Shown one piece after another: positions 1-52,251 of a DNA stretch of 52,251 bases. Below the pieces are notes generated by a model that was not told the DNA's origin, did no database searches, and worked only from the letters and a program-made list of their open reading frames with translations. Each line of letters opens with the position of its first letter. Within the stretch, counting starts at the first letter, position 1. The DNA is from a virus. Taxonomy: Duplodnaviria > Caudoviricetes. The stretch is from positions 1 to 52,251 of the IMG/VR virus record IMGVR_UViG_3300033148_006861. One strand, given 5' to 3'. A program made the position numbers and the translations under genes.

Positions 1-105
1 AAGGGTTTGCTAAGGGTTTCCATAGGGTTTGCTAAGGGTTTGCTAAGGGTTTCCATAGGGTTTGCTAAGGGTTTGCTAAGGGTTTCCATAGGGTTTGTTA
101 AGGGT
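1..105. repeat. Tandem 33-bp repeats (11-bp subunits AGGGTTTGCTA / AGGGTTTCCAT), probable origin iterons
   Basis: Directly visible; encodes METLSKPLANP repeats inside the initiator gene. Confidence 0.85.
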
Positions 106-545
106 TCAAATGGGCTGCCATTGGCCTTTGGAATGGCTTCATCAATGCTTTTTTTATCATTTTGCTCTAATTCAAATTGGCCATTATTTTCAAAAATCTT
201 TTCAGCAATATCCAACAAACCATACTTTTTTAATATGGCTCTTATCGAAATAATTGCACGCTGATTTGAATTTATCCCTTGCGGATATTGGAATAACAAA
301 AATTTAGGCAGAAACCACTTTTCGCCATTATCTATTTCGACAATTTCAAAATCAGATGGTAAAAAATCTTTTGGATTCTCAATTTTCTCGCCGATATAAA
401 ATTCAGCAAGTTCCAGGTCATATTCCCAAATTCCAGCATGATTGCAATTATCGAAAAGATAAATAACAAAACATTTTTGCGCGGGAGTTAGCAGTCTAAA
501 CCAACGCTTTTTCCATATTTCAGTGTCAGTGAATCTCTTGGCCAT
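1..545 (-). CDS. Replication initiator / replisome organizer, N-terminal part (continues across the junction into 52251-51646)
   Basis: Hand translation MAKRFTDTEIWKKRWFRLLTPAQKCFVIYLFDNCNHAGIW... is open to base 1 and in frame with 51646..52248 when the ends are joined; typical phage initiator N-terminus. Confidence 0.85.
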   Translation of the reverse strand, partial: MAKRFTDTEIWKKRWFRLLTPAQKCFVIYLFDNCNHAGIWEYDLELAEFYIGEKIENPKDFLPSDFEIVEIDNGEKWFLPKFLLFQYPQGINSNQRAIISIRAILKKYGLLDIAEKIFENNGQFELEQNDKKSIDEAIPKANGSPFEPLTNPMETLSKPLANPMETLSKPLANPMETLSKP

Positions 546-751
546 TTTCAACCTTCTTTTTCTTAAAGCCCTCAAGTTTTTCATTCACCCTTTTCAACAT
601 CCGCTCCCAATCAACCGGACGCTTTTTAAATTCACTCTTTACCTCTTGTTCTATTTGTTCCCTAATTGTCATCAAACAATTATCCTTTTTCCAATCTCCA
701 TAATTAACAGCAGGGCAATCAATGACAACCTACCTATTTTCCTACCTGAAA

Positions 752-949
752 TTATGAACATGCCACAATTGAACTATTTGTTTGTTGACTGCCCTGCTTT
801 TTTAATTGCTCAGGAAAACGTAAATTTTTGCGCTTTACCAAAATAATTTCACCATCAGCAGTTTTTACTTGAATCCCATATTTATTTTCGGAAATATAAA
901 GTCCAGTTCTTATTTTGTCATCTTTGTCAAAGTATTCAACCGCTACCAT
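752..949 (-). CDS. Small hypothetical phage protein
   Basis: 65-aa ORF in the early-operon orientation. Confidence 0.5.
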   Translation of the reverse strand: MVAVEYFDKDDKIRTGLYISENKYGIQVKTADGEIILVKRKNLRFPEQLKKQGSQQTNSSIVACS

Positions 950-1261
950 TTCAATAACCCAATTTGTCCCACCAGTTCGATTGAAATGTTTCCTGCCATA
1001 ATTCTGTGATAAATTTATTTATGCGAGATCGAACTCGAATTACATAGACTAAGGCGCTGATTGCGCAAAAAATGAAAAAAGCATCTATCAAGATTAAGCC
1101 TGTATTAGAAATCATTTTTTAATTCACTATTCCTTTCTGTTTTTGCTATTCTAATGATATCAATGATTATTTCTACAAATAAGCACATCAACATAAATCC
1201 AAAAATTAAAGCAAGAATGATTTCACACAGTTTGTGCATTTTCACCACCACCTTTTTATAG

Positions 1262-1294
1262 AAGTGGGGATATCATTATGAGATATCCCCACTT
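1262..1294 (-). terminator. Hairpin downstream of recT
   Basis: 13-bp inverted repeat AAGTGGGGATATC/GATATCCCCACTT. Confidence 0.55.
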
Positions 1295-1299
1295 AATGT

Positions 1300-2457
1300 T
1301 TATCCGGTCGCTAATTTCTTCAATGCCTCTAAAACTTCTTGTTCTTTTTCAGGCGGAACTTTTTCGAGCGATTCAACATTATGCTTTTTTAGAATAGGCG
1401 GTATTCCTAAAGACAAATTTCTGTCATCAATGAGCGTTTTGTAATCCAAAGCCTTGTTCAAAAATTCATCGCTTGATTTCAATTCCTGCTCTTTTGATTC
1501 TGTTTCGGATTTTTCCTCTGGCTTTGGTTCGTCTTTAGCTTTCCTGCCTACGCTTGCTGATTTGCTTCTGGCTTTTTTCGTCTTTCGCTCTGATTTTTTC
1601 TCCTCTGGCTTTTCTTCCACGACTTGAGCTTCTTCGATTCTATCCAATTTAACCCCTGTTCCGTTCATGCTAAACATATCCGGTGTGATGACATTTTCAT
1701 CTGTAAGAGCACCTATGAGATATCGTTCATCGGACATCGGCACAAAAGTCCACAAGTCCCGAATAGCGCTTTTCTGCCACATCTTTTCTTCTTGATCGGG
1801 ATTGTTCCACGGCGAATATTTGGAATTCGCCGCTTTGGAACATGCCTTTCTTGCCATGACCTGCCGCCGGTTCAAAACCCGAAAGTCATAACCGCCGTCT
1901 TTATACCAAACTATCGCATAGGCATGGGTCATTTCGCCTTCATCTTCTGAATCATTTCTGCGGTGAATTATGTCACGATGAAGGCCAAGCTCATACTTAA
2001 ATTCATCCTTTGCTCTTACTACCTGCGCATCGACCGATTGCACAAGCCCGGTATTGCGCATCATTTTGATATAGCCCTTATAGCCAATCATAAATTGCGC
2101 TTCAATAAAACCCATCTTTTTGTTCTCATAGGGAATCAAAAAGCATTCACCGAATTGTGGAATTAATGACAAGCCCAAGAGGCTGGCCTGCATGATTCCA
2201 CCGATTAAGCTTTGCGGTGTGCATTGTTTCAAATCGGGATTGGTGGAAATAACGGTTGTCGCTAATTGGATTACGCGCTCGGCCTTTAAATGGCCGGGCA
2301 GAGCCTGCGAAATTTGAGGTTTGTACCTTTCGAGTAGATTTAAAATCTGTGACGAATTGAAATGTACTAAAGTTTTCGGGACTTGATTTTTTTGTCCATT
2401 CCCATTGTCACCAGCTTCCCCCTTCATAGCTTTTTTTGCTTTCTCTGCCACTTGCAT
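1300..2457 (-). CDS. recT: RecT-family single-strand annealing protein
   Basis: LKQCTPQSLIGGIMQASLLGL, ECFLIPY, QFMIGYKG, SPW and EKMWQKSAIR motifs; adjacent to YqaJ. Confidence 0.93.
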   Translation of the reverse strand: MQVAEKAKKAMKGEAGDNGNGQKNQVPKTLVHFNSSQILNLLERYKPQISQALPGHLKAERVIQLATTVISTNPDLKQCTPQSLIGGIMQASLLGLSLIPQFGECFLIPYENKKMGFIEAQFMIGYKGYIKMMRNTGLVQSVDAQVVRAKDEFKYELGLHRDIIHRRNDSEDEGEMTHAYAIVWYKDGGYDFRVLNRRQVMARKACSKAANSKYSPWNNPDQEEKMWQKSAIRDLWTFVPMSDERYLIGALTDENVITPDMFSMNGTGVKLDRIEEAQVVEEKPEEKKSERKTKKARSKSASVGRKAKDEPKPEEKSETESKEQELKSSDEFLNKALDYKTLIDDRNLSLGIPPILKKHNVESLEKVPPEKEQEVLEALKKLATG

Positions 2458-2498
2458 GGTGCACTCCTTTCAATTTAAATGTGAAAAGTTCATTAATC

Positions 2499-3446
2499 TC
2501 ACTCCTTAATTGCTTTTAAATAAAACCGCCTGGTTCCTGGTCTTGCAGTTAAGTATTTCTCATACAAATCTGGATGTTCTGCCCTGAATTTTTCTCTATC
2601 GAATTGTTTAGTATCTTTAGATTGCTTAAAAGTTGCTAATAGCTGCCCTTGATATAGCAGACCCTCAGCATCTTGAATGATATTTTTTAAAGTGGTTTCA
2701 AGTTCTTCTTTTTCTTTTTCGAGCTGTTTGATCTGATTTCTAACAGAACAAGCCCTATCCCAAATATTAAAAGTTTCAGATGTTGCTTCTATTAATTTGC
2801 CATCTGTATGCCTTGGCCATCTTTTTACAACTTCTGCTGAGGTACTTGGGTCTGGTGGGATTCTTTTCTGGACATAGTCAAGCCAGAACTTGACTTCATA
2901 TTCCTCCATCATTTCGATAAATTCTTGATCGGGTTCTATGGGGATTGATTTCAATTGCCAGTCGTCAACGATAAGTACAGCTAAAGCCGCCCATGAATAA
3001 CCTGTAACATTTAAATAATGCTGAACCTGACAAAATTTATAAATTGGCGCTCCATCTTCCTGCCAGCTTTCAAATGCTCTGCGTGAGGTTGTGGTAACTT
3101 CAAGAACCCCTGTGCCTTTTCCATTTCCACTTAAAATTTGCCTGTCTAAATCAGCAATTAGAAAAGGATGCTTTTTGTGGATTCGGATTGTATTGTCACG
3201 CTGGATTTTAAATCCATAATCAGAAGCCCACCAGCGGGCAGTTAAATCTTCAAGCATTTTGCCGCGTAACATTGCGGCTGTTTCGGTCTGTTGCAGGGGT
3301 TTTAAACTAACTTTTTCATTATAGACATCAAGGGGAGTTTTGTAGGGGTTAAGCTTACAGACAGCAGCGGCATCTGTGCCGCCTAAGCCTTTTCTTCTTT
3401 CTTTGAGCCATTCGGCTTGGCTCATACCTCTTTTGTCAATTCTCAT
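2499..3446 (-). CDS. YqaJ-like viral recombinase exonuclease
   Basis: EWLKERRKGLGGTD, YKTPLDVY, RGKMLE, HPFLIADLD and QVQHYL motifs. Confidence 0.93.
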   Translation of the reverse strand: MRIDKRGMSQAEWLKERRKGLGGTDAAAVCKLNPYKTPLDVYNEKVSLKPLQQTETAAMLRGKMLEDLTARWWASDYGFKIQRDNTIRIHKKHPFLIADLDRQILSGNGKGTGVLEVTTTSRRAFESWQEDGAPIYKFCQVQHYLNVTGYSWAALAVLIVDDWQLKSIPIEPDQEFIEMMEEYEVKFWLDYVQKRIPPDPSTSAEVVKRWPRHTDGKLIEATSETFNIWDRACSVRNQIKQLEKEKEELETTLKNIIQDAEGLLYQGQLLATFKQSKDTKQFDREKFRAEHPDLYEKYLTARPGTRRFYLKAIKE

Positions 3447-3449
3447 TTG

Positions 3450-3608
3450 TCAAACCTCCAATACAAGTATTTTTTTCTGCTCAATTTGAAGCCTTTCCAT
3501 TGCTTGCCGATTTATGTTAATTCGAGATTTGTACAATTCATCTAAAAGCGATTTGATTTCGTTTATTTTTGTTTTATAGTCATTAATTAAATCAAGTGTA
3601 TTTTCCAT
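3450..3608 (-). CDS. Small coiled-coil hypothetical protein (52 aa, not in ORF track)
   Basis: Hand translation MENTLDLINDYKTKINEIKSLL...; abuts both neighbours. Confidence 0.55.
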   Translation of the reverse strand: MENTLDLINDYKTKINEIKSLLDELYKSRININRQAMERLQIEQKKILVLEV

Positions 3609-3805
3609 TATACCAACTCAGCAGGATTCTTTAAAACCGCCTGCCTGTGCAGACAGGCCTTGTAATTATTTTCTGATTTTTCCTCAAGTTCGTCTATTAT
3701 TTCATCAGCGCTTTTAGCCGTGCCGCAGACATCACACTCTAAGAAATCGCTGCCAATATCATAATGCTCTGTCCAATCTTCACAATGCCGGCAATATGAT
3801 AACAT
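3608..3805 (-). CDS. Small zinc-ribbon protein
   Basis: CxxC...CxxC; start/stop overlaps with neighbours. Confidence 0.6.
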   Translation of the reverse strand: MLSYCRHCEDWTEHYDIGSDFLECDVCGTAKSADEIIDELEEKSENNYKACLHRQAVLKNPAELV

Positions 3806-4032
3806 TAGAAACTTTCCTCCATTTCTTTTAAAAGCCTTTTCCCGCCTTTAATAACAAAGCCATAAGGCGGGTTGGCTTGGGAATGAATAAAATAGAGATG
3901 ACCTTTTTGAGAAATTTTAAACCATGTCGGTTTTCGTAACATAGGATTTAATATCAGCACCATGTCATTCCAATATCTTACTACCTGACAATCTTTTTTA
4001 TTTAATTCAGACCAAATAATTTTTTTAGACAT
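3805..4032 (-). CDS. Hypothetical phage protein
   Basis: ORF overlapping the next gene by one base. Confidence 0.55.
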   Translation of the reverse strand: MSKKIIWSELNKKDCQVVRYWNDMVLILNPMLRKPTWFKISQKGHLYFIHSQANPPYGFVIKGGKRLLKEMEESF

Positions 4033-4293
4033 GACGCAGTTCCCTTAAAACCCCTTTTAAATGCCAAAGAAATTTATAATCACGAAGAAAGCACAAGAAA
4101 TGTAGAATTATTCTGCCTTTTCGAGTCATGGCAAGTTTCAATTTTGTTTGCAAAGTCATACGAACTCACTCCAATTTTCAGGGAAAGCTATCTTCCATAA
4201 CTGTCTTATTAAAAAAACACAGTGCCTGTGGACTTTTCTTTTAAGCCAAAAATAAAAGCATCAAAAACATAGTCGAATCCATGACCGCAACTC

Positions 4294-4569
4294 CTATACA
4301 GTTTTACCTAATAAAGTTGTTATCAAATAGCGATGGGCATAATCCGGGTCTAATTCCTCAATCTTGGCCCGCCATATCCACCACTCCTCAAGATGAATAG
4401 GCGTCAAACCAGTCAGCTTCTTATTGAGTATATTTTCACTGATATGCACCCGCTCCGCAAACTCCGATTGCTTGCCAATAACCCCTCTCGATACCATCAT
4501 TTTGATAGCGTTGCTCAATAAATGTGCAATGGCCATATTCATTCGGTCACCTCGAATGTAAGTTTCCAT
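4294..4569 (-). CDS. Putative HTH regulator (CII/Cro-like)
   Basis: QSEFAERVHISENILNKKLTG HTH-like segment; GGAGG precedes METYIRG. Confidence 0.55.
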   Translation of the reverse strand: METYIRGDRMNMAIAHLLSNAIKMMVSRGVIGKQSEFAERVHISENILNKKLTGLTPIHLEEWWIWRAKIEELDPDYAHRYLITTLLGKTV

Positions 4570-4699
4570 ATCGTTGCCCTCCATTTGTTGCAGTACTTTT
4601 ATCAATTTTAGTTGCCCGATTACCAAAATTGATTTTTAATTTCCTTGCATTTCTTTAAATTATTTTGTATTTTTTTATACAAAAGTATAATACCCCCCA

Positions 4700-4803
4700 T
4701 AGCAAAGGCCTCTTTTAGACCCCCTTTAGGTCTCCAGAAGCCTTGCTTTGGTTTGGAGTCCCCAGAGCTGTGAGTCGCCAAACTCTAAATGGCAGCTCTG
4801 GGG
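4700..4803. ncRNA. Putative structured RNA (two hairpins; c4-like GTTTGGCGAC loop), copy of the late-leader motif
   Basis: 11-bp stem CCCCAGAGCTG/CAGCTCTGGGG; loop and flank shared with 29952-30013, 40988-41063 and 16995-17009; intergenic. Confidence 0.6.
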
Positions 4804-4856
4804 AATATTTTAAAAGAACAATAATCCATCTCCATTAGCTGGATATTATAATTCTC

Positions 4857-5072
4857 CTAAATTACGTATTCAATAAAATTGAGAAGTTCGTTTTTATGTA
4901 TTCTAACATCGCCATTAGCCAAACGTGTTAATTTGATTAGCCCTTTGGCTATTTGTTTATTGAGTGTACGTATATCGCTGTATCCTAAAAAGCGAATCGC
5001 TTCGGATTTCTTGACAAGCTCACGCTTTCCAAACATGTTAGTCCAGTAATCAAGTAAGTCATCGAAAGACAT
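4857..5072 (-). CDS. Excisionase-like winged-helix DNA-binding protein
   Basis: KKSEAIRFLGYS...GLIK...VRIHKNELLNFI pattern of HTH_17/Xis proteins. Confidence 0.7.
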   Translation of the reverse strand: MSFDDLLDYWTNMFGKRELVKKSEAIRFLGYSDIRTLNKQIAKGLIKLTRLANGDVRIHKNELLNFIEYVI

Positions 5073-5081
5073 AGCTAAAAT

Positions 5082-5291
5082 ATATCAGAAATAAAGATTA
5101 AATTATTTTGCAAGAATTGCGGCAGTAATCTTTTTAAAATTCCACCGAACCCCAAACCGAATGATAAAATCATTTGTAATGGTTGCGGTCTCAGTTCCAA
5201 TTATAAAGATGTTAAAGAATTCTCCGAAAGGAAAATTCGGGAATCTTTGGTTGAATCTCTCCGAGATGCAACAAAGAAGCTTAAAAAATAG
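5082..5291 (+). pseudogene. Zinc-ribbon protein with ATA in place of a normal start (pseudogene or non-canonical start)
   Basis: Hand translation (I/M)SEIKIKLFCKNCGSNLFKIPPNPKPNDKIICNGCG...; in-frame stop just upstream. Confidence 0.55.
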
Positions 5292-5460
5292 CTGTATGAA
5301 TTTTAATTGATAATTATGCCGACAAATAACAATTATTTTTGAAATCATTTTCATTAAAAAATATAAAGATGGACTAAATCAAATTCTCCACCTGCTGGTC
5401 GAGAACAATGCAATGAATGCAAGAGCAAATAATTAATCAAAATACCATGCAGGCCCGTTA

Positions 5461-5712
5461 TCATTTTAATTCTTTTAATTCCCATACTGATGGCAGATTT
5501 ATTTCTCTACATATATCGCAAAAACAATTATAACATAAAGTATTCCCAAATTTGATATGTTCTCTTACTTTCAACCAAATATCATCTGAAACAGAAAAAT
5601 CTCTAACATTAACACCACATATTTTACAAAAAGATGCTAAATGTAAATTACAGATCTTAACTAAGAATAATTTATACAGTACTCTAACAGTTCTTATCAT
5701 TTTTGTTCTCAA
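5461..5712 (-). CDS. Small Cys-rich (zinc-finger-like) protein
   Basis: CKICG...LCYNCF. Confidence 0.55.
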   Translation of the reverse strand: MRTKMIRTVRVLYKLFLVKICNLHLASFCKICGVNVRDFSVSDDIWLKVREHIKFGNTLCYNCFCDICREINLPSVWELKELK

Positions 5713-5737
5713 TGTAAAATTGAATATATTACATATA

Positions 5738-6100
5738 ATGGAAACACCAGAAAAATATTTAAATAAACCAGCTTTTCTTTCTATCTCTATACCGCTCGAT
5801 GAAGAAATGTTTTTTGATCCGTTTATGCCGTCAAATGCTATAAAAAATTTATCACCTGATACAAAAACATTCTTTTATCAATTTAAATGTTATATTGTTC
5901 TTGGCTTAAATTATGGATTATGGATTGAATCTTTTGCTCGTTTTCAAGACATAAATGAAGAAAAGTCAATTTATCTCTATATCCCTGAAAATTATATCCG
6001 TTCTGTTGCAATTTTTCCAGAAGGAAAAGAACATAATCTGAATCAATTTTTGCAGCAAATCGGATTCGACATCCAAGAGAAAAAAGGAAATCACCAATAA
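5738..6100 (+). CDS. Hypothetical protein antisense to the early operon
   Basis: Likely start METPEK; C-terminal IGF motif. Confidence 0.55.
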   Translation: METPEKYLNKPAFLSISIPLDEEMFFDPFMPSNAIKNLSPDTKTFFYQFKCYIVLGLNYGLWIESFARFQDINEEKSIYLYIPENYIRSVAIFPEGKEHNLNQFLQQIGFDIQEKKGNHQ

Positions 6101-6197
6101 TTTTTAAAATTCTATTTCTATGACGATTATTAATTCTATTGTTAAGGTGTAATCCTAATTGATAATATATTTCTAAAGGCAAAGCCATCCTTGACAT
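5883..6197 (-). CDS. Hypothetical protein overlapping the 3' end of the + strand gene
   Basis: AGGAG RBS before ATG; may be partly a shadow frame. Confidence 0.4.
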   Translation of the reverse strand: MSRMALPLEIYYQLGLHLNNRINNRHRNRILKIIGDFLFSLGCRIRFAAKIDSDYVLFLLEKLQQNGYNFQGYRDKLTFLHLCLENEQKIQSIIHNLSQEQYNI

Positions 6198-6294
6198 TGA
6201 AGACTCCTATTTTAACAAAATCTTTTAAGCAGCTTCGGCCTCGATTGAGGCCAGCTAAAATTGCTCTTTACCAGTATTCCCGAAAGGAATTTTT

Positions 6295-6660
6295 ATGAAA
6301 AGAAACATGGACTTGATCCGAGAAATACTCTTTAAAATAGAAGAATTACCATTAAAATCAGAATATAAACTTTTAGAAATCAAAAATTACAATCAAGATG
6401 AAATTATTTATCATTTATTGATTTTACATGAAGCAGGATTAATCGTTGCACATATAGCCAATTATGATCAAGAGACATTAATTTATCCTAAACGACTGAC
6501 ATGGTCCGGCCATGAATTTTTAGAATCTGCTAAAAATAATGGACCATGGAATGAAGCTAAAAACTTTTTAAAAGAAAAAGCCATCAGTGTACCTTTTGCT
6601 TTATTTGAAAAGTTAATAAATCATTTCCTCGGTGCTGATCTGCCTGGTTTTAGTGTTTAA
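6295..6660 (+). CDS. DUF2513-family protein
   Basis: MKRNMDLIREIL...YHLLIL.EAGLI...RLTWSGHEFLE signature. Confidence 0.88.
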   Translation: MKRNMDLIREILFKIEELPLKSEYKLLEIKNYNQDEIIYHLLILHEAGLIVAHIANYDQETLIYPKRLTWSGHEFLESAKNNGPWNEAKNFLKEKAISVPFALFEKLINHFLGADLPGFSV

Positions 6661-6948
6661 AAAAACTTTTAAGGGTTTTGGCTCATTTATTACTTGATTA
6701 AATATTCGTTCCTTTTCTTCTGCTGATAATTCTTTAGAAGTAATTTCGATACCTAATATTTCAGCGACTTCAAGAATATGGTTAGCATATGTAATAGCGA
6801 CAGATTCACAATATTTAATACCTAAAAGGTCCCATTCTTCAGCATTTTTAAGTTCATCACGTAATTGAAATAATTGCTGAGCCTTTTTTTTCCATGCTTT
6901 TAGCAACAACCTGAGTTCTTTATCAATATTCTTATGTTTCATCATCAA
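6613..6948 (-). CDS. Hypothetical protein
   Basis: GAGG RBS; convergent 3' overlap with DUF2513 gene. Confidence 0.55.
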   Translation of the reverse strand: MMMKHKNIDKELRLLLKAWKKKAQQLFQLRDELKNAEEWDLLGIKYCESVAITYANHILEVAEILGIEITSKELSAEEKERIFNQVINEPKPLKVFLNTKTRQISTEEMIY

Positions 6949-7039
6949 ATTACCTCTTTTAACAAAATTTAAGTTGCTTCTGCTTGAAGTTCTGTTTGCT
7001 TGGCATTTGTTTAATTCTTACAAGCTAAATGGTGATAAA

Positions 7040-7273
7040 ATGTCAAAGCCACGCATTGAAAAATGTCCTGTTCTTAATAAGAATGTCACAATAACACTTG
7101 CGTATGTTTCCTCAAATCTTGATCAGCAGTTATCACCAATTCCCAAGCTTCAAGGAATGAGTGATTGTAATTGCAAAGATGAGTGTGGCATTAAAAAAGA
7201 GTCAAATTTATCCGAATGGTATTATGATTGGTCATCTTGTCCCATAGCAACAATTTTTAATAAAAATGGATAA
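7040..7273 (+). CDS. Small Cys-rich hypothetical protein
   Basis: Start MSKPRIEKCPV after GGTG; C-x-C-x3-C and CP motifs. Confidence 0.6.
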   Translation: MSKPRIEKCPVLNKNVTITLAYVSSNLDQQLSPIPKLQGMSDCNCKDECGIKKESNLSEWYYDWSSCPIATIFNKNG

Positions 7274-7422
7274 TGATAAAAATCAAGTTTTTCTTCAATA
7301 TTCATTACAATGTCATTGGTTGGCATCCATGTGCCACCTTTTGCTAACATTCTAATTCTTAATTTTGTTGCATCATCAGGAAATTCTAATAATGCAAGCT
7401 CTTTTTCATTTTCATTGTTCAT
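7222..7422 (-). CDS. Hypothetical protein
   Basis: AAGGAG RBS before MNNENEK. Confidence 0.5.
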   Translation of the reverse strand: MNNENEKELALLEFPDDATKLRIRMLAKGGTWMPTNDIVMNIEEKLDFYHYPFLLKIVAMGQDDQS

Positions 7423-7451
7423 TTTCTGCTCCTTAAAAATTATGCAGCATT

Positions 7452-7628
7452 TCACGCAGCCTGCGTTTGAAGTTCTGTTTGCTCGTTCTCTTTTTGAGAA
7501 AGAATTTCGTCAAGAAACAAATTTGCAGCTTCTTTTACTTTGAGGTTATTTATTGCTGCCTGAATTTTCAAACGCCTGTGAATTTCCAAATCTACCGCTA
7601 ACATTTTACGCTTATTATTATTGTCCAT
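7452..7628 (-). CDS. Ribbon-helix-helix protein in the Cro position (58 aa, not in ORF track)
   Basis: MDNNNKRKMLAVDLEIHRRLKIQAAINNLKVKEAANLFLDEIL: beta strand plus two helices; divergent from cI; AAGGA RBS. Confidence 0.75.
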   Translation of the reverse strand: MDNNNKRKMLAVDLEIHRRLKIQAAINNLKVKEAANLFLDEILSQKENEQTELQTQAA

Positions 7629-7673
7629 ATTAATATCCTTTTAACATTTTTGCATAATTATCATTACTGTACT

Positions 7674-7702
7674 AATATAATAAATAAAACATGATTTGTC
7701 AA
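7674..7702 (-). promoter_or_regulatory. Sigma70-type early lytic promoter
   Basis: TTGACA-N17-TATATT on the minus strand upstream of the RHH gene. Confidence 0.75.
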
Positions 7703-7750
7703 GTCTTTTTTGTACATTTTGCAAATTAATTTACATGTACGTTAATTTTT

Positions 7751-8479
7751 ATGAAATTAAATGCCAAACATTTTTCAGATCAATTAGATAAAATTTTAGA
7801 TGAAGATGGGTTGAGTCCAGAAAAACTGGCTTTACAATGTAATATTTCACATCCCACACTTTATCGGATTTTAAATAATAAAACTAAAGGTGTTCAAAGA
7901 AATATAGCCCGCAAGATCGCCGAGGGCACTGGCAGGAAGTTCAAGATCGAGGGTGACAAGATTTATTATTACAAACCGCCAAAATCGGAAAAAGACCTTG
8001 AATCATGGCGAGACATTGAACTGTATCAACCTATAACACCGCTTAGTGAGTTTGATCAGTATATCAAGGACTTAGGACTCCCGCCGCATCTGGCACAACC
8101 TTTGATGTACATCCCTTTGTTCAAATACCCGCCAAAATCTTTAGACAATTGGGATGCCACAGTTCAATCTTTACAAATAGGAGTGATTACTACGGTGTTT
8201 CAAGAGGGGAAAGATCGTCTTTTCGCACTACGAGTTAAAGACAATACAATGGCCGACCTAATAAAAAAAGATGCCATTGTAACCGCTGACCCACACAGCC
8301 CAATAGAAGATAATAAATTTGCAGTGGTTTCATTTCCAGATAATTCGTATATTATTAGAAAATATTATAAGCAGAACAATCAAATCTTGCTCATTTCGCA
8401 AACTAATCCCCCAGAATGTTTTTTTAAAAATCAATTTGAAACGATTTATCGTTTAATACAGGTTATTCAGCTTTTGTAA
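7751..8479 (+). CDS. cI: CI-like repressor (XRE HTH + S24 peptidase-like domain)
   Basis: N-terminal HTH (LSPEKLALQCNISHPTLYRIL); C-terminal FALRVKDNTM...YIIRKY S24-like domain. Confidence 0.85.
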   Translation: MKLNAKHFSDQLDKILDEDGLSPEKLALQCNISHPTLYRILNNKTKGVQRNIARKIAEGTGRKFKIEGDKIYYYKPPKSEKDLESWRDIELYQPITPLSEFDQYIKDLGLPPHLAQPLMYIPLFKYPPKSLDNWDATVQSLQIGVITTVFQEGKDRLFALRVKDNTMADLIKKDAIVTADPHSPIEDNKFAVVSFPDNSYIIRKYYKQNNQILLISQTNPPECFFKNQFETIYRLIQVIQLL

Positions 8480-8489
8480 GGATTAGAAA

Positions 8490-8768
8490 ATGCAAATATC
8501 CCAAATCGAAAAATTAGAATCTGTATTCGGCAAAGAACAAGCCTATGCTTTAGCAGATATCTTAGATGTGACATTAAGGCATGAACTTGATTTAAGAGAA
8601 TTGGCAACAAAACATGACCTAAAAGAAATCGAAAGCAAAATAAAAGAATCGGAAACATCGCTCAAAAGAGATATTAAAGAACTGGAACTTAGACTCAAAA
8701 TCTGGCTCATTACCGCTTTTATTTTGATCAGCGCATTCTTTAAGGCGCTGGATTATTTTGTGAAATAA
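8490..8768 (+). CDS. DUF1640-like coiled-coil protein with C-terminal TM helix
   Basis: ELATKHDLKE...DIKELELRL followed by a hydrophobic tail. Confidence 0.7.
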   Translation: MQISQIEKLESVFGKEQAYALADILDVTLRHELDLRELATKHDLKEIESKIKESETSLKRDIKELELRLKIWLITAFILISAFFKALDYFVK

Positions 8769-8790
8769 TATTCAAAAATTGGAGGTAATA

Positions 8791-8930
8791 ATGCCTACCG
8801 AACATTACATAATTCTCACTGTTATTTTTCAAGAAGAAGATGATGGCATCTGGACCGCAAGATGTAATGAATATTGATGTCACATGATCTTCCTGCAATA
8901 TCAGGCAAGAAACTAATAAAACTCCTATAA
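8791..8930 (+). pseudogene. Truncated hicB- and hicA-like remnants
   Basis: MPTEHYIILTVIFQEEDDGIWTARCNEY* (8791-8877) coupled by TGATG to MSHDLPAISGKKLIKLL* (8877-8930). Confidence 0.6.
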
Positions 8931-8948
8931 AAAGAGATAAAATTGCGC

Positions 8949-8977
8949 TTGACAGTTATTTTAAAATTTGTTATACT
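8949..8977 (+). promoter_or_regulatory. Strong sigma70-type promoter
   Basis: TTGACA-N17-TATACT with extended -10 TG. Confidence 0.8.
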
Positions 8978-9017
8978 ATAACAAAATGCTGATTCAAAAA
9001 ATGAAGGGTAACAAAAA

Positions 9018-9263
9018 ATGTCAAAACTTTTAGAAAAAGAATTCCGATTTTTTGTTGACCACCAAGATGAACTTGTCGAAAAATACAACGGGAAAGTACT
9101 TGTAATAAAAAATGAAAAAGTTATCGGAACATACGACTCTGAATTGGATGCTTTGATTGAAACAAGAAAAAAATATAAAGAAGGTACTTTTCTCATTCAA
9201 AAATGTGAAGCAGGTTCTGATGTTTACACCGCAACATTTCATTCGAGAGTAGCTTTTGCATAA
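9018..9263 (+). CDS. DUF5678-like small protein
   Basis: FFVDHQDELVEKYNGKVLVIKNEKVIGTYDS...TFLIQKC pattern. Confidence 0.7.
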   Translation: MSKLLEKEFRFFVDHQDELVEKYNGKVLVIKNEKVIGTYDSELDALIETRKKYKEGTFLIQKCEAGSDVYTATFHSRVAFA

Positions 9264-9306
9264 ATAATGTTGGGCAAATATATAAATAAAGGAGGGAAAC
9301 ATTATT

Positions 9307-9639
9307 ATGGAAAAAGAATTAAAAATTAAATTTCATATACCCGATAATCATAAACTCCACTTTGTTACCAGTGTTTGGGGAGGAGTTAATGCAAAAGGAA
9401 TGGTAGAAATAAATTTTTTACATGATCGGCCTCCATTACCTAAATCATCTGTTGATGTTGTCGATGAATTAGGTAATCTCATAAAAAGTAAAATTGACAC
9501 ATCTGGTTATGAGCTTGTAAGAATAGTACAAACTGGAGTAGTTATGGATATAGATTCTGCAAAAAATTTACTAAATTGGTTAAAAGAAAAAATAGATGCT
9601 TGGGAACTAAGGAATAAGGGAGCGGAAGATGTACACTGA
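9307..9639 (+). CDS. Cassette ORF1, DUF3467-like protein
   Basis: VTSVWGGVNAKG.VEINF.HDR...MDIDSAKNLLNWL pattern; GGAGG RBS. Confidence 0.6.
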   Translation: MEKELKIKFHIPDNHKLHFVTSVWGGVNAKGMVEINFLHDRPPLPKSSVDVVDELGNLIKSKIDTSGYELVRIVQTGVVMDIDSAKNLLNWLKEKIDAWELRNKGAEDVH

Positions 9640-10066
9640 TCTTGATTATAATACTTCAACAGGAATTTGGGTTAGCTTTGGCTTTTTTGCAGGCATTTCA
9701 TATACGACGAATCAATTTAGAGAAAGTAAAAACACTTTTTCTTATTCTGTGCCCAAACATGTGAGTGTATATGATAAAGTTTTTGATATTGAGGAATTGC
9801 CTATAAATGAAATTAGAAATGATAATACTATATTAATTTTAAATTGGCCAATTACTCTTAAAATGGAAAATAATGAAGAAGTTTTCATAGTATCTAATGA
9901 TGATTTAAATCTTCACGGTATTGGATTTTCAAAAGAAGACGCTTTGTCAGATTTCAATTCTTCATTTATCCATTTTTGGAATTATTATATGGAAATTGAT
10001 GAAAATAAAATAATTGGTTATGCAAAAAGATTAAAAGCATTATTTACGAATATAGTAAAGGAGTAA
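9629..10066 (+). CDS. Cassette ORF2, HicB-like antitoxin fold
   Basis: VSNDDLNLHGIGFSKEDALSDF...WNYY HicB-like core. Confidence 0.55.
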   Translation: MYTDLDYNTSTGIWVSFGFFAGISYTTNQFRESKNTFSYSVPKHVSVYDKVFDIEELPINEIRNDNTILILNWPITLKMENNEEVFIVSNDDLNLHGIGFSKEDALSDFNSSFIHFWNYYMEIDENKIIGYAKRLKALFTNIVKE

Positions 10067-10070
10067 TTAA

Positions 10071-10361
10071 ATGCAGATTCCAAAAAAAGAGATTGAAAGA
10101 AGTCTCTTAAAAAAGGGATTTGTAAAAGAGCATGGTGATCATAATTATTTTTATCACGAATATGAGGGAAAACGAACTGGTGCTTATGCTAAAACATCAT
10201 ATGGTTCAAAGTACAAAGATTATGGTATCAACCTAATTAAATTTTTAAAAAAGCAATTAAAATTGGATCAAAATGATCAAGCAATTAAGTTATTAAAATG
10301 TCCTATGAATAAGCAAGACTATGAAACAATTTTACAGAAAAAGGGAATCATTCCCAAATAA
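10071..10361 (+). CDS. Cassette ORF3, HicA-like toxin
   Basis: IERSLLKKGF...GDHNYFY...SYG...KKQLKL...CPM. Confidence 0.65.
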   Translation: MQIPKKEIERSLLKKGFVKEHGDHNYFYHEYEGKRTGAYAKTSYGSKYKDYGINLIKFLKKQLKLDQNDQAIKLLKCPMNKQDYETILQKKGIIPK

Positions 10362-10369
10362 AGTAATGG

Positions 10370-10445
10370 GTCCAACAAGGCGCTGCACCTGATGACCGCT
10401 ATTCCGCTGACGCACCATAGCGGCAAGTGAGCTTAGTTGTTATGA
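10370..10445 (+). repeat. attC recombination site (76 bp)
   Basis: R'' GTCCAAC, 5-bp spacer, L'' GCT(G)CAC with extrahelical base, inner stem CCGCTAT/ATAGCGG, L' GTGAGC, 6-bp spacer, R' GTTATGA. Confidence 0.85.
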
Positions 10446-10591
10446 ATATACCAACGCTCAGTTTAACTATAGAATTTTCAAATCGAGTAAATGTAATATC
10501 CTCTGATGTTGAGATAGCGAAAGCTCAACAATTTGACCCTAATTTACCTCCTCCCCATCTTACTGCTGATCTAAAATATCTTTTATTTTAG
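10442..10591 (+). pseudogene. Truncated N-terminus of a retropepsin-like aspartyl protease (usual DUF5678 partner)
   Basis: MNIPTLSLTIEFSNRVNVISSDVEIAKAQQFDPNLPPPH... ends before any DTGA motif. Confidence 0.45.
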
Positions 10592-10619
10592 TGCCAAAAC
10601 GATAATAGAGATAATAATA

Positions 10620-11690
10620 ATGGCTCACATCCAAAAAATCAGACTCAAAAAAGGCACTGCTTATCGGATTTATTATTACAAAGACAGCATTCCCCGCCAA
10701 AAATATATCTCATATAAACAAAAGAAAAATCTAAAAGACATAAAAAAATTTGCTAATCAATTAGAGGCAAACGAACTTTCTGAACCATTCTCAAAAACAA
10801 TCACTCTTAAAGACTTCAAAAAAGTCTATTCCGAAAATCGAAAACATGAAAAAGATATAAGCAGAAATATTTATGCTCTAAATCTTCTAATATCCTTCCT
10901 TGATGAAGCTCTCAGATTAGACAAAATTAATCATGTTGCAATTCACCGCTTCCGTGATTATTTACTTGAGAAAAGATTAACGCAAGTTCCGCCTGCTCAA
11001 TTAACCTATCAGCGGGAGCAAAAGATTAGACGCGGGGTCAATAAAGAGCTTGCAAACCTCAGAACAATTTTTCGATGGGCAAAGAAAAAAGATTATATAT
11101 CTACCGATGTTTTTGAGAAGGTAGATTTTCTTGAAGCTGCTCAGCCCTTGCCAAATGTTTTATCAAGTGAACAAGAAAAATTATTTTACAAGGCATTGCC
11201 GAAATTTTCAACAAGCCGTTCAAGCAGGTACTCGGGCTATCGGCTGGCTTGGCTGATAATGAGGTTTACAGGATTGAGGCGAAAAGAATGTATGACTTTA
11301 AAGTGGGAGAATATAGATTTTAATGGCGAGTTAATTTTTCTTGAACGTACTAAAAATGGTGATGAAGTTTTTATACCATTGCATCCAAAGCTAAAGAGGA
11401 TATTGAAATTTTTAAATAGAGAAGGAAAATATAGCGGCAGGGTCATTCCTTATGGAAAAGACTATTTAACGAATGGATTTCGGCGTGCATTGAATCGGGC
11501 AGGATTAAGCCATTTAAAAAGCCCCGTACATATTCTCCGGCATACTTACATTACAAAAATAGTAAAGCAGTCGAAAAATATCTACCTGGCACAAAAGGCA
11601 GCCCGCCATAAGAATGTTCAAACAACAAAAATCTACGAGCATGTTGCTTTGGCGGAACTAAAAAAAGATTTGGAAAATGTCAATTTTTAA
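10620..11690 (+). CDS. int: Phage tyrosine integrase
   Basis: TGLRRKE, RTKNG, HILRH, ARHKNVQTTKIY catalytic R-K-H-R-H-Y set. Confidence 0.95.
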   Translation: MAHIQKIRLKKGTAYRIYYYKDSIPRQKYISYKQKKNLKDIKKFANQLEANELSEPFSKTITLKDFKKVYSENRKHEKDISRNIYALNLLISFLDEALRLDKINHVAIHRFRDYLLEKRLTQVPPAQLTYQREQKIRRGVNKELANLRTIFRWAKKKDYISTDVFEKVDFLEAAQPLPNVLSSEQEKLFYKALPKFSTSRSSRYSGYRLAWLIMRFTGLRRKECMTLKWENIDFNGELIFLERTKNGDEVFIPLHPKLKRILKFLNREGKYSGRVIPYGKDYLTNGFRRALNRAGLSHLKSPVHILRHTYITKIVKQSKNIYLAQKAARHKNVQTTKIYEHVALAELKKDLENVNF

Positions 11691-11694
11691 CAAA

Positions 11695-11940
11695 AAAAAT
11701 ATTACAAATTTCTTACAAAATCGCAAATTACTGATCGGTTTTACAATAAGTTATGTCACTTTAATTTTGTCTCCGGAGGCCAATGCTCTATCCGATTGAG
11801 CTACTGGCGCATGTCGATTAATTCTTTATTTTACAATTGGTTCACTCAAGCACAGAATAGGCTGTATTTTCTTAAAATTAATGGAAAAGTGCATTTTTTG
11901 ACATCTTTTATCAAAAAATATTACAAAAATATTACAAAAA
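11695..11940. promoter_or_regulatory. attP region with arm-type direct repeats (AAAAATATTAC)
   Basis: Copies at 11695-11720 (second degenerate) and 11914-11940 flank the tRNA fragment. Confidence 0.7.
11771..11810 (-). tRNA. 5' half of tRNA-Arg(CCG), attP core (not a complete tRNA)
   Basis: GCGCCAGTAGCTCAATCGGATAGAGCATTGGCCTCCGGAG = acceptor 5' strand, D-arm, anticodon loop CCG; no T-arm follows. Confidence 0.88.
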
Positions 11941-12003
11941 ATTGTAGTTCGTTTTCCTGCTTTTTGTTTAATTAAATTATGAATAATTAATCTAAAAACC
12001 AAG

Positions 12004-12050
12004 AAAAAAAAATAGCGGGCTATCTGACTTCATCAGATGTTTCCCGCTAT
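12004..12050 (-). terminator. Rho-independent terminator ending the late operon
   Basis: ATAGCGGG/CCCGCTAT stem followed by a long T run on the minus strand. Confidence 0.75.
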
Positions 12051-12066
12051 CCCATTACACGTGTAA

Positions 12067-12237
12067 TTAATCGTTATATTCATCCCAAAGGTCGCTCATC
12101 GTTTGGAAAATGGCATCTTTGATTTCGCCGATGTCAAGGTGCTCATCTTCTTCATAATCAGTACAAAGTTTTTCTCCGGTCCGAAATAGAACCTTTGCAA
12201 CCTCGATGGGCTTTAAACCAGTTTTAGGCTCATCCAT
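12067..12237 (-). CDS. Small acidic hypothetical protein (56 aa, not in ORF track)
   Basis: MDEPKTGLKPIEVAKVLF...; GGAGGTG RBS. Confidence 0.6.
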   Translation of the reverse strand: MDEPKTGLKPIEVAKVLFRTGEKLCTDYEEDEHLDIGEIKDAIFQTMSDLWDEYND

Positions 12238-12238
12238 A

Positions 12239-12424
12239 TTACTCACCTCCTTTTATCGCCTTATTAATTTTCCTACCTTTATCGGCAACTCCCACGCCTC
12301 CAACAATTACAGCCGCAATTTTGAGCGGCAAATTTAATCCGCCGGCATAATCAGACGCAGTCCACAAAACCAACCCGATTGTGGTTTTGCTGCCGTCTAT
12401 TGCCTTCCAGATTTTTTTGAACAT
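12239..12424 (-). CDS. Putative holin-like small membrane protein
   Basis: DGSKTTIG then two short hydrophobic segments and a basic C-terminus; end of late operon. Confidence 0.55.
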   Translation of the reverse strand: MFKKIWKAIDGSKTTIGLVLWTASDYAGGLNLPLKIAAVIVGGVGVADKGRKINKAIKGGE

Positions 12425-12439
12425 CGAAATCTCACCTCG

Positions 12440-12823
12440 CTATTTTATTAATTTAATAATTACACAACTTGGCCTTCCCGGCGGTGCATCCATCACATTG
12501 AAAAAGAAAGGTTCGCTCGGCTTCGATTCGTTCCCAGCCCGATCCACTGCTGTCATTGCAATACACCACTCACCCAAATCCAAATGCAGATTATAACGAT
12601 ATTCACAAGTATCTTGTTCTGTCCATTCATTAATGTACATTGCCATAAAGTTTGTATGGCATGAATCACTTGAAAAATAAGCAATATATTTTACGACATC
12701 AGTATCTGGCGGAGCGATCCACTGCAATCTAACTTCTGAACCTTGTGGAATATTGGGTTGTTGAGCAAAGACATTAAACCCCAAACCCAGTATTACGAAA
12801 AAATTTAAAAGAATAATTTTCAT
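12440..12823 (-). CDS. Secreted fibronectin type III domain protein
   Basis: Signal peptide MKIILL...VFA; LQWIAP..DVVKY...TAVDRAGNES FN3 pattern. Confidence 0.75.
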   Translation of the reverse strand: MKIILLNFFVILGLGFNVFAQQPNIPQGSEVRLQWIAPPDTDVVKYIAYFSSDSCHTNFMAMYINEWTEQDTCEYRYNLHLDLGEWCIAMTAVDRAGNESKPSEPFFFNVMDAPPGRPSCVIIKLIK

Positions 12824-12862
12824 CTCAATTCCACCATTGTACCCAACTGCCAAATTACTTCA

Positions 12863-12898
12863 CCAATGGCGGCCAAGACTAATCATAGCCGCCATTGG
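12863..12898. terminator. Hairpin after the C25 protease gene
   Basis: 11-bp inverted repeat CCAATGGCGGC/GCCGCCATTGG. Confidence 0.6.
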
Positions 12899-12910
12899 GT
12901 TTTTAATTCT

Positions 12911-15900
12911 TTACTTTGTTAATACCATTTTGATTGTTTGCCGCTTGTCATTTACAACAAGCTGCCCAAAATAAAGACCGCTTGCCACTATCCGACCTGC
13001 ATTATCTTTACCATTCCAAACAATTCTGTGCTGGCCAGCATCCATGTATTTGTCCACTAAGGATTGCACCAATCGGCCAGTTATGTCATAAATGGCGAAT
13101 TTAACATGGGCGCTTTTCGGAAGATCGAAAGCTATCGCTGTGGTTGCGTTAAATGGATTTGGACAAGCAAAAATCAATGTTTCATCTTTTTCATCAAAGC
13201 GGTATTCGTTGGCCTTGACCTGTTTTCCCTTATATCTCAAATAAGCAAGATCATCTTCCACCGTTAATTTTGCCATTTTAATGGCTCGATCAAGATTTTC
13301 GTCATTTGGATATCGCTCTTTTAATAATCCGACAATTCTACTTTCAGAATCTTCATCTTGAGCCAAAGCATAGTAGTAAACCATATCCAACAACAATTCT
13401 CTATCGAAAAGACTGTTTTTAGGTGCGGCTAAAGCATATTGTTCGGCTGTTGATAATTGACCAATTCCTGCATAATAATACAAGAAAAATGACCTCGCCT
13501 TTTGCTTAATAGATTGATCTGGTGATTTTTCAACTACATCTTTGAAAAATTTCAAATAATCTTTTTCGCTATGCGTTTTACGAATTGCAAGAGATAGCTT
13601 GGATAATGCTCTCCTTGCATCAGGACGACCAATATTATTTCTTAAAGCATTTACAAGCTCTGGAATGGCTTGGGCAAATTTTCTTTCTTTTACAAGTCCT
13701 AATCCATTTGCAAATGGTGAAACGCTTATTTTCCAAGTAGTCCCTGCGTCCGGCTCGTTACCTGAGGCTAATGCAGGATCATAATCAACCGTTCCATTGA
13801 AATAAGACGAAGAAGGCAATCCGCCATCGTCCCAATAACAATTCTCTGCATCAACAGAATTGCCTGTACAATTGTTGATATAATAAGAGCTGCCGGGGCC
13901 TTCAAAAATGCCGTAATTAAAAGAAAAGTCTCCGCCATCCAAAGCAATTACCGATGTGCTTACGTCATCAGAATAATAATTTCCAGTATTTGATGTTCCT
14001 CCAAAAGTACCGCCTGTTGCTGAACCAGTCGAATAGACCTGTTGGTTTCCGCTCGGATGTCCATTGCAGTCATTATTTTTAACTGTGGGATCACCGCCAT
14101 TATGAATGTAAATACATGTCAATCCGCTAAGTTTGTTGTCAAGAATATCTGGATCAGCCGAACTCTGAACAGCAATTGAAAATGAACCTTGAGCAATATC
14201 ATTCTTTTTAAAAGTTGGCGATGAACTGCCGCCAATAGCCCATAAGCCATATTGATTGTGATCAAGGTCGCAGCTCTCGATTGTCGGAGAACAATCCTGT
14301 GCTCTTACACCTCTCCGTGCTCTTTGAATCGTACATTTCTTTAAATACGAGGAACTTGTTGCCTCATCAAAGACAATCCCATACCAAGAATTATCGCTTG
14401 CAGTAGTGCTCTTAAATGTAGCACTATCCGCTTTAAGCGTTCCCTCAATAATCAATTCGGCTTTATTGCTATCATAACCGCCAGAACGGTCATCGGTATT
14501 GGCTTTAAAAAGCAATTCTGCTCCGGGAAATATCTCCATTGTTTTACCAGACGAAACAGTCAAATCGCCGTTAATTCTTATTTTTCCGATCATCCAAGTA
14601 TCTTTTGTCAAAGTTCCGCCTGTCATCCAAATTGTCGGTTTTACAGAGGCGTTATCTCTTGTGAATGCAACATATAATGGACGATTTGATGTATTAAAAG
14701 TTGCCGTTTCGTTAGCTATAATAGTTTGGCTATCAAACCATCCCGTATTGGGTGCATAGGCTGATACCCGTGTCAAATAATTAAGATATTGGCCTGAATA
14801 AGCAGTTACCGAATTTGCTGAAACTGAAAGGTAAGAGTTGGGAGCTGCTTCTGAGGTAGTCGGATCGCTTGTTCTTTTTGAAAGAGTCGGATCGCCTACA
14901 TAACTTGTATGAGCTGACACTAAAGAATCTGTCCCAAAACGATCTCTCACCATACCTCTAAATATTTGTCCCCATGTATTAAATGATGAATCTGTTATAG
15001 CAGCAAAAGTTCTATTATACCATTGTCCTTCATAATAATAATTGTTAACAACAGCAGCATCAGAATCGTATTTGCCAAAACCGCCAATAGGACCTTCGTA
15101 ATTGTAATTAGTTTGACATAATAGTTGATCTATCAAATTCCATTTAGTTTGTAATTGTTGCTGATAATAAGTGCCTATACATGCTTGAAAGCATCCTGTA
15201 ATAATAAAAAATTGATTATTTTCAATTGTTATTAATGGTAAATCCGAAACAGACCAATCTAAATCTGGATTTGCATTGTTTAAATAAGCAAAATAATGAA
15301 TATTTCCATGCCCCCAATATAATACAAGAAAATTCTTTGCCCAATGGACTTCAATAGAATCAGGATTTGTCCATGAACTGAATGGTGAATTATCAAAAAA
15401 CATTGAATCTATTGGTCCCCAATTAAAATCATATAATGCTTTATAATCATTCCGTGCATAAAAACGCCAATTAGGATCATTATCACGTTTATATGCGGCC
15501 ATGTTAGTTGCTGATTTTGGATTATATGATTGTGGGTTGAATTCATAATAAAGCAATTTTATCAAAGCTTTATTTGCATTTGATTCACCTTGAAATCTTC
15601 CAATTATCAAATTGGCTGTATGTTTTTTAGCGCTTGTTGAATGATCATGGGAAGCATAATACCAATCAGTATGTATTGGATAAGGTGAATTATAAAATTT
15701 CACGCGATTTGATGGAATTTCACTAACATTTCCCAATAAAAAGACATAATGATTATTTCCCGGATACCAAGTATTGTGAATCCATTGCCAAACATGAGCA
15801 GTATCTTTGGGGCTAAAGTCATCAACGTCTTTCAATGTCACATCAAAACCAAGCAAAGATTTATACATCTTATATTGTTCAACATAATTATCGAACCTAT

Positions 15901-16003
15901 TACAATAAATAATTGCCAACTCTTTGCCCTTTGCCAGAATACTATTTGTTAGAGATAACAGCAAAAGGATCGCTAACATCAAAATTAAGAATGAACGTCT
16001 CAT
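12911..16003 (-). CDS. Secreted C25 (gingipain-like) cysteine peptidase + beta-helix + TPR-like + FlgD-Ig/T9SS-like C-terminal domain
   Basis: Signal peptide; YVFLLGN, TDWYYA, IIGRF, YWGHG (His), ITGC (Cys), VGDPTL; beta-helix repeats; PNPFNATT...IYDITGRLV...WNGKD...SGLYF. Confidence 0.8.
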   Translation of the reverse strand: MRRSFLILMLAILLLLSLTNSILAKGKELAIIYCNRFDNYVEQYKMYKSLLGFDVTLKDVDDFSPKDTAHVWQWIHNTWYPGNNHYVFLLGNVSEIPSNRVKFYNSPYPIHTDWYYASHDHSTSAKKHTANLIIGRFQGESNANKALIKLLYYEFNPQSYNPKSATNMAAYKRDNDPNWRFYARNDYKALYDFNWGPIDSMFFDNSPFSSWTNPDSIEVHWAKNFLVLYWGHGNIHYFAYLNNANPDLDWSVSDLPLITIENNQFFIITGCFQACIGTYYQQQLQTKWNLIDQLLCQTNYNYEGPIGGFGKYDSDAAVVNNYYYEGQWYNRTFAAITDSSFNTWGQIFRGMVRDRFGTDSLVSAHTSYVGDPTLSKRTSDPTTSEAAPNSYLSVSANSVTAYSGQYLNYLTRVSAYAPNTGWFDSQTIIANETATFNTSNRPLYVAFTRDNASVKPTIWMTGGTLTKDTWMIGKIRINGDLTVSSGKTMEIFPGAELLFKANTDDRSGGYDSNKAELIIEGTLKADSATFKSTTASDNSWYGIVFDEATSSSYLKKCTIQRARRGVRAQDCSPTIESCDLDHNQYGLWAIGGSSSPTFKKNDIAQGSFSIAVQSSADPDILDNKLSGLTCIYIHNGGDPTVKNNDCNGHPSGNQQVYSTGSATGGTFGGTSNTGNYYSDDVSTSVIALDGGDFSFNYGIFEGPGSSYYINNCTGNSVDAENCYWDDGGLPSSSYFNGTVDYDPALASGNEPDAGTTWKISVSPFANGLGLVKERKFAQAIPELVNALRNNIGRPDARRALSKLSLAIRKTHSEKDYLKFFKDVVEKSPDQSIKQKARSFFLYYYAGIGQLSTAEQYALAAPKNSLFDRELLLDMVYYYALAQDEDSESRIVGLLKERYPNDENLDRAIKMAKLTVEDDLAYLRYKGKQVKANEYRFDEKDETLIFACPNPFNATTAIAFDLPKSAHVKFAIYDITGRLVQSLVDKYMDAGQHRIVWNGKDNAGRIVASGLYFGQLVVNDKRQTIKMVLTK

Positions 16004-16095
16004 TTTAAATCTCCTTTCTAAAAATTTTTTTCTGCATTTTTCATTATTTGCTTTTATTTGTTAATAGTAGATGTAATAATGAAAAGGAGTAAATT

Positions 16096-16977
16096 ATGAA
16101 AAAGAATCTGATTATTTTAAGCTACTTTGTAATGATTTGCATTAGTTTCAATCTCGCTATTGCAAATGATTCAACCTTAGTGTTTAAATATTGGCCTATT
16201 TCTGTTGGAAATGAATGGATTTTTCAAGAGCCAGCCTTTAATGGGAATAATTGGGATGAAGTCAGCTTCACAAAAATTGAGGTAAAGGAAAAGTCATCTT
16301 TTGATAGTTTGACATTTTCTTTTTGTAGCGGTATATCTGATCCTTACTGCAATAAAGACTATACCAATTTTGGATGTTTTAAGTATTGGGTTTTAATAGA
16401 ACCACCATCAAAAATTTTTGGTATCGCCTATTTTGCTGAATATTCTCCACCAAAAATTTATAAACAATATCTTATGATTGATTTTGCTGATACTTCAATA
16501 ATGAGTTATGATTCCACGATTACTGTTCCGGCTGGGTCTTTTGAGCATTGTATCGTATTTAGTAATGGAGCTTGTTACGCCCCCGACATCGGGCCTATTA
16601 CCAATCTCATTTACGCTAAAGTTAATGGAATCGAATATGGTGCTTATAATCCGCCGCCACCCACCTCAGTCGAAATTGTCAAAGAACAAACCCATCCTTC
16701 CGCTTTCAGGCTTTACCAGAACTATCCTAATCCTTTCAATGGCTCGACTGAGATTCGATTTAATTTAGAAGAACCTTCCGAAGTTATCCTGTCTGTTTAC
16801 AACTTACAGGGCAGGGAAATTAAAAAACTCATACAATCGCAATGCCCAGCCGGCAGTCATCGAGTTATTTGGGACGGCACTGTAATTAATGGCCAAATAG
16901 TTTCATCCGGCATCTATTTCATCAAGCTCAAGGCGCACGGATTCGAGCAAACCATAAAGGCCATTTACGTTCGATAA
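16096..16977 (+). CDS. Secreted protein with FlgD-Ig/T9SS-like C-terminal domain
   Basis: Signal peptide; YWPISVGNEWIF, TVPAGSF; LYQNYPNPFN...WDG...SSGIYF. Confidence 0.85.
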   Translation: MKKNLIILSYFVMICISFNLAIANDSTLVFKYWPISVGNEWIFQEPAFNGNNWDEVSFTKIEVKEKSSFDSLTFSFCSGISDPYCNKDYTNFGCFKYWVLIEPPSKIFGIAYFAEYSPPKIYKQYLMIDFADTSIMSYDSTITVPAGSFEHCIVFSNGACYAPDIGPITNLIYAKVNGIEYGAYNPPPPTSVEIVKEQTHPSAFRLYQNYPNPFNGSTEIRFNLEEPSEVILSVYNLQGREIKKLIQSQCPAGSHRVIWDGTVINGQIVSSGIYFIKLKAHGFEQTIKAIYVR

Positions 16978-17027
16978 ATGTTTTTAAAACAGGGGAGTCG
17001 CCAAACATGCCGAGACTGAGGTATCCT

Positions 17028-17234
17028 TTATTTATGGTTCAAAACATACTCATAAATTTCATCTAATTTCTTCGTCATTGCACTAATTTGTTTTTCTAAA
17101 TTTAAATGTTTCAAATTGCAAACTTCTTTGGACACGTGTTTATTATTCCTGCCAAGTTTTATTATCGCAGTTGTAACAGCACCAAAAAACCCAATTGATA
17201 AACTTGCTAATGCTATTCCAGTACCCATATCCAT
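17028..17234 (-). CDS. Small membrane protein (holin-like)
   Basis: N-terminal TM helix plus coiled coil; follows tail genes. Confidence 0.5.
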   Translation of the reverse strand: MDMGTGIALASLSIGFFGAVTTAIIKLGRNNKHVSKEVCNLKHLNLEKQISAMTKKLDEIYEYVLNHK

Positions 17235-17244
17235 CTCATAATCC

Positions 17245-18015
17245 TTATTCAGACGACTTTAATTTTATAGACTGTGATCCGGTTTTAAGTTTGTTTTCCG
17301 GTGATGTTCGATTATACAAAGTCTGTATTTCGCTTGTTGAAAGTAATCTCTTAAACACCCACACTTCATCTATGTACGCATCGGAATACCAATCTTCATC
17401 ATAATGTCTGCCAATATAGAAATTGTTATTGTTATTAATATCACCTGTACCAAGTTCTCCTGTTTTAACTTCTTCATCTCCTATCCAAATTTTAAGTCCA
17501 TTATTCGCATCTGAGCGGTCTGCTTTAAGCGTTATAAAATACCATGTATTTGCTTGTAGAACTGAGTCTGCTGTCACATTGGAAATTGAATTACTATCTT
17601 TTACTTTGCAGAATATTTTACTATCTGTATTGCAGGCAATATAATAGCCTTTGGCTACTGGCGTTTTAACAAATTTACTTATTAAAACATAACCGTCATC
17701 AAAATCTTTAAACTTTACCCATAATGAAATAGTAAAATTCGATGTCCCCATATTGCAAACATCACTGCAATTCACATAATCGCTGCTTGTTCTGGTCAAA
17801 TCAAGAGCTGCGCCGAGTACGCCGTTTGACGTCCAAGCCCCATCTAATTCCCCATCGTTTGCATTTTGAGAATGATCAGCGACAACAGTACCTGTTCCTT
17901 CATCGCAAGGCCAATACCCGCATAAATCTTGTTCAGATATAATCGTTCTGGTGGTTATTTTGCCATTAGTAAATGTAAAAGAGAGCAAAATAAAAATAAC
18001 AATTATTTTTTTCAT
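17245..18015 (-). CDS. LamG/concanavalin-like domain protein with signal peptide
   Basis: GYWPCDEGTG, FTISLWVK, WYFIT, YIGR, IDEVWVFKRLLS. Confidence 0.85.
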   Translation of the reverse strand: MKKIIVIFILLSFTFTNGKITTRTIISEQDLCGYWPCDEGTGTVVADHSQNANDGELDGAWTSNGVLGAALDLTRTSSDYVNCSDVCNMGTSNFTISLWVKFKDFDDGYVLISKFVKTPVAKGYYIACNTDSKIFCKVKDSNSISNVTADSVLQANTWYFITLKADRSDANNGLKIWIGDEEVKTGELGTGDINNNNNFYIGRHYDEDWYSDAYIDEVWVFKRLLSTSEIQTLYNRTSPENKLKTGSQSIKLKSSE

Positions 18016-18027
18016 TATACTTTACCT

Positions 18028-20688
18028 CTATGATAAATTTATCCATTCCCCAAAAGCATTTCTAAATTGCAAAGTGCCATTAATATTCCGAAAGCCGACT
18101 TTATTCATTGTACCCACATCTGATATTTTATTTACAGATATAGCGTCATCATTGAAAGATGCTACAACGACATATTTAGTATTATGAATTTCACCAACAC
18201 ATATCGCAACCGGCCCGCCAAGATAATTTGGAGCACCTGATCCCCTTAATTGTTTATTTACTTTCGGAATGCTATCGCTTACATCAAATTGCATTAATGC
18301 GTTGTCACTTAACGAAGCGACATATACATAATCTCCATCTTTGCACATTCCATAAGGTTGATCTAAATAATTTGGAGCACCAGCACCGCTAATATTCCCC
18401 ACTCGAATTGGCGGGTTATTTGCATCCACATTTGAAACATCCCATACCGTCAAAGCATCGCTGTATCTTGCTATTACATAAGCATAGCCGGTGTTTTTAT
18501 CTACCACCACATTTATTGCACCATCTAAGAGTTCTTTTATACCTGTCCCTGAAACCTGATTAATACGCTGCGGAGACGCCTTATTCGTTACATCAATAAC
18601 GACTAAAGCGTCATCATTTTGCGCTGCAACATAAGCCGTATCTTTGCCTGTTTCAGGAAAATCCTCAAGAACATAGATGCCGCGTGCTCCTCCAAGATAA
18701 TTTCCCGACTCACCTGCACCAGATATTTTGCCGACTGGATTAGTTAAACTTCCTGTCAGACTATAAATAGATAAACTTGCGCTATTTGTAGCAACAACAT
18801 AAATATAATTTCCTGCAATAAAAGCATTGGCACATCCATCAAGTAAATGTGTAGAACCATTATGCGTAACCTGTGAATCCAATGTCGGATTCGTTAGATC
18901 GCTTATATCTATTTTTAATAACGTATCGCTGCCTAAAGCGCATACATAAGCATAGTCTGATTTAGCAACAACAGCCATTGGTTCATCCATTGACGCACCA
19001 CCATCGCCATTTTTAATAACTCCTTTTGGGCTTGAATCTAACCACAAACCATCTTCTACACTCCAAATCGTGATTGCGTCATCATATCCACGTGAACCAA
19101 CATAAACTTTACCATTATTGTAAATAACTGAATGACTTTTATGAAGCCAGTAGGGGTCTCCTTGTCCTACTCTCCCACCGACACGTGTTATTGAAGATGG
19201 GTCTGAAATATCATAAATAAGAAAACCGTCATCATAATAGCACGCTACATAAGCATAGTTACCATTAACACACACACTCACCGGGCCATCTAAAAATGTC
19301 GGTGACCCAGCCCCAGTAAGATAACCCGCTTGTGTTGGGTTGCTGGGGGTTGAAACATCTATCACTGTTAAAGCGTCATCGCAAAAGGCTGCTACATAAC
19401 AATAATTTCCAACTTTATGTAACCAGTGAGCCTCACCTAAATATTTGCCGTTTGGATATCCACCTTGTGTCGGGCCAGAACCGCGACCATGAATTTCACC
19501 GACATGTGTAATATCCGTTACATCCGAAACATCGAAAATCGTAACCGAACCCACACGCTCGCCGCTGTTAAAATATTCGCTGCCGCTTTGAGCATCCTGA
19601 AACCGGGTTGCTACATAAGCATAGTCTCCTTCTATCTGTACTTTGATAGCTCCTGCAAGCTCATAAGCATCCACTCCGCCCAATTCTTTATGGTGAATCA
19701 CATCTTTAAGTTGTATATTCTCTGGATCGGTAACATCATAGATAGACAAACTACCGTCAGCTCTCGCCACAACTGCTGCATAAATATATTGCCCAGACTG
19801 GTATACCCACACATCATTGGCCCCATCTAAGTAGTGTCCGCCAGCGCCTCCTTTGCCTGAAACATGACTTTTTTTGACGGGATTATATGGATCGGATACA
19901 TCATAAATACTCAAAGCTGCATCAAATCTGGCAACTACGTAAGCATAATTTTCAAGAACAAAAACTGAATACACGCCGTCAAGATAGTTGCCATTAACCC
20001 CGCCAGCACCAACGATACTGGTTGCATGAACAGGGCTTGTCGGATCGGTTACGTCAATAATTGTCAAAGCGTCATCGCCAGTTGCAGCGGAATAAATAAA
20101 ATTGTCTTTTAAAAAAATTACTATGTTTTCATTTAAATAATTTGGACTGCCTGCCCCCCTAACTACACCAAGCTGATCAGAGATTAAATTTGCTTTTGAC
20201 CCCCAGATTGTCAGTGCGTCATCATTCCCCCTTGCAACTGCTAAAATATGATCATTATGAATTGCAACATCATGGCATTGATCTAAGTAGTTCGGGCTGC
20301 CAGCGCCTGTCACAAAATCTACATTGACAAGCGGATATACTGTATCACCTTTGCCAAAAAGAATCATGCCAATTTGATTTGTTTCATCAGTGCCAGCATT
20401 AACTTTTACTGTTTGCGCTTTAAGTTCAAGAGGATCGGCTTCTTCAACTGCACTGACGGCTTCACTATCGCTATAACGGTTATAGATTGAATAGGCTACG
20501 GCTTTCGCTTCTTTTAAATTCTGGTTTTCATCTAATATCCTAACATTTGGCAATATTATATTATCCCCCTTGCCTTTTTGTACTCTATGCCAATTCAGCC
20601 TTGTTGTAATGCGCCCCCGCCTTCGGCTGTCAATATGAATGTCTCTTATTTTATCGGCAATTGTTAATTTACGATGTCTCAAACTCAC
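18028..20688 (-). CDS. LVIVD-repeat beta-propeller tail / receptor-binding protein
   Basis: Many repeats of YAYV...DDALTIIDVSDP..P with GAGSPNYLDG linkers; follows the baseplate hub gene. Confidence 0.85.
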   Translation of the reverse strand: MSLRHRKLTIADKIRDIHIDSRRRGRITTRLNWHRVQKGKGDNIILPNVRILDENQNLKEAKAVAYSIYNRYSDSEAVSAVEEADPLELKAQTVKVNAGTDETNQIGMILFGKGDTVYPLVNVDFVTGAGSPNYLDQCHDVAIHNDHILAVARGNDDALTIWGSKANLISDQLGVVRGAGSPNYLNENIVIFLKDNFIYSAATGDDALTIIDVTDPTSPVHATSIVGAGGVNGNYLDGVYSVFVLENYAYVVARFDAALSIYDVSDPYNPVKKSHVSGKGGAGGHYLDGANDVWVYQSGQYIYAAVVARADGSLSIYDVTDPENIQLKDVIHHKELGGVDAYELAGAIKVQIEGDYAYVATRFQDAQSGSEYFNSGERVGSVTIFDVSDVTDITHVGEIHGRGSGPTQGGYPNGKYLGEAHWLHKVGNYCYVAAFCDDALTVIDVSTPSNPTQAGYLTGAGSPTFLDGPVSVCVNGNYAYVACYYDDGFLIYDISDPSSITRVGGRVGQGDPYWLHKSHSVIYNNGKVYVGSRGYDDAITIWSVEDGLWLDSSPKGVIKNGDGGASMDEPMAVVAKSDYAYVCALGSDTLLKIDISDLTNPTLDSQVTHNGSTHLLDGCANAFIAGNYIYVVATNSASLSIYSLTGSLTNPVGKISGAGESGNYLGGARGIYVLEDFPETGKDTAYVAAQNDDALVVIDVTNKASPQRINQVSGTGIKELLDGAINVVVDKNTGYAYVIARYSDALTVWDVSNVDANNPPIRVGNISGAGAPNYLDQPYGMCKDGDYVYVASLSDNALMQFDVSDSIPKVNKQLRGSGAPNYLGGPVAICVGEIHNTKYVVVASFNDDAISVNKISDVGTMNKVGFRNINGTLQFRNAFGEWINLS

Positions 20689-22525
20689 CTTTACATATCC
20701 ATGGTTTTAACAAATTCCAGCTTTTTTTAATACATCGTATTGTTGTATTTATATTGAGTCCTGAATCAACCAAACTTAAACTGTCTCCAACTTTAAACTC
20801 ATCAGAGCTGTATGTGCCGCTATTATATTCATACAAATCATAAAATTTAACATCATAGCTTATTTTAGGTTTATTAATATTTCTCAATTGTTCAATTGCT
20901 CTTTCCCAAAGCATTTTTCTTGAGCAATGCGGCACAAAGGCATCTATCATAGGCATATATTCTGAAAGAACAATAACAACAGAATCAAGATAAAAAGTAA
21001 CCGAACCGCCATCAGCAAATATCTCAAACGGATAATCACCTGTTGCCCCTGCGACTGCGCCTTCTGCTATTACCTGATACCAGCCAGTTTCCTCAAGATA
21101 ACATTCATCTTCTTCTGTTTCAGCATTTATAGGAAAGTATTCACTATCACTTATTTTTTGTCTAATAACTAATTTTGCACCAGATGCAATAGAAGTGATT
21201 TTAATCCACGCATAAAAAGAATACGGTTCATTGTTATGCAGATAAATATTTCTATATATCCCCTCTCCGTCACCTGCGATAACTTTTTGACTTTTGCTGC
21301 CATTTTTTATATGACTTGATGTTGTATTTTCAGAAACAGTCGGCGAACCTATCTTTGACCAGCCCTGACATATACCATTGCTGTAAGTTCCAGATAAATC
21401 GCTATAATCTTCCGGTCCAGCTAAGTTGTAAACTTCTGAAAGACTTTCATCAACATAAACTTTTTCAGTAACATCATAGCTGTTTTCAGAAACATTGTCC
21501 GGCACAAAATCTATTGCTGTTGTACCATCCTTATCAAGAATATAAAATACAGAATCATTAGGTACGGACTGCCCTGTTGCTATCTTTATTCTGTCGTATC
21601 CGTTTTGTTTATCACAATCCAGAATTTCCTTTATTAAATCTGTCGGACTGCCATTAATTATAAGAGCATAATAGCCATTCAGAGCGTCATCCCTTGTCAA
21701 CAGCCTCTCTGAATTTACATTAATCCAACCTGTCCCGCTATCATAACTATTCGCTACAAATGCGGCATATTTAACATTCAATATATCACCGCTTATAGCA
21801 TTTTTATAAGCCCATCGTTGTGCAGGTTCAGCCTCTCCCCCGATAGCGATTATCCTTGTGGCAAATCCTTCGCTTATTTTTGACTCGTGTGATACCGCTC
21901 TAAGATTTTTTTTGAACTCAATGGCAGCCGTGCCCGGAGTGCCATTTGTCGTATTGTTTATTGTCCGAATATAAATTTTCTTATGGTTAGCTCCGCCATC
22001 TGCTATAATCTCGTAATCATAATTAGTTACTTCCGCAAGCCTTTGAATGATTTCTAAACAACTTTCATATTCAATGTCAAAATCAATCGCAAATTTAGGT
22101 TTAATTTCACCTAAGCTAAAATCGGTTGCATATTTCAAAACGCTGTTATTAAGGATCGTTGTCGGCGTTTGCTGTACAAATTGGATACGCTCTTTAACGA
22201 TAATATCAGCCAAGTCATATTTTAAATGTTCGCAATAAACTTCTACTTTTAACCTTAGACTCCTCCTGTATTCTCTAATATCTTTGATTCTATATGTTAC
22301 GTATGTCGATGTCTCGGTATTGTTTAATCTTATTATATTTTTAATGGCAATATCGGAAAAATCACTTGCCGTCCTATCCATCGTAAAAGTCAGCGTTTGC
22401 TCTGCATTTAATTCATCTATTACATTGCCGTCTATAATTTCAGAACCAGATAAAGTGCATAATGTTGTCGTGTCATCAGCATCGCGGACAATTAAAGAAT
22501 ATTTTCTGTCTTTGATTCCAGGCAT
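20669..22525 (-). CDS. Tal / baseplate-hub-like minor tail protein with carbohydrate-binding insertion
   Basis: Position after Dit; VYCEHLKYDL, KKNL...TRIIAIG, KPKISYDV...VGD motifs. Confidence 0.75.
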   Translation of the reverse strand: MPGIKDRKYSLIVRDADDTTTLCTLSGSEIIDGNVIDELNAEQTLTFTMDRTASDFSDIAIKNIIRLNNTETSTYVTYRIKDIREYRRSLRLKVEVYCEHLKYDLADIIVKERIQFVQQTPTTILNNSVLKYATDFSLGEIKPKFAIDFDIEYESCLEIIQRLAEVTNYDYEIIADGGANHKKIYIRTINNTTNGTPGTAAIEFKKNLRAVSHESKISEGFATRIIAIGGEAEPAQRWAYKNAISGDILNVKYAAFVANSYDSGTGWINVNSERLLTRDDALNGYYALIINGSPTDLIKEILDCDKQNGYDRIKIATGQSVPNDSVFYILDKDGTTAIDFVPDNVSENSYDVTEKVYVDESLSEVYNLAGPEDYSDLSGTYSNGICQGWSKIGSPTVSENTTSSHIKNGSKSQKVIAGDGEGIYRNIYLHNNEPYSFYAWIKITSIASGAKLVIRQKISDSEYFPINAETEEDECYLEETGWYQVIAEGAVAGATGDYPFEIFADGGSVTFYLDSVVIVLSEYMPMIDAFVPHCSRKMLWERAIEQLRNINKPKISYDVKFYDLYEYNSGTYSSDEFKVGDSLSLVDSGLNINTTIRCIKKSWNLLKPWICKGEFETS

Positions 22526-22962
22526 TAAGATACTGCTCCGTAATCTTTTTTAGTTATAAAGCCCACTGTGACCAATGCAATTTTGGATGTTAGGCTTGAG
22601 CCAATATATCTTACAGTAAATGTTCCGTCATAAACGGCTTGATAGACATAGCTGGTGTCATCTCCAAATATTAGCTGTTTATAGTTATATGTTGAAATAT
22701 TCGATTCTAATTTATCACGCAGATTTTTGATTTTAGTCCTGCAATCAGAGTGCGTAGTGCCTATAATATGGCCAGTGATGTAAACATGTCTTTCCCCGAA
22801 ATCAGAACCAAAATCAAGCGGGTCATCAACGCCCGGTACCGGCTCTATATTTGTCCTCAATGGCGGGAGTGTATCTCTGTTTTTTATTCCTTCTTTTGCT
22901 AATTTAAAACCATAGGTCGCCCAATCCACTCCATCATATTTTATTTCAAATGGTAACATCAA
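22525..22962 (-). CDS. Distal tail protein (Dit)
   Basis: VPGVDDPLDFGSDFGER, LIFGDD..YVYQA; follows tape measure. Confidence 0.75.
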   Translation of the reverse strand: MMLPFEIKYDGVDWATYGFKLAKEGIKNRDTLPPLRTNIEPVPGVDDPLDFGSDFGERHVYITGHIIGTTHSDCRTKIKNLRDKLESNISTYNYKQLIFGDDTSYVYQAVYDGTFTVRYIGSSLTSKIALVTVGFITKKDYGAVS

Positions 22963-25835
22963 ACAATACCCTGCGCCCTCATAGTTCTTTTTGTATCCTC
23001 ATAAGTTATACGTGCTATTTCATTGCTGCCGGTAAATCCATCGCCTGCAATACTAATATCTGCTCGATTAATATCTATTCTTGCATTTTGTGCGTTAATA
23101 TTTACAAATTGTGTAAAGGCCGAAAATGTTTCAGTCGTGACAGGGGTCATAGCACGGCCACCATCTTGGCTTAATTTAGCAGCGAGTAATTCATATATTT
23201 TTCTTACCCACAGATCAACCGACCACATTGCTTCAATCAGTACATCAGCTTGTCGGTAAGTAATTTGTTTTGTTCTGGTAAATGCGATCTGCTCTTGCTG
23301 TTTCCTTATATCTTCCTGCGCTTTTTGAGACTGCTCTTTAATCGCTCTTAATAAATCAGAGTAAATGTCAACAATGTCTTTTAACTGTTCGATATTTAGA
23401 TTTTGCGGTAGTGGAATATTCGGAAATGCCGCTGCCCATGCTTGGCTAACATTACCGGTACGGGATAATGTTTGCACGAATATCTCAATAGCTTTTAATC
23501 CTTCCTCAGTATTTTCGGGCAATTTGATTCCAAGAAGCTCAATCAATCTTTTTAATTTTCGCACTGGATCGTCAATATCCAGAATCGACATTTCATAATT
23601 CCACTGCTCAATCAAATCTGTAAATTCGGTATCTAATCTGCCAAACTCCTTGATATTTTTCTCGGTGATATTTATTAGTTCCTCATAATACTTGCGATAT
23701 TGTTTAATACTGTCTGTTTGAGGACTACGCTCAAAGCCTTTCAGTATTTCACGATAATACGACAAGGCCTGCTGCATTTGTACAAGAGACATTTCCTTCA
23801 AACTATCAGAGTATTGCCTTAACTGCTCATTCAGTTTCCTTTGCCTTTCAGCCGCCCTCTGACTCTCGGAAGCCCACATCTCAAATAGGCTAATTATGCT
23901 ACCTATGGATTGCGCTAAATTTCCGCTTCCAATTGAGTAAATTAGATCACCGACATTACTGGTGAATTGCAATACTACTCGGTCGCCTCTTGACAGCATA
24001 TTGATTAATTTTTCGCCAGTATTGAGCCAATCTGCAAGATGAGAGCCTCCTTCGTCAAGTTTTACCCAAAATTGTTCAAGCAGTGATGTTGTAATATCAA
24101 GGTTTGTAGGCGGTGGCAATGTAAAGGGTTTTGTATATACTGGCACTTTAGTTGGCTTCGCTGGAGCATAAGGCTCTGGCAAGCCACGCATCGCTGGTAA
24201 TCCCCAAGCCGGTACATGACTCCAGATCGGCCATTTCGGTTCTCGCATTTGTTTTAACAATTCCGACCGTGCCTTAGCGGCTTCTTTTGCAGCTCGCTCG
24301 GCTTCTTCCCTCTGCTTTTTCTGTAATTCCAAAATATCTTTCTCGGTTGTAACCTTATATTCATACCAGCCTTTTTCATTGAGAATACGCTCAATTACTA
24401 TAACTCTCCCTTCATTTTCAATTTTTTGAATTTCCTTAACCGCATCCTCTTTTTCTTTATAATATTCTAACTCAAGCCTTGCCGCTTCAAGATAATCATA
24501 ATAAGTTACAACATTTTTTTTAAGCACCTCTTGGGCTTTCTCGCTCATATAAGGGAATATTTTTAAAAATTCAACAGCCTCCTCCATTTCACGCAAAGTA
24601 GCGGCTGGCTTCATAGCCTCAGTGATTCCTTTTTGCAAAGCTGTTGCTCGATTAATGATATCAGCGGCAGAAGCTATTTGAGTGCCTACTTTCCACCATT
24701 CTCTTTGCAGTCTTTTTGCCTCTGTTTCTCCTGCTAATCCCACGCCCTCAAATGCGTCTCCTACCAATCTCAATGACTCAACGACACTTGGCATCAGTTT
24801 ATTGCCTAATTCATAAAATCCTGATAAAATCCTATTCTTTTCCAATACCCACTTGTTGCGTATAGTATTGGCCATCTGTTCAAAAGCTCTTTGTGTTGCT
24901 CCCTCAGATTTAGCCATACTGTCCATTATTCGAGAAAACTCTTTTGCCTGAACCCCTGCAACTACCGAAGCTGCTCTAAAGGCACGAATTTCAGGAACTA
25001 TTTGCTGCAATAAGGTTATATTATCACCGGCGGCATCGTTAAGGTCTTTAATGAATCTCTGGAATCCTTTAGCACGCATTGCATCCACAGACCATTCGAT
25101 TCCAACTTTTCGCGCTGCTTCTTTGGCTTGTTCTTGCGAATCAACAATTGCCAAAAACAATCTATTTAAAGAGGTTGCTGATTCATCCGCTGAGTAACCG
25201 GCTTTTGTCATTGTTGCCATTGCTGCTGCCACTTCTTTAAAAGTCACTCCTGCCAACGCCGCAGAGGAAACTACCTGCCCAATTGTTGGGGCCAATGTGG
25301 CCATTGTTAGCTTACCTTCTTTGATGGCCGTAAAAAGTATATCTGAAATTCGCTCAGCCTCATAGGCTTCTTTTTGATAAGCATTTAATACATTTGTAAT
25401 CGCATCTACTGTGGTGTATGTATCGGAAAGTCCCGCCACTGCTCCTTTAGATGCTGTCTCTAAAACATATAATGCTTGCTGTGTATTTTGAACACCTGCG
25501 GAAATGGTCTGATAAAGACCTTTTGTTAATTGCTCTGCCGCCTGCGGTACTCTGGTGGATAAGCCGATAATAGTTTTCCTTAGTTCGCCTAAATCCTTAA
25601 CGTCCTTATCAATCAGAGTTCCGACTTCGGCTAAGGCTGTTTCTAATCTCGACTCCAATAAAATAGAGGTAGTTCCAATAGCTCCAATTGCTAAAGCCAA
25701 AGCTACTGGACCGCCTTTAGAAACTTGATAAAATTTAGTATCAATTCGACTCAGCGATTGCATTGCTTGGACTTCACCCATTTTTAAACCTGTGGTATCG
25801 AGACCCATCGCGTAATGTAAACGATCCACTAACAT
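22959..25835 (-). CDS. Tape measure protein (TP901 family)
   Basis: GLYQTISAG, GAVAGLSD, EGKLT, GATQRAFEQM; long helical protein. Confidence 0.92.
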   Translation of the reverse strand: MLVDRLHYAMGLDTTGLKMGEVQAMQSLSRIDTKFYQVSKGGPVALALAIGAIGTTSILLESRLETALAEVGTLIDKDVKDLGELRKTIIGLSTRVPQAAEQLTKGLYQTISAGVQNTQQALYVLETASKGAVAGLSDTYTTVDAITNVLNAYQKEAYEAERISDILFTAIKEGKLTMATLAPTIGQVVSSAALAGVTFKEVAAAMATMTKAGYSADESATSLNRLFLAIVDSQEQAKEAARKVGIEWSVDAMRAKGFQRFIKDLNDAAGDNITLLQQIVPEIRAFRAASVVAGVQAKEFSRIMDSMAKSEGATQRAFEQMANTIRNKWVLEKNRILSGFYELGNKLMPSVVESLRLVGDAFEGVGLAGETEAKRLQREWWKVGTQIASAADIINRATALQKGITEAMKPAATLREMEEAVEFLKIFPYMSEKAQEVLKKNVVTYYDYLEAARLELEYYKEKEDAVKEIQKIENEGRVIVIERILNEKGWYEYKVTTEKDILELQKKQREEAERAAKEAAKARSELLKQMREPKWPIWSHVPAWGLPAMRGLPEPYAPAKPTKVPVYTKPFTLPPPTNLDITTSLLEQFWVKLDEGGSHLADWLNTGEKLINMLSRGDRVVLQFTSNVGDLIYSIGSGNLAQSIGSIISLFEMWASESQRAAERQRKLNEQLRQYSDSLKEMSLVQMQQALSYYREILKGFERSPQTDSIKQYRKYYEELINITEKNIKEFGRLDTEFTDLIEQWNYEMSILDIDDPVRKLKRLIELLGIKLPENTEEGLKAIEIFVQTLSRTGNVSQAWAAAFPNIPLPQNLNIEQLKDIVDIYSDLLRAIKEQSQKAQEDIRKQQEQIAFTRTKQITYRQADVLIEAMWSVDLWVRKIYELLAAKLSQDGGRAMTPVTTETFSAFTQFVNINAQNARIDINRADISIAGDGFTGSNEIARITYEDTKRTMRAQGIV

Positions 25836-25839
25836 TGTT

Positions 25840-26340
25840 CTATTTGAACCTCAATTTTCGTAGTTTTAATTTTCTCACCAATGTTGGAGTCATTCGATTT
25901 TTAACTGATTCAACCGCATAGCCTAAAACTGAATAACCCTCTTTTACTTCAAGCGGAATCGCATATTCCATTCCTGCTATCAATAAACCTAATATTTGTT
26001 TCGTGTCATTGCGGCCTGTTGTTTGTCCATGTTTATAATCAATTATTTTAGTCTGTAATGGCTTTAGAATTTCTATAATGATAGAATCCCTCAAATTCCC
26101 AGTTCGATCCCGCCAAGCTCCAGGACGTGAGGGATTTTTCGCAATGTTTTGCATTATGGTTAAAATACCCTCTAATGCCTCTGGGCTTAATTCGTTCTCA
26201 ATTTCTTTTATGATTAAATCTAATCGTGCTCTGGCTCTGGCTAATTGAACACGCCCAGCCTTTAATCTCTGGGCATGTCCGAATCTAACTGAAGCCTGAG
26301 TAATCTTGCTAATATCCCTGTATTTCCCTATCTTAGGCAT
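25840..26340 (-). CDS. HK97 gp10-like tail completion protein
   Basis: WRDRTGNLRDSI...AGMEYAIPLE...GYSVL. Confidence 0.7.
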   Translation of the reverse strand: MPKIGKYRDISKITQASVRFGHAQRLKAGRVQLARARARLDLIIKEIENELSPEALEGILTIMQNIAKNPSRPGAWRDRTGNLRDSIIIEILKPLQTKIIDYKHGQTTGRNDTKQILGLLIAGMEYAIPLEVKEGYSVLGYAVESVKNRMTPTLVRKLKLRKLRFK

Positions 26341-26569
26341 GATTGTATTTTAATCCAAAATCAGCTAACAAATCAGAATCTATTTCACTAATGTCTTTTT
26401 GCTTATTAGATTTTTCATCTATCCCTTGAGCTTCATCTGTATCTGTATCTTTGTTTTCATAGACTGGCCAGTAATCTAAAATCAAGAATAGCCATGCACA
26501 AGGCATTTCCCAAACTACGTATTCAGGTTTCCAGCCTGTTTCTTTGCAAAGAATAACGATGCCGCTCAA
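26333..26569 (-). CDS. Tail assembly chaperone, -1 frameshift extension (gpT-like)
   Basis: No good start or RBS; reachable by -1 slip at 26619-26627; GWKPEYV motif. Confidence 0.7.
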   Translation of the reverse strand: MSGIVILCKETGWKPEYVVWEMPCAWLFLILDYWPVYENKDTDTDEAQGIDEKSNKQKDISEIDSDLLADFGLKYNHA

Positions 26570-26577
26570 AATCTGGT

Positions 26578-27066
26578 CTATGATATCTCCTTCTTTTCTT
26601 CCATCCCCATCTCTAAAATTTTTTTTTGACGTTCAAAACGTGGATTACGCTTTGTCCATTCATCAATAATCTGAATTAATTGCAACTCTGTTGCCTGCCA
26701 TTCCAGTTCTTCAATTGCAATGGGGAAATCTGTTTTTTCAAAATTTCCTCTTTTTTCTGTCCAGACCTTAGCAGGAATTAACATCAAACGAATGAGCTGA
26801 TAATCTTCATAGCTATCAGTTACTAACCTTTTTTCGAGCAAATCATAAATAGTGTCAAGCTGCTCCTCGCCTGATTCTTTTCCCTTATTAGCTTCTTTTT
26901 TTAAGAGGTCTAAATCTACTCTTTTTGCCTTTGCAATTCGATGTTTGTATATCTGTGTTACCGCACCTGCAGGCAGGGCTTCAACTTTAACAGTCTTTGA
27001 GCCAATATCAAAAGTTGCTGGTACATTAACTAATCTATCTACCTCTTTTAAATTTTCTTTACTCAT
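26578..27066 (-). CDS. Tail assembly chaperone (gpG-like)
   Basis: Between tail tube and tape measure; A9 slippery run near the 3' end. Confidence 0.7.
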   Translation of the reverse strand: MSKENLKEVDRLVNVPATFDIGSKTVKVEALPAGAVTQIYKHRIAKAKRVDLDLLKKEANKGKESGEEQLDTIYDLLEKRLVTDSYEDYQLIRLMLIPAKVWTEKRGNFEKTDFPIAIEELEWQATELQLIQIIDEWTKRNPRFERQKKILEMGMEEKKEIS

Positions 27067-27078
27067 TTTATTCCTTTC

Positions 27079-27672
27079 TTATAAAAGGCATCCTAATAGA
27101 TTTTCTGCTTTCGCCTTTTGATACATTTCAGGATGTTTACTCTTTAATAACCGCTCAGCCTTATTGTCAGGCGTAGTGCTTGATTTCTCTGGATGTTCAA
27201 CTCGTGAACTCGGACAGTATTTAATAGTGCCGCCCTTCTCAATTATTGTCCAAGCTAAATCAGTATCGCCGCGCCATCCGGTAAATTGTTCATCAAACCC
27301 GCCAACTTTTCTTAGAACCGCTTTAGTATAAAAGATGTGTCCTGACATAAAGCCCCATTCATATATTCGATTAAGCTTGCCGTAAATATATCCTTCAACT
27401 CCATCGACTTTTTCATTTTCAAAAATCTTTAGAGCTTCTTCAAGGGCATTTGGTTCGGGAATAACGTCATCAGCCAAGAACCAAATAATATTCCCCTTCG
27501 CCTTTTTCCAGCCTTTGTTATTATTCTTAAAAGCTGTACCACTGCCCTCGCTGATAATTATTTCTAAATAATCTGCTGTTTGCTTTTTCAAAGCATCCAT
27601 TAATCGCTGTAATTTATCCTCTCTTGTTTTTGGCAAATGTGGAATTACAATTGATACTTTACATATTCTCAT
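27079..27672 (-). CDS. Family 2 glycosyltransferase
   Basis: VSIVIP, NNKGWKKAKG, FLADD, VGGFDE, GDTDL. Confidence 0.9.
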   Translation of the reverse strand: MRICKVSIVIPHLPKTREDKLQRLMDALKKQTADYLEIIISEGSGTAFKNNNKGWKKAKGNIIWFLADDVIPEPNALEEALKIFENEKVDGVEGYIYGKLNRIYEWGFMSGHIFYTKAVLRKVGGFDEQFTGWRGDTDLAWTIIEKGGTIKYCPSSRVEHPEKSSTTPDNKAERLLKSKHPEMYQKAKAENLLGCLL

Positions 27673-27676
27673 TATA

Positions 27677-28168
27677 TTAATTCTCCTTTTTAAAAGCCGA
27701 TGCCACAATATCAGTTTCATTGGCAATATGAATGGCATAATGTTCTAATTTACCAGTCATTTCAAACAAATAACGGAATCCATCAGGCATGATCCGCCAG
27801 CAGTCTAACGGATACCGATGCAATGGAAATGACCAATGCGTTATTATTACCAAATATCCTTTCGGTTTTAAAATACGAACGAGTTCAGGAATCCAGTCCC
27901 AAATACGGGTTACGTGCTCCATCGTAGAGCCAGAGATTACAATATCAAACTCGCAGTCTTGAAAAGGATATCGAAAAGGGTCTTTAGACACCACATCTAC
28001 ATTTTTGCCCTGAACTAAATCAAGACCGATGTATTCCCAGCCTCGTTGAGTGATTAGAGGTTTATAGCTTCCATTGATATCCAAACTGCCGACATCGAGC
28101 ACTTTGGCATTCTTGAAATGAACTTGATAAAGTTTCATCTCCATAATTTTATAGGCCAAGTTGTGCAT
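27677..28168 (-). CDS. Class I SAM-dependent methyltransferase
   Basis: VLDVGS, YIGLD, FDIVISGSTMEH, LKPKG, HRYPLDCWR. Confidence 0.9.
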   Translation of the reverse strand: MHNLAYKIMEMKLYQVHFKNAKVLDVGSLDINGSYKPLITQRGWEYIGLDLVQGKNVDVVSKDPFRYPFQDCEFDIVISGSTMEHVTRIWDWIPELVRILKPKGYLVIITHWSFPLHRYPLDCWRIMPDGFRYLFEMTGKLEHYAIHIANETDIVASAFKKEN

Positions 28169-28477
28169 TTAGAACCACCACGGAACGCCATTGTGAAAAA
28201 CGAATGCTCTGAAAAGATTGTAAACGACTTGCCACAAAAATATCAAATAGGCCAAGAAAAATGCTTTATGGCGTTTTTTAAAAAACCATCCGAACCGTCC
28301 TAAAAAATAATTATAGCCGGCAATAAAAACAGATGGAATAAAAATAATCCATTTCAAAAAATGCCATGCAAATTTCAATTCTTGGCCACCTGCTGAAAAG
28401 TCAGCAGCGTCCATGACAGCATTTGCAATCATAGCAATTCCAAGAAACACAAATATTCTAATATCATAGGCTTTCAT
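28169..28477 (-). CDS. Small multi-pass membrane protein
   Basis: Three hydrophobic segments. Confidence 0.65.
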   Translation of the reverse strand: MKAYDIRIFVFLGIAMIANAVMDAADFSAGGQELKFAWHFLKWIIFIPSVFIAGYNYFLGRFGWFFKKRHKAFFLAYLIFLWQVVYNLFRAFVFHNGVPWWF

Positions 28478-29453
28478 ATCGAGATAATATTTTTTTTAAT
28501 TGATTTATCGGCCTCTGCCAAGTCCATCGTTTATGGACTGCTTTAGATGCCTGCCTTCCCATTTCCCGCACTTTTTCACGATTTTGATTTGCCCATTCCA
28601 TAATTGCGCAAATATGGTCAAGTTGTGGTGCGGCATCGAAACCAAAATCATTGCCGAGTGAATTGAAATAGCTTGGCTTCTTTTTCCATTTAATACCTAT
28701 CATATTGGGCTTTAGGTCATCAAGATATTCTTTGCATCCTGAAAAATCAGTCACTGCGACCCCAAGACCTGTGGCTGCTCCTTCAAGTGGAATATTGCCA
28801 AAGCCCTCCCCCGATGTCGGGTTAATACTAAAGTCGGCCTCTTTTAAAAGATTAAGCATCTGCTTTTGAGTATACCAATCCCAAATTTCTTTCATTCCTC
28901 CATATTCCAAATACAAACGCGGTGATTTGACCGGTGTGGCCTTGATAATCAACCGCGCGTGTTTCATGCGAAGTTTTTTAAAGGCCGTCCGTACAAGTTC
29001 ACAACCCTTGCGGTCTCTTGGATTAACTCCCTGCCAAATGAAAGTAAAATATTTACGGTCAACTGGACGCTCTAAAAATGGAAACTCTTTTGGGTCAACT
29101 CCATGATGTAAAATATCAATCGGAACTTTCACCCCACATTTTGTGAACCAATTAGCACACCACTTAGAGGGAGTCAAGAGTCCTTCGCGATTATTAATAA
29201 AGTCAACCCAGCCGTCTGGTAAAACCGTACTTTCAAACATGGTATAGGTTAAAAAAGTATTGCACCGTCTGCGATATGATTTTGCATGTTTTCTATCCCT
29301 AAACGGCTGGCCGTACCATATCTGAATATCTGATTTATGGGGCTTATCCGTTATCTCAATATCAGAGTCACTCAAAGCCTGGCGAAGTTTTGTTGCCACC
29401 CTGCCGTATCCAGTCGGGCTATCATTTGCGGGCGACGAAAAATAAACGGCCAT
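28464..29453 (-). CDS. Family 4 (GT-B) glycosyltransferase
   Basis: TGYGRV, MFEST, HHGVD, RKG, EGFGNIPLEGAATG. Confidence 0.9.
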   Translation of the reverse strand: MAVYFSSPANDSPTGYGRVATKLRQALSDSDIEITDKPHKSDIQIWYGQPFRDRKHAKSYRRRCNTFLTYTMFESTVLPDGWVDFINNREGLLTPSKWCANWFTKCGVKVPIDILHHGVDPKEFPFLERPVDRKYFTFIWQGVNPRDRKGCELVRTAFKKLRMKHARLIIKATPVKSPRLYLEYGGMKEIWDWYTQKQMLNLLKEADFSINPTSGEGFGNIPLEGAATGLGVAVTDFSGCKEYLDDLKPNMIGIKWKKKPSYFNSLGNDFGFDAAPQLDHICAIMEWANQNREKVREMGRQASKAVHKRWTWQRPINQLKKILSRYESL

Positions 29454-29455
29454 AA

Positions 29456-29944
29456 CTATGCAGCCGTATCTACAATTGTTCCGAGTGCTTCCTCAGTGTC
29501 ATCGTAATTACACTGAAATTCAACAGGGATAACGGTCTCGCCATCTTTAAGATAAGGGGTTGGCCCGGTCATGGCTATCACGGCTGCGAAAAATGTGGCG
29601 GTTCGAGTACAATCATTTGGCCCTTTGCCAGTAAATACAATTTCCACCTCTCCCTTTTCTGACAGATCAATTTCAAGAGAACTGGAAACAAGTGCGCTAT
29701 CAGCCAAATTGAAAGCGTCTCTTAAATTTTCGAGCGTTGATTCGCCTAAAGTTGTTCTAACAGTGACATCCCTGCCAATTAATTTCCGCTTTACTGATGT
29801 AAGAGATTGATCCATTTCAACCTCATAGTATTCGGTTGAAACTTCCATTTCCACACCGCCCTTTGTATAGCCTACATCCCTGCCACCAATTGATAAAGTC
29901 ATGGAAGTGCCACTTATAGAGATATTGTTTTTGTCCACAGACAT
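29456..29944 (-). CDS. Major tail (tube) protein
   Basis: DVGYTKGGV, VEMDQ, TLGESTLENL; strong AAGGAGG RBS. Confidence 0.8.
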   Translation of the reverse strand: MSVDKNNISISGTSMTLSIGGRDVGYTKGGVEMEVSTEYYEVEMDQSLTSVKRKLIGRDVTVRTTLGESTLENLRDAFNLADSALVSSSLEIDLSEKGEVEIVFTGKGPNDCTRTATFFAAVIAMTGPTPYLKDGETVIPVEFQCNYDDTEEALGTIVDTAA

Positions 29945-29951
29945 TGGAATC

Positions 29952-30013
29952 CTCCTTGCTTTGATTTGGTATTAAATCTTAATTTGCGAGCCGCCAACTA
30001 TGGCAAATTAAGA
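29952..30013 (-). promoter_or_regulatory. Structured leader motif upstream of the tail-tube gene
   Basis: 11-bp stem TCTTAATTTGC/GCAAATTAAGA, loop CATAGTTGGCGGCTC, then ACCAAATCAAAGCAAGGAG. Confidence 0.7.
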
Positions 30014-30448
30014 CAGATCAATATATTGCAAACGAAATGCACTTGTAACAAAATGTTCATCTGGAATTTTGGAATCCCAATATACACCGCTATGCGGGTT
30101 TATTAAATAGCAATTAAATACTCGTCCTCCAGTAATAGTGATACTTATGTCATCTAAAAGACTTTCTATTCGTTTTTGAATCTTTGACAGCTTTTGTGTA
30201 TTGCTAACTCCATTATTAAGGTCATCAACAAACGTGGTAATGTAGATTAGAGCAGTTTGTAATTTGTTTTCTGTATCTATCCCTGCTCCACCCATTTTCA
30301 TTATTACTGACGGATTAGATATCCCTTTCCGTCTTTGAGGACTTTTTTCGATTTTATCATTTCCGTTCAGATAAGCAGAACCTTGCAGTGTCGAATCTGC
30401 ATCGAGGATTTTAAAAACTGCTGTTAAAATTTCGTCACTTGAAATCAT
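30008..30448 (-). CDS. Tail terminator-like protein
   Basis: Size and position upstream of the tail tube gene. Confidence 0.6.
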   Translation of the reverse strand: MISSDEILTAVFKILDADSTLQGSAYLNGNDKIEKSPQRRKGISNPSVIMKMGGAGIDTENKLQTALIYITTFVDDLNNGVSNTQKLSKIQKRIESLLDDISITITGGRVFNCYLINPHSGVYWDSKIPDEHFVTSAFRLQYIDLS

Positions 30449-30753
30449 AATTTTTTAAGACTATATTCATCGCCATAGGCTATAAAAGTTATTTCATATT
30501 CATCGCTGCCGTCTATTACAACATCATGCAGTTGTATATCTGTAAAGGTTTCCTCTGTATATAACTTATGAGTAGAAATAAAATTAATTCCTGAATCGCT
30601 GATTTTCAAACCACCAATATCGGGTTGAATATCAGCGATTATATCATAATGAATTATGGTTTCATTTACGCTACCATAATTACCGCTTTCATCTTGCGTT
30701 TGCGACCTGCGGACAATATTCACTCTTTTTAAATACTCTTTATCAATTAGCAT
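30445..30753 (-). CDS. Head-closure (stopper) protein
   Basis: V.I.R...DESG...ADIQP...THKLY...DIQLHDVV pattern. Confidence 0.65.
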   Translation of the reverse strand: MLIDKEYLKRVNIVRRSQTQDESGNYGSVNETIIHYDIIADIQPDIGGLKISDSGINFISTHKLYTEETFTDIQLHDVVIDGSDEYEITFIAYGDEYSLKKL

Positions 30754-31304
30754 GTCTGACTCTGAAAATCAATTGGCGGAATCCATTCATTTATATTGTG
30801 CAGAATATCATTATCCCTTCTGGAAAATAAGAAACCGTGCTGAGCAATATCCTTTCGCCAACTTTCCATTTCCTTTTGATAAAGTTCAAACATATTTTTT
30901 CTGCTTGAAGAAAAATCTTTTGATATTTTCCCCCGCGTCCATTTCGATGGAATTAAATCACCGAAATTATCAAAGTCCTCTTTAGACATCAAAAGGAAAA
31001 ACTGGGCACGGACAAAACGGATTAACAACTCCTCATCCTTTTCAGGGACAGTAATTGTATCGCTATCATTTGAATAATCTTCATGTGGTTTTGTGAAAAA
31101 AACTGTGAGACTCTTAGACTCTGAATACCAAGAGCCCATATCAATTTTATTCTGATAAATATCAACTGTCCAGCCTGTAATCTGATAATCTTCTCTTGTT
31201 GCATTATTTATGTATCGTATTTCATCAATTCTATGGCCAGCCTGCAAATCTAAGCCGTCTGGACAATCATAATATCTTACATTTTCTGACGTTGTTAAGG
31301 TCAC
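30747..31304 (-). CDS. Head-tail adaptor-like protein
   Basis: Position; overlaps both neighbours. Confidence 0.5.
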   Translation of the reverse strand: MTLTTSENVRYYDCPDGLDLQAGHRIDEIRYINNATREDYQITGWTVDIYQNKIDMGSWYSESKSLTVFFTKPHEDYSNDSDTITVPEKDEELLIRFVRAQFFLLMSKEDFDNFGDLIPSKWTRGKISKDFSSSRKNMFELYQKEMESWRKDIAQHGFLFSRRDNDILHNINEWIPPIDFQSQTC

Positions 31305-31630
31305 AGTCGTTCTGTATGGTCGAAATCGGGAATAATGTACAAGTCAAATTCATCAATTGCTGCAGAAAAAGCTTTTTCAACTGTCAAGGTTGCTGTTACA
31401 TTATCAAAGTCTGCAATTTTGCGACTTTCACCTTGCGGCGCTGGATTTATCGCATCATAAGTATTAATAATATGCAACCATTGACCATTCCAATAATCAT
31501 CTGCCTGAGTTAGATTCACCGTATCAGTCAATGTGATTATACTGCCACCTGTGGCATTGCCACCAATTCGTATAATGTCATGGATTTCCTCGCGGATTAA
31601 ATCCCTCAATTGTTTACGTGTTTTTGTCAT
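31301..31630 (-). CDS. Virion structural protein (adaptor N-terminal-like)
   Basis: TRKQLRDLIR, DDYWNG, QGESRKI.DF...LTV motif. Confidence 0.5.
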   Translation of the reverse strand: MTKTRKQLRDLIREEIHDIIRIGGNATGGSIITLTDTVNLTQADDYWNGQWLHIINTYDAINPAPQGESRKIADFDNVTATLTVEKAFSAAIDEFDLYIIPDFDHTERL

Positions 31631-32289
31631 TTGCCTCTAAAAATTTGAAAATCTGGAAATGTTGAAGCGCTTTTTACGAACATAGTATCTTTTGCACCGA
31701 TCAATATAGGCACAAACATATAGGCATTTTTTCTCACATAAATCCAATTTGTTATTTTATTTGTACGAAACATAATATTCTCATCAGCATAAATTGTTAA
31801 ACCAAATTTATAACCACCAGTCAATAAAATGGTATCAGGTGTCGCAGAGACCATTAAAATTGAATCCATCTTCATATAGGTATAAAAAGCGTTATAGACA
31901 CCACCAAGACTATCTATTTTAATTGGTATTTCGGTATCATATCGAAATGTAAACCGATCACCAACACTTAAAGAATTTGAATAATAAATTTTAAATCCCG
32001 GCACATTTATAGAATCAACTTTTAGGGGCGTGATTGTATAACTCGAATAAACTTTTGTGATTTGATTTCGGTATTGACAGCGATAATCAGAACCGCTAAC
32101 ACTTAAAATTCTAATCTCATAATCATAGTCAACAGAAGCACTGCCAGTAACCGAATCACAAGAAGTACCAACTATGTTTTCATATTCAAGTGTTCGGTAA
32201 TCACCGCGACCATAAATTGTTGTATTGTCAATAGCAAAATTATATTCTGCCATAAAAAATATAATTAATAATAAAATGTGTCTTTTCAT
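31627..32289 (-). CDS. Signal-peptide protein, paralogue of 34633..35307
   Basis: Shared KIDSLGG/KVDSVGG, SATPDTI, VKSAS..D..I.RGK. Confidence 0.7.
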   Translation of the reverse strand: MKRHILLLIIFFMAEYNFAIDNTTIYGRGDYRTLEYENIVGTSCDSVTGSASVDYDYEIRILSVSGSDYRCQYRNQITKVYSSYTITPLKVDSINVPGFKIYYSNSLSVGDRFTFRYDTEIPIKIDSLGGVYNAFYTYMKMDSILMVSATPDTILLTGGYKFGLTIYADENIMFRTNKITNWIYVRKNAYMFVPILIGAKDTMFVKSASTFPDFQIFRGK

Positions 32290-34631
32290 TTTCCCACCCA
32301 TACTAAAACTCTTTGTGTCAATCCAGCAGGAACAGCTTGCATAGCAATGACGTTCGTCTCAGATAGCGACTTTTCCAAACTACCATAAGCAGATGTTTGT
32401 AGATAATCACCAGCATCAACTTCCCCTTTTACAAATGCCCGAATACGCCCCACCGCCGTAACAGGCACACCGTTTTTAATTCCACCTCCACCAAGAATCC
32501 CAGCATTATCTGAAACAATTCCCCACCATCCGGCGAAGCCTTGTTTTGTACAACGAATAACATCAAGCGGGTCAACGGTACTTAAATCCCACATAACAAC
32601 TGTACCCTGCTTGATATTCGCTTGTTGTCGAACAAAAACTACTGTATCGCCAACAAACTTTTTAAATTTATCCTTTATCCGAAATTCCAACTTGGAGTGT
32701 CCTTCACTCCATTTCAAATTATACAAATCAGTTAATCGTTTTTCAACTTCACCTTTTTGGATAACTGTGTTAGTATCCAAAATGAAAAAATTTCTATTAT
32801 TAAAATTCCACACTGCCGATTTTGGTAGTACAATTTCTTTCTTTATTTCTGTCAACGCATTAGGACTAATTCGCCACATCTCTGCATAATCCTCACCAGT
32901 GGTATTGTACGCATCTGCGTACATGTCCTTCCACGGTAAGGATGTAGAACCAACGTTGTAAAAAGAATCTGCTGGCATAAGATTGCACCAAAATCGTGTA
33001 CTATCTGCACTTAGCTCAACATCAGCAAAAAGACGATTTACTTCCAAGTAATCGTAGTCGTTCTGTACCATGCTTGGAGACCCACTTGTCGTCAAGTCGA
33101 GCGAGTTGCTCGTCTCGTCAGTCAATGTTGCAGGCGTACCTGACTCATTCATCTTCCAGTAGGCTACTTCGCCAATTCTTTTCAGCGTCACGTCGTCTAT
33201 GGTAAAATCACCCTGCGTAGCCGTTGTTTCTGTTGCGTCTATTACGAAATCTGCTGTAGATACCCCGCTCGCAGATTTGAATACTACCGTATGTGTTCCT
33301 GCTGTAAAATCTAATGTAACGGCTGATTCAGCAAACGTATTCGTTATCGTTAACGCAAAATCTCCGTCTGGCACTGTTGTGACTACTACGGTATATGTAA
33401 AAGCGTACCAAGACGAGTTATCCCCAACATTTGCCCTGTTTGCCGCCGTCTGAGTCAGAGTTCCATTTAGACTACCCCCAGCGAATACAAATGCAGCATT
33501 TCCACCAGTGTCGTCGACTTCACCAGTCACATCCCACTTGGCGTGAGAAGCAAAATCTGTCTCATTTAGACATTCCGTCCTATCTGCATCCTCAAGACTT
33601 CCATACCCCAAATCGCTCAAACTCGCATACGGAGACTTATATATCAGTGGAATTAAACTAATACCGTTCGCCTGATCCCAAATTGTATCACCGTTGCTAT
33701 CTCCTACTTTAATTATAGTAGAACCCCCACCTCCTCCATTCGTAACATAAAGGCCATCTTTACCAAAACGTAAAATATGTCCGTCATCTATATCACCATT
33801 AAAAAGTAACGAACCATTTTGCATAGCGCCTACATACAATTTATGTGTGTTTGTTATGCTCCCTGTTTTCGAACTTATATCAGCAGCAGCGATAAAAATC
33901 CCATCCACAAAAACATAACCATAATCGCTTCTGTCAATAATTACGCAAGCATTATGCCATTTACCATCTAACAAAGAAGTATTATACGAAGACACAATTG
34001 TAATTCCCCCGGTTCCATCGTTAAACAAGAACTGGATATATGGATTACTGCTTCTTACATAAAAATCAAAATATGAAGTCGAACTGCTTTCCCGCTTAAT
34101 AATCAAGCCTTGATTCGTTGTTCCGTCTGATTTAAACCATATAGTCTCCATAAAATCATCATACTCAAAATTTACTTCATCAGAATTATTACTATAAGCA
34201 TACTGACTCGTCCCGTTCAGAGACAAACAGTTTCCAAGTGGAAAACTCTGCACCTCTGAACGTACTTCAAGCGTATCTGTCACTACTATATTATCAGTAG
34301 TCGTGGCAGGAGAAACTTCACCACCAGAACGAGTCCAGTTAGCTTGTATATCTCCCCATCCTCCGCCACTATTCTTAACTTGTATCGTCCCATTATTATC
34401 CCGCAACCCATACCCACTACTCCCCCAAGTACTACCAAAATTCCAATATGAATTTGTTTGAGGAACACGTACGTTACCATGAATTATCAAATCACCAGAT
34501 ATAGGCAAACCGAGATAAAGACTATCACCATCGCTGGTAATTCCGCTGAGATTTGTTGAAATAGAAACATGTTGTCCAAAAGAAAGAGATGCTGTTAAAA
34601 ACAAACACAAAATCAATATTTTTATTCTCAT
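32286..34631 (-). CDS. Large signal-peptide LamG-domain protein with autoproteolytic-chaperone-like C-terminus
   Basis: MRIKILILCLFL signal; DGKWHN, LYVG, FNGDIDD; DYAEMW...GIVS...GDYL.TS. Confidence 0.7.
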   Translation of the reverse strand: MRIKILILCLFLTASLSFGQHVSISTNLSGITSDGDSLYLGLPISGDLIIHGNVRVPQTNSYWNFGSTWGSSGYGLRDNNGTIQVKNSGGGWGDIQANWTRSGGEVSPATTTDNIVVTDTLEVRSEVQSFPLGNCLSLNGTSQYAYSNNSDEVNFEYDDFMETIWFKSDGTTNQGLIIKRESSSTSYFDFYVRSSNPYIQFLFNDGTGGITIVSSYNTSLLDGKWHNACVIIDRSDYGYVFVDGIFIAAADISSKTGSITNTHKLYVGAMQNGSLLFNGDIDDGHILRFGKDGLYVTNGGGGGSTIIKVGDSNGDTIWDQANGISLIPLIYKSPYASLSDLGYGSLEDADRTECLNETDFASHAKWDVTGEVDDTGGNAAFVFAGGSLNGTLTQTAANRANVGDNSSWYAFTYTVVVTTVPDGDFALTITNTFAESAVTLDFTAGTHTVVFKSASGVSTADFVIDATETTATQGDFTIDDVTLKRIGEVAYWKMNESGTPATLTDETSNSLDLTTSGSPSMVQNDYDYLEVNRLFADVELSADSTRFWCNLMPADSFYNVGSTSLPWKDMYADAYNTTGEDYAEMWRISPNALTEIKKEIVLPKSAVWNFNNRNFFILDTNTVIQKGEVEKRLTDLYNLKWSEGHSKLEFRIKDKFKKFVGDTVVFVRQQANIKQGTVVMWDLSTVDPLDVIRCTKQGFAGWWGIVSDNAGILGGGGIKNGVPVTAVGRIRAFVKGEVDAGDYLQTSAYGSLEKSLSETNVIAMQAVPAGLTQRVLVWVGK

Positions 34632-34632
34632 T

Positions 34633-35307
34633 TTATTTTCCTCGTATTATCATTACATCTGGGATAGATGCAGATTTTATAAATACCGTATCATTGGAAG
34701 TATGCCTAACTGGAATAAATATATTATTTCCAGCAGCAAGAAAAATCCATCCATTAATTCTGTTTGATCTAAATTGAAGATTTGCACTTGTGATTATTGT
34801 TAGACCATCAGTAAAATCCCGTTGCAAAATGATAGTATCAGGTGTTGCAGAGATCACAGTCACCGTATCAACATAACATGAATCCCAGCGAGCCTCAAAA
34901 GCCCCACCAACGCTATCAACCTTGACTGATATTTTATCTGTATATCGAATGCGGAGTTTATCATTGACGCTTAACGTATCGTTAAAAAATATCTTAAAGT
35001 TCGCAATCGAAACAGAATCAACCGTTCCCGCTTTCATATACTTATCGAAGCCTCTATGCTTATCTAAATTCCGAAAATTTATTTTAACCACTCCGCCAGT
35101 AGCGGTTGATGTGGATCGTACAACTATCTCATAGTTGATATTGCCAGATGTTCCTACTCTTTTAACAGAATCCGCAGGACTGCCATTGATATTTGACCAA
35201 GTCAATATTTGTATATCGCTTTTGCCAAACATTAGAGATGTCTTTTCCTGTCCATAGCAAAAGCAAGCCAAGACCATCAGGACTAAAAAGAAAATTAATC
35301 GTTTCAT
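34633..35307 (-). CDS. Signal-peptide protein, paralogue of 31627..32289
   Basis: MKRLIFFLVLMVLACFCYG signal; shared motifs. Confidence 0.7.
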   Translation of the reverse strand: MKRLIFFLVLMVLACFCYGQEKTSLMFGKSDIQILTWSNINGSPADSVKRVGTSGNINYEIVVRSTSTATGGVVKINFRNLDKHRGFDKYMKAGTVDSVSIANFKIFFNDTLSVNDKLRIRYTDKISVKVDSVGGAFEARWDSCYVDTVTVISATPDTIILQRDFTDGLTIITSANLQFRSNRINGWIFLAAGNNIFIPVRHTSNDTVFIKSASIPDVMIIRGK

Positions 35308-35317
35308 TTTTTCCTCT

Positions 35318-36088
35318 TTATAAATTTGTGACATTGCCAGTTATATCAATTGCAACTGTTGCATTCCCAGAGCCACCCGTAGTTTTCTTAACTTGTACCA
35401 TAAGATACTTACCTGTCAATCCGGTTAATGGGAAACTGGCTTTTTCGCCTTTAAGAACTGTAAATTCAAGTTCTGCCCCGTTATCTCCTACAAATTGCTG
35501 TAAATTAGTTGTCGCTGTTGGAGCATTTCCTGTATGGCTCACAAAGACTTTAATTTTTGCCCCTTCGCTTGTTCCGCTTTCAGCAACATGCAGACACAAA
35601 TCAGAATAGCCATGTATATTTATCGCATTTCCTTTATCAGCGTAGCTTGTGGAACTAATCTCAGTGGCCGCAAGAATTTGTGAATTTAAAGGTTCAGGAA
35701 CTTGGCCATCAATGCGCGGCTTATTCCCTGTCAAGAAAGCTGTTATATCTGCATTCGTTCCAGTTGCTCCTTTCCCATAAAAAAGGATGTATCTGCCGCT
35801 TAATCCTTTCAGGTCAAAAGAAGCCCTTTCATTTTGCAATACAGTAAATTCTATTTCCGCGCCTGTACTGTCAACCAATTGATATAGCCCACTATTTGAA
35901 GTTGGTGCATTGCCAGAAATGGCAATATAGGGTTTTACCACAGCATTTTCTTGATTCGCTGATTCATGTAAATGCAATGTCAATCCAGTCATTCCCTGAA
36001 TATTAATTGCATTTCCAATTTTACCATAACTTGAACCAAGAGATGTCGCAGTGGCAAGTATAGATTTGCGCTCAGGCTTTCTAAGCAT
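35318..36088 (-). CDS. Internally duplicated beta-rich virion (decoration-like) protein
   Basis: Two ~125-aa repeats (GNAINI.G...L.LH..ES...GNAPT...GAE.EFTVL...ASF.L.GL.G.Y). Confidence 0.65.
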   Translation of the reverse strand: MLRKPERKSILATATSLGSSYGKIGNAINIQGMTGLTLHLHESANQENAVVKPYIAISGNAPTSNSGLYQLVDSTGAEIEFTVLQNERASFDLKGLSGRYILFYGKGATGTNADITAFLTGNKPRIDGQVPEPLNSQILAATEISSTSYADKGNAINIHGYSDLCLHVAESGTSEGAKIKVFVSHTGNAPTATTNLQQFVGDNGAELEFTVLKGEKASFPLTGLTGKYLMVQVKKTTGGSGNATVAIDITGNVTNL

Positions 36089-36110
36089 TTTTTACCTCCA
36101 ATTATTTTAT

Positions 36111-36359
36111 TTAAGTTTTAGGTTTAGCTTTTCTGCCTCGTTTTTTAATCGGTTTTTCTATTTTAATCGGGCCTATTGACTCAAGTTTAATTTCCTTTTC
36201 TGGTTCAATTACAGCCCACGGATATTCATTTAGCTCAAATTCACTTCTGAATCTATCAGCAAGAACTTCGCTTAATTTGTCCGGTTCGATTTCAATTTTT
36301 TCACCTTGCAGAAAAATGACCTGAATTTCACTGCTTCTGTTTCTAATCCGAAAAGCCAT
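36111..36359 (-). CDS. Small protein after capsid gene, basic C-terminus
   Basis: AAGGAGGAG RBS; KKRGRK tail. Confidence 0.65.
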   Translation of the reverse strand: MAFRIRNRSSEIQVIFLQGEKIEIEPDKLSEVLADRFRSEFELNEYPWAVIEPEKEIKLESIGPIKIEKPIKKRGRKAKPKT

Positions 36360-36379
36360 AAGCTCCTCCTTAAATAGTT

Positions 36380-36410
36380 ATGCGAGGCTAAAAACCGCAT
36401 AGCCTCGCAT
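36380..36410 (-). terminator. Hairpin after the capsid gene
   Basis: ATGCGAGGCTA/TAGCCTCGCAT. Confidence 0.55.
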
Positions 36411-36424
36411 TTTATTTCGGTAGT

Positions 36425-39400
36425 TTATGAAATAGATAATTTGCCAAGTGTCAAGGGCTGCGTGATTTTCAAAGCCGCTCGATGGTGAACCATGATTGCT
36501 TTTGTCTTGGTATCCGGGACCCACTGGGGGCCAAGAATTACAAACGGAACATAGACATAATAGTGGATGCCTGTCGATCTTGTACCAACAGCCACCCTCG
36601 AACGTCTTGCATTGGGGCTTACAAAGACTTCGCAACCAGAAACATTGCCCACACTTCGGCTTGATAAATGCAACTCGTTGCGATTCACGTTATATTTCGT
36701 CCAGCCCTCTCCAAGCCATTCCATAAAACGAGAACGGTCTGCACGACTCCAAACCATCCAGTCGGGTTCAAAGTTTCCAGCCAATGCAGTTTCATCAACA
36801 ACCAAGTCGGAATAATATAAGAACTTCTTGTTCCATTCGGCTTGGGTATATCCTTCGTCCGGGGTCGATTGAACAAAAGTCTGATCACCACCTGTGGCGT
36901 CATCCACAATTTCATAAAGAATCTTCTTGTCAATAGTGTCAACGATAGACTTGATTATGGTCTGCACCAACAGGGTCAAATAATCTAATCCGCTGCCTTT
37001 GTCTCGCATAGCCAACTGCATATCTTCAATTGTGGAAATATCAACTCTGGCGCCGAGATCGTAATCTTGCGCAGTGGCTTGGCTCTTGACAATTCCTAAA
37101 TAAGATTTGTCCTCTGCGCTGCCAGCCGTTGCGCCGGTGATGGGCTTTTCGACAAAGAAACCAACCTGTCCCGCAGTTAGAGTAGATGAATCAGCGACAC
37201 TAACACCTGTCACGTCTGTACATTTCTGACCGACATTCGTAGGTGTACAGCGTTTAATAGTGCCAGCCGCATCGGTTGTATAAAAGGTCACCGTCCAAGT
37301 TGCGGTGTCTCCATTTTCATCTTTTCCGGTAATCGTGATTACCATATCAGTGCCGGCAGGGACTTCAATCAATCTCGCAAAAAGAGGCTGCGGATACTCA
37401 TTACTCGATGGGGATAATGCACCTTCATCAACAAAATCACCATAGGTGGTAGGATTTGCAGTTGTCGTTACCAGTGTTGCAGGATTCGCTTCATCTACCC
37501 ATCCAAATTCATGCTGTCCGCGCCTGAAAACATTATCGCCAGTCGGATAACCAATCTCAAAGATGTCTTTTGTCGTGGACAGCATATCCCCTGTAACAGC
37601 AATGTTCATCGCAATTGTTTGTGGCCATGCGCCGTAAATGATTGCAGCAGCTACCTCAGTGGGTAAATTTGAACCGATAACTGTGGAAGTCGTAGCTTCA
37701 TTAGCTTCCAGTAATGGCCTAAAGTTTTTCTGCACTTCCTCGGTGATTAAAGTTTCGTAAAGCTGACCACCCGGAGATAACAGGTCACCGCCAGTTCGGC
37801 CTGTAAACTGCATATATAATTTTTGCAGCTTCAGCAATGGCCTTAATCGCTCATCCCATTCCTCCAACAAGAATCGGCCATTATCATAGACAGGACGTTT
37901 GAAAATTCTGGAAAGAATGATATCGCGGACTTTGTGAGACCCGCCTGTTTCTTCTTGCAAAATCCCCTTAGCACGTTCTTCGGTTTTCAGGGTACTAATT
38001 ACGTTTGGATTGGTAACAAACTCTTTCTGGGCCTTCATTGACTCTTGAAGTGATTCAGCAATTTCTTTTTTGCGTGACTCAGCCTTTCCTTTAATGAACT
38101 CCTCAATTTTCAATTTGGCAACCTCATCGTTTTCGTTTTCGGCCATGATCACATCAACGGCCTCCTTACTCTCGCTGAGAATATTTGCCTTTACCAAATC
38201 GCCAAGTCCCTCAAGTTCATTTACCTTTTCAGTAACATGCTCAATCAGCATCTTCTTGCGAGCCTCATAGGCGGCCTGCTTTTGGGCTTCCTCGAGCTTT
38301 TTCTTTTCTTCCTCTAAAGCTTTTTGTTCAGCCTCCAATTTAGCCTTTTGTGCCTTTAGCTCCTCTAATTCCTTCTTTTCTTTTTCTTCCATTATATTAT
38401 CCTCCTTCTTTTCCTCAAGATGAAAACCCTTTTCCTCATCGGAAAACGGCATTGAGCCAACATCTGTGAAATCTGCCCCTAATAATGTGAGTCTGCGGAC
38501 GTCATCGCCGCCCATGTTGTTAGCTTCATAATATCCATTTTTGGGAAATGCCCGCAGGCTTACACCGTCAACCATTTCCTCTAACAGCAAGACAGCCATG
38601 TCTTGCCCTGCGCTTGTTTTTAAAGTCTCAAAATGTATGTAGCCAATACCATCACTGGACGATACTCCTGTTATTTTCCCAGCCCGCTGTCTGAAATAAT
38701 CTGGATGCTTTGGATCAAGCGCCGGTCTATGTGTTGGAAACATATCAAGGACTTTCCTTGATGACTTCGACTCTTTGAGCCGTTTTAAATCTTCTTCTAA
38801 CCAAGTCCAACATTCATCTAAATAACGATTGCCATTTTCTGTAAAAGTATTGAACTTGATCATCGGCACTTTTGCCTTTACAACAAGTCCATTGTCCTTG
38901 TCTTGATTTTCTTCCAGCAAGATTTTGCCAGATAAACTAAAAACATGGCCTGACTCAACTTTATCTGAAGTTTCGATTTTTTCCTCAATTAGAAATTTTT
39001 CAGGATCGAGTTGCTTTTGTTCTTCGGTTTTCTTTTTAACAACCTGCTTAATTTCGACTTGTTCAAGAGGACCAAATTCAAAACCAGTATCGGTCTCCTT
39101 AAATGATGCCCTGAAATAGATGGAATTCATTTCCTCCTCATTCCATTTATTCAAAATCACATATTCTTTTACAATGTCTATCACATCGTATTCTTTTCCA
39201 AAATGCGCTTTGACTGCTTGATTTACTTTGTTTCGATATTCATCCAGTCCCCCTTCAATCTCCTCTTTTTTTTGCTTTTTCTTTTTGACTACTTGCTTAG
39301 TATCGGGGTCATACATATATTCATCACCAAGCTTAGAGGCCAATCTTTTCCCCATCTTAGCCCACTCCTCATCGGTATAGCCTCCCTTTGTTTTATTCTC

Positions 39401-40981
39401 AGTATGATTAAAATACGCTAATGCAGCTTTAAGGTGTGTTTTATCGGCGGGATAACGGAAATTAGTATTATGTGCGATAAAACCATTAGCAACAAAATTA
39501 TGCGAACCCTCAACCATTATATCATAAACAGGTTCAGGCGACAATTGTTTGATATCTCGAACTCTTGAAACTGTAAAAATTTGTTCGTTTTCAAGAAATA
39601 TGTCGCGTCCACCAAATACTTTACCCTGAGGCCGATAATTTGAATAAAGTACAATTTGATAAGCAAACGATTCCGTCCCAAAATTCTTTGTTGGTTTGCG
39701 CTCATAAATGTTGCTGCTCCACCATCCAGCATATTTGGCAAGAACCTTAACATCCTCCAATAATTGCTTATTGCATGAAACAATATAATGTTGCCCATTT
39801 TGAGGTGTATGCCCATCGGCATCTATATAGCCTTTTAAAAATTCGGATATTGCATCTTCTGATAATTGGAAAATCCATTTAGGTATTCTTCTATTATGTT
39901 GATTGCCAGCGCAACAAAGTTTTACTAATTTCCGTGCAATGTCAACAGAATGAAGCCTAACTTCATAGCATTTGTTAGGCGGCTGATGGTGAGGATAGAT
40001 TTTAATTCTTTCAGCATAATCAGGATAGGCTTCACCAAGAATTGCTTTATATTTTTCAGCTTCCTCTTTACCAGAGCAAGCAAGTCTTAAACTATGTGCC
40101 CCATATTTGTTATACTCTAAATACCCATCGCCATAATAAAAACCCAAAGATCTCATCTCTGCTAAAGAATGGCCGTTATTATTTTCGTTAGGTAATTTTT
40201 TAACAATAAGAAGAAGATCGCCCTTACAGATATGATCAAGTCGCGTCCATTCTAATCTGCGCCCCAAAGGTTTATCTCGCTTTAGAGTTAATATCGGATG
40301 TTCAGCAGTGCCCTTGATTTTATCATGGCCCGTCGAAATTTCATAAATCGGGAAAACGCCAACTTCTTTCCATCCAAGTACTTTTCTCTTTTTTAATTGG
40401 CCGACGAATCTCTGTTTTTCGTATTTTCTTTTGCCACCCCACCTTTCTTCCCCAATAGATAGAAAAGGTTGGAATCCGCCTTCAAAAGAATAAACGAAAT
40501 TATCTTCCTTAATTTCAGCAATAGGCACAGGTCCTTCTGGATTGGTATAAATTAAAGTATCGCCTGTTACACAGGCATCTAAGAAATCATCTTCAGCAAC
40601 ATCTTTGTACTGCGAAGGCTTTGTAACATGCCCGCCCTCTTTTATGCCTATGCCATATTTCTTAGCTCTTGCCTCCTGAGCTTCTTTTGCTTTTTCTCTT
40701 TCGCTCTTTTCTTCTATCAACTCGTTATCTTCGTTTTCGCTCAGCGGTTCTAAGTGATTTTGATAGTCATCCATAACTATTTCCTCTTGTTTTTTGATGA
40801 CCCATTTATTCCCTACTTTTTTGTATTTTGCTTTAACTGCTCCCCAGCCTGCCATGCGTGCCTTTTCATCGTTTTTGCTTTTTGCATATTCTGCATTAAA
40901 AGCCTTGATAAAAAGCTTTTGCGCGCCTGCCGGCAGGTTCTTTAAATAAGTCGGGATATTGTTCGGGTATTGGTAAGGCAG
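36425..40981 (-). CDS. Head polyprotein: ChaB + DUF6582-like (intein-interrupted) + prohead protease + scaffold + major capsid protein; probable CTG start
   Basis: ORF extends 42 codons beyond the track start to CTG after AAGGAG, giving (M)PYQYPNNIPTYLKNLPAGAQKLFIKAFN..AGWGAVK (ChaB); NGNRY, THRP, GVSLRA, GADF protease motifs; coiled coil; capsid C-terminus (YYVYVPF); no other capsid gene. Confidence 0.85.
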   Translation of the reverse strand: MPYQYPNNIPTYLKNLPAGAQKLFIKAFNAEYAKSKNDEKARMAGWGAVKAKYKKVGNKWVIKKQEEIVMDDYQNHLEPLSENEDNELIEEKSEREKAKEAQEARAKKYGIGIKEGGHVTKPSQYKDVAEDDFLDACVTGDTLIYTNPEGPVPIAEIKEDNFVYSFEGGFQPFLSIGEERWGGKRKYEKQRFVGQLKKRKVLGWKEVGVFPIYEISTGHDKIKGTAEHPILTLKRDKPLGRRLEWTRLDHICKGDLLLIVKKLPNENNNGHSLAEMRSLGFYYGDGYLEYNKYGAHSLRLACSGKEEAEKYKAILGEAYPDYAERIKIYPHHQPPNKCYEVRLHSVDIARKLVKLCCAGNQHNRRIPKWIFQLSEDAISEFLKGYIDADGHTPQNGQHYIVSCNKQLLEDVKVLAKYAGWWSSNIYERKPTKNFGTESFAYQIVLYSNYRPQGKVFGGRDIFLENEQIFTVSRVRDIKQLSPEPVYDIMVEGSHNFVANGFIAHNTNFRYPADKTHLKAALAYFNHTENKTKGGYTDEEWAKMGKRLASKLGDEYMYDPDTKQVVKKKKQKKEEIEGGLDEYRNKVNQAVKAHFGKEYDVIDIVKEYVILNKWNEEEMNSIYFRASFKETDTGFEFGPLEQVEIKQVVKKKTEEQKQLDPEKFLIEEKIETSDKVESGHVFSLSGKILLEENQDKDNGLVVKAKVPMIKFNTFTENGNRYLDECWTWLEEDLKRLKESKSSRKVLDMFPTHRPALDPKHPDYFRQRAGKITGVSSSDGIGYIHFETLKTSAGQDMAVLLLEEMVDGVSLRAFPKNGYYEANNMGGDDVRRLTLLGADFTDVGSMPFSDEEKGFHLEEKKEDNIMEEKEKKELEELKAQKAKLEAEQKALEEEKKKLEEAQKQAAYEARKKMLIEHVTEKVNELEGLGDLVKANILSESKEAVDVIMAENENDEVAKLKIEEFIKGKAESRKKEIAESLQESMKAQKEFVTNPNVISTLKTEERAKGILQEETGGSHKVRDIILSRIFKRPVYDNGRFLLEEWDERLRPLLKLQKLYMQFTGRTGGDLLSPGGQLYETLITEEVQKNFRPLLEANEATTSTVIGSNLPTEVAAAIIYGAWPQTIAMNIAVTGDMLSTTKDIFEIGYPTGDNVFRRGQHEFGWVDEANPATLVTTTANPTTYGDFVDEGALSPSSNEYPQPLFARLIEVPAGTDMVITITGKDENGDTATWTVTFYTTDAAGTIKRCTPTNVGQKCTDVTGVSVADSSTLTAGQVGFFVEKPITGATAGSAEDKSYLGIVKSQATAQDYDLGARVDISTIEDMQLAMRDKGSGLDYLTLLVQTIIKSIVDTIDKKILYEIVDDATGGDQTFVQSTPDEGYTQAEWNKKFLYYSDLVVDETALAGNFEPDWMVWSRADRSRFMEWLGEGWTKYNVNRNELHLSSRSVGNVSGCEVFVSPNARRSRVAVGTRSTGIHYYVYVPFVILGPQWVPDTKTKAIMVHHRAALKITQPLTLGKLSIS
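39467..40573 (-). mobile_element. Intein (369 aa) with LAGLIDADG homing endonuclease
   Basis: N-terminus CVTGDTLI, block B TAEHPIL, LGFYYGDG and LKGYIDADG, C-terminus VYDIMVEGSHNFVANGFIAHN|T. Confidence 0.95.
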
Positions 40982-40987
40982 TTTAAA

Positions 40988-41063
40988 CTCCTTGCTTTGA
41001 TTTGGTACATTTCAGTTTGCGAGCCGCCCTGTCTGCCACAGGCAGACAAACATGGCAAACTGA
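40988..41063 (-). promoter_or_regulatory. Structured leader motif upstream of the capsid polyprotein
   Basis: Stem TCAGTTTGC/GCAAACTGA; loop CATGTTT[palindromic insert]GGCGGCTC; ACCAAATCAAAGCAAGGAG. Confidence 0.7.
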
Positions 41064-41073
41064 GATTATAAAC

Positions 41074-41125
41074 AAAAAAAGCCGCAACATTCTAATCGCT
41101 TCAAACGACCAGAACGCCGCGGCTT
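41074..41125 (-). terminator. Terminator-like hairpin upstream of the capsid leader
   Basis: AAGCCGC...GCGGCTT stem followed by T7 on the minus strand. Confidence 0.6.
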
Positions 41126-41200
41126 CGGTTTTTCCGATCACCTTAGCTATTCAGGCGAAACAAAAATAATCTCAAAATTTCTTAATAAAATATAAAAAAA

Positions 41201-41470
41201 TTAAAAATTCTTGTCAACATCTTTTTTTAAATTTGCATTTCGTTTAATAATTAATTTTGATAATTCAAGCCATGTACCATACGGTAAATTTCTGCGAAGC
41301 CATTTGAATAATAATAAAGCCTCTGATTTAAAAATATTTTCAGTAAAAAAATCCATAGGTCTCTTTTCTATCTGAACTGAACCGTCTGCCTCGCGGCTGT
41401 CATAAGTCTTATGCAATAAAATATCATTGCTAAATTTTTCATCTTCAAGATTATTCATTATAGTCACCAA
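41201..41470 (-). CDS. Hypothetical protein
   Basis: ORF in the late operon. Confidence 0.5.
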   Translation of the reverse strand: MVTIMNNLEDEKFSNDILLHKTYDSREADGSVQIEKRPMDFFTENIFKSEALLLFKWLRRNLPYGTWLELSKLIIKRNANLKKDVDKNF

Positions 41471-41675
41471 TTAGTTTTTCCCAATCTTCTCTGGTGATTG
41501 TCTGAATCGGTATTGATTGCCGTGGGATGCTTGAGTGTACCATTGCCCCATTCTGAAATTTAATGAGCAACTCTCCAAAAAAACCGTTATCATAATCGCA
41601 TGGCAGTGTAACTTGTTGAATGTGTTTTTTCCCGCCAGCCTCACGAACGATATAAACATCCGTTTTAATCGACAT
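41451..41675 (-). CDS. DUF2292/YezD-like small protein
   Basis: FFGELLIKFQNG..V beta-hairpin motif. Confidence 0.5.
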   Translation of the reverse strand: MSIKTDVYIVREAGGKKHIQQVTLPCDYDNGFFGELLIKFQNGAMVHSSIPRQSIPIQTITREDWEKLIGDYNE

Positions 41676-42760
41676 TAATCAATCCCTTTGAATCGTTTTG
41701 AACCAACAATATTGTTCATCATTGACCAAAATTGTTTTTCAATTCTCTTTTTATAATTAGTCGTCACCTTGCGCTCTATCTGTTTTTTCCGTGTAGAGTC
41801 CAAAAACGTGGTGGTTTCTGGATGTTCAAATTTGATATTTTTTTTCGGTGTTAATTTTGGCCTTGTTTTGCCCCAATCGGATTTTGGCAATAATTCCCTT
41901 GTAGTGTAACACATATCATTTGGGTGCGGATAAAGAGGGACATTCTCCGGCGGATAAACGCCGCTTCCCAAGCCATACAAATCTATGCTCGCCAATGTAT
42001 CGCAGATATCATATTGTCCATGAGCTGGACTCAAATTCCATCGAATGCCAGCCAGAATTTTAGAAGCCATAGCAGACATAATATCTGCTTCGTGGTAAGC
42101 GTTGCCTATTTCAGTTCTTGCCAATCGCAAAGCATTATAGTGAATCGTACCACGTGCTCTGACTGCCTTTGAAATTCGAGTTGTCCAGCGCTGGCTTTCG
42201 GGAATATCTTCAAAACTGCCTATTCCAAGAATATCAAATTGTATATCCTTAGCCATATTCACTGCCGATTGACCTCTTGCGATTCCCGACATTACTATTG
42301 CATCGATTCGCTTATGAATATGCTTTCTCAAATCCCAAATTCTGTTGCTTAGCATCAACCCATCTGAGCCTATTCGTTTCCAAACTGAATTAACAGCTTG
42401 TAGCGGGATTAAAGGAAATTGGTCGCTTATTGCAATATCAGTTCCCGCCAGCATCATTTCCTCAGCCATCTTGTTGATATTTACAGTTTGTAAGGCGCTG
42501 AGATTCATTCCATTTCTAAGTTCCTCGCTAAAGCCGTTCGCAAGTTCATCGGCGATATTCAATAGCTGATCTTTTTTGGCTTTCCAAAATTTTCTCTGTG
42601 CTGTTTTGCGGGTATCTGAATCAAGTTTAAAAAGCATCTGCTCTATTCTTTCATAAGCCCGCTCAAATGATTCATTTAACTTTTTAATTGTTTCATCAGT
42701 AATCTTGACGTGATTGTCTCGGCTTTTTAATATCAAGCGCTGATATTCTGAAATGTTCAT
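41675..42760 (-). CDS. Minor head morphogenesis protein (SPP1 gp7 / Mu F-like)
   Basis: LSNRIW, NALRLARTE, DICD, HPNDMC. Confidence 0.88.
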   Translation of the reverse strand: MNISEYQRLILKSRDNHVKITDETIKKLNESFERAYERIEQMLFKLDSDTRKTAQRKFWKAKKDQLLNIADELANGFSEELRNGMNLSALQTVNINKMAEEMMLAGTDIAISDQFPLIPLQAVNSVWKRIGSDGLMLSNRIWDLRKHIHKRIDAIVMSGIARGQSAVNMAKDIQFDILGIGSFEDIPESQRWTTRISKAVRARGTIHYNALRLARTEIGNAYHEADIMSAMASKILAGIRWNLSPAHGQYDICDTLASIDLYGLGSGVYPPENVPLYPHPNDMCYTTRELLPKSDWGKTRPKLTPKKNIKFEHPETTTFLDSTRKKQIERKVTTNYKKRIEKQFWSMMNNIVGSKRFKGID

Positions 42761-42868
42761 ATTAAATATGTGTCCATGTTTTTCTTGTAAATAATCTCAG
42801 GACGGTAGAAGAGACCTTAACTCAAATTTTCAGAGACTTGTTAATTTATTCTACCGCCCTATTTTTCT

Positions 42869-42991
42869 TTACCTCCGATTACTTCCCTTGCCAGTTCCGG
42901 GCTGTTTGGATGGAGGACAACCACCACGACCTTGATTTTTTCTTGTCCCCCCACCACTGCCGTCACGTTTCGGGACGCCTTTCTGAGCCAT
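42869..42991 (-). CDS. 40-aa Gly/Arg-rich basic peptide (not in ORF track)
   Basis: MAQKGVPKRDGSGGGTRKNQGRGGCPPSKQPGTGKGSNRR; GGAGGTG RBS; TAATG coupling. Confidence 0.65.
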   Translation of the reverse strand: MAQKGVPKRDGSGGGTRKNQGRGGCPPSKQPGTGKGSNRR

Positions 42992-43512
42992 TATTTTTCA
43001 CCTCCTTCCATATTTTTGTAATTTTCTTGAATTTTATTTTTGACCACTTCGTTGATATTATAACGGTCTAATGTTTCGTAAACCATGTTGAGAATTTTAT
43101 CTCTTTCCTGTTTAGATTTTTTTTGTTGCTCTTTGTCTTTTTCATCAAGATACTGAGCCAACCTCAAAACCTCAGCCTCATGGACGTCTCGGCCCCCAAA
43201 GTATTCCAAAGCCTCTGCATAATGTTCATTATCAGGCGTTGGCCCAGATGGTTTTAATTTTCTTAACAGAAAATAAGCTACAATGCTACTTAGCGTGACT
43301 AAGTTCTGCCAATCTTCTAATGAACGTAAATTTCCAATAAATTGTCCTTTATTAGTTTGCTCCCAAATCTCCTCACCCATTGCCATTGTGTTCTTTGATT
43401 TGGCTTCCCAAACCAAATCGTAATAAAACCTTTGCCCCTCAACTTGGTTTATAATTTTAGGAACAAACACTATTCGGATAACTCCATCGTTGTAAATTAT
43501 TTCATTTTGCAT
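42991..43512 (-). CDS. Hypothetical protein
   Basis: 173-aa ORF. Confidence 0.55.
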   Translation of the reverse strand: MQNEIIYNDGVIRIVFVPKIINQVEGQRFYYDLVWEAKSKNTMAMGEEIWEQTNKGQFIGNLRSLEDWQNLVTLSSIVAYFLLRKLKPSGPTPDNEHYAEALEYFGGRDVHEAEVLRLAQYLDEKDKEQQKKSKQERDKILNMVYETLDRYNINEVVKNKIQENYKNMEGGEK

Positions 43513-43544
43513 TATCTTAATTCCACAAAGTTTACAAATTCGTT

Positions 43545-44138
43545 TTAAAAATACCTTTTATTATTTTGATTATGTTTATTATAAAACGAAATCATTTTAG
43601 ATAAATCCATACCCTTCTTTTTTAAAAGTTTCCTCGAATTGGTGTAATAATTCTGAAAAAGATATCTGTTTTTTAAATTTCTTAATATTTTTTTCTTATA
43701 GAAAATAAGGCTCAACAAAAAATCTTTATCATATTCATTTTTTCTAACGGCAGCTCGTTTTACAGTATGCCATGATTTTTTTTCACAATTAAATAAAAGT
43801 AGCCCCGCTTCCCGTGGGATTTCATTTTTGTTCGCAATTCCCTTTTTTACTGCAAAATAAAACCGATTGCAAAATTTAAGATAACCTCGCCATTTATCTG
43901 ATTTAATATCGGACAAAAAATCATTTCTACTAACTTTCACTTCAAAGATATCAATACAAAATTGAGTATATGATGGCCTAATATTTAGGACATCTGCAAT
44001 TTGTGTTGACGGATTGCATGATAATTGTCCAGCCCAAACACTTCCTAAAGGAATTTCATAATACGGCGTATTCTTTGCCGTAGCAAGATTTACAACTAAA
44101 TCGTAATGAGTCATAGATATTAGCCTTAAATATCTCAA
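43545..44138 (-). CDS. MmcB-like PD-(D/E)XK nuclease
   Basis: IADVL, IFEVKVSRNDFLSD..KW.GY...CNRFYFA, EIP..AGL. Confidence 0.85.
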   Translation of the reverse strand: MRYLRLISMTHYDLVVNLATAKNTPYYEIPLGSVWAGQLSCNPSTQIADVLNIRPSYTQFCIDIFEVKVSRNDFLSDIKSDKWRGYLKFCNRFYFAVKKGIANKNEIPREAGLLLFNCEKKSWHTVKRAAVRKNEYDKDFLLSLIFYKKKILRNLKNRYLFQNYYTNSRKLLKKKGMDLSKMISFYNKHNQNNKRYF

Positions 44139-45535
44139 CCATTTTCATCTTTAGGTGGTTGAAATCCGACATCTACTAAAGAGGGGCTAAATCTTTCCTC
44201 TATTTCAGCCCGCCAAGCTAAATCTTCCTCAATTTCTTTCTTGATTGTTTTTTCATCTCTATCAAAAAGCTCTGCATAAACCGACAGAGGCAATGCCATT
44301 CTATCAACACCATCTTTGGCAATCAATCCTAAGATTCGTTTATCTTCGACAGATTTTTTCGGCCATATTAGATTAACCTCCCAATCCTGTGGTAAATATC
44401 CCCAAAGGATTAGCTGCACTGTATTCAATTTTTTCATTCCATTAGCAAACATATTGCAGATAGCAGGCAAAAGGCCTTTTACATATCTGTGCTCTTGTCT
44501 TTCAAGAATAGACCTGTTTGCCGTGTCTGAGCCATAGCCTGCAGTTAGGGCTGCCGGACGTCTCAAAGATGCAAACAATTTTGACTGTGCATATCTCACG
44601 TCATCAATATTGAATAATGCGCTATTGGATGCCTCCAAAATTTTAGCATCGCCTGTGGTATAAAGAATAGCTTCGATAGTTTCATCGCCATATTTTTTAG
44701 CCTCCTCTAATTCTGCTGCCATAATTGATTTTAGCTCCTCAATTGTTGCGTTAGGATATTGCTTGTTAAGGCGCGGATAAGCTCGCTTCTTTCGTGCTGT
44801 GAATAAATCTTTTTCGGTCTTGAACAATCTGTCCCAATTAACCGATGCGCTGCTTAAAAAACTTAATCCGAAATTATCTTCATCAGGTTTATTCCAGTCG
44901 AATCGTACAACCTCCCACGGCGCAAAAATGGCTACTGGCTGTTGTGTTAAATACTCGAACTGAATATAACAGCCTTTGAATTGTCCTTCATCAATTTCAA
45001 CTGTAATAAATCCTTTTTTGGGGCCTTTAATGTGCCGCAACTCAATAATCTCTTTTGTGTTAAAGTCAACTACAATCCGATAAAATCTTGACCCTTCCAG
45101 TAAAGACCATTTAATTATATTTGTTGCATTGTTAAACAGTCCTAAAGATTGATATTTGTCTCTAAACAAATTTTCAAGTTTTTCCTCATCCTGTTCTTTT
45201 TCAATGCTGCTGCCGATTTTGCTGACTTCAATATTAAAGGGTCTGCCCTCTCTGTTAATCTCTGTTGCATCTTCTGCAAGTGCGTCTAAATTTGCTCTTA
45301 TGCGGTCATCTTCTGAATACATCTCCCACGCTGTTCGAGCCTGATTATAATAGCCTCGGGGCAAATAATTAATCTGACTCTCAATAGACAAGCGAGTGGG
45401 TCTAAAATCGAACTCGCTTTGAGCTGTGAGATTCCCTTCTTGCCTTTCATGTGCTCTCACAATTTTGTCAATTTTCTCCGTCTCTTTGGAAAAAGGATTT
45501 TTTAATCTGTTTAAAATTCCAGTGAACACGCTCAT
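44135..45535 (-). CDS. Portal protein
   Basis: 466 aa directly after TerL; WEVVRF...FGLSFL pattern. Confidence 0.8.
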   Translation of the reverse strand: MSVFTGILNRLKNPFSKETEKIDKIVRAHERQEGNLTAQSEFDFRPTRLSIESQINYLPRGYYNQARTAWEMYSEDDRIRANLDALAEDATEINREGRPFNIEVSKIGSSIEKEQDEEKLENLFRDKYQSLGLFNNATNIIKWSLLEGSRFYRIVVDFNTKEIIELRHIKGPKKGFITVEIDEGQFKGCYIQFEYLTQQPVAIFAPWEVVRFDWNKPDEDNFGLSFLSSASVNWDRLFKTEKDLFTARKKRAYPRLNKQYPNATIEELKSIMAAELEEAKKYGDETIEAILYTTGDAKILEASNSALFNIDDVRYAQSKLFASLRRPAALTAGYGSDTANRSILERQEHRYVKGLLPAICNMFANGMKKLNTVQLILWGYLPQDWEVNLIWPKKSVEDKRILGLIAKDGVDRMALPLSVYAELFDRDEKTIKKEIEEDLAWRAEIEERFSPSLVDVGFQPPKDENG

Positions 45536-45551
45536 CTTTTACTCTCCTTAA

Positions 45552-47021
45552 TTATGTTATTTTTTTTCGCAAACTAATAGAAGCTGCTATTACTTTTTGC
45601 ATTTTGCCAAAACTTAAAGCCACTGCATCGGCTCTATCAGGGCTTCTTCCAAGTCGAGCTTTGATGTCGTCTTTTTTTTCAAGCTGTATTTTGCCTGACG
45701 AATTAATAAAAAATGTAATCTCATTAAGTTCTTGCTTTAAAATGTCATCAGGCGGCAGAGCTAAATCACCCCCAAATTGCGGGTCTAAAGCATCTCTAAC
45801 AGCCCAATAGCAATAAGCTCGCATATTAGCAAATTTCCTTTCGCCTGTTTTATCAGTCAACCCCTCTGCTGATTCTGAAAACTTCACGCTTACCGAGTTT
45901 ATTTTTTGCTCAATAAGGCGGGAATGCACACCAGCACCCTCGCCAATAGTGTCAATAAAATCTGCATCTTCGGGCAATTTCAATTCATTTATTATTTTGC
46001 CGGCAGTTTGCATGTGATCTTGTTTAGAGAACGATTTTAACTTTTCAACTGTGTTCCCCTTTCTAAATGCAAAAACCGTTTCATCTCTACCCATACCGGC
46101 AACATCGACACCGAGATGAAGATTACCATATCCCTTTCCATTGCGCTCATGCCACCGTTCGACAGCAGACTCAAGCCATGAAAGTGGAATTAATTTGTTT
46201 TCAGAATCTTCAACATAATCACCAATAACCTTGATAACAAAGAGGTCGTTTGGTCTGTAATATTTGCCTTCCCATTTAAAATCGTGTGAATCAGGATTGA
46301 ATGCTTCCTTATCAATCTGAATGCACCACGTTTCTATTTTATCAACCACCCAGTCATAATCAACCTGCCCGGGTATTAGAATCTTTTTTGCCCTGACATT
46401 GGGCGAATCGAGACACGAAAGATGAAATTTTTTATATCGCCGATTTTTAAAGCTCTGATAAAATTCTCCAATTGGCCTTATCGGATTTCCAACTAAGATT
46501 AATTTAGAATTTCCTGTTAAAATACCCTCTAATGCCTCAAAGGTCGTTTGTTCGATACCGCTCGCCTCAGTCACTACAACCATTAAATTTGGACTATGAT
46601 AACCCTGCCAAGCCTCTGTATCTTTTTCGGAAGATTTAAAGCCTTCTAAAAATTTATCACGTTGTTCAAATTTGATTTTATTCGTTAAGACCTCTCCGCC
46701 AAGCGGCACTCTTGCATTTCCATGAATTTTCGCAATCTCAGACATCATAATTGAGATTACTTGTCTGCCAGTCGGGGCCGTCACAACCACTTTGCAAGGG
46801 TCATTCAGGTATAAAAAGCACAACGCCGCAACCGCCCCTAAATAATCCTTGCCTACTGCATGGCCTGAACGTATGGTTACTCTATGCCAACTTTGAATAT
46901 ACTTTAGGATTTTCCTTTGATTTCTGTCAAGCCTGACACCGAGAATATCTCTTGCAAAAGCATTCCAGTCCTTTTGATATTCAACAGCATGTTTATATTT
47001 AGGTCTTATCCATCTTGCCAT
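45552..47021 (-). CDS. terL: Terminase large subunit
   Basis: RSGHAVGKD Walker A, TAPT..Q, TEASG, GNP, LGVDVA, SPDRADA. Confidence 0.93.
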   Translation of the reverse strand: MARWIRPKYKHAVEYQKDWNAFARDILGVRLDRNQRKILKYIQSWHRVTIRSGHAVGKDYLGAVAALCFLYLNDPCKVVVTAPTGRQVISIMMSEIAKIHGNARVPLGGEVLTNKIKFEQRDKFLEGFKSSEKDTEAWQGYHSPNLMVVVTEASGIEQTTFEALEGILTGNSKLILVGNPIRPIGEFYQSFKNRRYKKFHLSCLDSPNVRAKKILIPGQVDYDWVVDKIETWCIQIDKEAFNPDSHDFKWEGKYYRPNDLFVIKVIGDYVEDSENKLIPLSWLESAVERWHERNGKGYGNLHLGVDVAGMGRDETVFAFRKGNTVEKLKSFSKQDHMQTAGKIINELKLPEDADFIDTIGEGAGVHSRLIEQKINSVSVKFSESAEGLTDKTGERKFANMRAYCYWAVRDALDPQFGGDLALPPDDILKQELNEITFFINSSGKIQLEKKDDIKARLGRSPDRADAVALSFGKMQKVIAASISLRKKIT

Positions 47022-47373
47022 TTTTCTCGAATCTTAACCATTCTGCAAAGGTTGTCGGAGCTGCCACCATTCCTGAATGTTCATGCTCGAATTTTTCTAT
47101 ACCGTAACCTCTGTCTTTGCCTAAATTCATTAGGACGAACTTTATTGCCCAATCTTCCTGATTGAGCACTGCTGTTCTTAAGCCTGTTTCAGCGTCATCG
47201 ACCATGCTTTCACGCTGTTCTTGCAATGCCGTCCTGCAACACTTATATCTTTTGACATAATTCATAATTGTTGTCCGCGAGCAGCCAAGTTTTCTCGCAG
47301 CTGCCGACACATTTCCAAAATTTTGACGTATTGCTTTTAGTATATCTTCTTTTTTAAATTTTTCGGTTCTCAT
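46999..47373 (-). CDS. terS: Terminase small subunit (HTH)
   Basis: GNVSAAARKLGCSRTTI HTH; AIKFVL...GKDRGY; overlaps terL. Confidence 0.75.
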   Translation of the reverse strand: MRTEKFKKEDILKAIRQNFGNVSAAARKLGCSRTTIMNYVKRYKCCRTALQEQRESMVDDAETGLRTAVLNQEDWAIKFVLMNLGKDRGYGIEKFEHEHSGMVAAPTTFAEWLRFEKNGKMDKT

Positions 47374-47394
47374 ATTTCATCACCTACCAAGCAT

Positions 47395-47438
47395 AAAAAA
47401 AGGACAATAAGGCATTGTTAAAACACCTAATTGTCCTC
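47395..47438 (-). terminator. Terminator-like hairpin upstream of terS
   Basis: AGGACAAT...ATTGTCCT with T run on the minus strand. Confidence 0.5.
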
Positions 47439-47467
47439 CGTTTAAGATTTTTGTAACTTACACTTGT

Positions 47468-47771
47468 TTATACAAGCGGGCTATCAATATGTTAGCGGGC
47501 TGGTTGTAATCTTGCATTACCACCACCGCAATATTCACAATGCCAAACTAATCGCCAATCATTTTTACCAAAATTTTTTGGATATAGCTCTGGAACACAA
47601 TCAATACAAGCGTTTTCTTCAAACCAGTCAAAAGTAACTTTTACGATACCAGAATGTTTTCCAGATATATTTACAATTGAACCATTTGAAGTTTTATATT
47701 CTCCGTTTTGTAAATTTTCGCTGCTCATAATGACTCCTTATCTTATACAAGCGGGCTATCAATATGTTAGC
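47468..47771. repeat. Perfect 29-bp direct repeats (47468-47496, 47743-47771) flanking one ORF
   Basis: TTATACAAGCGGGCTATCAATATGTTAGC occurs twice. Confidence 0.9.
47492..47728 (-). CDS. Small Cys-containing hypothetical protein
   Basis: AAGGAG RBS; CxxC...CxxC; stop codon lies inside the repeat. Confidence 0.7.
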   Translation of the reverse strand: MSSENLQNGEYKTSNGSIVNISGKHSGIVKVTFDWFEENACIDCVPELYPKNFGKNDWRLVWHCEYCGGGNARLQPAR

Positions 47772-47826
47772 AAGCCTATAAGTATAAATTACAATAAATA
47801 CATCTAATACCGAGTTCACCTTTAAC

Positions 47827-48096
47827 TCATTTATGTTTTTTCATCGTACACGGCTTGCTAACATCGTCAATAGAATCACACCATGGGCATTTTTTTATTT
47901 CTACATCACCTTTAAAAAAAGTAAAATAATAAGGCTCTTTGCATCGGGGACATCTATGCAAAACTGCGGCTTTATTTCTTATTTTTAATTTCCAGCCAAA
48001 AGCAAGATAATAATGCACAAATGGTGTGATAACTGGATCATCAAAATTATTTTTATTCATAATTTCTTTCATTTTCTTACCAGCCCCATCCACCAT
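47827..48096 (-). CDS. Zinc-ribbon hypothetical protein
   Basis: CPRC...CPWC. Confidence 0.55.
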   Translation of the reverse strand: MVDGAGKKMKEIMNKNNFDDPVITPFVHYYLAFGWKLKIRNKAAVLHRCPRCKEPYYFTFFKGDVEIKKCPWCDSIDDVSKPCTMKKHK

Positions 48097-48165
48097 TTCG
48101 GTTGCTATAATTTTGATTTGATTTAGTTAAAGCAACCAACCCCAATACAACAAAAAATAAAATTA

Positions 48166-48393
48166 CTATTCCGAGAATAATGATTCCCATTTTTTGTCTC
48201 CTTTCAATATTTCAACCTTGTTAGTGTCAAACCCTTTTGGAGATAGTTTCACTCGCACTATCTCAGCATTTGAAAAATCTGACTTTATACCCTTCAAAGC
48301 TTTCTTTGCTTTTTGTAAAGTCAGATTATCTAAAATTATTCCACAAGGATAATACATATTTTCAATAACCCGTATACTATATTTGTACATCAA
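48166..48393 (-). CDS. Hypothetical protein
   Basis: GAGG RBS, ORF. Confidence 0.5.
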   Translation of the reverse strand: MMYKYSIRVIENMYYPCGIILDNLTLQKAKKALKGIKSDFSNAEIVRVKLSPKGFDTNKVEILKGDKKWESLFSE

Positions 48394-48465
48394 AAATTTT
48401 CCTCTTTATCTTCGTGTCCAGTTTTTTTGCTTTTCATTATATCTCCCTTGCGCTCAAAGCGCAGA

Positions 48466-49071
48466 TTAACTCAATTTCTCAAACATATCAATCGTTTGCT
48501 CTTTCATAATGGCGGCTCTGGCCTTTTCACAATATTCCTGTTCGCCGTCAACCTCAGCTTTATTCTCAAGCTTGATTCCTTCATCGAAGAAATGCTGCCA
48601 ACCTCTGCCCTTCATCCTGCCTTTGACCGTATGTTTATCTAAAGCCCAATCAAGTACTTGTCTTTTTAGCTGCGCATGCTTTTCAAAATGATAAATCAAA
48701 GCGTGATCAACAACTCTACTCTTTTTAGCTCTCGCCAACCACAAAATCGCATGAACGAAAAATAACCGCTCTGGAGCATGTTTGACATCTTCCTTTTTCT
48801 TCTGCTCGTTAAACATGCTATAAAGAGAATGAATAATTGCGGGACCGTTAGGTTCGGCAAGTCCAACATCTTCTGAACATATAATCTTCATGCGTTTCCA
48901 AGCATATTCATAGAAATTGGATTTATAAAGTTCAATGCCCCAAAATAGTGCATCTTCCTCAAGTCCACGTCTAATTGATTTCTGAAATGCGCTCGCCACC
49001 TCGCTGAAATCATATCCCGATACTGTCTGCAACGATTCTCTTACGCCTGTTTTCTTGTTATAGTAGTTCAT
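48466..49071 (-). CDS. Stand-alone RarA/MgsA C-terminal-like domain protein (no AAA ATPase)
   Basis: SAFQKSIRRG, ALFW, SEDVGLA, LARAKKSR, ALDKHT..GR. Confidence 0.8.
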   Translation of the reverse strand: MNYYNKKTGVRESLQTVSGYDFSEVASAFQKSIRRGLEEDALFWGIELYKSNFYEYAWKRMKIICSEDVGLAEPNGPAIIHSLYSMFNEQKKKEDVKHAPERLFFVHAILWLARAKKSRVVDHALIYHFEKHAQLKRQVLDWALDKHTVKGRMKGRGWQHFFDEGIKLENKAEVDGEQEYCEKARAAIMKEQTIDMFEKLS

Positions 49072-49089
49072 AATTATACTCCGTTTTGT

Positions 49090-49845
49090 TTAAAAAGGTA
49101 AACTCATTATTCGCTCATAAGGGTGTGACTTTTTGCCCCTTGTTCGCTTTTTGGGTCTTATTGCGCTCCCAAAATATTTTCTTAAAAATTCAGTGGCTTG
49201 TTTTTCCTTTTCAACATTTCTAAACTTTGCCAACCCGCCAATGTTTTTAAATGTTTTCCTTTGTTTAAAACCATACCGTTCGTCAACAAAAATATATCTG
49301 TGATGAAAAGCATTAAGCAAACTGACCCAGTAATCCTCAACCAATTCCGCCTCTTTAACGAAATACAATTTGCTGCCTTTTAATAAACCCATCGCGCAAC
49401 CAGTGACATACCCAGTGAGGCGAAAAGGCTTTAAGCTTGTGAAATTCCTCATATCAGCACCGAATTGGAAGCCAAATAAATAAGCTCCGATTTCTTTAGT
49501 CATTTCGGCGGTTCTCTGGATAATTAATTTTGCTGTTTTCGGATCAATAAAGCAACCATATTCAACGAGTTCATTTTTATTAATTGGCGGCAAATAGGTT
49601 CGATACATCGCGGTAACGTCGTCATCAATCATAAAGACATTTCCGAAATGCTCATAAATCCATTGCCGTTTTAAGGCCAGCCCGACAACATCGTTTGGAT
49701 GGGTGACAATCTCATGCTCTGGATTAGATTCTTTATACTCGGATTCGTGGGCCTCGGGTACACAAATAATAGCATCTAAGACCGCTCGCTTTGCAATCAC
49801 TTTATCGGGTCTTTTATGGCTCGGTATTACGATCTTGATGTCCAT
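49090..49845 (-). CDS. TAGT/GREB1-like GT-A glycosyltransferase
   Basis: IVIPSHKR, KRQWI, MIDDD, EDYW, N.GG motifs; start MDIKIV. Confidence 0.75.
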   Translation of the reverse strand: MDIKIVIPSHKRPDKVIAKRAVLDAIICVPEAHESEYKESNPEHEIVTHPNDVVGLALKRQWIYEHFGNVFMIDDDVTAMYRTYLPPINKNELVEYGCFIDPKTAKLIIQRTAEMTKEIGAYLFGFQFGADMRNFTSLKPFRLTGYVTGCAMGLLKGSKLYFVKEAELVEDYWVSLLNAFHHRYIFVDERYGFKQRKTFKNIGGLAKFRNVEKEKQATEFLRKYFGSAIRPKKRTRGKKSHPYERIMSLPF

Positions 49846-50100
49846 AATTCCATAAACTCCGCAAATGTGAGAACCCGCCCAGTTCCTATTTTTTGTTGTT
49901 TGTAACACTTTTCCTTTTTCAGTTTCAGAATCTCAATTAATTATGTCCAGTCTATTTGATTATCACAGAAAATAATGACATAATTGTATTGTTCTGAAAA
50001 CTGCGGCACAATAGGAAACACCGGCTCTTGATTATCTTCAAACCTTCCCCGCGCTTCTTCAATGAATTTTTGTAGAGCTTCTTTTTCAATGACATAGCTT
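49827..50100 (-). pseudogene. Remnant of the upstream partner gene (C-terminal fragment with internal stop)
   Basis: EPVFPIVPQFSEQYNYVIIFCDNQIDWT*LIEILKL...IGTGRVL; TAA at 49941-49943; no start codon. Confidence 0.6.
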
Positions 50101-50116
50101 CTAAGTATTAAAATTT

Positions 50117-50158
50117 AGCAGGCAGAGTCTAAACGGAGGAGAAAAAACTCTGCCTGCT
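50117..50158 (-). terminator. Hairpin after spoVG-like gene
   Basis: AGCAGGCAGAGT/ACTCTGCCTGCT. Confidence 0.5.
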
Positions 50159-50164
50159 TTGGAC

Positions 50165-50425
50165 TCAGGCTTGGCCATTAATCACCTGAGTATATTCATC
50201 AAAGATTTTTTGTTCGAGCTTTTTCCTGAAAGCTCGATTTATTGGATAAGCTACATCTAAATAAGCACCATTATGCTTTCGTGTTGGCATAACAAGCAAT
50301 AACCCTTTAGCACATTGAATAATTTTCATTCCTTTTACAGCGAATGAATTATCAAACACAACATTCACGAAAGCTTTAAGTTTGCGCTTATCCCGCTTTA
50401 GGATTGTTATTTCTGTTATTTCCAT
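50165..50425 (-). CDS. spoVG: SpoVG-family nucleic-acid-binding protein
   Basis: MEITEI...LKAFVNVVFDN.F.V.GMKII...GL.VMP.RK...Y.DVAYPIN. Confidence 0.88.
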   Translation of the reverse strand: MEITEITILKRDKRKLKAFVNVVFDNSFAVKGMKIIQCAKGLLLVMPTRKHNGAYLDVAYPINRAFRKKLEQKIFDEYTQVINGQA

Positions 50426-50576
50426 CTCTGCCTCAAATTAGAATTATAAGAAGCTCTCACACAATCTCCTGAACCTGCGTCTTTTTTTTATCAGCGTTAA
50501 GCTCCATTTTAATTTGTAAATCGGGACAGTTATCTTAGACCATAGAAAAAGATAAAAGATGTCCTTTGTCTTTGCC

Positions 50577-50942
50577 TTATAAAGACTGATTCTCATTTTT
50601 CTTGCTCCTTAAATTGTTTTCTGCAATTGCTCTTTTTATCAAATTTATTGTTGCTGATGTCATTAGCTTTCTTGGAACGGTTCTAAGCACTATCCAGCCT
50701 AAAAGCTGGGCTTGATTATATTTTTCGATATCTTTTTCATAGCCATAGCCTCTAACGTGCCTGCCCTGAATCCATATACCACCCTCAACCTCAAGAGCTA
50801 TTCTCTTTTGGGGCCAAGCATAATCAAAGCGCCACCTGCGGGACGGGTGAAAGCGATATTCGGCGTCTGGTTTGGGCAAGCCCATTTGTTCAAACCAATC
50901 ACAAATTGCATTCGCTCGGCATTTCATTCCATTCTTTCCCAT
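50577..50942 (-). CDS. PD-(D/E)XK endonuclease (DUF559/Vsr-like)
   Basis: EYRFHPSRRWRFDYAWP..IALEVEGG..GRH...D.EKYN.A..LGW. Confidence 0.85.
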   Translation of the reverse strand: MGKNGMKCRANAICDWFEQMGLPKPDAEYRFHPSRRWRFDYAWPQKRIALEVEGGIWIQGRHVRGYGYEKDIEKYNQAQLLGWIVLRTVPRKLMTSATINLIKRAIAENNLRSKKNENQSL

Positions 50943-51119
50943 ATTATTAGCAAATTGTTTTTTTCTTGGTCATCTGGATTTTCAGCTACCCAAACCAATT
51001 TTGATTTTTTCCATTCAGGCGAAAACGGATAAAAAGGCTGCGGCTGCCAGATCACCGCAGCCTTATTCGCTTTCATCTATCATTTCAGATAAATGTCGCC
51101 GCTCTATCCTCAGCCACTC

Positions 51120-51641
51120 TTAGTTCACTCCTTGCAAAGATAAAAACTCGGCCAGTATCTTTGGCTCTTTGTTCTCTTTGGCCGGCAAAGCTTTTCTAAC
51201 TATCTTTCGCTCTGCCCTGTATGCTCTGATGAATTGCGCTCTTGTTGCTGTGGGATTCTGCTCATATAGAATTTCCTCACCCCAGTTTTGCAGCATCGGG
51301 AAAAGGTCGGGCCTGCCCATTTTTTCGAGCTTTTCCTTGATAATATTCAAGGTTATCCCATGCAACTCTGGGGAGTAAAATCTATTCAGCATTTCCCTTA
51401 TGATCGTATAAGCTTCCAGTGCTTCTTTTTCGCTGTCGCCTCGCAAATCTCCTGGTACAGGATATCTATTTTTGCCCGCAGTATTTACATAATCAATAGC
51501 ATTGCGATGTAACTCATCATACTCAAGGTCTTTTAATGCCTCGAAATAAAAATCAACGAAACTATCAGATATTTGTTTACCATAGATTTCGCCTAACATC
51601 GAAAGCAATTGAGAAAACTTGATTCTGTCATCCGCATTCAT
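51120..51641 (-). CDS. Putative helicase loader/inhibitor-like protein
   Basis: Follows initiator; F..LL..LGEIY...FYFEAL.DL...YP.PGDL. Confidence 0.55.
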   Translation of the reverse strand: MNADDRIKFSQLLSMLGEIYGKQISDSFVDFYFEALKDLEYDELHRNAIDYVNTAGKNRYPVPGDLRGDSEKEALEAYTIIREMLNRFYSPELHGITLNIIKEKLEKMGRPDLFPMLQNWGEEILYEQNPTATRAQFIRAYRAERKIVRKALPAKENKEPKILAEFLSLQGVN

Positions 51642-51645
51642 CTTT

Positions 51646-52251
51646 TTACCTCTCTTGCTGTTGTTTAAGCCATTTTTCTTTTTCCTTTGGGTGTGCTTCA
51701 AGCCAATTGAAAAAATTTAATTCGGCCAGAGACATTTTTCTCGTTCTTACTTCTTCCTGATAATCTTCCCAGCGTTCATGGCGTAACCAGCGAATCGGGT
51801 CTTCTGCAAATCCCTCAATAGCCTTGCGATCCTTCGCAAATATTTCGGCGGCTCTTATAATCCTATTGGCCATGTCGATTGTTTTGATGTGCTTTTTCCA
51901 CCAGTTAAAACACTCTTTTTTTCCTACTTTACGGCCATTGCGCTTTGGATATTTCTCCCAAAAATCTTCAAATACTGTATTAAGTAATTTATTATTATTA
52001 TTTAGCTTAATATTCTTAGCAGTATCTTTATTCTTTTCTATGTCTTTCTTTTCTTCTTTGTCTTTATCTTCTTCTCTGTTCTTAATTGAGTCTTTGTCCT
52101 GGTCCTGGTCCTGGTCCTTGTCTTGCAAGTCTTTGTCAAGGGTTTCCATAGGGTTTGCTAAGGGTTTGCTAAGGGTTTCCATAGGGTTTGCTAAGGGTTT
52201 GCTAAGGGTTTCCATAGGGTTTGCTAAGGGTTTGCTAAGGGTTTCCATAGG
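51646..52251 (-). CDS. Replication initiator, C-terminal part
   Basis: FEDFWEKYPKR...GKKE...P.RWL...RWED; DQ/DK linker. Confidence 0.85.
   Translation of the reverse strand, partial: PMETLSKPLANPMETLSKPLANPMETLSKPLANPMETLDKDLQDKDQDQDQDKDSIKNREEDKDKEEKKDIEKNKDTAKNIKLNNNNKLLNTVFEDFWEKYPKRNGRKVGKKECFNWWKKHIKTIDMANRIIRAAEIFAKDRKAIEGFAEDPIRWLRHERWEDYQEEVRTRKMSLAELNFFNWLEAHPKEKEKWLKQQQER
52139..52251. repeat. Tandem 33-bp iteron repeats; 52160-52251 identical to 1-92
   Basis: Directly visible. Confidence 0.9.

What the first reader, a model, noticed from the sequence alone, without database searches (positions are those of the whole stretch)
4645..4803. Candidate trans-acting antisense RNA aimed at capsid and tail-tube translation
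Seen: this intergenic early-region element matches the two late leaders. Read on the + strand (the cI/lysogeny direction), CCUUGCUUUGGUUUGG (4741-4756) pairs over 16 nt with CCAAAUCAAAGCAAGG, which overlaps the Shine-Dalgarno of both the capsid and tail-tube genes. UGUGAGUCGCC pairs with the leader segment GGCGGCUCGCA. All three substitutions between this copy and the leaders in these segments give G-U wobbles in this orientation. A weak + strand promoter TTGCAT-N17-TATTTT lies at 4645-4673. Established: P1 c4 and P4 CI RNAs repress targets through two short pairing elements. Inference: a small RNA silences the two most abundant virion genes, or times their expression. Three wobble-compatible transitions could arise by chance about one time in eight.
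Basis: partly seen in the sequence, partly recalled or inferred. Interest (0 to 1): 0.85.

Follow-up and report, generated by a model that had tools for sequence, protein, structure and literature searches.

The report
Repeated leader RNA hairpin in phage
A temperate phage carries three same-direction copies of a folded RNA leader, two directly in front of its capsid and tail-tube genes and one in its early region; it is most likely a shared control site on the messages themselves, and the proposed antisense RNA is possible but not shown.

Summary
The window is a complete 52-kb temperate phage genome. It holds exactly three copies of one element: 4803->4741, 30013->29954 (tail-tube leader) and 41065->40990 (capsid leader). 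All three lie on the - strand, the strand of the genes around them.

Each copy is a 9-11 bp stem whose sequence differs between copies but stays paired (7 positions with compensatory double changes). The stem encloses conserved GCCAU and GGCGRCUCRCA. A single-stranded CCAAAYCAAAGCAAGG follows and, in the late copies, runs into the Shine-Dalgarno sequence. No Rfam family matches. The only other record found with it is a near-identical fragment.

The + strand complementarity is an automatic result of direct repeats. A 10/12 promoter sits upstream on the - strand. The second early hairpin is 11 kcal/mol better on the - strand. Two of the three "wobble" substitutions also improve sense-strand helices. 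No RNA data exist.

Best reading (0.5): a sense-strand leader operator shared by three one-gene units. The antisense sRNA stays open (0.2).

The parts
4760..4803 (-). Early copy, hairpin 1. P1 stem is CCCCAGAGCUG/CAGCUCUGGGG (11 bp). It encloses GCCAU, an inner helix GAGUU/GACUC and the 11-mer GGCGACUCACA (4779->4769).
4741..4756 (-). Early copy of the 16-mer, CCAAACCAAAGCAAGG. No start codon follows it. It forms the 5' arm of hairpin 2.
4692..4759 (-). Hairpin 2, found only at the early copy. The 16-mer pairs with GAGGCCUUUGCUAUGGGGGGU. It folds at -34 to -35 kcal/mol with 3 G.U pairs on the - strand, and about -24 kcal/mol with no G.U pair on the + strand. Its - strand tail is AUUAUACUUUUGUAU (T=1.63).
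4845..4873 (-). Sigma-70-like promoter TTGAAT-17-TATAAT (10/12) about 40 nt upstream of the early copy on the - strand. A second, weaker site is TGGAGA-16-TAAAAT at 4834->4807 (9/12).
4645..4691 (+). Candidate + strand promoters for the proposed antisense RNA. A perfect TATAAT lies at 4686-4691 but has no good -35 hexamer.
   Evidence: direct reading; not listed
4294..4560 (-). 88-aa ORF downstream of the early copy. It is an orphan with a helix-turn-helix look by eye. The best solved-structure match is a phage Cro/antirepressor at E=0.56. It has 12 distant relatives at 31-46% identity.
4218..4230 (-). Terminator-like hairpin with a U7 tail (T=4.85) just after the 88-aa ORF.
29954..30013 (-). 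Tail-tube leader copy. P1 is UCUUAAUUUGC/GCAAAUUAAGA. It contains GCCAU, an inner helix AGUU/GGCU and the 11-mer GGCGGCUCGCA. The 16-mer runs into AAGGAGG, followed by ATG at 29944. The stop codon of the upstream ORF lies inside the 5' arm.
29456..29944 (-). 162-aa major-tail/Ig-domain protein gene. A terminator-like hairpin follows at 29467->29446 (T=3.59).
40990..41065 (-). Capsid leader copy. P1 is UCAGUUUGC/GCAAACUGA. It contains GCCAU, an extra nested hairpin UGUCUGCC/GGCAGACA and the 11-mer GGCGGCUCGCA. The 16-mer runs into AAGGAG.
36425..40981 (-). 1518-aa fusion of ChaB, an intein with LAGLIDADG domain, a scaffold-like region and the major capsid protein. It starts at CTG 40981. A 10-bp hairpin follows the stop at 36410->36380.
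41079..41217 (-). Late promoter TTGACA-17-TATATT (11/12, 41217->41189), followed by a strong terminator (41125->41079, 20 pairs, T=4.73) directly upstream of the capsid copy.

Best explanation
The three copies are one structured RNA element that works in the sense (- strand) orientation, as part of three messages.

Each copy has, in order: an A/U-rich hexamer; a covarying stem P1; a junction that presents GCCAU and GGCGRCUCRCA (partly held in a short inner helix); and then an unpaired 16-mer, CCAAAYCAAAGCAAGG.

In the capsid and tail-tube messages the 16-mer is free and ends in the ribosome-binding site. I infer that the hairpin plus 16-mer is an operator read by one trans-acting factor. That factor is most likely an RNA-binding protein of the phage or the host. 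It would set the stability and translation of the two most abundant virion proteins together.

The early copy puts a small helix-turn-helix gene under the same factor. There the 16-mer is locked as the 5' arm of a -34 kcal/mol hairpin. Binding would therefore switch that leader between a closed and an open form.

Shown: three direct copies, the covarying stem, the conserved unpaired blocks, and the position in front of three single genes that are each followed by a hairpin.

Inferred: that the RNA is the active form in the sense strand at the early copy, that a common factor binds, and what binding does.
For: - All three copies share the strand of the flanking genes.
- The stem covaries in one register. 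Seven positions have double changes and 31/33 cells are paired. The unpaired blocks are identical in the two late copies (32/32) and 29/32 in the early copy. This pattern fits a folded element whose exposed bases are read.
- In relatives of this phage (capsid protein 64-78% identical), a 13-bp hairpin sits in the same place before the capsid Shine-Dalgarno sequence. It is kept through G.U <-> A-U <-> G-C changes, which pair only on the message strand.
- The early copy has a 10/12 - strand promoter 40 nt upstream.
- Hairpin 2 is 11 kcal/mol more stable on the - strand, with 3 G.U pairs against 0.
- The inner helix AGUU/GGCU of the tube copy forms only on the - strand. The early copy's G->A turns its U.G pair into U-A. 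The early U->C turns a U.G into C-G in hairpin 2.
- Each copy heads one gene that is followed at once by a hairpin.
- A -10-like hexamer ends 1-6 nt before P1 in all three copies. Chance is 0.052 per site, or 1.4e-4 for three; this was a post hoc test.
- No other partner complementary to the blocks exists in the genome.
Against: - No transcript data of any kind.
- No factor has been identified.
- The early copy has no start codon next to its 16-mer, so a purely translational role does not fit it.
- All three early/late substitutions are also wobble-compatible with + strand pairing.
- Only the early copy has a G+C-rich stem (8 of 11 pairs) followed on the + strand by AAUAUUUU, and it is preceded on that strand by a perfect TATAAT at 4686-4691. 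That layout looks like an sRNA gene.
- The stems of hairpin 1 fold equally well on both strands.
- Comparative support is missing. Only a 99.4% identical fragment carries the element, and 9 of 9 relatives found through the tube protein lack it before that gene.
Confidence: 0.5

Rival explanations
1. The early copy is transcribed on the + strand into a small RNA of about 110 nt (4698 to about 4812), or about 260 nt if it runs to the + strand terminator at 4938-4951. Its loop (UGUGAGUCGCC) and its single-stranded stretch (CCUUGCUUUGGUUUGG) pair with the loop and the Shine-Dalgarno-proximal 16-mer of the capsid and tube leaders and block their translation. It would also be fully antisense to the early message at that site.
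For: - Pairing is feasible, and the two leaders are the best two of 132 start regions.
- The 16-mer is unpaired in both late leaders.
- All three substitutions give G.U in this orientation.
- Only the early copy has a G+C-rich stem followed by AAUAUUUU on the + strand.
- A perfect TATAAT lies at 4686-4691.
- + strand terminator-like hairpins lie inside the - strand ORF downstream (4938-4951, T=3.86).
- There is a precedent for a prophage antisense RNA against a virion-gene message: STnc6030 of BTP1 (PMC7067206, passages read).
Against: - The complementarity is automatic for a direct repeat.
The TATAAT has no -35 hexamer.
- The tail score is 0.93, against 3.6-4.9 for clear terminators.
- Half of the proposed seed is buried in the RNA's own 5' hairpin, so the net gain is modest. 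The third-ranked, unrelated start region reaches -10.6, against -11.8 and -12.4.
- Hairpin 2 carries its G.U pairs on the other strand.
- Two of the three substitutions are explained by sense-strand helices.
- No Rfam antisense family matches.
Confidence: 0.2
2. The blocks are DNA sites rather than RNA. A DNA-binding protein, such as the repressor or the small helix-turn-helix protein, would bind GGCGGCTCGCA and CCAAATCAAAGCAAGG inside transcribed leaders. It would block elongation into the capsid, tube and early-left genes. This resembles the orientation-specific stoperators of cluster A mycobacteriophages (named in PMC3203893).
For: - Asymmetric conserved blocks, all in one orientation relative to transcription and downstream of promoters.
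- The authors of the ESAS inverted repeats of cluster K phages favoured DNA binding for them (PMC3203893).
- The early copy precedes a helix-turn-helix-like gene, which would allow autoregulation.
Against: - A DNA site gives no reason for a stem to keep pairing through double changes at 7 positions.
- It gives no reason for a nested hairpin to be tolerated inside the capsid copy.
- It gives no reason for the 16-mer to end exactly in the Shine-Dalgarno sequence in two copies.
- The spacing between the two blocks varies from 12 to 15 nt.
Confidence: 0.1
3. The early copy is a separate - strand small RNA. It would start near 4800-4838 and end after hairpin 2. It would mimic the late leaders and titrate whatever binds them, acting as a decoy that times late translation.
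For: - - strand promoters lie at 4873->4845 (10/12) and 4834->4807 (9/12).
- Two very stable hairpins form (-60.2 kcal/mol, z=-6.8).
- The tail after hairpin 2 is AUUAUACUUUUGU (T=1.63).
- No coding function is adjacent.
Against: - In this copy the 16-mer is paired, not displayed.
- The tail is weak.
- No binding factor is known.
- Without RNA ends, this cannot be told apart from a long 5' leader of the 88-aa gene.
Confidence: 0.08
4. The copies are leftovers of duplications of the capsid leader and have no shared function. Only a generic 5' hairpin in front of the capsid gene matters.
For: - Relatives have a hairpin only before the capsid gene, in a single copy.
- The element is confined to one phage lineage.
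Against: The stems have turned over almost completely (7 of 9 variable positions), while 29-32 of 32 unpaired bases are kept. Neutral decay would not produce this.
Confidence: 0.05

Closest known systems
Start-associated sequences (SAS) with extended SAS inverted repeats of cluster K mycobacteriophages (PMC3203893; passages read)
   Same: - A short asymmetric conserved sequence that contains the AGGAG core and lies a few nt before start codons.
- Nearly always in one orientation.
- Occasional copies are not next to a start.
- An inverted repeat lies just upstream in about half the cases.
- Lineage-specific, with unknown function. The authors left open binding by a protein or an RNA.
   Different: - SAS occur in 11-19 copies, in the non-structural half of the genome. 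Here there are 3 copies, two of them at the capsid and tail-tube genes.
- The ESAS repeats have a conserved sequence, and their departures do not support RNA pairing. Here the stem sequence is free and pairing is kept.
- The sequences share no similarity.
P1/P7 c4 and P4 CI immunity RNAs (mechanism recalled; c4 is mentioned in PMC12197685, passages read)
   Same: If the + strand is transcribed, two short complementary elements, one presented in a loop, would meet a target that covers a ribosome-binding site.
   Different: - As I recall, c4 and CI are cut from the same transcript as their targets by RNase P. Regulator and target are therefore inverted repeats on one strand, and the target is an antirepressor or early operon.
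- Here the copies are direct repeats. Opposite-strand transcription is needed, and the targets would be virion genes.
- No Rfam family was matched.
STnc6030 antisense RNA of Salmonella prophage BTP1 (PMC7067206; passages read)
   Same: A prophage RNA complementary to a virion-gene message (tailspike 5' end). It is expressed in lysogens and excludes superinfecting kin. It shows that RNA silencing of late structural genes exists.
   Different: - STnc6030 is cis-encoded and more than 500 nt long. It lies opposite its own target and has experimental support.
- Here the candidate would be trans-encoded from a diverged copy 25-36 kb away. It would aim at two leaders, and it has no expression data.
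Lambda nut (boxA + boxB) and HK022 put antitermination sites (recalled, no call)
   Same: - Several copies per genome, in the direction of transcription.
- Located in leaders downstream of promoters and upstream of terminators.
- Built of a hairpin with a conserved loop plus a conserved single-stranded box.
   Different: - The order and size of the parts differ.
- No N-like arginine-rich protein was seen.
- The capsid copy lies after, not before, the strong late terminator.
- Overlap with the Shine-Dalgarno sequence is not a feature of nut or put.
T7 gene 10 leader: 5' stem-loop plus translational enhancer plus strong Shine-Dalgarno sequence (recalled, no call)
   Same: A hairpin near the 5' end of the capsid message, followed by an unstructured A-rich stretch and a strong ribosome-binding site.
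   Different: - The T7 leader is single-copy and starts at a phage-polymerase promoter.
- It does not explain 27/27 identity of the unpaired bases between two genes.
- It does not explain a third copy without a start codon.

Membership tests
Rfam antisense/sRNA families of phages (C4, sar and all other 4227 Rfam 15 models) | A covariance-model match at the family's gathering score | tested here: not met
   There were 0 matches at gathering score in the whole window. At E<=10 around each copy only chance-level hits appeared: best 22 bits against a cut-off of 80 at the early copy, and sar at E=3.5 on the late terminator rather than on the element.
c4-type immunity RNA | Regulator and target lie on one transcript as inverted complementary elements, released by processing | tested here: not met
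   The copies are direct repeats on the - strand. No inverted copy exists, even when G.U pairs are allowed.
c4-type immunity RNA | Two short pairing elements meeting a target that covers the ribosome-binding site | tested here: inconclusive
   Blocks of 16 nt and 11 nt are complementary if the + strand is read, and the 16-mer overlaps AAGG of the Shine-Dalgarno sequence. This follows from the repeat itself.
Independent trans-acting sRNA gene (+ strand) | Own promoter | tested here: inconclusive
   TTGCAT-17-TATTTT scores 7/12 and was not listed. TATAAT at 4686-4691 has no -35 hexamer. Promoter-like sites in the region are at the shuffle level (11 found against 11.6 expected).
Independent trans-acting sRNA gene (+ strand) | Intrinsic terminator: stable hairpin followed by a U-tract | tested here: inconclusive
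   The hairpin folds at -25.3 kcal/mol, but the tail AAUAUUUUAAAAGAA scores T=0.93, against 3.6-4.9 for the clear terminators of this phage.
Independent trans-acting sRNA gene (+ strand) | A transcript of that strand exists | not testable with these tools
   No RNA run holds the phage. Only contigs of DNA runs were laid, and none lay on 4665-5741.
SAS/ESAS-like start-associated leader repeats | An asymmetric conserved sequence containing the Shine-Dalgarno core, a few nt before the start codon, in one orientation | tested here: met
   Met at 2 of 3 copies (tube ATG, capsid CTG). All 3 copies share one orientation. The early copy has no start.
SAS/ESAS-like start-associated leader repeats | Many copies (11-19) in front of non-structural genes; the upstream repeat has a conserved sequence without RNA-type compensation | tested here: not met
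   There are 3 copies, two at virion genes, and the stem covaries. The family features are taken from PMC3203893.
nut/put-like antitermination site | Lies in a leader downstream of a promoter and upstream of a terminator | tested here: inconclusive
   Hairpins follow each downstream gene. However, the strongest terminator (41125->41079) lies upstream of the capsid copy.
nut/put-like antitermination site | A cognate N-like protein, or factor-free action on RNA polymerase | not tested
   No search for an arginine-rich N-like protein was made. Action on the polymerase cannot be tested in silico.

The most novel reading that the evidence does not exclude
The early copy is a gene for a + strand RNA made in the lysogeny direction. 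Its loop and tail pair with the loop and the Shine-Dalgarno-proximal 16-mer of both the capsid and tail-tube leaders. One diverged copy of a leader would thus silence the two main virion proteins in lysogens and in superinfecting kin. During lytic growth the abundant early sense transcript, which is fully complementary, would mop the RNA up and release late translation. The result would be an RNA timer built from three direct repeats.
Probability: 0.2. Interest if true: 0.75.

Novelty: new variant of a known kind. Interest (0 to 1): 0.45.

Why it matters
How temperate phages tune the very high output of capsid and tail-tube proteins after transcription is poorly known outside a few model phages. 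Here one folded leader with strictly kept exposed bases is shared by exactly those two genes and by an early regulatory gene. The stem covaries cleanly, which makes it a small and testable RNA operator.

If a common binding factor is found, it links early and late expression at the RNA level. If instead the + strand is transcribed, it would be a trans-encoded antisense RNA aimed at virion-gene translation. The nearest precedent I found is the cis-encoded STnc6030.

The element is so far confined to one uncultivated phage from vent-type metagenomes, and this limits its reach.

Tried and rejected
Known RNA families. cmscan of the whole window at gathering score gave nothing. Permissive scans around each copy gave only chance-level hits. 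One of these was a 17-bit match of the + strand to Spy779816 (E=3.9), which shares 12 loop letters. I treat it as chance.

Relatives carrying the element:
- The 16-mer hit 31 IMG/VR stretches. 30 are chance and 1 (L019) is a 99.4% identical fragment of the same phage.
- Among the 227 pattern matches in loci L035-L260 (L019 lies outside that range), none has the full 16-mer.
- The nearest, L224, has 5 of 6 extra letters. It is a G+C-rich inverted end repeat of a small contig with no GCCAU or stem, and I set it aside.

Relatives found through proteins:
- The single tube protein gave none. An alignment of 16 tube proteins gave 9 loci, and 0 of 9 have the element before the gene.
- The large terminase subunit gave the same fragment plus one 5-kb contig.
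- The 88-aa protein gave only itself in the word-indexed search, 12 distant kin by HMMER and no locus in IMG/VR.
- blastn and tblastn against cultured phages gave nothing near.

Expression. No RNA holder was listed. Contigs of four DNA runs were laid on 3000-7000. X1 gave short pieces on 3142-4527, 5742-5776 and 6609-6785, and X2 gave two poor-fit pieces at 4625-4664. Nothing was laid on 4665-5741, so no variants of the element were seen.

Other ideas rejected:
- Plain duplexfold of long RNAs gave unrealistic full-length duplexes. I replaced it with cofold.
- A second partner RNA elsewhere in the genome: none, even with G.U allowed.
- A second copy of the relatives' own capsid leader in their records: none.
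- Ribozyme, riboswitch (preQ1-like tail) and RNase III site were considered from the anatomy. I dropped them for lack of any model match or a long enough helix.
- The 26-codon ORF in hairpin 2 was considered as a type I toxin. I dropped it because its hydrophobic stretch is only 7 residues.
- The -10-like hexamers as three real promoters were rejected. The capsid copy has no -35 hexamer, and its stem would be lost from the transcript.

They could refine the comparison with SAS.
Full report
**What the window is.** It is a complete virus record of 52,251 bp with direct terminal repeats and 37% G+C. The gene content is that of a temperate siphovirus.
- On the + strand: a LexA/CI-like repressor (7751-8479) and an integrase (10620-11690).
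- On the - strand: nearly everything else.
  - RecE- and RecT-like genes at 2499-3446 and 1300-2457.
  - The large terminase subunit, portal and a head-morphogenesis protein.
  - A 1518-aa fusion that ends in the major capsid protein.
  - A 162-aa major-tail/Ig protein in the usual place before the tape measure.

**The observation.** The 16-mer occurs three times, always on the - strand: at 4756->4741 (one change), 29969->29954 and 41005->40990. With the 11-mer at 12-15 nt distance, the pattern is found 3 times on the - strand. It is found 0 times on the + strand and 0 times in the reversed control. The copies are direct repeats in the orientation of the genes around them. Any + strand RNA from one copy is therefore complementary to - strand RNA of the others by construction.

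**Anatomy.** I anchored the copies on GCCAU and on the 11-mer. The flanking arms then pair in the same register in all three. At register 0-10, 31 of 33 cells are standard pairs. Positions 2, 3, 4, 5, 6, 7 and 9 change on both sides between copies, for example C-G / U-A / U-A and A-U / U-A / C-G.

The stretch between GCCAU and the 11-mer is 9, 4 or 23 nt. In the capsid copy it holds an extra 8-bp hairpin. A short inner helix uses 11-mer positions 4-8: AGUU/GGCU in the tube copy and GAGUU/GACUC in the early copy.

The unpaired blocks (5 + 11 + 16 nt) are identical in the two late copies and 29/32 in the early one. A -10-like hexamer ends 1-6 nt before the stem in each copy. Chance is 0.052 per site (a post hoc test).

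In the late copies the 16-mer is predicted unpaired and ends in AAGGAG. An ATG follows for the tube gene. For the capsid gene a CTG follows, which aligns with the ATG of the Met-Pro-Tyr start in relatives.

This is a real, structured element. It is not in Rfam.

**The early copy.** It lies in a 230-nt gap between a 71-aa ORF (4857-5072) and an 88-aa ORF (4294-4560). Both are on the - strand and neither has a family match. The helix-turn-helix look of both is my reading by eye. The only outside hint is a Cro/antirepressor structure at E=0.56.

The 16-mer here has no start codon. It pairs with a downstream GAGGCCUUUGCUAUGGGGGGU in a second hairpin. That hairpin folds at -35.3 kcal/mol with 26 pairs and 3 G.U on the - strand. 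On the + strand it folds at -24.4 kcal/mol with 23 pairs and no G.U.

A TTGAAT-17-TATAAT promoter (10/12) lies at 4873->4845 on the - strand. A short hairpin with a U7 tail follows the 88-aa ORF.

**Context of the late copies.** An 11/12 promoter (41217->41189) is followed by a strong terminator (41125->41079). The capsid copy comes next. Relatives keep the same order of promoter, terminator, hairpin and Shine-Dalgarno sequence before their capsid gene. Their 13-bp hairpin varies only by G.U/A-U/G-C exchanges that pair on the message strand. It is single-copy in their records. Their tube gene has a plain short spacer.

In this lineage, then, a capsid-type leader has been copied to the tube gene and to the early region. 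Each of the three downstream genes is followed at once by a hairpin. The copies therefore head three one-gene units.

**Testing the antisense model.** Pairing is feasible.
- Cofolding a 4698-4812 + strand RNA with the tube and capsid leaders gains -15.3 and -13.9 kcal/mol net. Shuffled RNAs gain -8.2+-3.1 and -5.6+-2.7.
- Among 132 start regions the two leaders rank first and second. The margin over the third is about 1 kcal/mol, because half of the seed is buried in the RNA's own hairpin.

The gene-like features are weak. The promoter scores 7/12. The perfect TATAAT at 4686-4691 has no -35 hexamer. The tail scores 0.93, against 3.6-4.9 for the clear terminators.

Some features do fit. The early stem alone is G+C-rich. 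Only the early copy has AAUAUUUU after the stem on the + strand. + strand terminator-like hairpins lie downstream inside a - strand ORF.

**The wobble argument.** All three changes are G->A or U->C (late -> early on the - strand). They do give G.U if the + strand of the early copy meets the late messages. The same kind of change also interconverts G.U and Watson-Crick pairs within the sense strand.
- The G->A at 11-mer position 5 makes U-A where the tube copy has U.G in the inner helix.
- The U->C makes C-G in hairpin 2.
- Only the third change (11-mer position 9, C.A at the inner end of P1) has no sense-strand reason.

The pattern therefore does not separate the models.

**Verdict.** I favour, at 0.5, a sense-strand leader operator. 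This is a bulged hairpin plus a single-stranded 16-mer, read by one trans-acting factor. It couples the capsid, tail-tube and small early-gene messages. In the early leader the 16-mer doubles as one arm of a switchable hairpin.

The rivals are:
- DNA-level sites, 0.1;
- a - strand decoy RNA, 0.08;
- functionless duplicates, 0.05.

**Comparison with known systems.** The closest analogue in architecture is the SAS/ESAS system of cluster K mycobacteriophages (PMC3203893, passages read). The present element differs in three ways: it has 3 copies, it sits at virion genes, and its stem covaries.

For the antisense reading, the nearest precedents are c4 of P1 and STnc6030 of BTP1. The c4 mechanism is recalled; c4 is mentioned in PMC12197685. 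STnc6030 is from PMC7067206. The promoter-terminator pair before the capsid gene recalls lambda PR'-tR'. For that I saw only the abstract start of PMC7547250 in the listing.

**Limits.**
- There is no expression data and no informative variants.
- The only other carrier found is a near-identical fragment.

Noticed in passing
window 40979-40981 (- strand): The capsid fusion gene appears to start at CTG. The frame is closed by TGA 10 codons upstream, with no ATG/GTG/TTG in between. AAGGAG lies 7 nt before the CTG. The CTG aligns with the ATG of the Met-Pro-Tyr start of relatives. A rare start codon for the most abundant virion protein.
   Followed up: partly
window 36425-40981 (- strand): The capsid gene encodes a 1518-aa fusion. 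Pfam finds ChaB (residues 12-61), an intein splicing domain (201-505) and a LAGLIDADG domain (378-435). A scaffold-like region and the major capsid protein follow (64-78% identical to relatives). In the tblastn the ChaB piece found no match in relatives, and the intein stretch itself was not among the pieces searched.
   Followed up: partly
window 41072-41217 (- strand); L263 2120-2335 and kin: An 11/12 promoter is followed about 110 nt later by a strong terminator, directly before the capsid leader. The arrangement is kept in relatives. It resembles lambda PR'-tR'. It implies late control by antitermination and a short terminated RNA that could itself be a small RNA.
   Followed up: partly
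window 1-172 and 52094-52243: Arrays of 11-bp tandem repeats lie at both genome ends, inside the terminal repeat (family D1).
   Followed up: no
window 47468-47496 and 47743-47771: An exact 29-bp direct repeat lies 275 bp apart, upstream of the small terminase gene (D20). The near-identical fragment L261 breaks its alignment to the window just here.
   Followed up: no
window 7617-7750: The probable genetic switch. An 11/12 - strand promoter (7702->7674) faces away from the CI-like gene (7751-8479, +). It leads into a 58-aa ORF with a weak Omega/ribbon-helix-helix match.
   Followed up: no
window 28464-29453 (- strand): A group-1 glycosyltransferase gene sits directly after the major tail gene, inside the tail module. 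A second sugar-transferase-like gene is at 49090-49908.
   Followed up: no
window 4741-4756 and both late copies: The 16-mer reads as three tandem pentamers, CAAAU/CAAAG/CAAGG, after a leading C. This could be a repeated protein-binding unit (direct reading).
   Followed up: no
window 4620-4700 (- strand): A 26-codon ORF (MGGIILLYKK...) has its GAGG and AUG buried in the 3' arm of hairpin 2. It is probably non-coding, but it would allow leader-peptide control.
   Followed up: no
L224 103-141 and 3119-3157: A small contig of a Patescibacteria MAG carries, as inverted end repeats, a G+C-rich stretch with GGCGGCTCGC and 15 of the 16 letters of the 16-mer. I judged it a chance match.
   Followed up: partly

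What the first reader, a model, noticed from the sequence alone, without database searches (positions are those of the whole stretch)
9269..10591. Complete integron cassette inside a phage with no integron integrase
Seen: a canonical attC at 10370-10445 (R'', L'' with extrahelical base, L', R', 5- and 6-bp spacers) and a matching left boundary G^TTGGGC at 9269. Excising the cassette restores TAAATAATG^TTATG, rejoining the DUF5678-like gene to what looks like the start of its usual aspartyl-protease partner. Established: IntI can insert cassettes at secondary GWT sites. The phage integrase shows no IntI-type insertion. Inference: a host integron dropped a three-gene HicAB-like cassette into the prophage, downstream of a strong promoter (8949-8977), so the phage now transports an integron cassette.
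Basis: partly seen in the sequence, partly recalled or inferred. Interest (0 to 1): 0.78.

Follow-up and report, generated by a model that had tools for sequence, protein, structure and literature searches.

The report
Lone integron cassette inside a phage
A temperate phage genome carries one complete integron gene cassette (three small genes plus its recombination site), placed exactly between two phage genes that are normally adjacent, so a phage without any integron integrase is carrying integron cargo.

Summary
A covariance model built only from 12 genuine class-1 attC sites gives one full-length hit in the 52-kb window, at exactly 10370-10445 (22.6 bits, E 0.0013; next best 13 bits). GTTGGGC occurs once in the window, at 9269, and is 6/7 complementary to the attC R'' box, as in real arrays.

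The same attC type occurs in multi-cassette arrays (L107-L112) and piles up as a multi-copy repeat in two metagenomes. The closest relative of the three-gene unit (L016) has the same left boundary and a related attC.

In 7 of 8 related viral loci the DUF5678 gene is followed directly by a retropepsin-like/SEC-C gene. Here 1170 bp lie between them. A near-identical relative probably lacks the cassette: DUF5678 80/81 identical and a full protease, each on a 2450-nt contig. Its DNA could not be fetched.

The phage has no IntI. Two cassette proteins form a HicAB-like pair.

IntI-catalysed insertion at a secondary GTT site is the best explanation but is inferred. Verdict: real, a new member of a known kind.

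The parts
8949..8977 (+). sigma-70-type promoter-like site upstream of the DUF5678 gene and the cassette
   Evidence: TTGACA, 17 nt, TATACT: 11 of 12 positions, with TG before the second hexamer. This is a consensus match only; function was not tested.
9018..9263 (+). DUF5678-like phage gene (81 aa), the left neighbour of the insertion
   Evidence: Pfam PF18929, E 8.9e-4, below the cut-off. 230 relatives at E<=1e-10, several of them carrying PF18929. 8 related viral loci.
9269..9275 (+). left junction G|TTGGGC; the inferred crossover lies between 9269 and 9270
   Evidence: Only copy of this heptamer in the window. With G10439 it is 6/7 complementary to R''. The same heptamer stands at the same place before the homologous unit in L016.
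9270..10439 (+). the gene cassette (1170 bp): three ORFs plus attC up to the crossover G
   Evidence: Absent between the DUF5678 and protease genes in 7 of 8 related loci. The boundaries are set.
9307..9639 (+). p110, function unknown (weak DUF3467 lead only)
   Evidence: Relatives in 2 of 80 metagenome loci, L016 at 72% and L017 at 64%. Pfam, NCBIfam and PHROGs give nothing above threshold. The protein atlas gives leads only.
9629..10066 (+). p145, candidate antitoxin with a HicB/PHD_like-type C-terminal domain
   Evidence: It stands directly upstream of the p96 homologue in 77 of 80 loci. Similarity signals are all weak: Pfam PF12910 E 0.0074, PDB 3k6q by profile E 0.071 and by Foldseek prob 0.82 at rank 31. 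The complex model supports binding to p96: score 0.85, best of 3 controls 0.01.
10071..10361 (+). p96, HicA-like candidate toxin
   Evidence: The model has an alpha-beta-beta-beta-alpha core. Among 48,161 chains the best structural match is 1whz_A (Z 5.8, rmsd 2.4, 64 aligned). Chains of HicAB or toxin-antitoxin complexes follow: 5yrz_D (Z 3.5), 6g26_E (Z 3.4) and 6hpb_C (Z 2.7). Pfam HicA_toxin scores only E 0.043, 14.3 bits against a cut-off of 27.
10370..10445 (+). attC recombination site: R'' 10370-76, L'' 10382-88, L' 10427-32, R' 10439-45. The bottom (minus) strand is the folding strand.
   Evidence: Model R1: 22.6 bits, E 0.0013, the only full-length hit. Bottom-strand hairpin of -16.3 kcal/mol in the excised form, reached by 2 of 300 shuffles. 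The same boxes occur in array attCs of L107-L112. It is a multi-copy family in two metagenome runs.
10442..10591 (+). stub of the retropepsin-like/SEC-C partner gene. Codons 1-45 (10442-10576) are native; four unrelated codons and a stop follow.
   Evidence: 45/45 residues identical to the N-terminus of P0012, a 187-aa protein with PF13975 and PF02810. Residues 46-187 are found nowhere in the window.
10620..11690 (+). phage tyrosine integrase, not an integron integrase
   Evidence: PF00589 E 1.4e-19. phrog_1 E 7.7e-45. TIGR02249 scores 41.8 and 31.8 bits against a cut-off of 265, over the C-terminal 60 residues only.

Best explanation
The stretch 9270-10439 is one bona fide integron gene cassette: three ORFs followed by a 76-nt attC. 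It sits in the lysogeny region of a complete temperate phage genome, between the DUF5678 gene and its usual retropepsin-like partner.

Most likely mechanism. While the phage DNA was in a host carrying an integron of this attC family, the host's IntI recombined the folded bottom strand of a free circular cassette with a secondary GTT site. That site lay in the 8-nt spacer before the protease start codon. Replication then resolved the junction.

What the insertion leaves. The left junction is the target's G followed by the cassette's TTGGGC. The right junction is the cassette's complete attC, ending in G, followed by the target's TT. The left side has no full recombination site, so the cassette is probably trapped there.

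Consequences. The cassette is co-oriented with, and downstream of, a near-consensus promoter. It is therefore probably co-transcribed with the DUF5678 gene. Its cargo includes a HicAB-like toxin-antitoxin pair.

Shown: the attC, the boundaries, the broken gene order, the absence of IntI, and the existence of the attC family and of a cassette relative elsewhere.
Inferred: catalysis by IntI, the secondary-site route, expression, and toxin-antitoxin activity.
For: 1. Independent attC model. R1 was trained only on plasmid class-1 attCs. It gives a single full-length hit at 10370-10445, 22.6 bits, E 0.0013. This lies inside the 17.7-47.6-bit range of 28 attCs in arrays L107-L112. In 451 kb of 88 other loci, the only hit is the attC of the homologous cassette in L016.

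2. Shared boxes. The L'' and L' boxes (GCTGCAC/GTGAGC) are identical to those of the estX attC and close to those of cmlA.

3. Cassette logic. The cassette start is 6/7 complementary to its own R''; the in-situ R' is 3/7. In 22 array cassettes the same measures average 6.27 and 4.82.

4. Left boundary. GTTGGGC is unique in the window. It is conserved at the left edge of the L016 unit, whose upstream flank differs.

5. Multi-copy attC family. 57 contigs in run X1 and 25 in run X2 match only 10393-10444. Word depth there is 7678 and 307, against about 2 for the phage flanks. Their flanks diverge around the crossover.

6. Gene order. 7 of 8 related loci have the two genes adjacent.

7. Probable cassette-free relative. 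P0013 (80/81 identical) and P0012 (a full protease whose first 45 residues are identical) each lie on one 2450-nt contig. No second p96 at 90% identity or more exists in the database.

8. No IntI in the complete record.

9. The target GTTAT fits the published secondary-site consensus GWTMW / GNT (PMC4618277, passages read).
Against: - No IntI-bearing integron with this cassette or this attC family was found. The five array-bearing records had no IntI, and the genome collection could not be searched.
- The empty site was not read as DNA. That P0012 and P0013 share one contig rests only on equal contig length.
- The related phages with adjacent genes are distant (55-68% identity).
- The base bulged from L'' is G on the top strand, as in the estX and cmlA attCs, not the C seen in aadA-type attCs.
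- The TTATGA after the crossover resembles common cassette starts in this attC family (TTATGC and similar). The right flank therefore looks cassette-like by itself. Only its identity to the protease N-terminus shows that it is phage DNA.
- The window is a metagenome assembly, and the attC is a high-copy repeat there. No read or contig that I could see bridges either junction.
- E-values from the short calibration are rough.
Confidence: 0.75

Rival explanations
1. The cassette and its attC are genuine, but IntI did not put them into the phage. Instead, illegitimate or short-homology recombination brought them in, either from a cassette array or from another phage that carries such an array, as ordinary phage mosaicism.
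For: Viral-labelled contigs with multi-cassette arrays of the same attC type and no IntI exist (L107-L112), so donors without an integrase are available. The same region shows a second, non-integron rearrangement: the protease is cut after codon 45. Qi et al. 2023 propose such routes for arrays in phages (PMC9892861, section 3.4 read).
Against: Exactly one cassette is present. Both ends lie at the G|TT crossover to the base. No remnant of a neighbouring attC or cassette is present. Random breakpoints would rarely do this on both sides.
Confidence: 0.14
2. Assembly artefact: the metagenome assembler spliced a cassette from an abundant bacterial array into the phage contig at the high-copy attC repeat.
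For: The attC region is covered thousands of times more deeply than the phage flanks in run X1. No contig seen there bridges the junctions. The record is a metagenome assembly.
Against: A chimera needs a shared repeat at both joins. The left join has only a 7-nt motif that is unique in the window, and the contig returns to phage sequence 2 nt after the attC. The record closes on itself with terminal repeats.
Confidence: 0.06
3. The GC-rich hairpin is not an attC but a terminator, a repetitive extragenic palindrome or part of the phage attP. The three genes are then an ordinary moron.
For: It lies 175 nt upstream of the integrase gene, where attP sites often lie. Rfam has no match for it. With flanks included, the minimum-energy fold is not a single hairpin.
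Against: The model of genuine attCs matches end to end with all pairs standard. The same model finds same-strand arrays with 250-700-nt spacing among its sequence relatives. R''/R' cassette complementarity holds. No tRNA or tmRNA was found. There is no T-run after the stem.
Confidence: 0.05

Closest known systems
Gene cassettes inserted by IntI at secondary sites (GWTMW / GNT) outside integrons, known from plasmids
   Same: A single cassette with a complete attC on its 3' side and only G|TT on its 5' side. It lies outside any attI or array, is trapped there, and is expressed from a foreign promoter. The review PMC4618277 (passages read) states that IntI1 recognises attI1, attC and secondary sites and that cassettes can move to secondary sites. 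The classic plasmid examples, an aadB cassette in an RSF1010 derivative and dfrA14 inside strA, are recalled from memory and were not checked here.
   Different: The recipient is a phage genome, not a plasmid. The cargo is a three-gene unit with a toxin-antitoxin-like pair, not a resistance gene. The attC belongs to an environmental family (sediment and vent metagenomes).
Integrons and clusters of attC sites without integrase (CALINs) in phage genomes (Qi et al. 2023, PMC9892861; abstract and results sections read)
   Same: Phage-borne attC sites and cassettes without a phage-encoded IntI. That study found 17 CALINs, 3 complete integrons and one integrase without cassettes in 10,705 phage genomes. 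It showed that 5 of 6 tested phage attCs recombine with attI1.
   Different: Every CALIN there has at least two attC sites. Here there is one attC, with base-precise junctions in a conserved gene pair and a probable cassette-free relative. I could not see their supplementary tables of genetic contexts, so a similar single-cassette case there cannot be excluded.
attC sites of the estX and cmlA cassettes of class 1 integrons
   Same: The same box architecture. The L''/L' boxes are identical to estX (GCTGCAC/GTGAGC), the R''-side spacer is 5 nt, and a G is bulged on the top strand.
   Different: The variable stem-loop is unrelated, and the cargo and habitat differ.
HicAB type II toxin-antitoxin systems
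   Same: A two-gene unit with the small toxin downstream. p96 has the alpha-beta3-alpha core, and its best structural matches are HicA-type chains. The partner is predicted to bind it. The pair is conserved in 77 of 80 loci.
   Different: Neither protein reaches its Pfam cut-off. p96 carries about 35 extra C-terminal residues. p145 has a long, poorly predicted N-terminus and no recognisable DNA-binding domain. A third gene, p110, precedes the pair only in this cassette lineage.

Membership tests
integron gene cassette / attC site | R'' box RYYYAAC and R' box GTTRRRY at the two ends | tested here: met
   R'' is GTCCAAC (10370-76). The R' of the excised form (G10439 plus 9270-75) is GTTGGGC. The in-situ R' keeps only GTT, as expected after insertion into a foreign site.
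integron gene cassette / attC site | L''/L' boxes that pair with an extrahelical base, and unpaired spacers of about 5 and 6 nt | tested here: met
   GCT-G-CAC pairs with GTGAGC. The spacers are 5 nt (10377-81) and 6 nt (10433-38). All 11 modelled pairs are standard in the model alignment.
integron gene cassette / attC site | Match to a covariance model of known attC sites (the test that IntegronFinder applies) | tested here: met
   This was my own model of 12 class-1 attCs, not IntegronFinder's. It scores 22.6 bits, E 0.0013, the only full-length hit in the window. The same model scores 28 array attCs at 17.7-47.6 bits.
integron gene cassette / attC site | The bottom strand folds into one imperfect hairpin, more stable than the top strand | tested here: met
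   Excised form: bottom -16.3, top -13.0 kcal/mol; 2 of 300 shuffles fold as well. In situ: -12.8 against -9.6.
integron gene cassette / attC site | The first bases of the cassette are complementary to the R'' of its own attC | tested here: met
   6 of 7 here. In 22 array cassettes the mean is 6.27 (12 are 7/7, 5 are 6/7).
integron gene cassette / attC site | The same cassette, or the same attC type, found in cassette arrays next to an IntI gene | tested here: inconclusive
   The attC type is found in arrays L107-L112, but no IntI is present in 5 of 5 of those records searched. The homologous cassette in L016 has the same left boundary and an attC (26.6 bits). That 4.8-kb contig holds no IntI, and its putative second attC scores only 8.9 bits.
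integron gene cassette / attC site | Recombination by an integron integrase | not testable with these tools
   This needs an attC x attI assay.
complete integron | An intI gene with the IntI-specific additional domain, next to attI and a cassette promoter | tested here: not met
   The whole record has one tyrosine recombinase. It scores 31.8-41.8 bits against the TIGR02249 cut-off of 265.
CALIN (cluster of attC sites lacking an integrase) | At least two attC sites in a row | tested here: not met
   There is one hit at E<=0.01. The next best is 13 bits and lacks the L boxes.
HicA toxin (PF07927) | Pfam match above the gathering score; HicA fold | tested here: inconclusive
   Pfam gives 14.3 bits against a cut-off of 27. 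The best structural matches are HicA-type chains, but only at Z 5.8 to 2.7. Foldseek finds nothing at E<=0.001.
type II toxin-antitoxin pair | Conserved adjacent two-gene unit whose products bind each other | tested here: met
   The genes are adjacent in 77 of 80 loci. The complex model scores 0.85, best of 3 controls 0.01. That mark was reached by 58 of 80 solved complexes and 2 of 110 mismatched pairs. The runs agree in 100% of contacts, and the partner's pLDDT is at least 86. Binding is modelled, not measured; toxicity was not tested.

The most novel reading that the evidence does not exclude
The intact attC makes the whole circular phage genome a substrate for a host integron integrase. 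On infection of an integron-bearing host, attC x attI (or attC x attC) recombination could dock the entire phage into the cassette array, a route to lysogeny that does not need the phage's own integrase. Alternatively it could hand the toxin-antitoxin cassette on to a naive integron. The phage would then be an active shuttle between integrons of sediment bacteria, not just a dead end for one trapped cassette.
Probability: 0.12. Interest if true: 0.75.

Novelty: new member of a known kind. Interest (0 to 1): 0.5.

Why it matters
Integron cassettes are thought to travel mainly on plasmids and transposons. Phage carriage was reported only in 2023, and only for clusters of at least two attC sites.

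This case is a clean natural example of the smallest unit: one cassette, base-precise junctions, an identifiable target site inside a conserved phage gene pair, and a probable cassette-free sibling. It suggests three things.
- Integron integrases act on phage DNA inside the cell.
- Surveys that discard single attC hits may miss such events.
- Temperate phages can move environmental cassettes, here a toxin-antitoxin-like module placed behind a strong lysogeny-region promoter, between hosts.

It does not open a new class of system.

Tried and rejected
Searches that found nothing or only chance matches
- Rfam holds no match to the element, and ARAGORN finds no tRNA.
- An exact 18-mer of the attC in viral contigs gave 6 loci, all chance matches in coding sequence.
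- blastn of the attC against the 80 metagenome loci gave only 11-nt chance matches.
- No close relatives in viral contigs for the integrase, the cI-like repressor, p110, or P0012 above 48% over most of its length. A near-identical empty-site phage could therefore not be read.
- p110, p145 and p96 have no relatives in arrays L107-L112.
- p96 is nearly absent from annotated collections: 1 of 72,556 plasmids, and 2 phage records of one archaeal virus.
- NCBIfam and PHROGs name none of the cassette proteins. The atlas gives only leads for p110.

Weak or negative structural and family tests
- With 10-nt flanks the fold is not one hairpin. The isolated element does fold as one.
- The putative second attC of L016 (near 4534-4590) is not supported by the model: 8.9 bits with an odd alignment.
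- Foldseek against the PDB gave nothing at E<=0.001 for p96 or p145. PDB sequence profiles gave nothing below E 0.07.
- The short ORF at 8791-8874, which looked HicB-like to me, has no Pfam match.

Sequencing runs
- X1 and X2 hold only small shares of the stretch. No contig covering or bridging either junction was listed.

Literature limits
- Supplementary tables of PMC9892861 (contexts of the 17 phage CALINs) could not be seen.
- Two full-text searches listed no paper, by title or abstract, on a single cassette at a secondary site in a phage. This is not an exhaustive claim.
Full report
WHAT THE WINDOW IS. The window is a complete IMG/VR virus record of 52,251 bp with direct terminal repeats. 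Most genes lie on the minus strand. The stretch 7751-11690 is a plus-strand lysogeny module with three landmarks:
- a cI-like repressor (HTH plus Peptidase_S24);
- a DUF5678-like gene at 9018-9263;
- a tyrosine integrase at 10620-11690 (PF00589 E 1.4e-19; phrog_1 E 7.7e-45).

THE OBSERVATION. The sequence at 10370-10445 reads as follows.

| Part | Sequence or length | Coordinates |
|---|---|---|
| R'' | GTCCAAC | 10370-10376 |
| spacer | 5 nt | 10377-10381 |
| L'' | GCTGCAC | 10382-10388 |
| variable stem-loop | 38 nt | 10389-10426 |
| L' | GTGAGC | 10427-10432 |
| spacer | 6 nt | 10433-10438 |
| R' | GTTATGA | 10439-10445 |

Rfam has no family that matches it, so I built an independent test.

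From plasmid R100 and nine further plasmid records found through its intI1 region, I collected twelve different genuine attC sites. They belong to the aadA1, aadA2, HAD-family hydrolase, qacL, cmlA5, estX, aac(6')-Ib-cr, dfrA27, dfrA14, dfrA12, dfrA15 and arr-3 cassettes. I aligned their bottom strands and built covariance model R1 with only the R-box and L-box pairs as structure. Neither the window nor any of its relatives was in the training set.

With filters off, R1 gives one full-length match in the window on both strands. It covers 10370-10445 on the minus strand, scores 22.6 bits at E 0.0013, and all 11 modelled pairs are standard. The next matches score 13 bits or less and skip the L boxes.

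The estX attC has the same L''/L' boxes, and the cmlA attC has nearly the same. The G bulged on the top strand is therefore a known attC variant.

Folded alone, the bottom strand forms one imperfect hairpin. The excised-circle form gives -16.3 kcal/mol, reached by 2 of 300 shuffles, against -13.0 for the top strand.

THE LEFT BOUNDARY AND CASSETTE LOGIC. GTTGGGC occurs once in the window, at 9269-9275, six bases after the DUF5678 stop codon; shuffles give a mean of 3.8. G10439 plus 9270-9275 is 6/7 complementary to R'', whereas the in-situ R' is 3/7.

I checked that this measure means something. In 22 cassettes of real arrays of the same attC type, the cassette start matches its own R'' at 6.27 of 7 on average (12 are perfect, 5 are 6/7). 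The in-situ pair averages 4.82. The window behaves as a cassette whose downstream neighbour is foreign to it.

THE attC FAMILY AND THE CASSETTE ELSEWHERE. Laying the contigs of two public runs on 8800-11000 gave an unexpected result. The runs are a marine sediment metagenome (X1) and a hydrothermal vent metagenome (X2).
- 57 contigs in X1 and 25 in X2 pile on 10393-10444 only.
- Word depth there is 7678 and 307, against about 2 for the phage flanks.
- Likeness is mostly 80-95%.
- Their flanks diverge at 10433-10444, which is at the crossover.
- The upstream loose-end consensus shows R'' as GCCCAAC or GCCTAAC, the same spacer, and L'' as GCTCCAC.

A degenerate 20-mer from these boxes found six new viral-labelled loci, L107-L112. 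In them R1 finds 36 matches at E<=1. At E<=0.05 it finds 28, all on one strand within each locus, with spacings mostly of about 240-700 nt: 10 in L107, 7 in L109, 6 in L111, 2 each in L112 and L108, and 1 in L110. Scores run from 17.7 to 47.6 bits. Several share both arms with the window's site. This validates the model and places the window's attC in a family that forms cassette arrays. None of the five records searched holds an IntI.

The three-gene unit itself is rare. Among 80 metagenome loci found with the p96 family, p110 occurs in two. The closest is L016 (p110 72%, p145 42%, p96 67% identity). It has the following features:
- the same GTTGGGC directly before the unit, with a different upstream flank;
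- a related attC after it, which is the only R1 hit in 451 kb of 88 loci (26.6 bits);
- an R'' of GCCCAAA, one step from the perfect complement of GTTGGGC;
- an R' end that is not canonical, followed by an IS110-family transposase gene.

Members of the IS1111/IS110 group are known to target one end of attC sites (PMC11187229, passages read). L017, the second relative, has a plain terminator instead of an attC.

THE TARGET SITE. In 7 of 8 related viral loci (5 distinct sequences; DUF5678 55-68% identical), the DUF5678 gene is followed within 0-25 nt by a 186-207-aa protein with aspartyl-protease and SEC-C domains. The exception is L008.

In the window the ORF that starts at 10442, two bases after the crossover, is that gene's start.
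- A profile comparison gave E 0.0011.
- A database search then found P0012, a 187-aa protein with PF13975 and PF02810. Its first 45 residues are identical to the stub.
- P0012 lies on one metagenome contig of 2450 nt.
- A DUF5678 protein 80/81 identical to the window's (P0013) also lies on one contig of 2450 nt.
- The database holds no second p96 at 90% identity or more.

The simplest reading is a sibling phage with the two genes adjacent and no cassette. I could not fetch its DNA, so the empty site is inferred and was not read.

Removing 9270-10439 would leave the stop codon, eight bases containing GTTAT, and the ATG. GTTAT fits the published secondary-site consensus GWTMW / GNT (PMC4618277, passages read).

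1. The protease is a stub. After codon 45 (10576) it runs into four unrelated codons and a stop. Residues 46-187 are nowhere in the phage. A second, unrelated rearrangement joins it to the integrase module.
2. The phenomenon is not new in kind. Qi et al. 2023 (PMC9892861; abstract, results overview and sections 3.1 and 3.4 read) report 3 complete integrons, one integrase without cassettes and 17 CALINs in 10,705 phage genomes. They also show that 5 of 6 tested phage attCs recombine with attI1. Their CALINs have at least two attC sites. The window has one, so it is neither an integron nor a CALIN.

THE CARGO.
- p145 and p96 are a conserved two-gene unit, adjacent in 77 of 80 loci.
- The p96 model (pLDDT 76) has an alpha-beta3-alpha core.
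- Among 48,161 chains the best match to p96 is 1whz_A (Z 5.8, rmsd 2.4, 64 aligned). I recall 1whz as a HicA homologue; its title does not say so.
- Chains of HicAB or toxin-antitoxin complexes follow: 5yrz_D at Z 3.5, 6g26_E at Z 3.4 and 6hpb_C at Z 2.7. These Z values are low by the tool's own caution.
- p145 has a confidently modelled C-terminal domain. It has weak links to the PHD_like antitoxin family and to PDB entry 3k6q.
- A complex model supports binding of p145 (residues 50-145) to p96. The score is 0.85 and the best of 3 controls is 0.01. That mark was reached by 58 of 80 solved complexes and 2 of 110 mismatched pairs. The runs agree in 100% of contacts, and the partner's pLDDT is at least 86. 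My own alignments were used, so these counts hold only roughly.
- p110 remains unknown.
- The unit lies downstream of a promoter-like site that matches 11 of 12 consensus positions.

MECHANISM AND RIVALS. The junctions are what IntI-mediated recombination between a circular cassette's attC and a GTT secondary site would leave. This is my best explanation (0.75), but it is inferred: no IntI, host or donor array was identified. The rivals are:
- acquisition of a genuine cassette by non-IntI recombination (0.14). The base-precise ends on both sides argue against it;
- an assembly chimera at the high-copy attC (0.06). There is no repeat at the left join, and the contig returns at once to phage sequence;
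- a non-attC hairpin (0.05). The model, the arrays and the complementarity test argue against it.

VERDICT. This is a real and well-delimited solitary integron cassette in a phage that has no integron integrase. It is a new member of a known kind and of moderate interest.

Noticed in passing
window 10577-10620: The retropepsin-like/SEC-C gene breaks off after codon 45, 43 nt before the integrase start. The rest of the protein (residues 46-187 of P0012) is absent from the whole phage. So the integrase module replaced or deleted it in a second rearrangement that is independent of the cassette.
   Followed up: partly
L107-L112 (viral-labelled contigs): Multi-cassette arrays of the same attC type: 10, 2, 7, 1, 6 and 2 attC hits at E<=0.05. 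There is no IntI in the five records searched. One record (behind L109) is 93.8 kb and rated complete. Near the L109 array lie an RRXRR/HNH protein and a peptidase fragment. Whether these contigs are truly viral was not established.
   Followed up: partly
window 10393-10444, runs X1 and X2: The attC core is a very high-copy repeat in a marine sediment run and a hydrothermal vent run. Word depth is 7678 and 307, against about 2 for the phage flanks. This points to large arrays in abundant bacteria of such habitats. Both runs also hold short contigs identical to phage sequence at 8800-9039.
   Followed up: partly
L016 1386-3260: An IS110-family transposase gene (454 aa, minus strand) follows the non-canonical R' end of the homologous cassette's attC, as IS1111-type elements that target attC sites do. 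After it come GTTATGT and a 417-aa ORF. Downstream of that ORF's stop lies ACATAAC, the exact complement of GTTATGT. The model does not support a second attC there.
   Followed up: partly
L016 109-180: Three direct copies of a TTTTCCTT(T)AT(A)T motif lie just upstream of the cassette boundary. This resembles the integrase-binding repeats of an attI site. The contig ends 110 nt further left, so no integrase gene can be seen.
   Followed up: no
window 8779-8935: A 32-codon ORF and a following short frame looked to me like decayed N-termini of a HicB-like and a HicA-like protein. This is an impression from memory. Pfam finds nothing in the first, and the second is too short to test.
   Followed up: partly
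window 39955-39980: A 26-nt palindrome, GCCTAAC...GTTAGGC, is the second-best model hit (13 bits, E 0.37). It has R-box-like ends but no L boxes and is probably chance.
   Followed up: no
L017 1165-1230: The second relative of the three-gene unit, from a GC-richer organism, ends in a plain rho-independent terminator, not an attC. The gene trio therefore also exists outside cassettes.
   Followed up: no

Follow-up and report, generated by a model that had tools for sequence, protein, structure and literature searches.

Does a temperate phage place one and the same structured RNA element in front of the genes for its major head and tail proteins, and if so, what might the element do? The question is raised by a complete 52,251-bp genome of one temperate phage (the window, i.e. 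the whole stretch of DNA analysed), in which a sequence-only reading had noticed leaders with different stems before a capsid gene and a tail-tube gene. Those of copies A and B were verified on the minus strand at the positions described, and the module they share is present on that strand in three full copies: A (30013-29952), B (41063-40988) and C (4803-4741). Four copies had been counted originally; the only trace of a fourth is a 15-nt piece of the loop at 17009-16995, referred to here as fragment D. The three copies and the fragment all lie on the transcribed strand. The module consists of a fixed loop and a fixed tail together with a stem whose sequence varies freely: the loop blocks TGCCAT and GGCGRCTC are found in all three copies, the CA-rich tail conserved across copies is CCAAAYCAAAGCAAGG, and in the A and B leaders the tail element is CCAAAYCAAAGC, which reaches the ribosome binding site (RBS) and ends 6-7 nt before the start codon. 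On this evidence the hairpin-leader repeat is real and looks selected.

The hairpin of copy A (29977-30013, minus strand) has an 11-bp closing stem (TCTTAATTTGC / GCAAATTAAGA) and the loop CATAGTTGGCGGCTC; it is followed by a 7-nt linker and the conserved tail (29952-29976), which ends in the AAGGAG(G) RBS ahead of an ATG at 29944. Copy B has a 9-bp closing stem (TCAGTTTGC / GCAAACTGA; hairpin 41012-41063, minus strand) and the same loop blocks as A with an extra 7-8 bp hairpin inserted in the apex, then a 6-nt linker and tail (40988-41011) whose final 20 nt are identical to A, ending AAGGAG. Aligned with each other, A and B are identical at 41/41 positions in three blocks, TTTGCCAT (8), GGCGGCTCGCAAA (13) and TACCAAATCAAAGCAAGGAG (20), and between the blocks nothing matches: the outer 5' stem is TCTTAA in A and TCAG in B, the apex is AGTT in A and in B the 23-nt stretch that carries its own hairpin, and the outer 3' stem plus linker is TTAAGATTTAA in A and CTGAAATG in B. 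Such interleaving of identical blocks with unrelated segments argues for constraint on the loop and tail rather than for a simple duplication or a single gene-conversion tract.

Copy C is isolated in the early region: no protein gene follows it directly, so that the restriction to virion genes assumed at the outset does not hold. Its 11-bp stem is wholly different (CCCCAGAGCTG / CAGCTCTGGGG; hairpin 4760-4803, minus strand, loop CCATTTAGAGTTTGGCGACTCA), and it retains TGCCAT, GGCGACTCACA (9/11 identical to A) and CCAAACCAAAGCAAGG (15/16). A 3-nt linker leads into the tail, which pairs with a downstream complement in a long hairpin (4692-4759). The preservation of the tail without a following gene suggests that it is constrained as more than an RBS; its single difference in C is a natural polymorphism of A, at position 29964, where this phage has T and contigs from two other metagenome runs have C. 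Fragment D (CATGTTTGGCGACTC, 16995-17009, minus strand) comprises the loop blocks only and lies just past the last gene of the minus-strand late block. It matches the covariance model at E = 0.98, and a 12-mer that it shares identically with C gives 2 matches against 0.09 expected, a count that 0/100 shuffles produced. D has no tail and no stem, which a hairpin operator would need, and this counts against an operator function.

The repetition is supported at several levels. The motif GGCGRCTCRCA occurs three times against 0.89 expected, and the 20-mer common to A and B has E = 4e-6 (blastn-short). A covariance model had been proposed as the means of finding homologues: built from A and C only, it recovers B at E = 3.2e-6; with filters off, 15 further matches turn up in the window, each of them at E = 0.7 or worse. 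The expectation of a single repeated element with a stem maintained by pairing is borne out, since 30/32 stem cells pair (93.8%, from three sequences only), whereas shifting the 3' partner by 1-3 columns lowers the figure to 22-45%, and both sides have changed in 6/11 stem pairs. The observed pairing values are reached by 1/500 shuffles; the statistical power of the covariation is low, because it draws on just three paralogous copies, homologues not having been found.

Folding stability differs among the copies, with z = -2.87 for B and z = -7.16 for C with its extension (4690-4810). Hairpin A is thermodynamically unexceptional in an 81-nt context (z = -0.95; 31/200 shuffles fold as well), an observation that counts against an operator. 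The apical folds predicted by RNAfold are different in A, B and C, and a single protein-binding shape is thus not evident. In predicted accessibility of the initiation region the genes behind A and B rank 36th and 37th among 42 genes, which argues that the tail is not simply an open landing pad for ribosomes.

Two of the copies lie, as had been proposed, directly before the RBSs of a tail-tube-like gene and a head polyprotein gene, between cistrons of one long minus-strand block. The gene behind A (29456-29944, minus strand, 162 aa) matches PHROG 2175, 1280 and 885; its structural model is of low confidence (pLDDT 55), the best Foldseek matches being tail-tube and Hcp-like chains with E from 4.7e-4, and its homologues in related phages are 58-63% identical. 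The gene behind B (36425-40981, minus strand, 1518 aa) encodes a protein whose N-terminus is ChaB-like and whose C-terminal capsid domain resembles Gp23, with a LAGLIDADG-bearing intein and a coiled-coil middle part as well; the Gp23 match is weak (E = 5.8e-4, below Pfam's cut-off), and an Atlas lead points to Phage_capsid with a score of 0.84. The polyprotein starts at a CTG (40981) that aligns with the ATG of relatives, whose protein likewise begins MPY, and the Shine-Dalgarno sequence in B is predicted to be paired with CUG-CCUU (unpaired probability ~0). A weak CTG start and a paired Shine-Dalgarno sequence together are in keeping with a start site that requires control or is subject to it. 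Upstream of B, at 41079-41217 on the same strand, a promoter-like TTGACA-17-TATATT (41217-41189) is followed by a terminator-like hairpin and T run (41125-41079); the order promoter, terminator, hairpins is kept in 3/4 relatives examined, the fourth having the terminator without TTGACA. At A the upstream gene's TAA stop codon (30010-30008) falls inside the 5' arm of the stem, which overlaps the last codons of that gene (Leu-Ser-stop here, Leu-Thr-stop in the closest relatives, L170 and L173), and the 3' arm is the complement of this coding arm; the helix thus appears to have been fitted to local sequence.

The module appears to be new and restricted to one lineage. It was found elsewhere only in one 99.5%-identical contig, and is missing from related phages with 58-63% identical tail tubes. 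Viral-contig scans returned the copies belonging to this phage and to contig L141 and nothing else, and the 117 hits of a genome-contig scan were chance matches, their stems never exceeding 5 pairs. The spacing from the upstream stop to the tail-tube ATG is 63 nt here versus 13 nt in the closest relatives, and the site of C is occupied in four relatives by coding sequence or by nothing comparable. Related phages also have hairpins before both the capsid and the tail-tube genes: a hairpin unrelated in sequence to the module precedes the capsid RBS in 4/4 relatives examined, and by reading of the sequences it is a long stem of ~13 bp in 3 of these 4. Since the relatives manage without it, the module is dispensable for such phages.

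No Rfam 15 family covers the module, with 0 window matches at the gathering thresholds. At permissive E-values nothing lies over A or B, nor over C on the strand of the module; a sub-threshold NsiR1 match lies over C on the opposite strand (15.7 bits vs a gathering score of 39, E = 6.2). Intrinsic terminators, which have a G+C-rich stem, a short loop and a U run immediately behind, were considered and rejected, as no module hairpin appears in a terminator scan, the stems being followed by UUUAAUACC, AAUGUACC and ACUCCAAAC and enclosing loops of 15-34 nt. A repetitive extragenic palindrome or miniature mobile element, of which numerous near-identical copies would be expected, in the host or other genomes too, was likewise set aside, there being three copies with different stems and none elsewhere in the viral- or genome-contig scans, and so was an H-type pseudoknot riboswitch such as preQ1-I or SAM-II (helix strand split in B, linker of 3 nt in C, no Rfam match).

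The reading that best accommodates the features of the module is a shared post-transcriptional operator, a hairpin plus a tail reaching the RBS, bound by one factor; it is held tentatively, at somewhat less than an even chance. A stem preserved through pairing while its sequence changes speaks for a single-stranded nucleic acid rather than a double-stranded DNA site. In this reading the element would be a cis-acting RNA in the 5' leader of both the head-polyprotein and the tail-tube message. Whatever its sequence, the closing stem would present a fixed, partly single-stranded loop (CCAU ... GGCGRCUC), and a short variable linker would join the hairpin to the fixed CA-rich strand that enters the Shine-Dalgarno sequence. 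Loop and tail would be recognised jointly by one trans-acting factor, most likely a phage or host protein; scans of 42 proteins against Pfam and/or PHROGs brought up no RNA-binding family. The bound factor may cover the RBS and so set translation of both major virion subunits, and possibly the lifetime of the messages; if it acts in this way on the RNA, its effect could be repression or activation. Copy C, with its tail sequestered, would offer the factor a third place to bind, as a decoy or as a target under separate control. A more ambitious version, to which only a small probability is given, would make of this a phage-private RNA regulon in which one factor binds loop and tail on the capsid and tail-tube leaders, the locked C RNA acts as a built-in decoy that titrates or delivers the factor so that both subunits switch on together and at the proper time, and stems are built from local sequence, coding sequence included.

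Other explanations deserve weight beside the shared operator. Between genes of T7-like phages, RNase III sites recur as hairpins ahead of strongly expressed genes, their helices variable and their internal features conserved, and the module could be a processing or stabiliser signal at which a host or phage endoribonuclease cuts in the loop or just past the stem. Capsid and tail-tube messages whose 5' ends are shielded by the hairpin, or begin immediately behind it, would then outlast their operon neighbours. This is a possibility of some substance, if a minority one: the module is intercistronic and directly precedes the two genes needed in the highest copy number, varying stems around a conserved loop are what a nuclease recognition site would be expected to show, the closing stem and apical hairpin of B are predicted to stack into a nearly continuous helix of ~22 bp, and the hairpins before both genes in related phages are in keeping with it. 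Conservation of the tail up to the RBS, and in C where there is no gene, is left unexplained, however, and the predicted helices of A and C, at 11 bp with a further 4-5 weak pairs, are short for an RNase III substrate; the closing stem (9-11 bp) is also shorter than in T7-type sites and, unlike those, is followed by a conserved single-stranded tail. An unlikely reading is that of a palindromic insertion with little or no function, copied within the genome by recombination or replication template switching and tolerated in intergenic gaps. Every copy is a lineage-specific insertion when compared with the relatives (as in the spacing at A and the site of C), D resembles a decayed copy, the phage carries other selfish DNA in its LAGLIDADG-bearing intein along with a RecT/YqaJ recombination pair, and a template switch makes a complementary arm in one step, which would give the complement of the coding flank at A. 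Neutral copies should decay evenly, yet the A and B blocks are intact while the segments between them have been replaced; moreover a 9-11 bp stem is present in every full copy despite the different sequences, 2/3 full copies end exactly at an RBS, and the other genomes in the contig scans are without copies, which argues that this is not an active mobile element.

Control at the level of transcription, in which the RNA would alter RNA polymerase or bring in an antiterminator so that transcription continues through the long late block, is improbable. The lambda nut and HK022 put sites likewise combine a hairpin with a conserved linear element that recurs within the genome on the transcribed strand, the strong promoter-like site and intrinsic terminator before B resemble late-gene antitermination control and are kept in 3/4 relatives, a sigma-70-like match lies <=130 nt upstream of each copy on the same strand, and C is in an early transcript before a weak AT-rich hairpin. 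But B, unlike nut or put, comes 16 nt after rather than before the terminator of its leader (41125-41079 vs 41063-41012), and copies A and B are at late structural genes; promoter-like matches occur at chance frequency (47 vs 42.7 expected; 54 vs 48.2), no terminator is near A, and the promoter and terminator are kept in relatives that lack the module. Neither an N- or Q-like protein nor any antiterminator family was recognised among the phage proteins scanned. The least probable of the readings, and a very doubtful one, is a switch that senses a ligand or temperature through a pseudoknot between loop and tail. The sequence-only reading had suggested that loop UUGG could pair with CCAA as a pseudoknot or switch, and CCAA(A) of the tail is complementary to UUGG in the loop of A and to UUUGG in that of C. 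The pseudoknot is not supported: its bases are invariant and so offer no covariation to test, in B an inserted 19-nt hairpin splits UUUG from GG, the 3-nt linker before CCAAA in C is too short to span an 11-bp stem, and the same U residues are predicted to be paired inside the loop (p ~0.9 in A). No riboswitch family matches even at permissive thresholds, and a switch confined to one phage lineage would be unusual.

Two described phage systems bear comparison with the shared operator. The SAS of Cluster K mycobacteriophages is a 13-bp consensus, GGGATAGGAGCCC, found directly before start codons in 11-19 copies per genome and restricted to non-structural genes, and the arms of the extended form, ESAS, follow a conserved consensus, departures from which give no support to RNA pairing, the authors favouring a DNA-binding site (PMC3203893, PMC12699233). 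The present module resembles SAS/ESAS in being a phage-specific conserved sequence that includes a Shine-Dalgarno core directly before a subset of start codons, in some cases with an inverted repeat with a variable spacer just upstream, and in one orientation. Unlike SAS, it has 3 copies, two of them at structural genes; unlike those of ESAS, its arms pair in every copy although they share no sequence, and conservation falls on the loop. Allowing up to 2 mismatches, the window has 0 matches to the SAS 13-mer. The translational operator of T4 gene 43 is a hairpin ~40 nt upstream plus a sequence overlapping the RBS, one site at which the gene's own product binds as a translational repressor (PMC3014915). 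A and B (not C, which has no gene) share the arrangement of upstream hairpin and RBS-overlapping sequence; unlike the T4 operator, the same module is attached to two genes that are unrelated and also to a stand-alone RNA. The sequences are dissimilar.

The weight of these observations is limited to a single uncultured phage lineage, whose relatives do without the module. If the shared-operator reading is true, the module would be a clear example from nature in which a single RNA operator links how much of its major head and tail subunits a phage makes, with a functional helix made at one site from the last codons of the upstream gene, and might provide a compact, portable expression-control cassette.

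Three full copies of a module made up of a hairpin and a tail are present on the minus strand of this phage genome, at 30013-29952 (copy A), 41063-40988 (copy B) and 4803-4741 (copy C). The elements of each full copy come in a fixed order. A closing stem of 9-11 bp encloses a loop with (G)CCAT at its opening and GGCGRCTC(R) at its close; after the 3' stem arm come a linker of 7 (A), 6 (B) or 3 nt (C) and the tail, CCAAAYCAAAGCAAGG. The tail stretch CCAAAYCAAAGC belongs to the A and B leaders, where the tail runs on into AAGGAG(G) with the start codon 6-7 nt downstream. A and B are identical at 41/41 positions across three blocks of 8, 13 and 20 nt; their outer stem, their apex and their outer 3' arm with linker are unrelated, and the B apex holds an extra inserted hairpin of 7-8 bp.

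A sequence-only reading of this genome had proposed four copies of one structured leader whose stems differ in sequence and still pair. The common element with differing, pairing stems holds for A, B and C: 30 of the 32 stem cells of a three-row alignment are paired, and in that alignment both partners differ at 6 of 11 stem pairs. When the partner is shifted by 1-3 columns, pairing falls to 22-45%. Three sequences carry little statistical power, yet the pattern can be clearly seen. The count of four reduces to three full copies and a fragment D (17009-16995, minus strand, CATGTTTGGCGACTC), in which the loop start of B is joined to the loop end of C; this 15-nt trace, without stem or tail, is located past the last late-block gene in sequence that has no structure, and it shares its 12-mer with C (2 occurrences vs 0.09 expected). 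A covariance model was built from A and C only, with B aligned by that model; a MAFFT alignment of the three copies misplaces the 5' arm and was not used for it. Against the window the model recovers B at E = 3.2e-6, and the other 15 matches, obtained with filters off, have E = 0.7 or worse, three of them being the opposite strand of the module hairpins.

Copy C has no gene directly behind it. In a long hairpin (4692-4759, minus) its tail is base-paired to a complementary stretch downstream, the whole 121 nt having a folding z of -7.16, and C is followed by an AT-rich hairpin and then by a small helix-turn-helix-like gene (4294-4569, minus, 91 aa). A 26-codon frame (4573-4653, minus) has its AUG within the 3' arm of the long hairpin and AGAGG 8 nt upstream; if it is translated, its ribosome binding site would be masked by that hairpin. 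Another small gene (41201-41470, minus, 85-89 aa) lies beside B. Neither small gene gave a tblastn match in four related virus records or belongs to a recognised family, and an Atlas search with the 85-aa B neighbor gave no lead; to judge from these comparisons the two are, like the module, lineage-specific.

The genes behind A and B had been named tail tube and capsid, and these identities are reasonable, the former on PHROG and Foldseek matches and the latter on the weaker evidence of ChaB, Gp23 and Atlas matches. The 162-aa protein behind A (29456-29944, minus) has PHROG matches annotated as Ig-domain or major tail protein, and its model, a weak one (16 homologues, pLDDT 55), has best Foldseek matches, starting at E = 4.7e-4 and with TM ~0.5, that consist nearly entirely of tail-tube or Hcp-like chains. 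The frame behind B (36425-40981, minus) encodes a head polyprotein of 1518 residues; ATG, GTG and TTG are all absent from its head and from the frame upstream. A CTG (40981-40979, minus) lies 6 nt after AAGGAG, a Pfam ChaB domain occupies residues 12-61, ahead of the first ATG, and ATG-CCT/C-TAT (Met-Pro-Tyr) is aligned to CTG-CCT-TAC in the three relatives with a retained N-terminus. The same CTG is found in L141, a 99.5% identical 8.3-kb contig in which B is unchanged, and the gene thus appears from its sequence to start at CTG. An intein with a LAGLIDADG homing-endonuclease domain lies within the protein (39467-40573, minus, about residues 137-505). The four relatives appear to be without it, because beyond a short ChaB-like N-terminus they align only from residue 529-573 on. 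The C-terminal 519 residues match Gp23 capsid weakly (E = 5.8e-4, 19.8 bits vs a cut-off of 24.4), and Atlas gives Phage_capsid families at a score of 0.84, which is a lead only.

Of 45 ribosome binding sites scored against a generic anti-Shine-Dalgarno string, that of A ranks second in strength and that of B is moderate. The tail as an open landing pad for ribosomes was rejected, since the start regions of A and B rank 36th and 37th of 42 in predicted accessibility. At B a small hairpin is predicted over the ribosome binding site, in addition to the weak CTG start, a combination that fits control and proves nothing.

The genome that carries the module makes up an entire virus record of 52,251 bp; it has terminal repeats, and its genes lie nearly all on the minus strand. 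It encodes a CI-like repressor and integrase, a RecT/YqaJ recombination pair, replication proteins and a large terminase, a MuF-like head protein, a tape-measure protein and tail fibres, and the phage is temperate and siphovirus-like. A 466-aa protein (44135-45535) considered as the large terminase was rejected as such and is portal-like by Pfam, of T4-like type. Two tail-region proteins (12911-16003, minus, and 16096-16977, plus) end in FlgD-Ig and type IX secretion sorting domains, a feature suggestive of a host from the Bacteroidota-related (FCB) group; of these two genes, the latter is oriented against the late block. A search of prokaryote genomes with the tail-tube alignment found no relative, and therefore no host is named. 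A family 4 glycosyltransferase gene (28464-29453, minus) lies directly 3' of the tail-tube gene, inside the tail module, and might serve glycosylation of virion proteins, and a TET-associated glycosyltransferase (TAGT) family protein (49090-49908, minus) suggests hypermodified cytosines in the phage DNA. The reference phage collection gave no match to 28000-32000 by blastn or to the portal-like protein by tblastn.

Beyond the window the module is found in L141 and nowhere else among the sequences covered. No Rfam family matches it at gathering thresholds; under permissive ones a copy is touched by NsiR1 alone, a sub-threshold match (E = 6.2) lying on the strand opposite to C. IMG/VR pattern scans place the module, among the matches listed, in this phage and L141 only. 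One scan gave at least 119 stretches, none of those listed with more than 6 flanking pairs (8-12 in the phage's own three copies); a second gave 31 stretches with the hairpin in L141 only, and a further one 3 stretches, L141 and two chance matches. One genome per prokaryote species yielded 117 chance stretches, with 5 flanking pairs at most. These patterns demand loop blocks or tail as in this phage and would miss a strongly diverged relative. The tail-tube protein alone found no close relative in viral_contigs; the 16-homologue alignment found 9 viral and 33 metagenome loci, including relatives with 58-63% identical tail-tube proteins and leaders of 13-45 nt before that gene. The module is absent from the 40 upstream regions read in such loci, and the proposed search of phage genomes with a covariance model, which succeeded in recovering B, gave outside the window only L141 in 43 loci (234,125 bases) and nothing in the four whole related records. 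Contigs of two other metagenome runs, from four DNA runs examined, carry the same A except for T to C at 29964, the base that distinguishes the C tail. Strains related to the phage at 80-99% identity occur in sediment and vent runs. Most of the related loci L154-L177 have, within the 40-45 nt before the tail-tube gene, a small hairpin of their own (GGRAW ... WUYCC) before the ribosome binding site; its arms differ between phages, and its loop often includes ACCA(A/C)U, reminiscent of the ACCAAAU that opens the tail in this phage.

The leader of B is more broadly shared. Among the promoter-like sites of the region the best one, TTGACA-17-TATATT (11/12), lies ~125 nt upstream of B and is followed by a terminator-like hairpin with a T run (41125-41079), B and the gene. 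The conserved capsid leader (41079-41217, minus; about 34970-35167 in the related record G001, with matching places in G002-G004) has in three of the four relatives a TTGACA promoter, a strong intrinsic terminator, two G+C-rich hairpins of unrelated sequence, a ribosome binding site and ATG, the second hairpin being ~13 bp with changes that, by reading of the sequences, keep the pairing; the fourth, G004, has the terminator and one hairpin without TTGACA. The loop of the first hairpin in the three holds CCUCC, which could pair with the ribosome binding site. Placing a hairpin immediately ahead of the capsid start is therefore something that the phages of this group have in common. The relatives' capsid leader is not repeated elsewhere in their genomes, and among the phages examined only this one repeats a single hairpin type, before two genes and at one further site. 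A promoter reading of the -10-like hexamer 1-6 nt upstream of each hairpin was dropped because a start there would cut into the B and C stems and such sites occur at chance frequency.

Pairing without conservation of sequence argues for a single-stranded nucleic acid, and strand, position and fusion to ribosome binding sites argue for RNA. The strict conservation of the loop blocks and the single-stranded tail, even in untranslated C, points to a common recognising partner, beyond stability. One such partner would recognise loop and tail of A, B and C, and the A and B leaders would constitute a shared translational or stability operator. This operator reading is favoured, at somewhat less than an even chance, because a hairpin ~40 nt upstream with a sequence overlapping the ribosome binding site, as described for the T4 gene 43 operator (PMC3014915), is a layout common to A and B. 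Against the operator count the absence of any binding protein among the 42 scanned, the folding of A, which is not unusually stable, the low accessibility ranks of the A and B start regions and the ribosome binding site strengths given above. No sequence complementary to loop or tail stands out elsewhere in the genome. A site of nuclease processing or a stabiliser is the less probable reading that comes next. Compared with the closest relatives, L170 and L173, ~55 nt are inserted at A between stop codon and ribosome binding site, and the C region is also lineage-specific, which would agree with a tolerated palindromic insertion; the 5' arm of A overlaps the last codons and stop codon of the upstream gene, and the 3' arm has therefore been matched to pre-existing coding sequence. 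Such an insertion is considered improbable.

An antitermination element is more doubtful still: the promoter-before-terminator order at B recalls, by analogy, late-gene antitermination control, and that order is found in the capsid leaders of three of the four relatives together with hairpins of unrelated sequence. Least credible is a switch by the UUGG:CCAA pseudoknot that the sequence-only reading had suggested. This pairing is without covariation, is split by 19 nt in B, would in C have to bridge an 11-bp stem with a linker of 3 nt, and competes with the inner helix of the loop, so that it finds no support. RNAfold predicts that helix at p ~0.9 in A, as AGUU/GGCU, and at p ~0.76 in C, as GAGUU/GACUC; whether the R of GGCGRCUC is G or A, its partner is a U. 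For B the prediction puts these bases in a different register, where they stack on the inserted hairpin, and the apex shape is therefore not common to all copies. What A, B and C share is the closing stem with partly unpaired CCAU and GGCGRCUC.

The nearest phenomenon on record is the SAS/ESAS of Cluster K mycobacteriophages, of which the module is not a member. As described in PMC3203893 and PMC12699233, SAS is a conserved 13-mer with a Shine-Dalgarno core before a subset of starts, half of the sites having inverted repeats upstream. The SAS consensus is absent from the window, copy number and gene class are unlike those of the module, and the ESAS arms, as described there, are conserved in sequence without support for RNA pairing, the opposite of the module arms. 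Structured leaders or operators before phage genes are known; what would be new is this motif, which on the comparisons available is a real, selected-looking RNA motif, well supported at the sequence level and private to its lineage.
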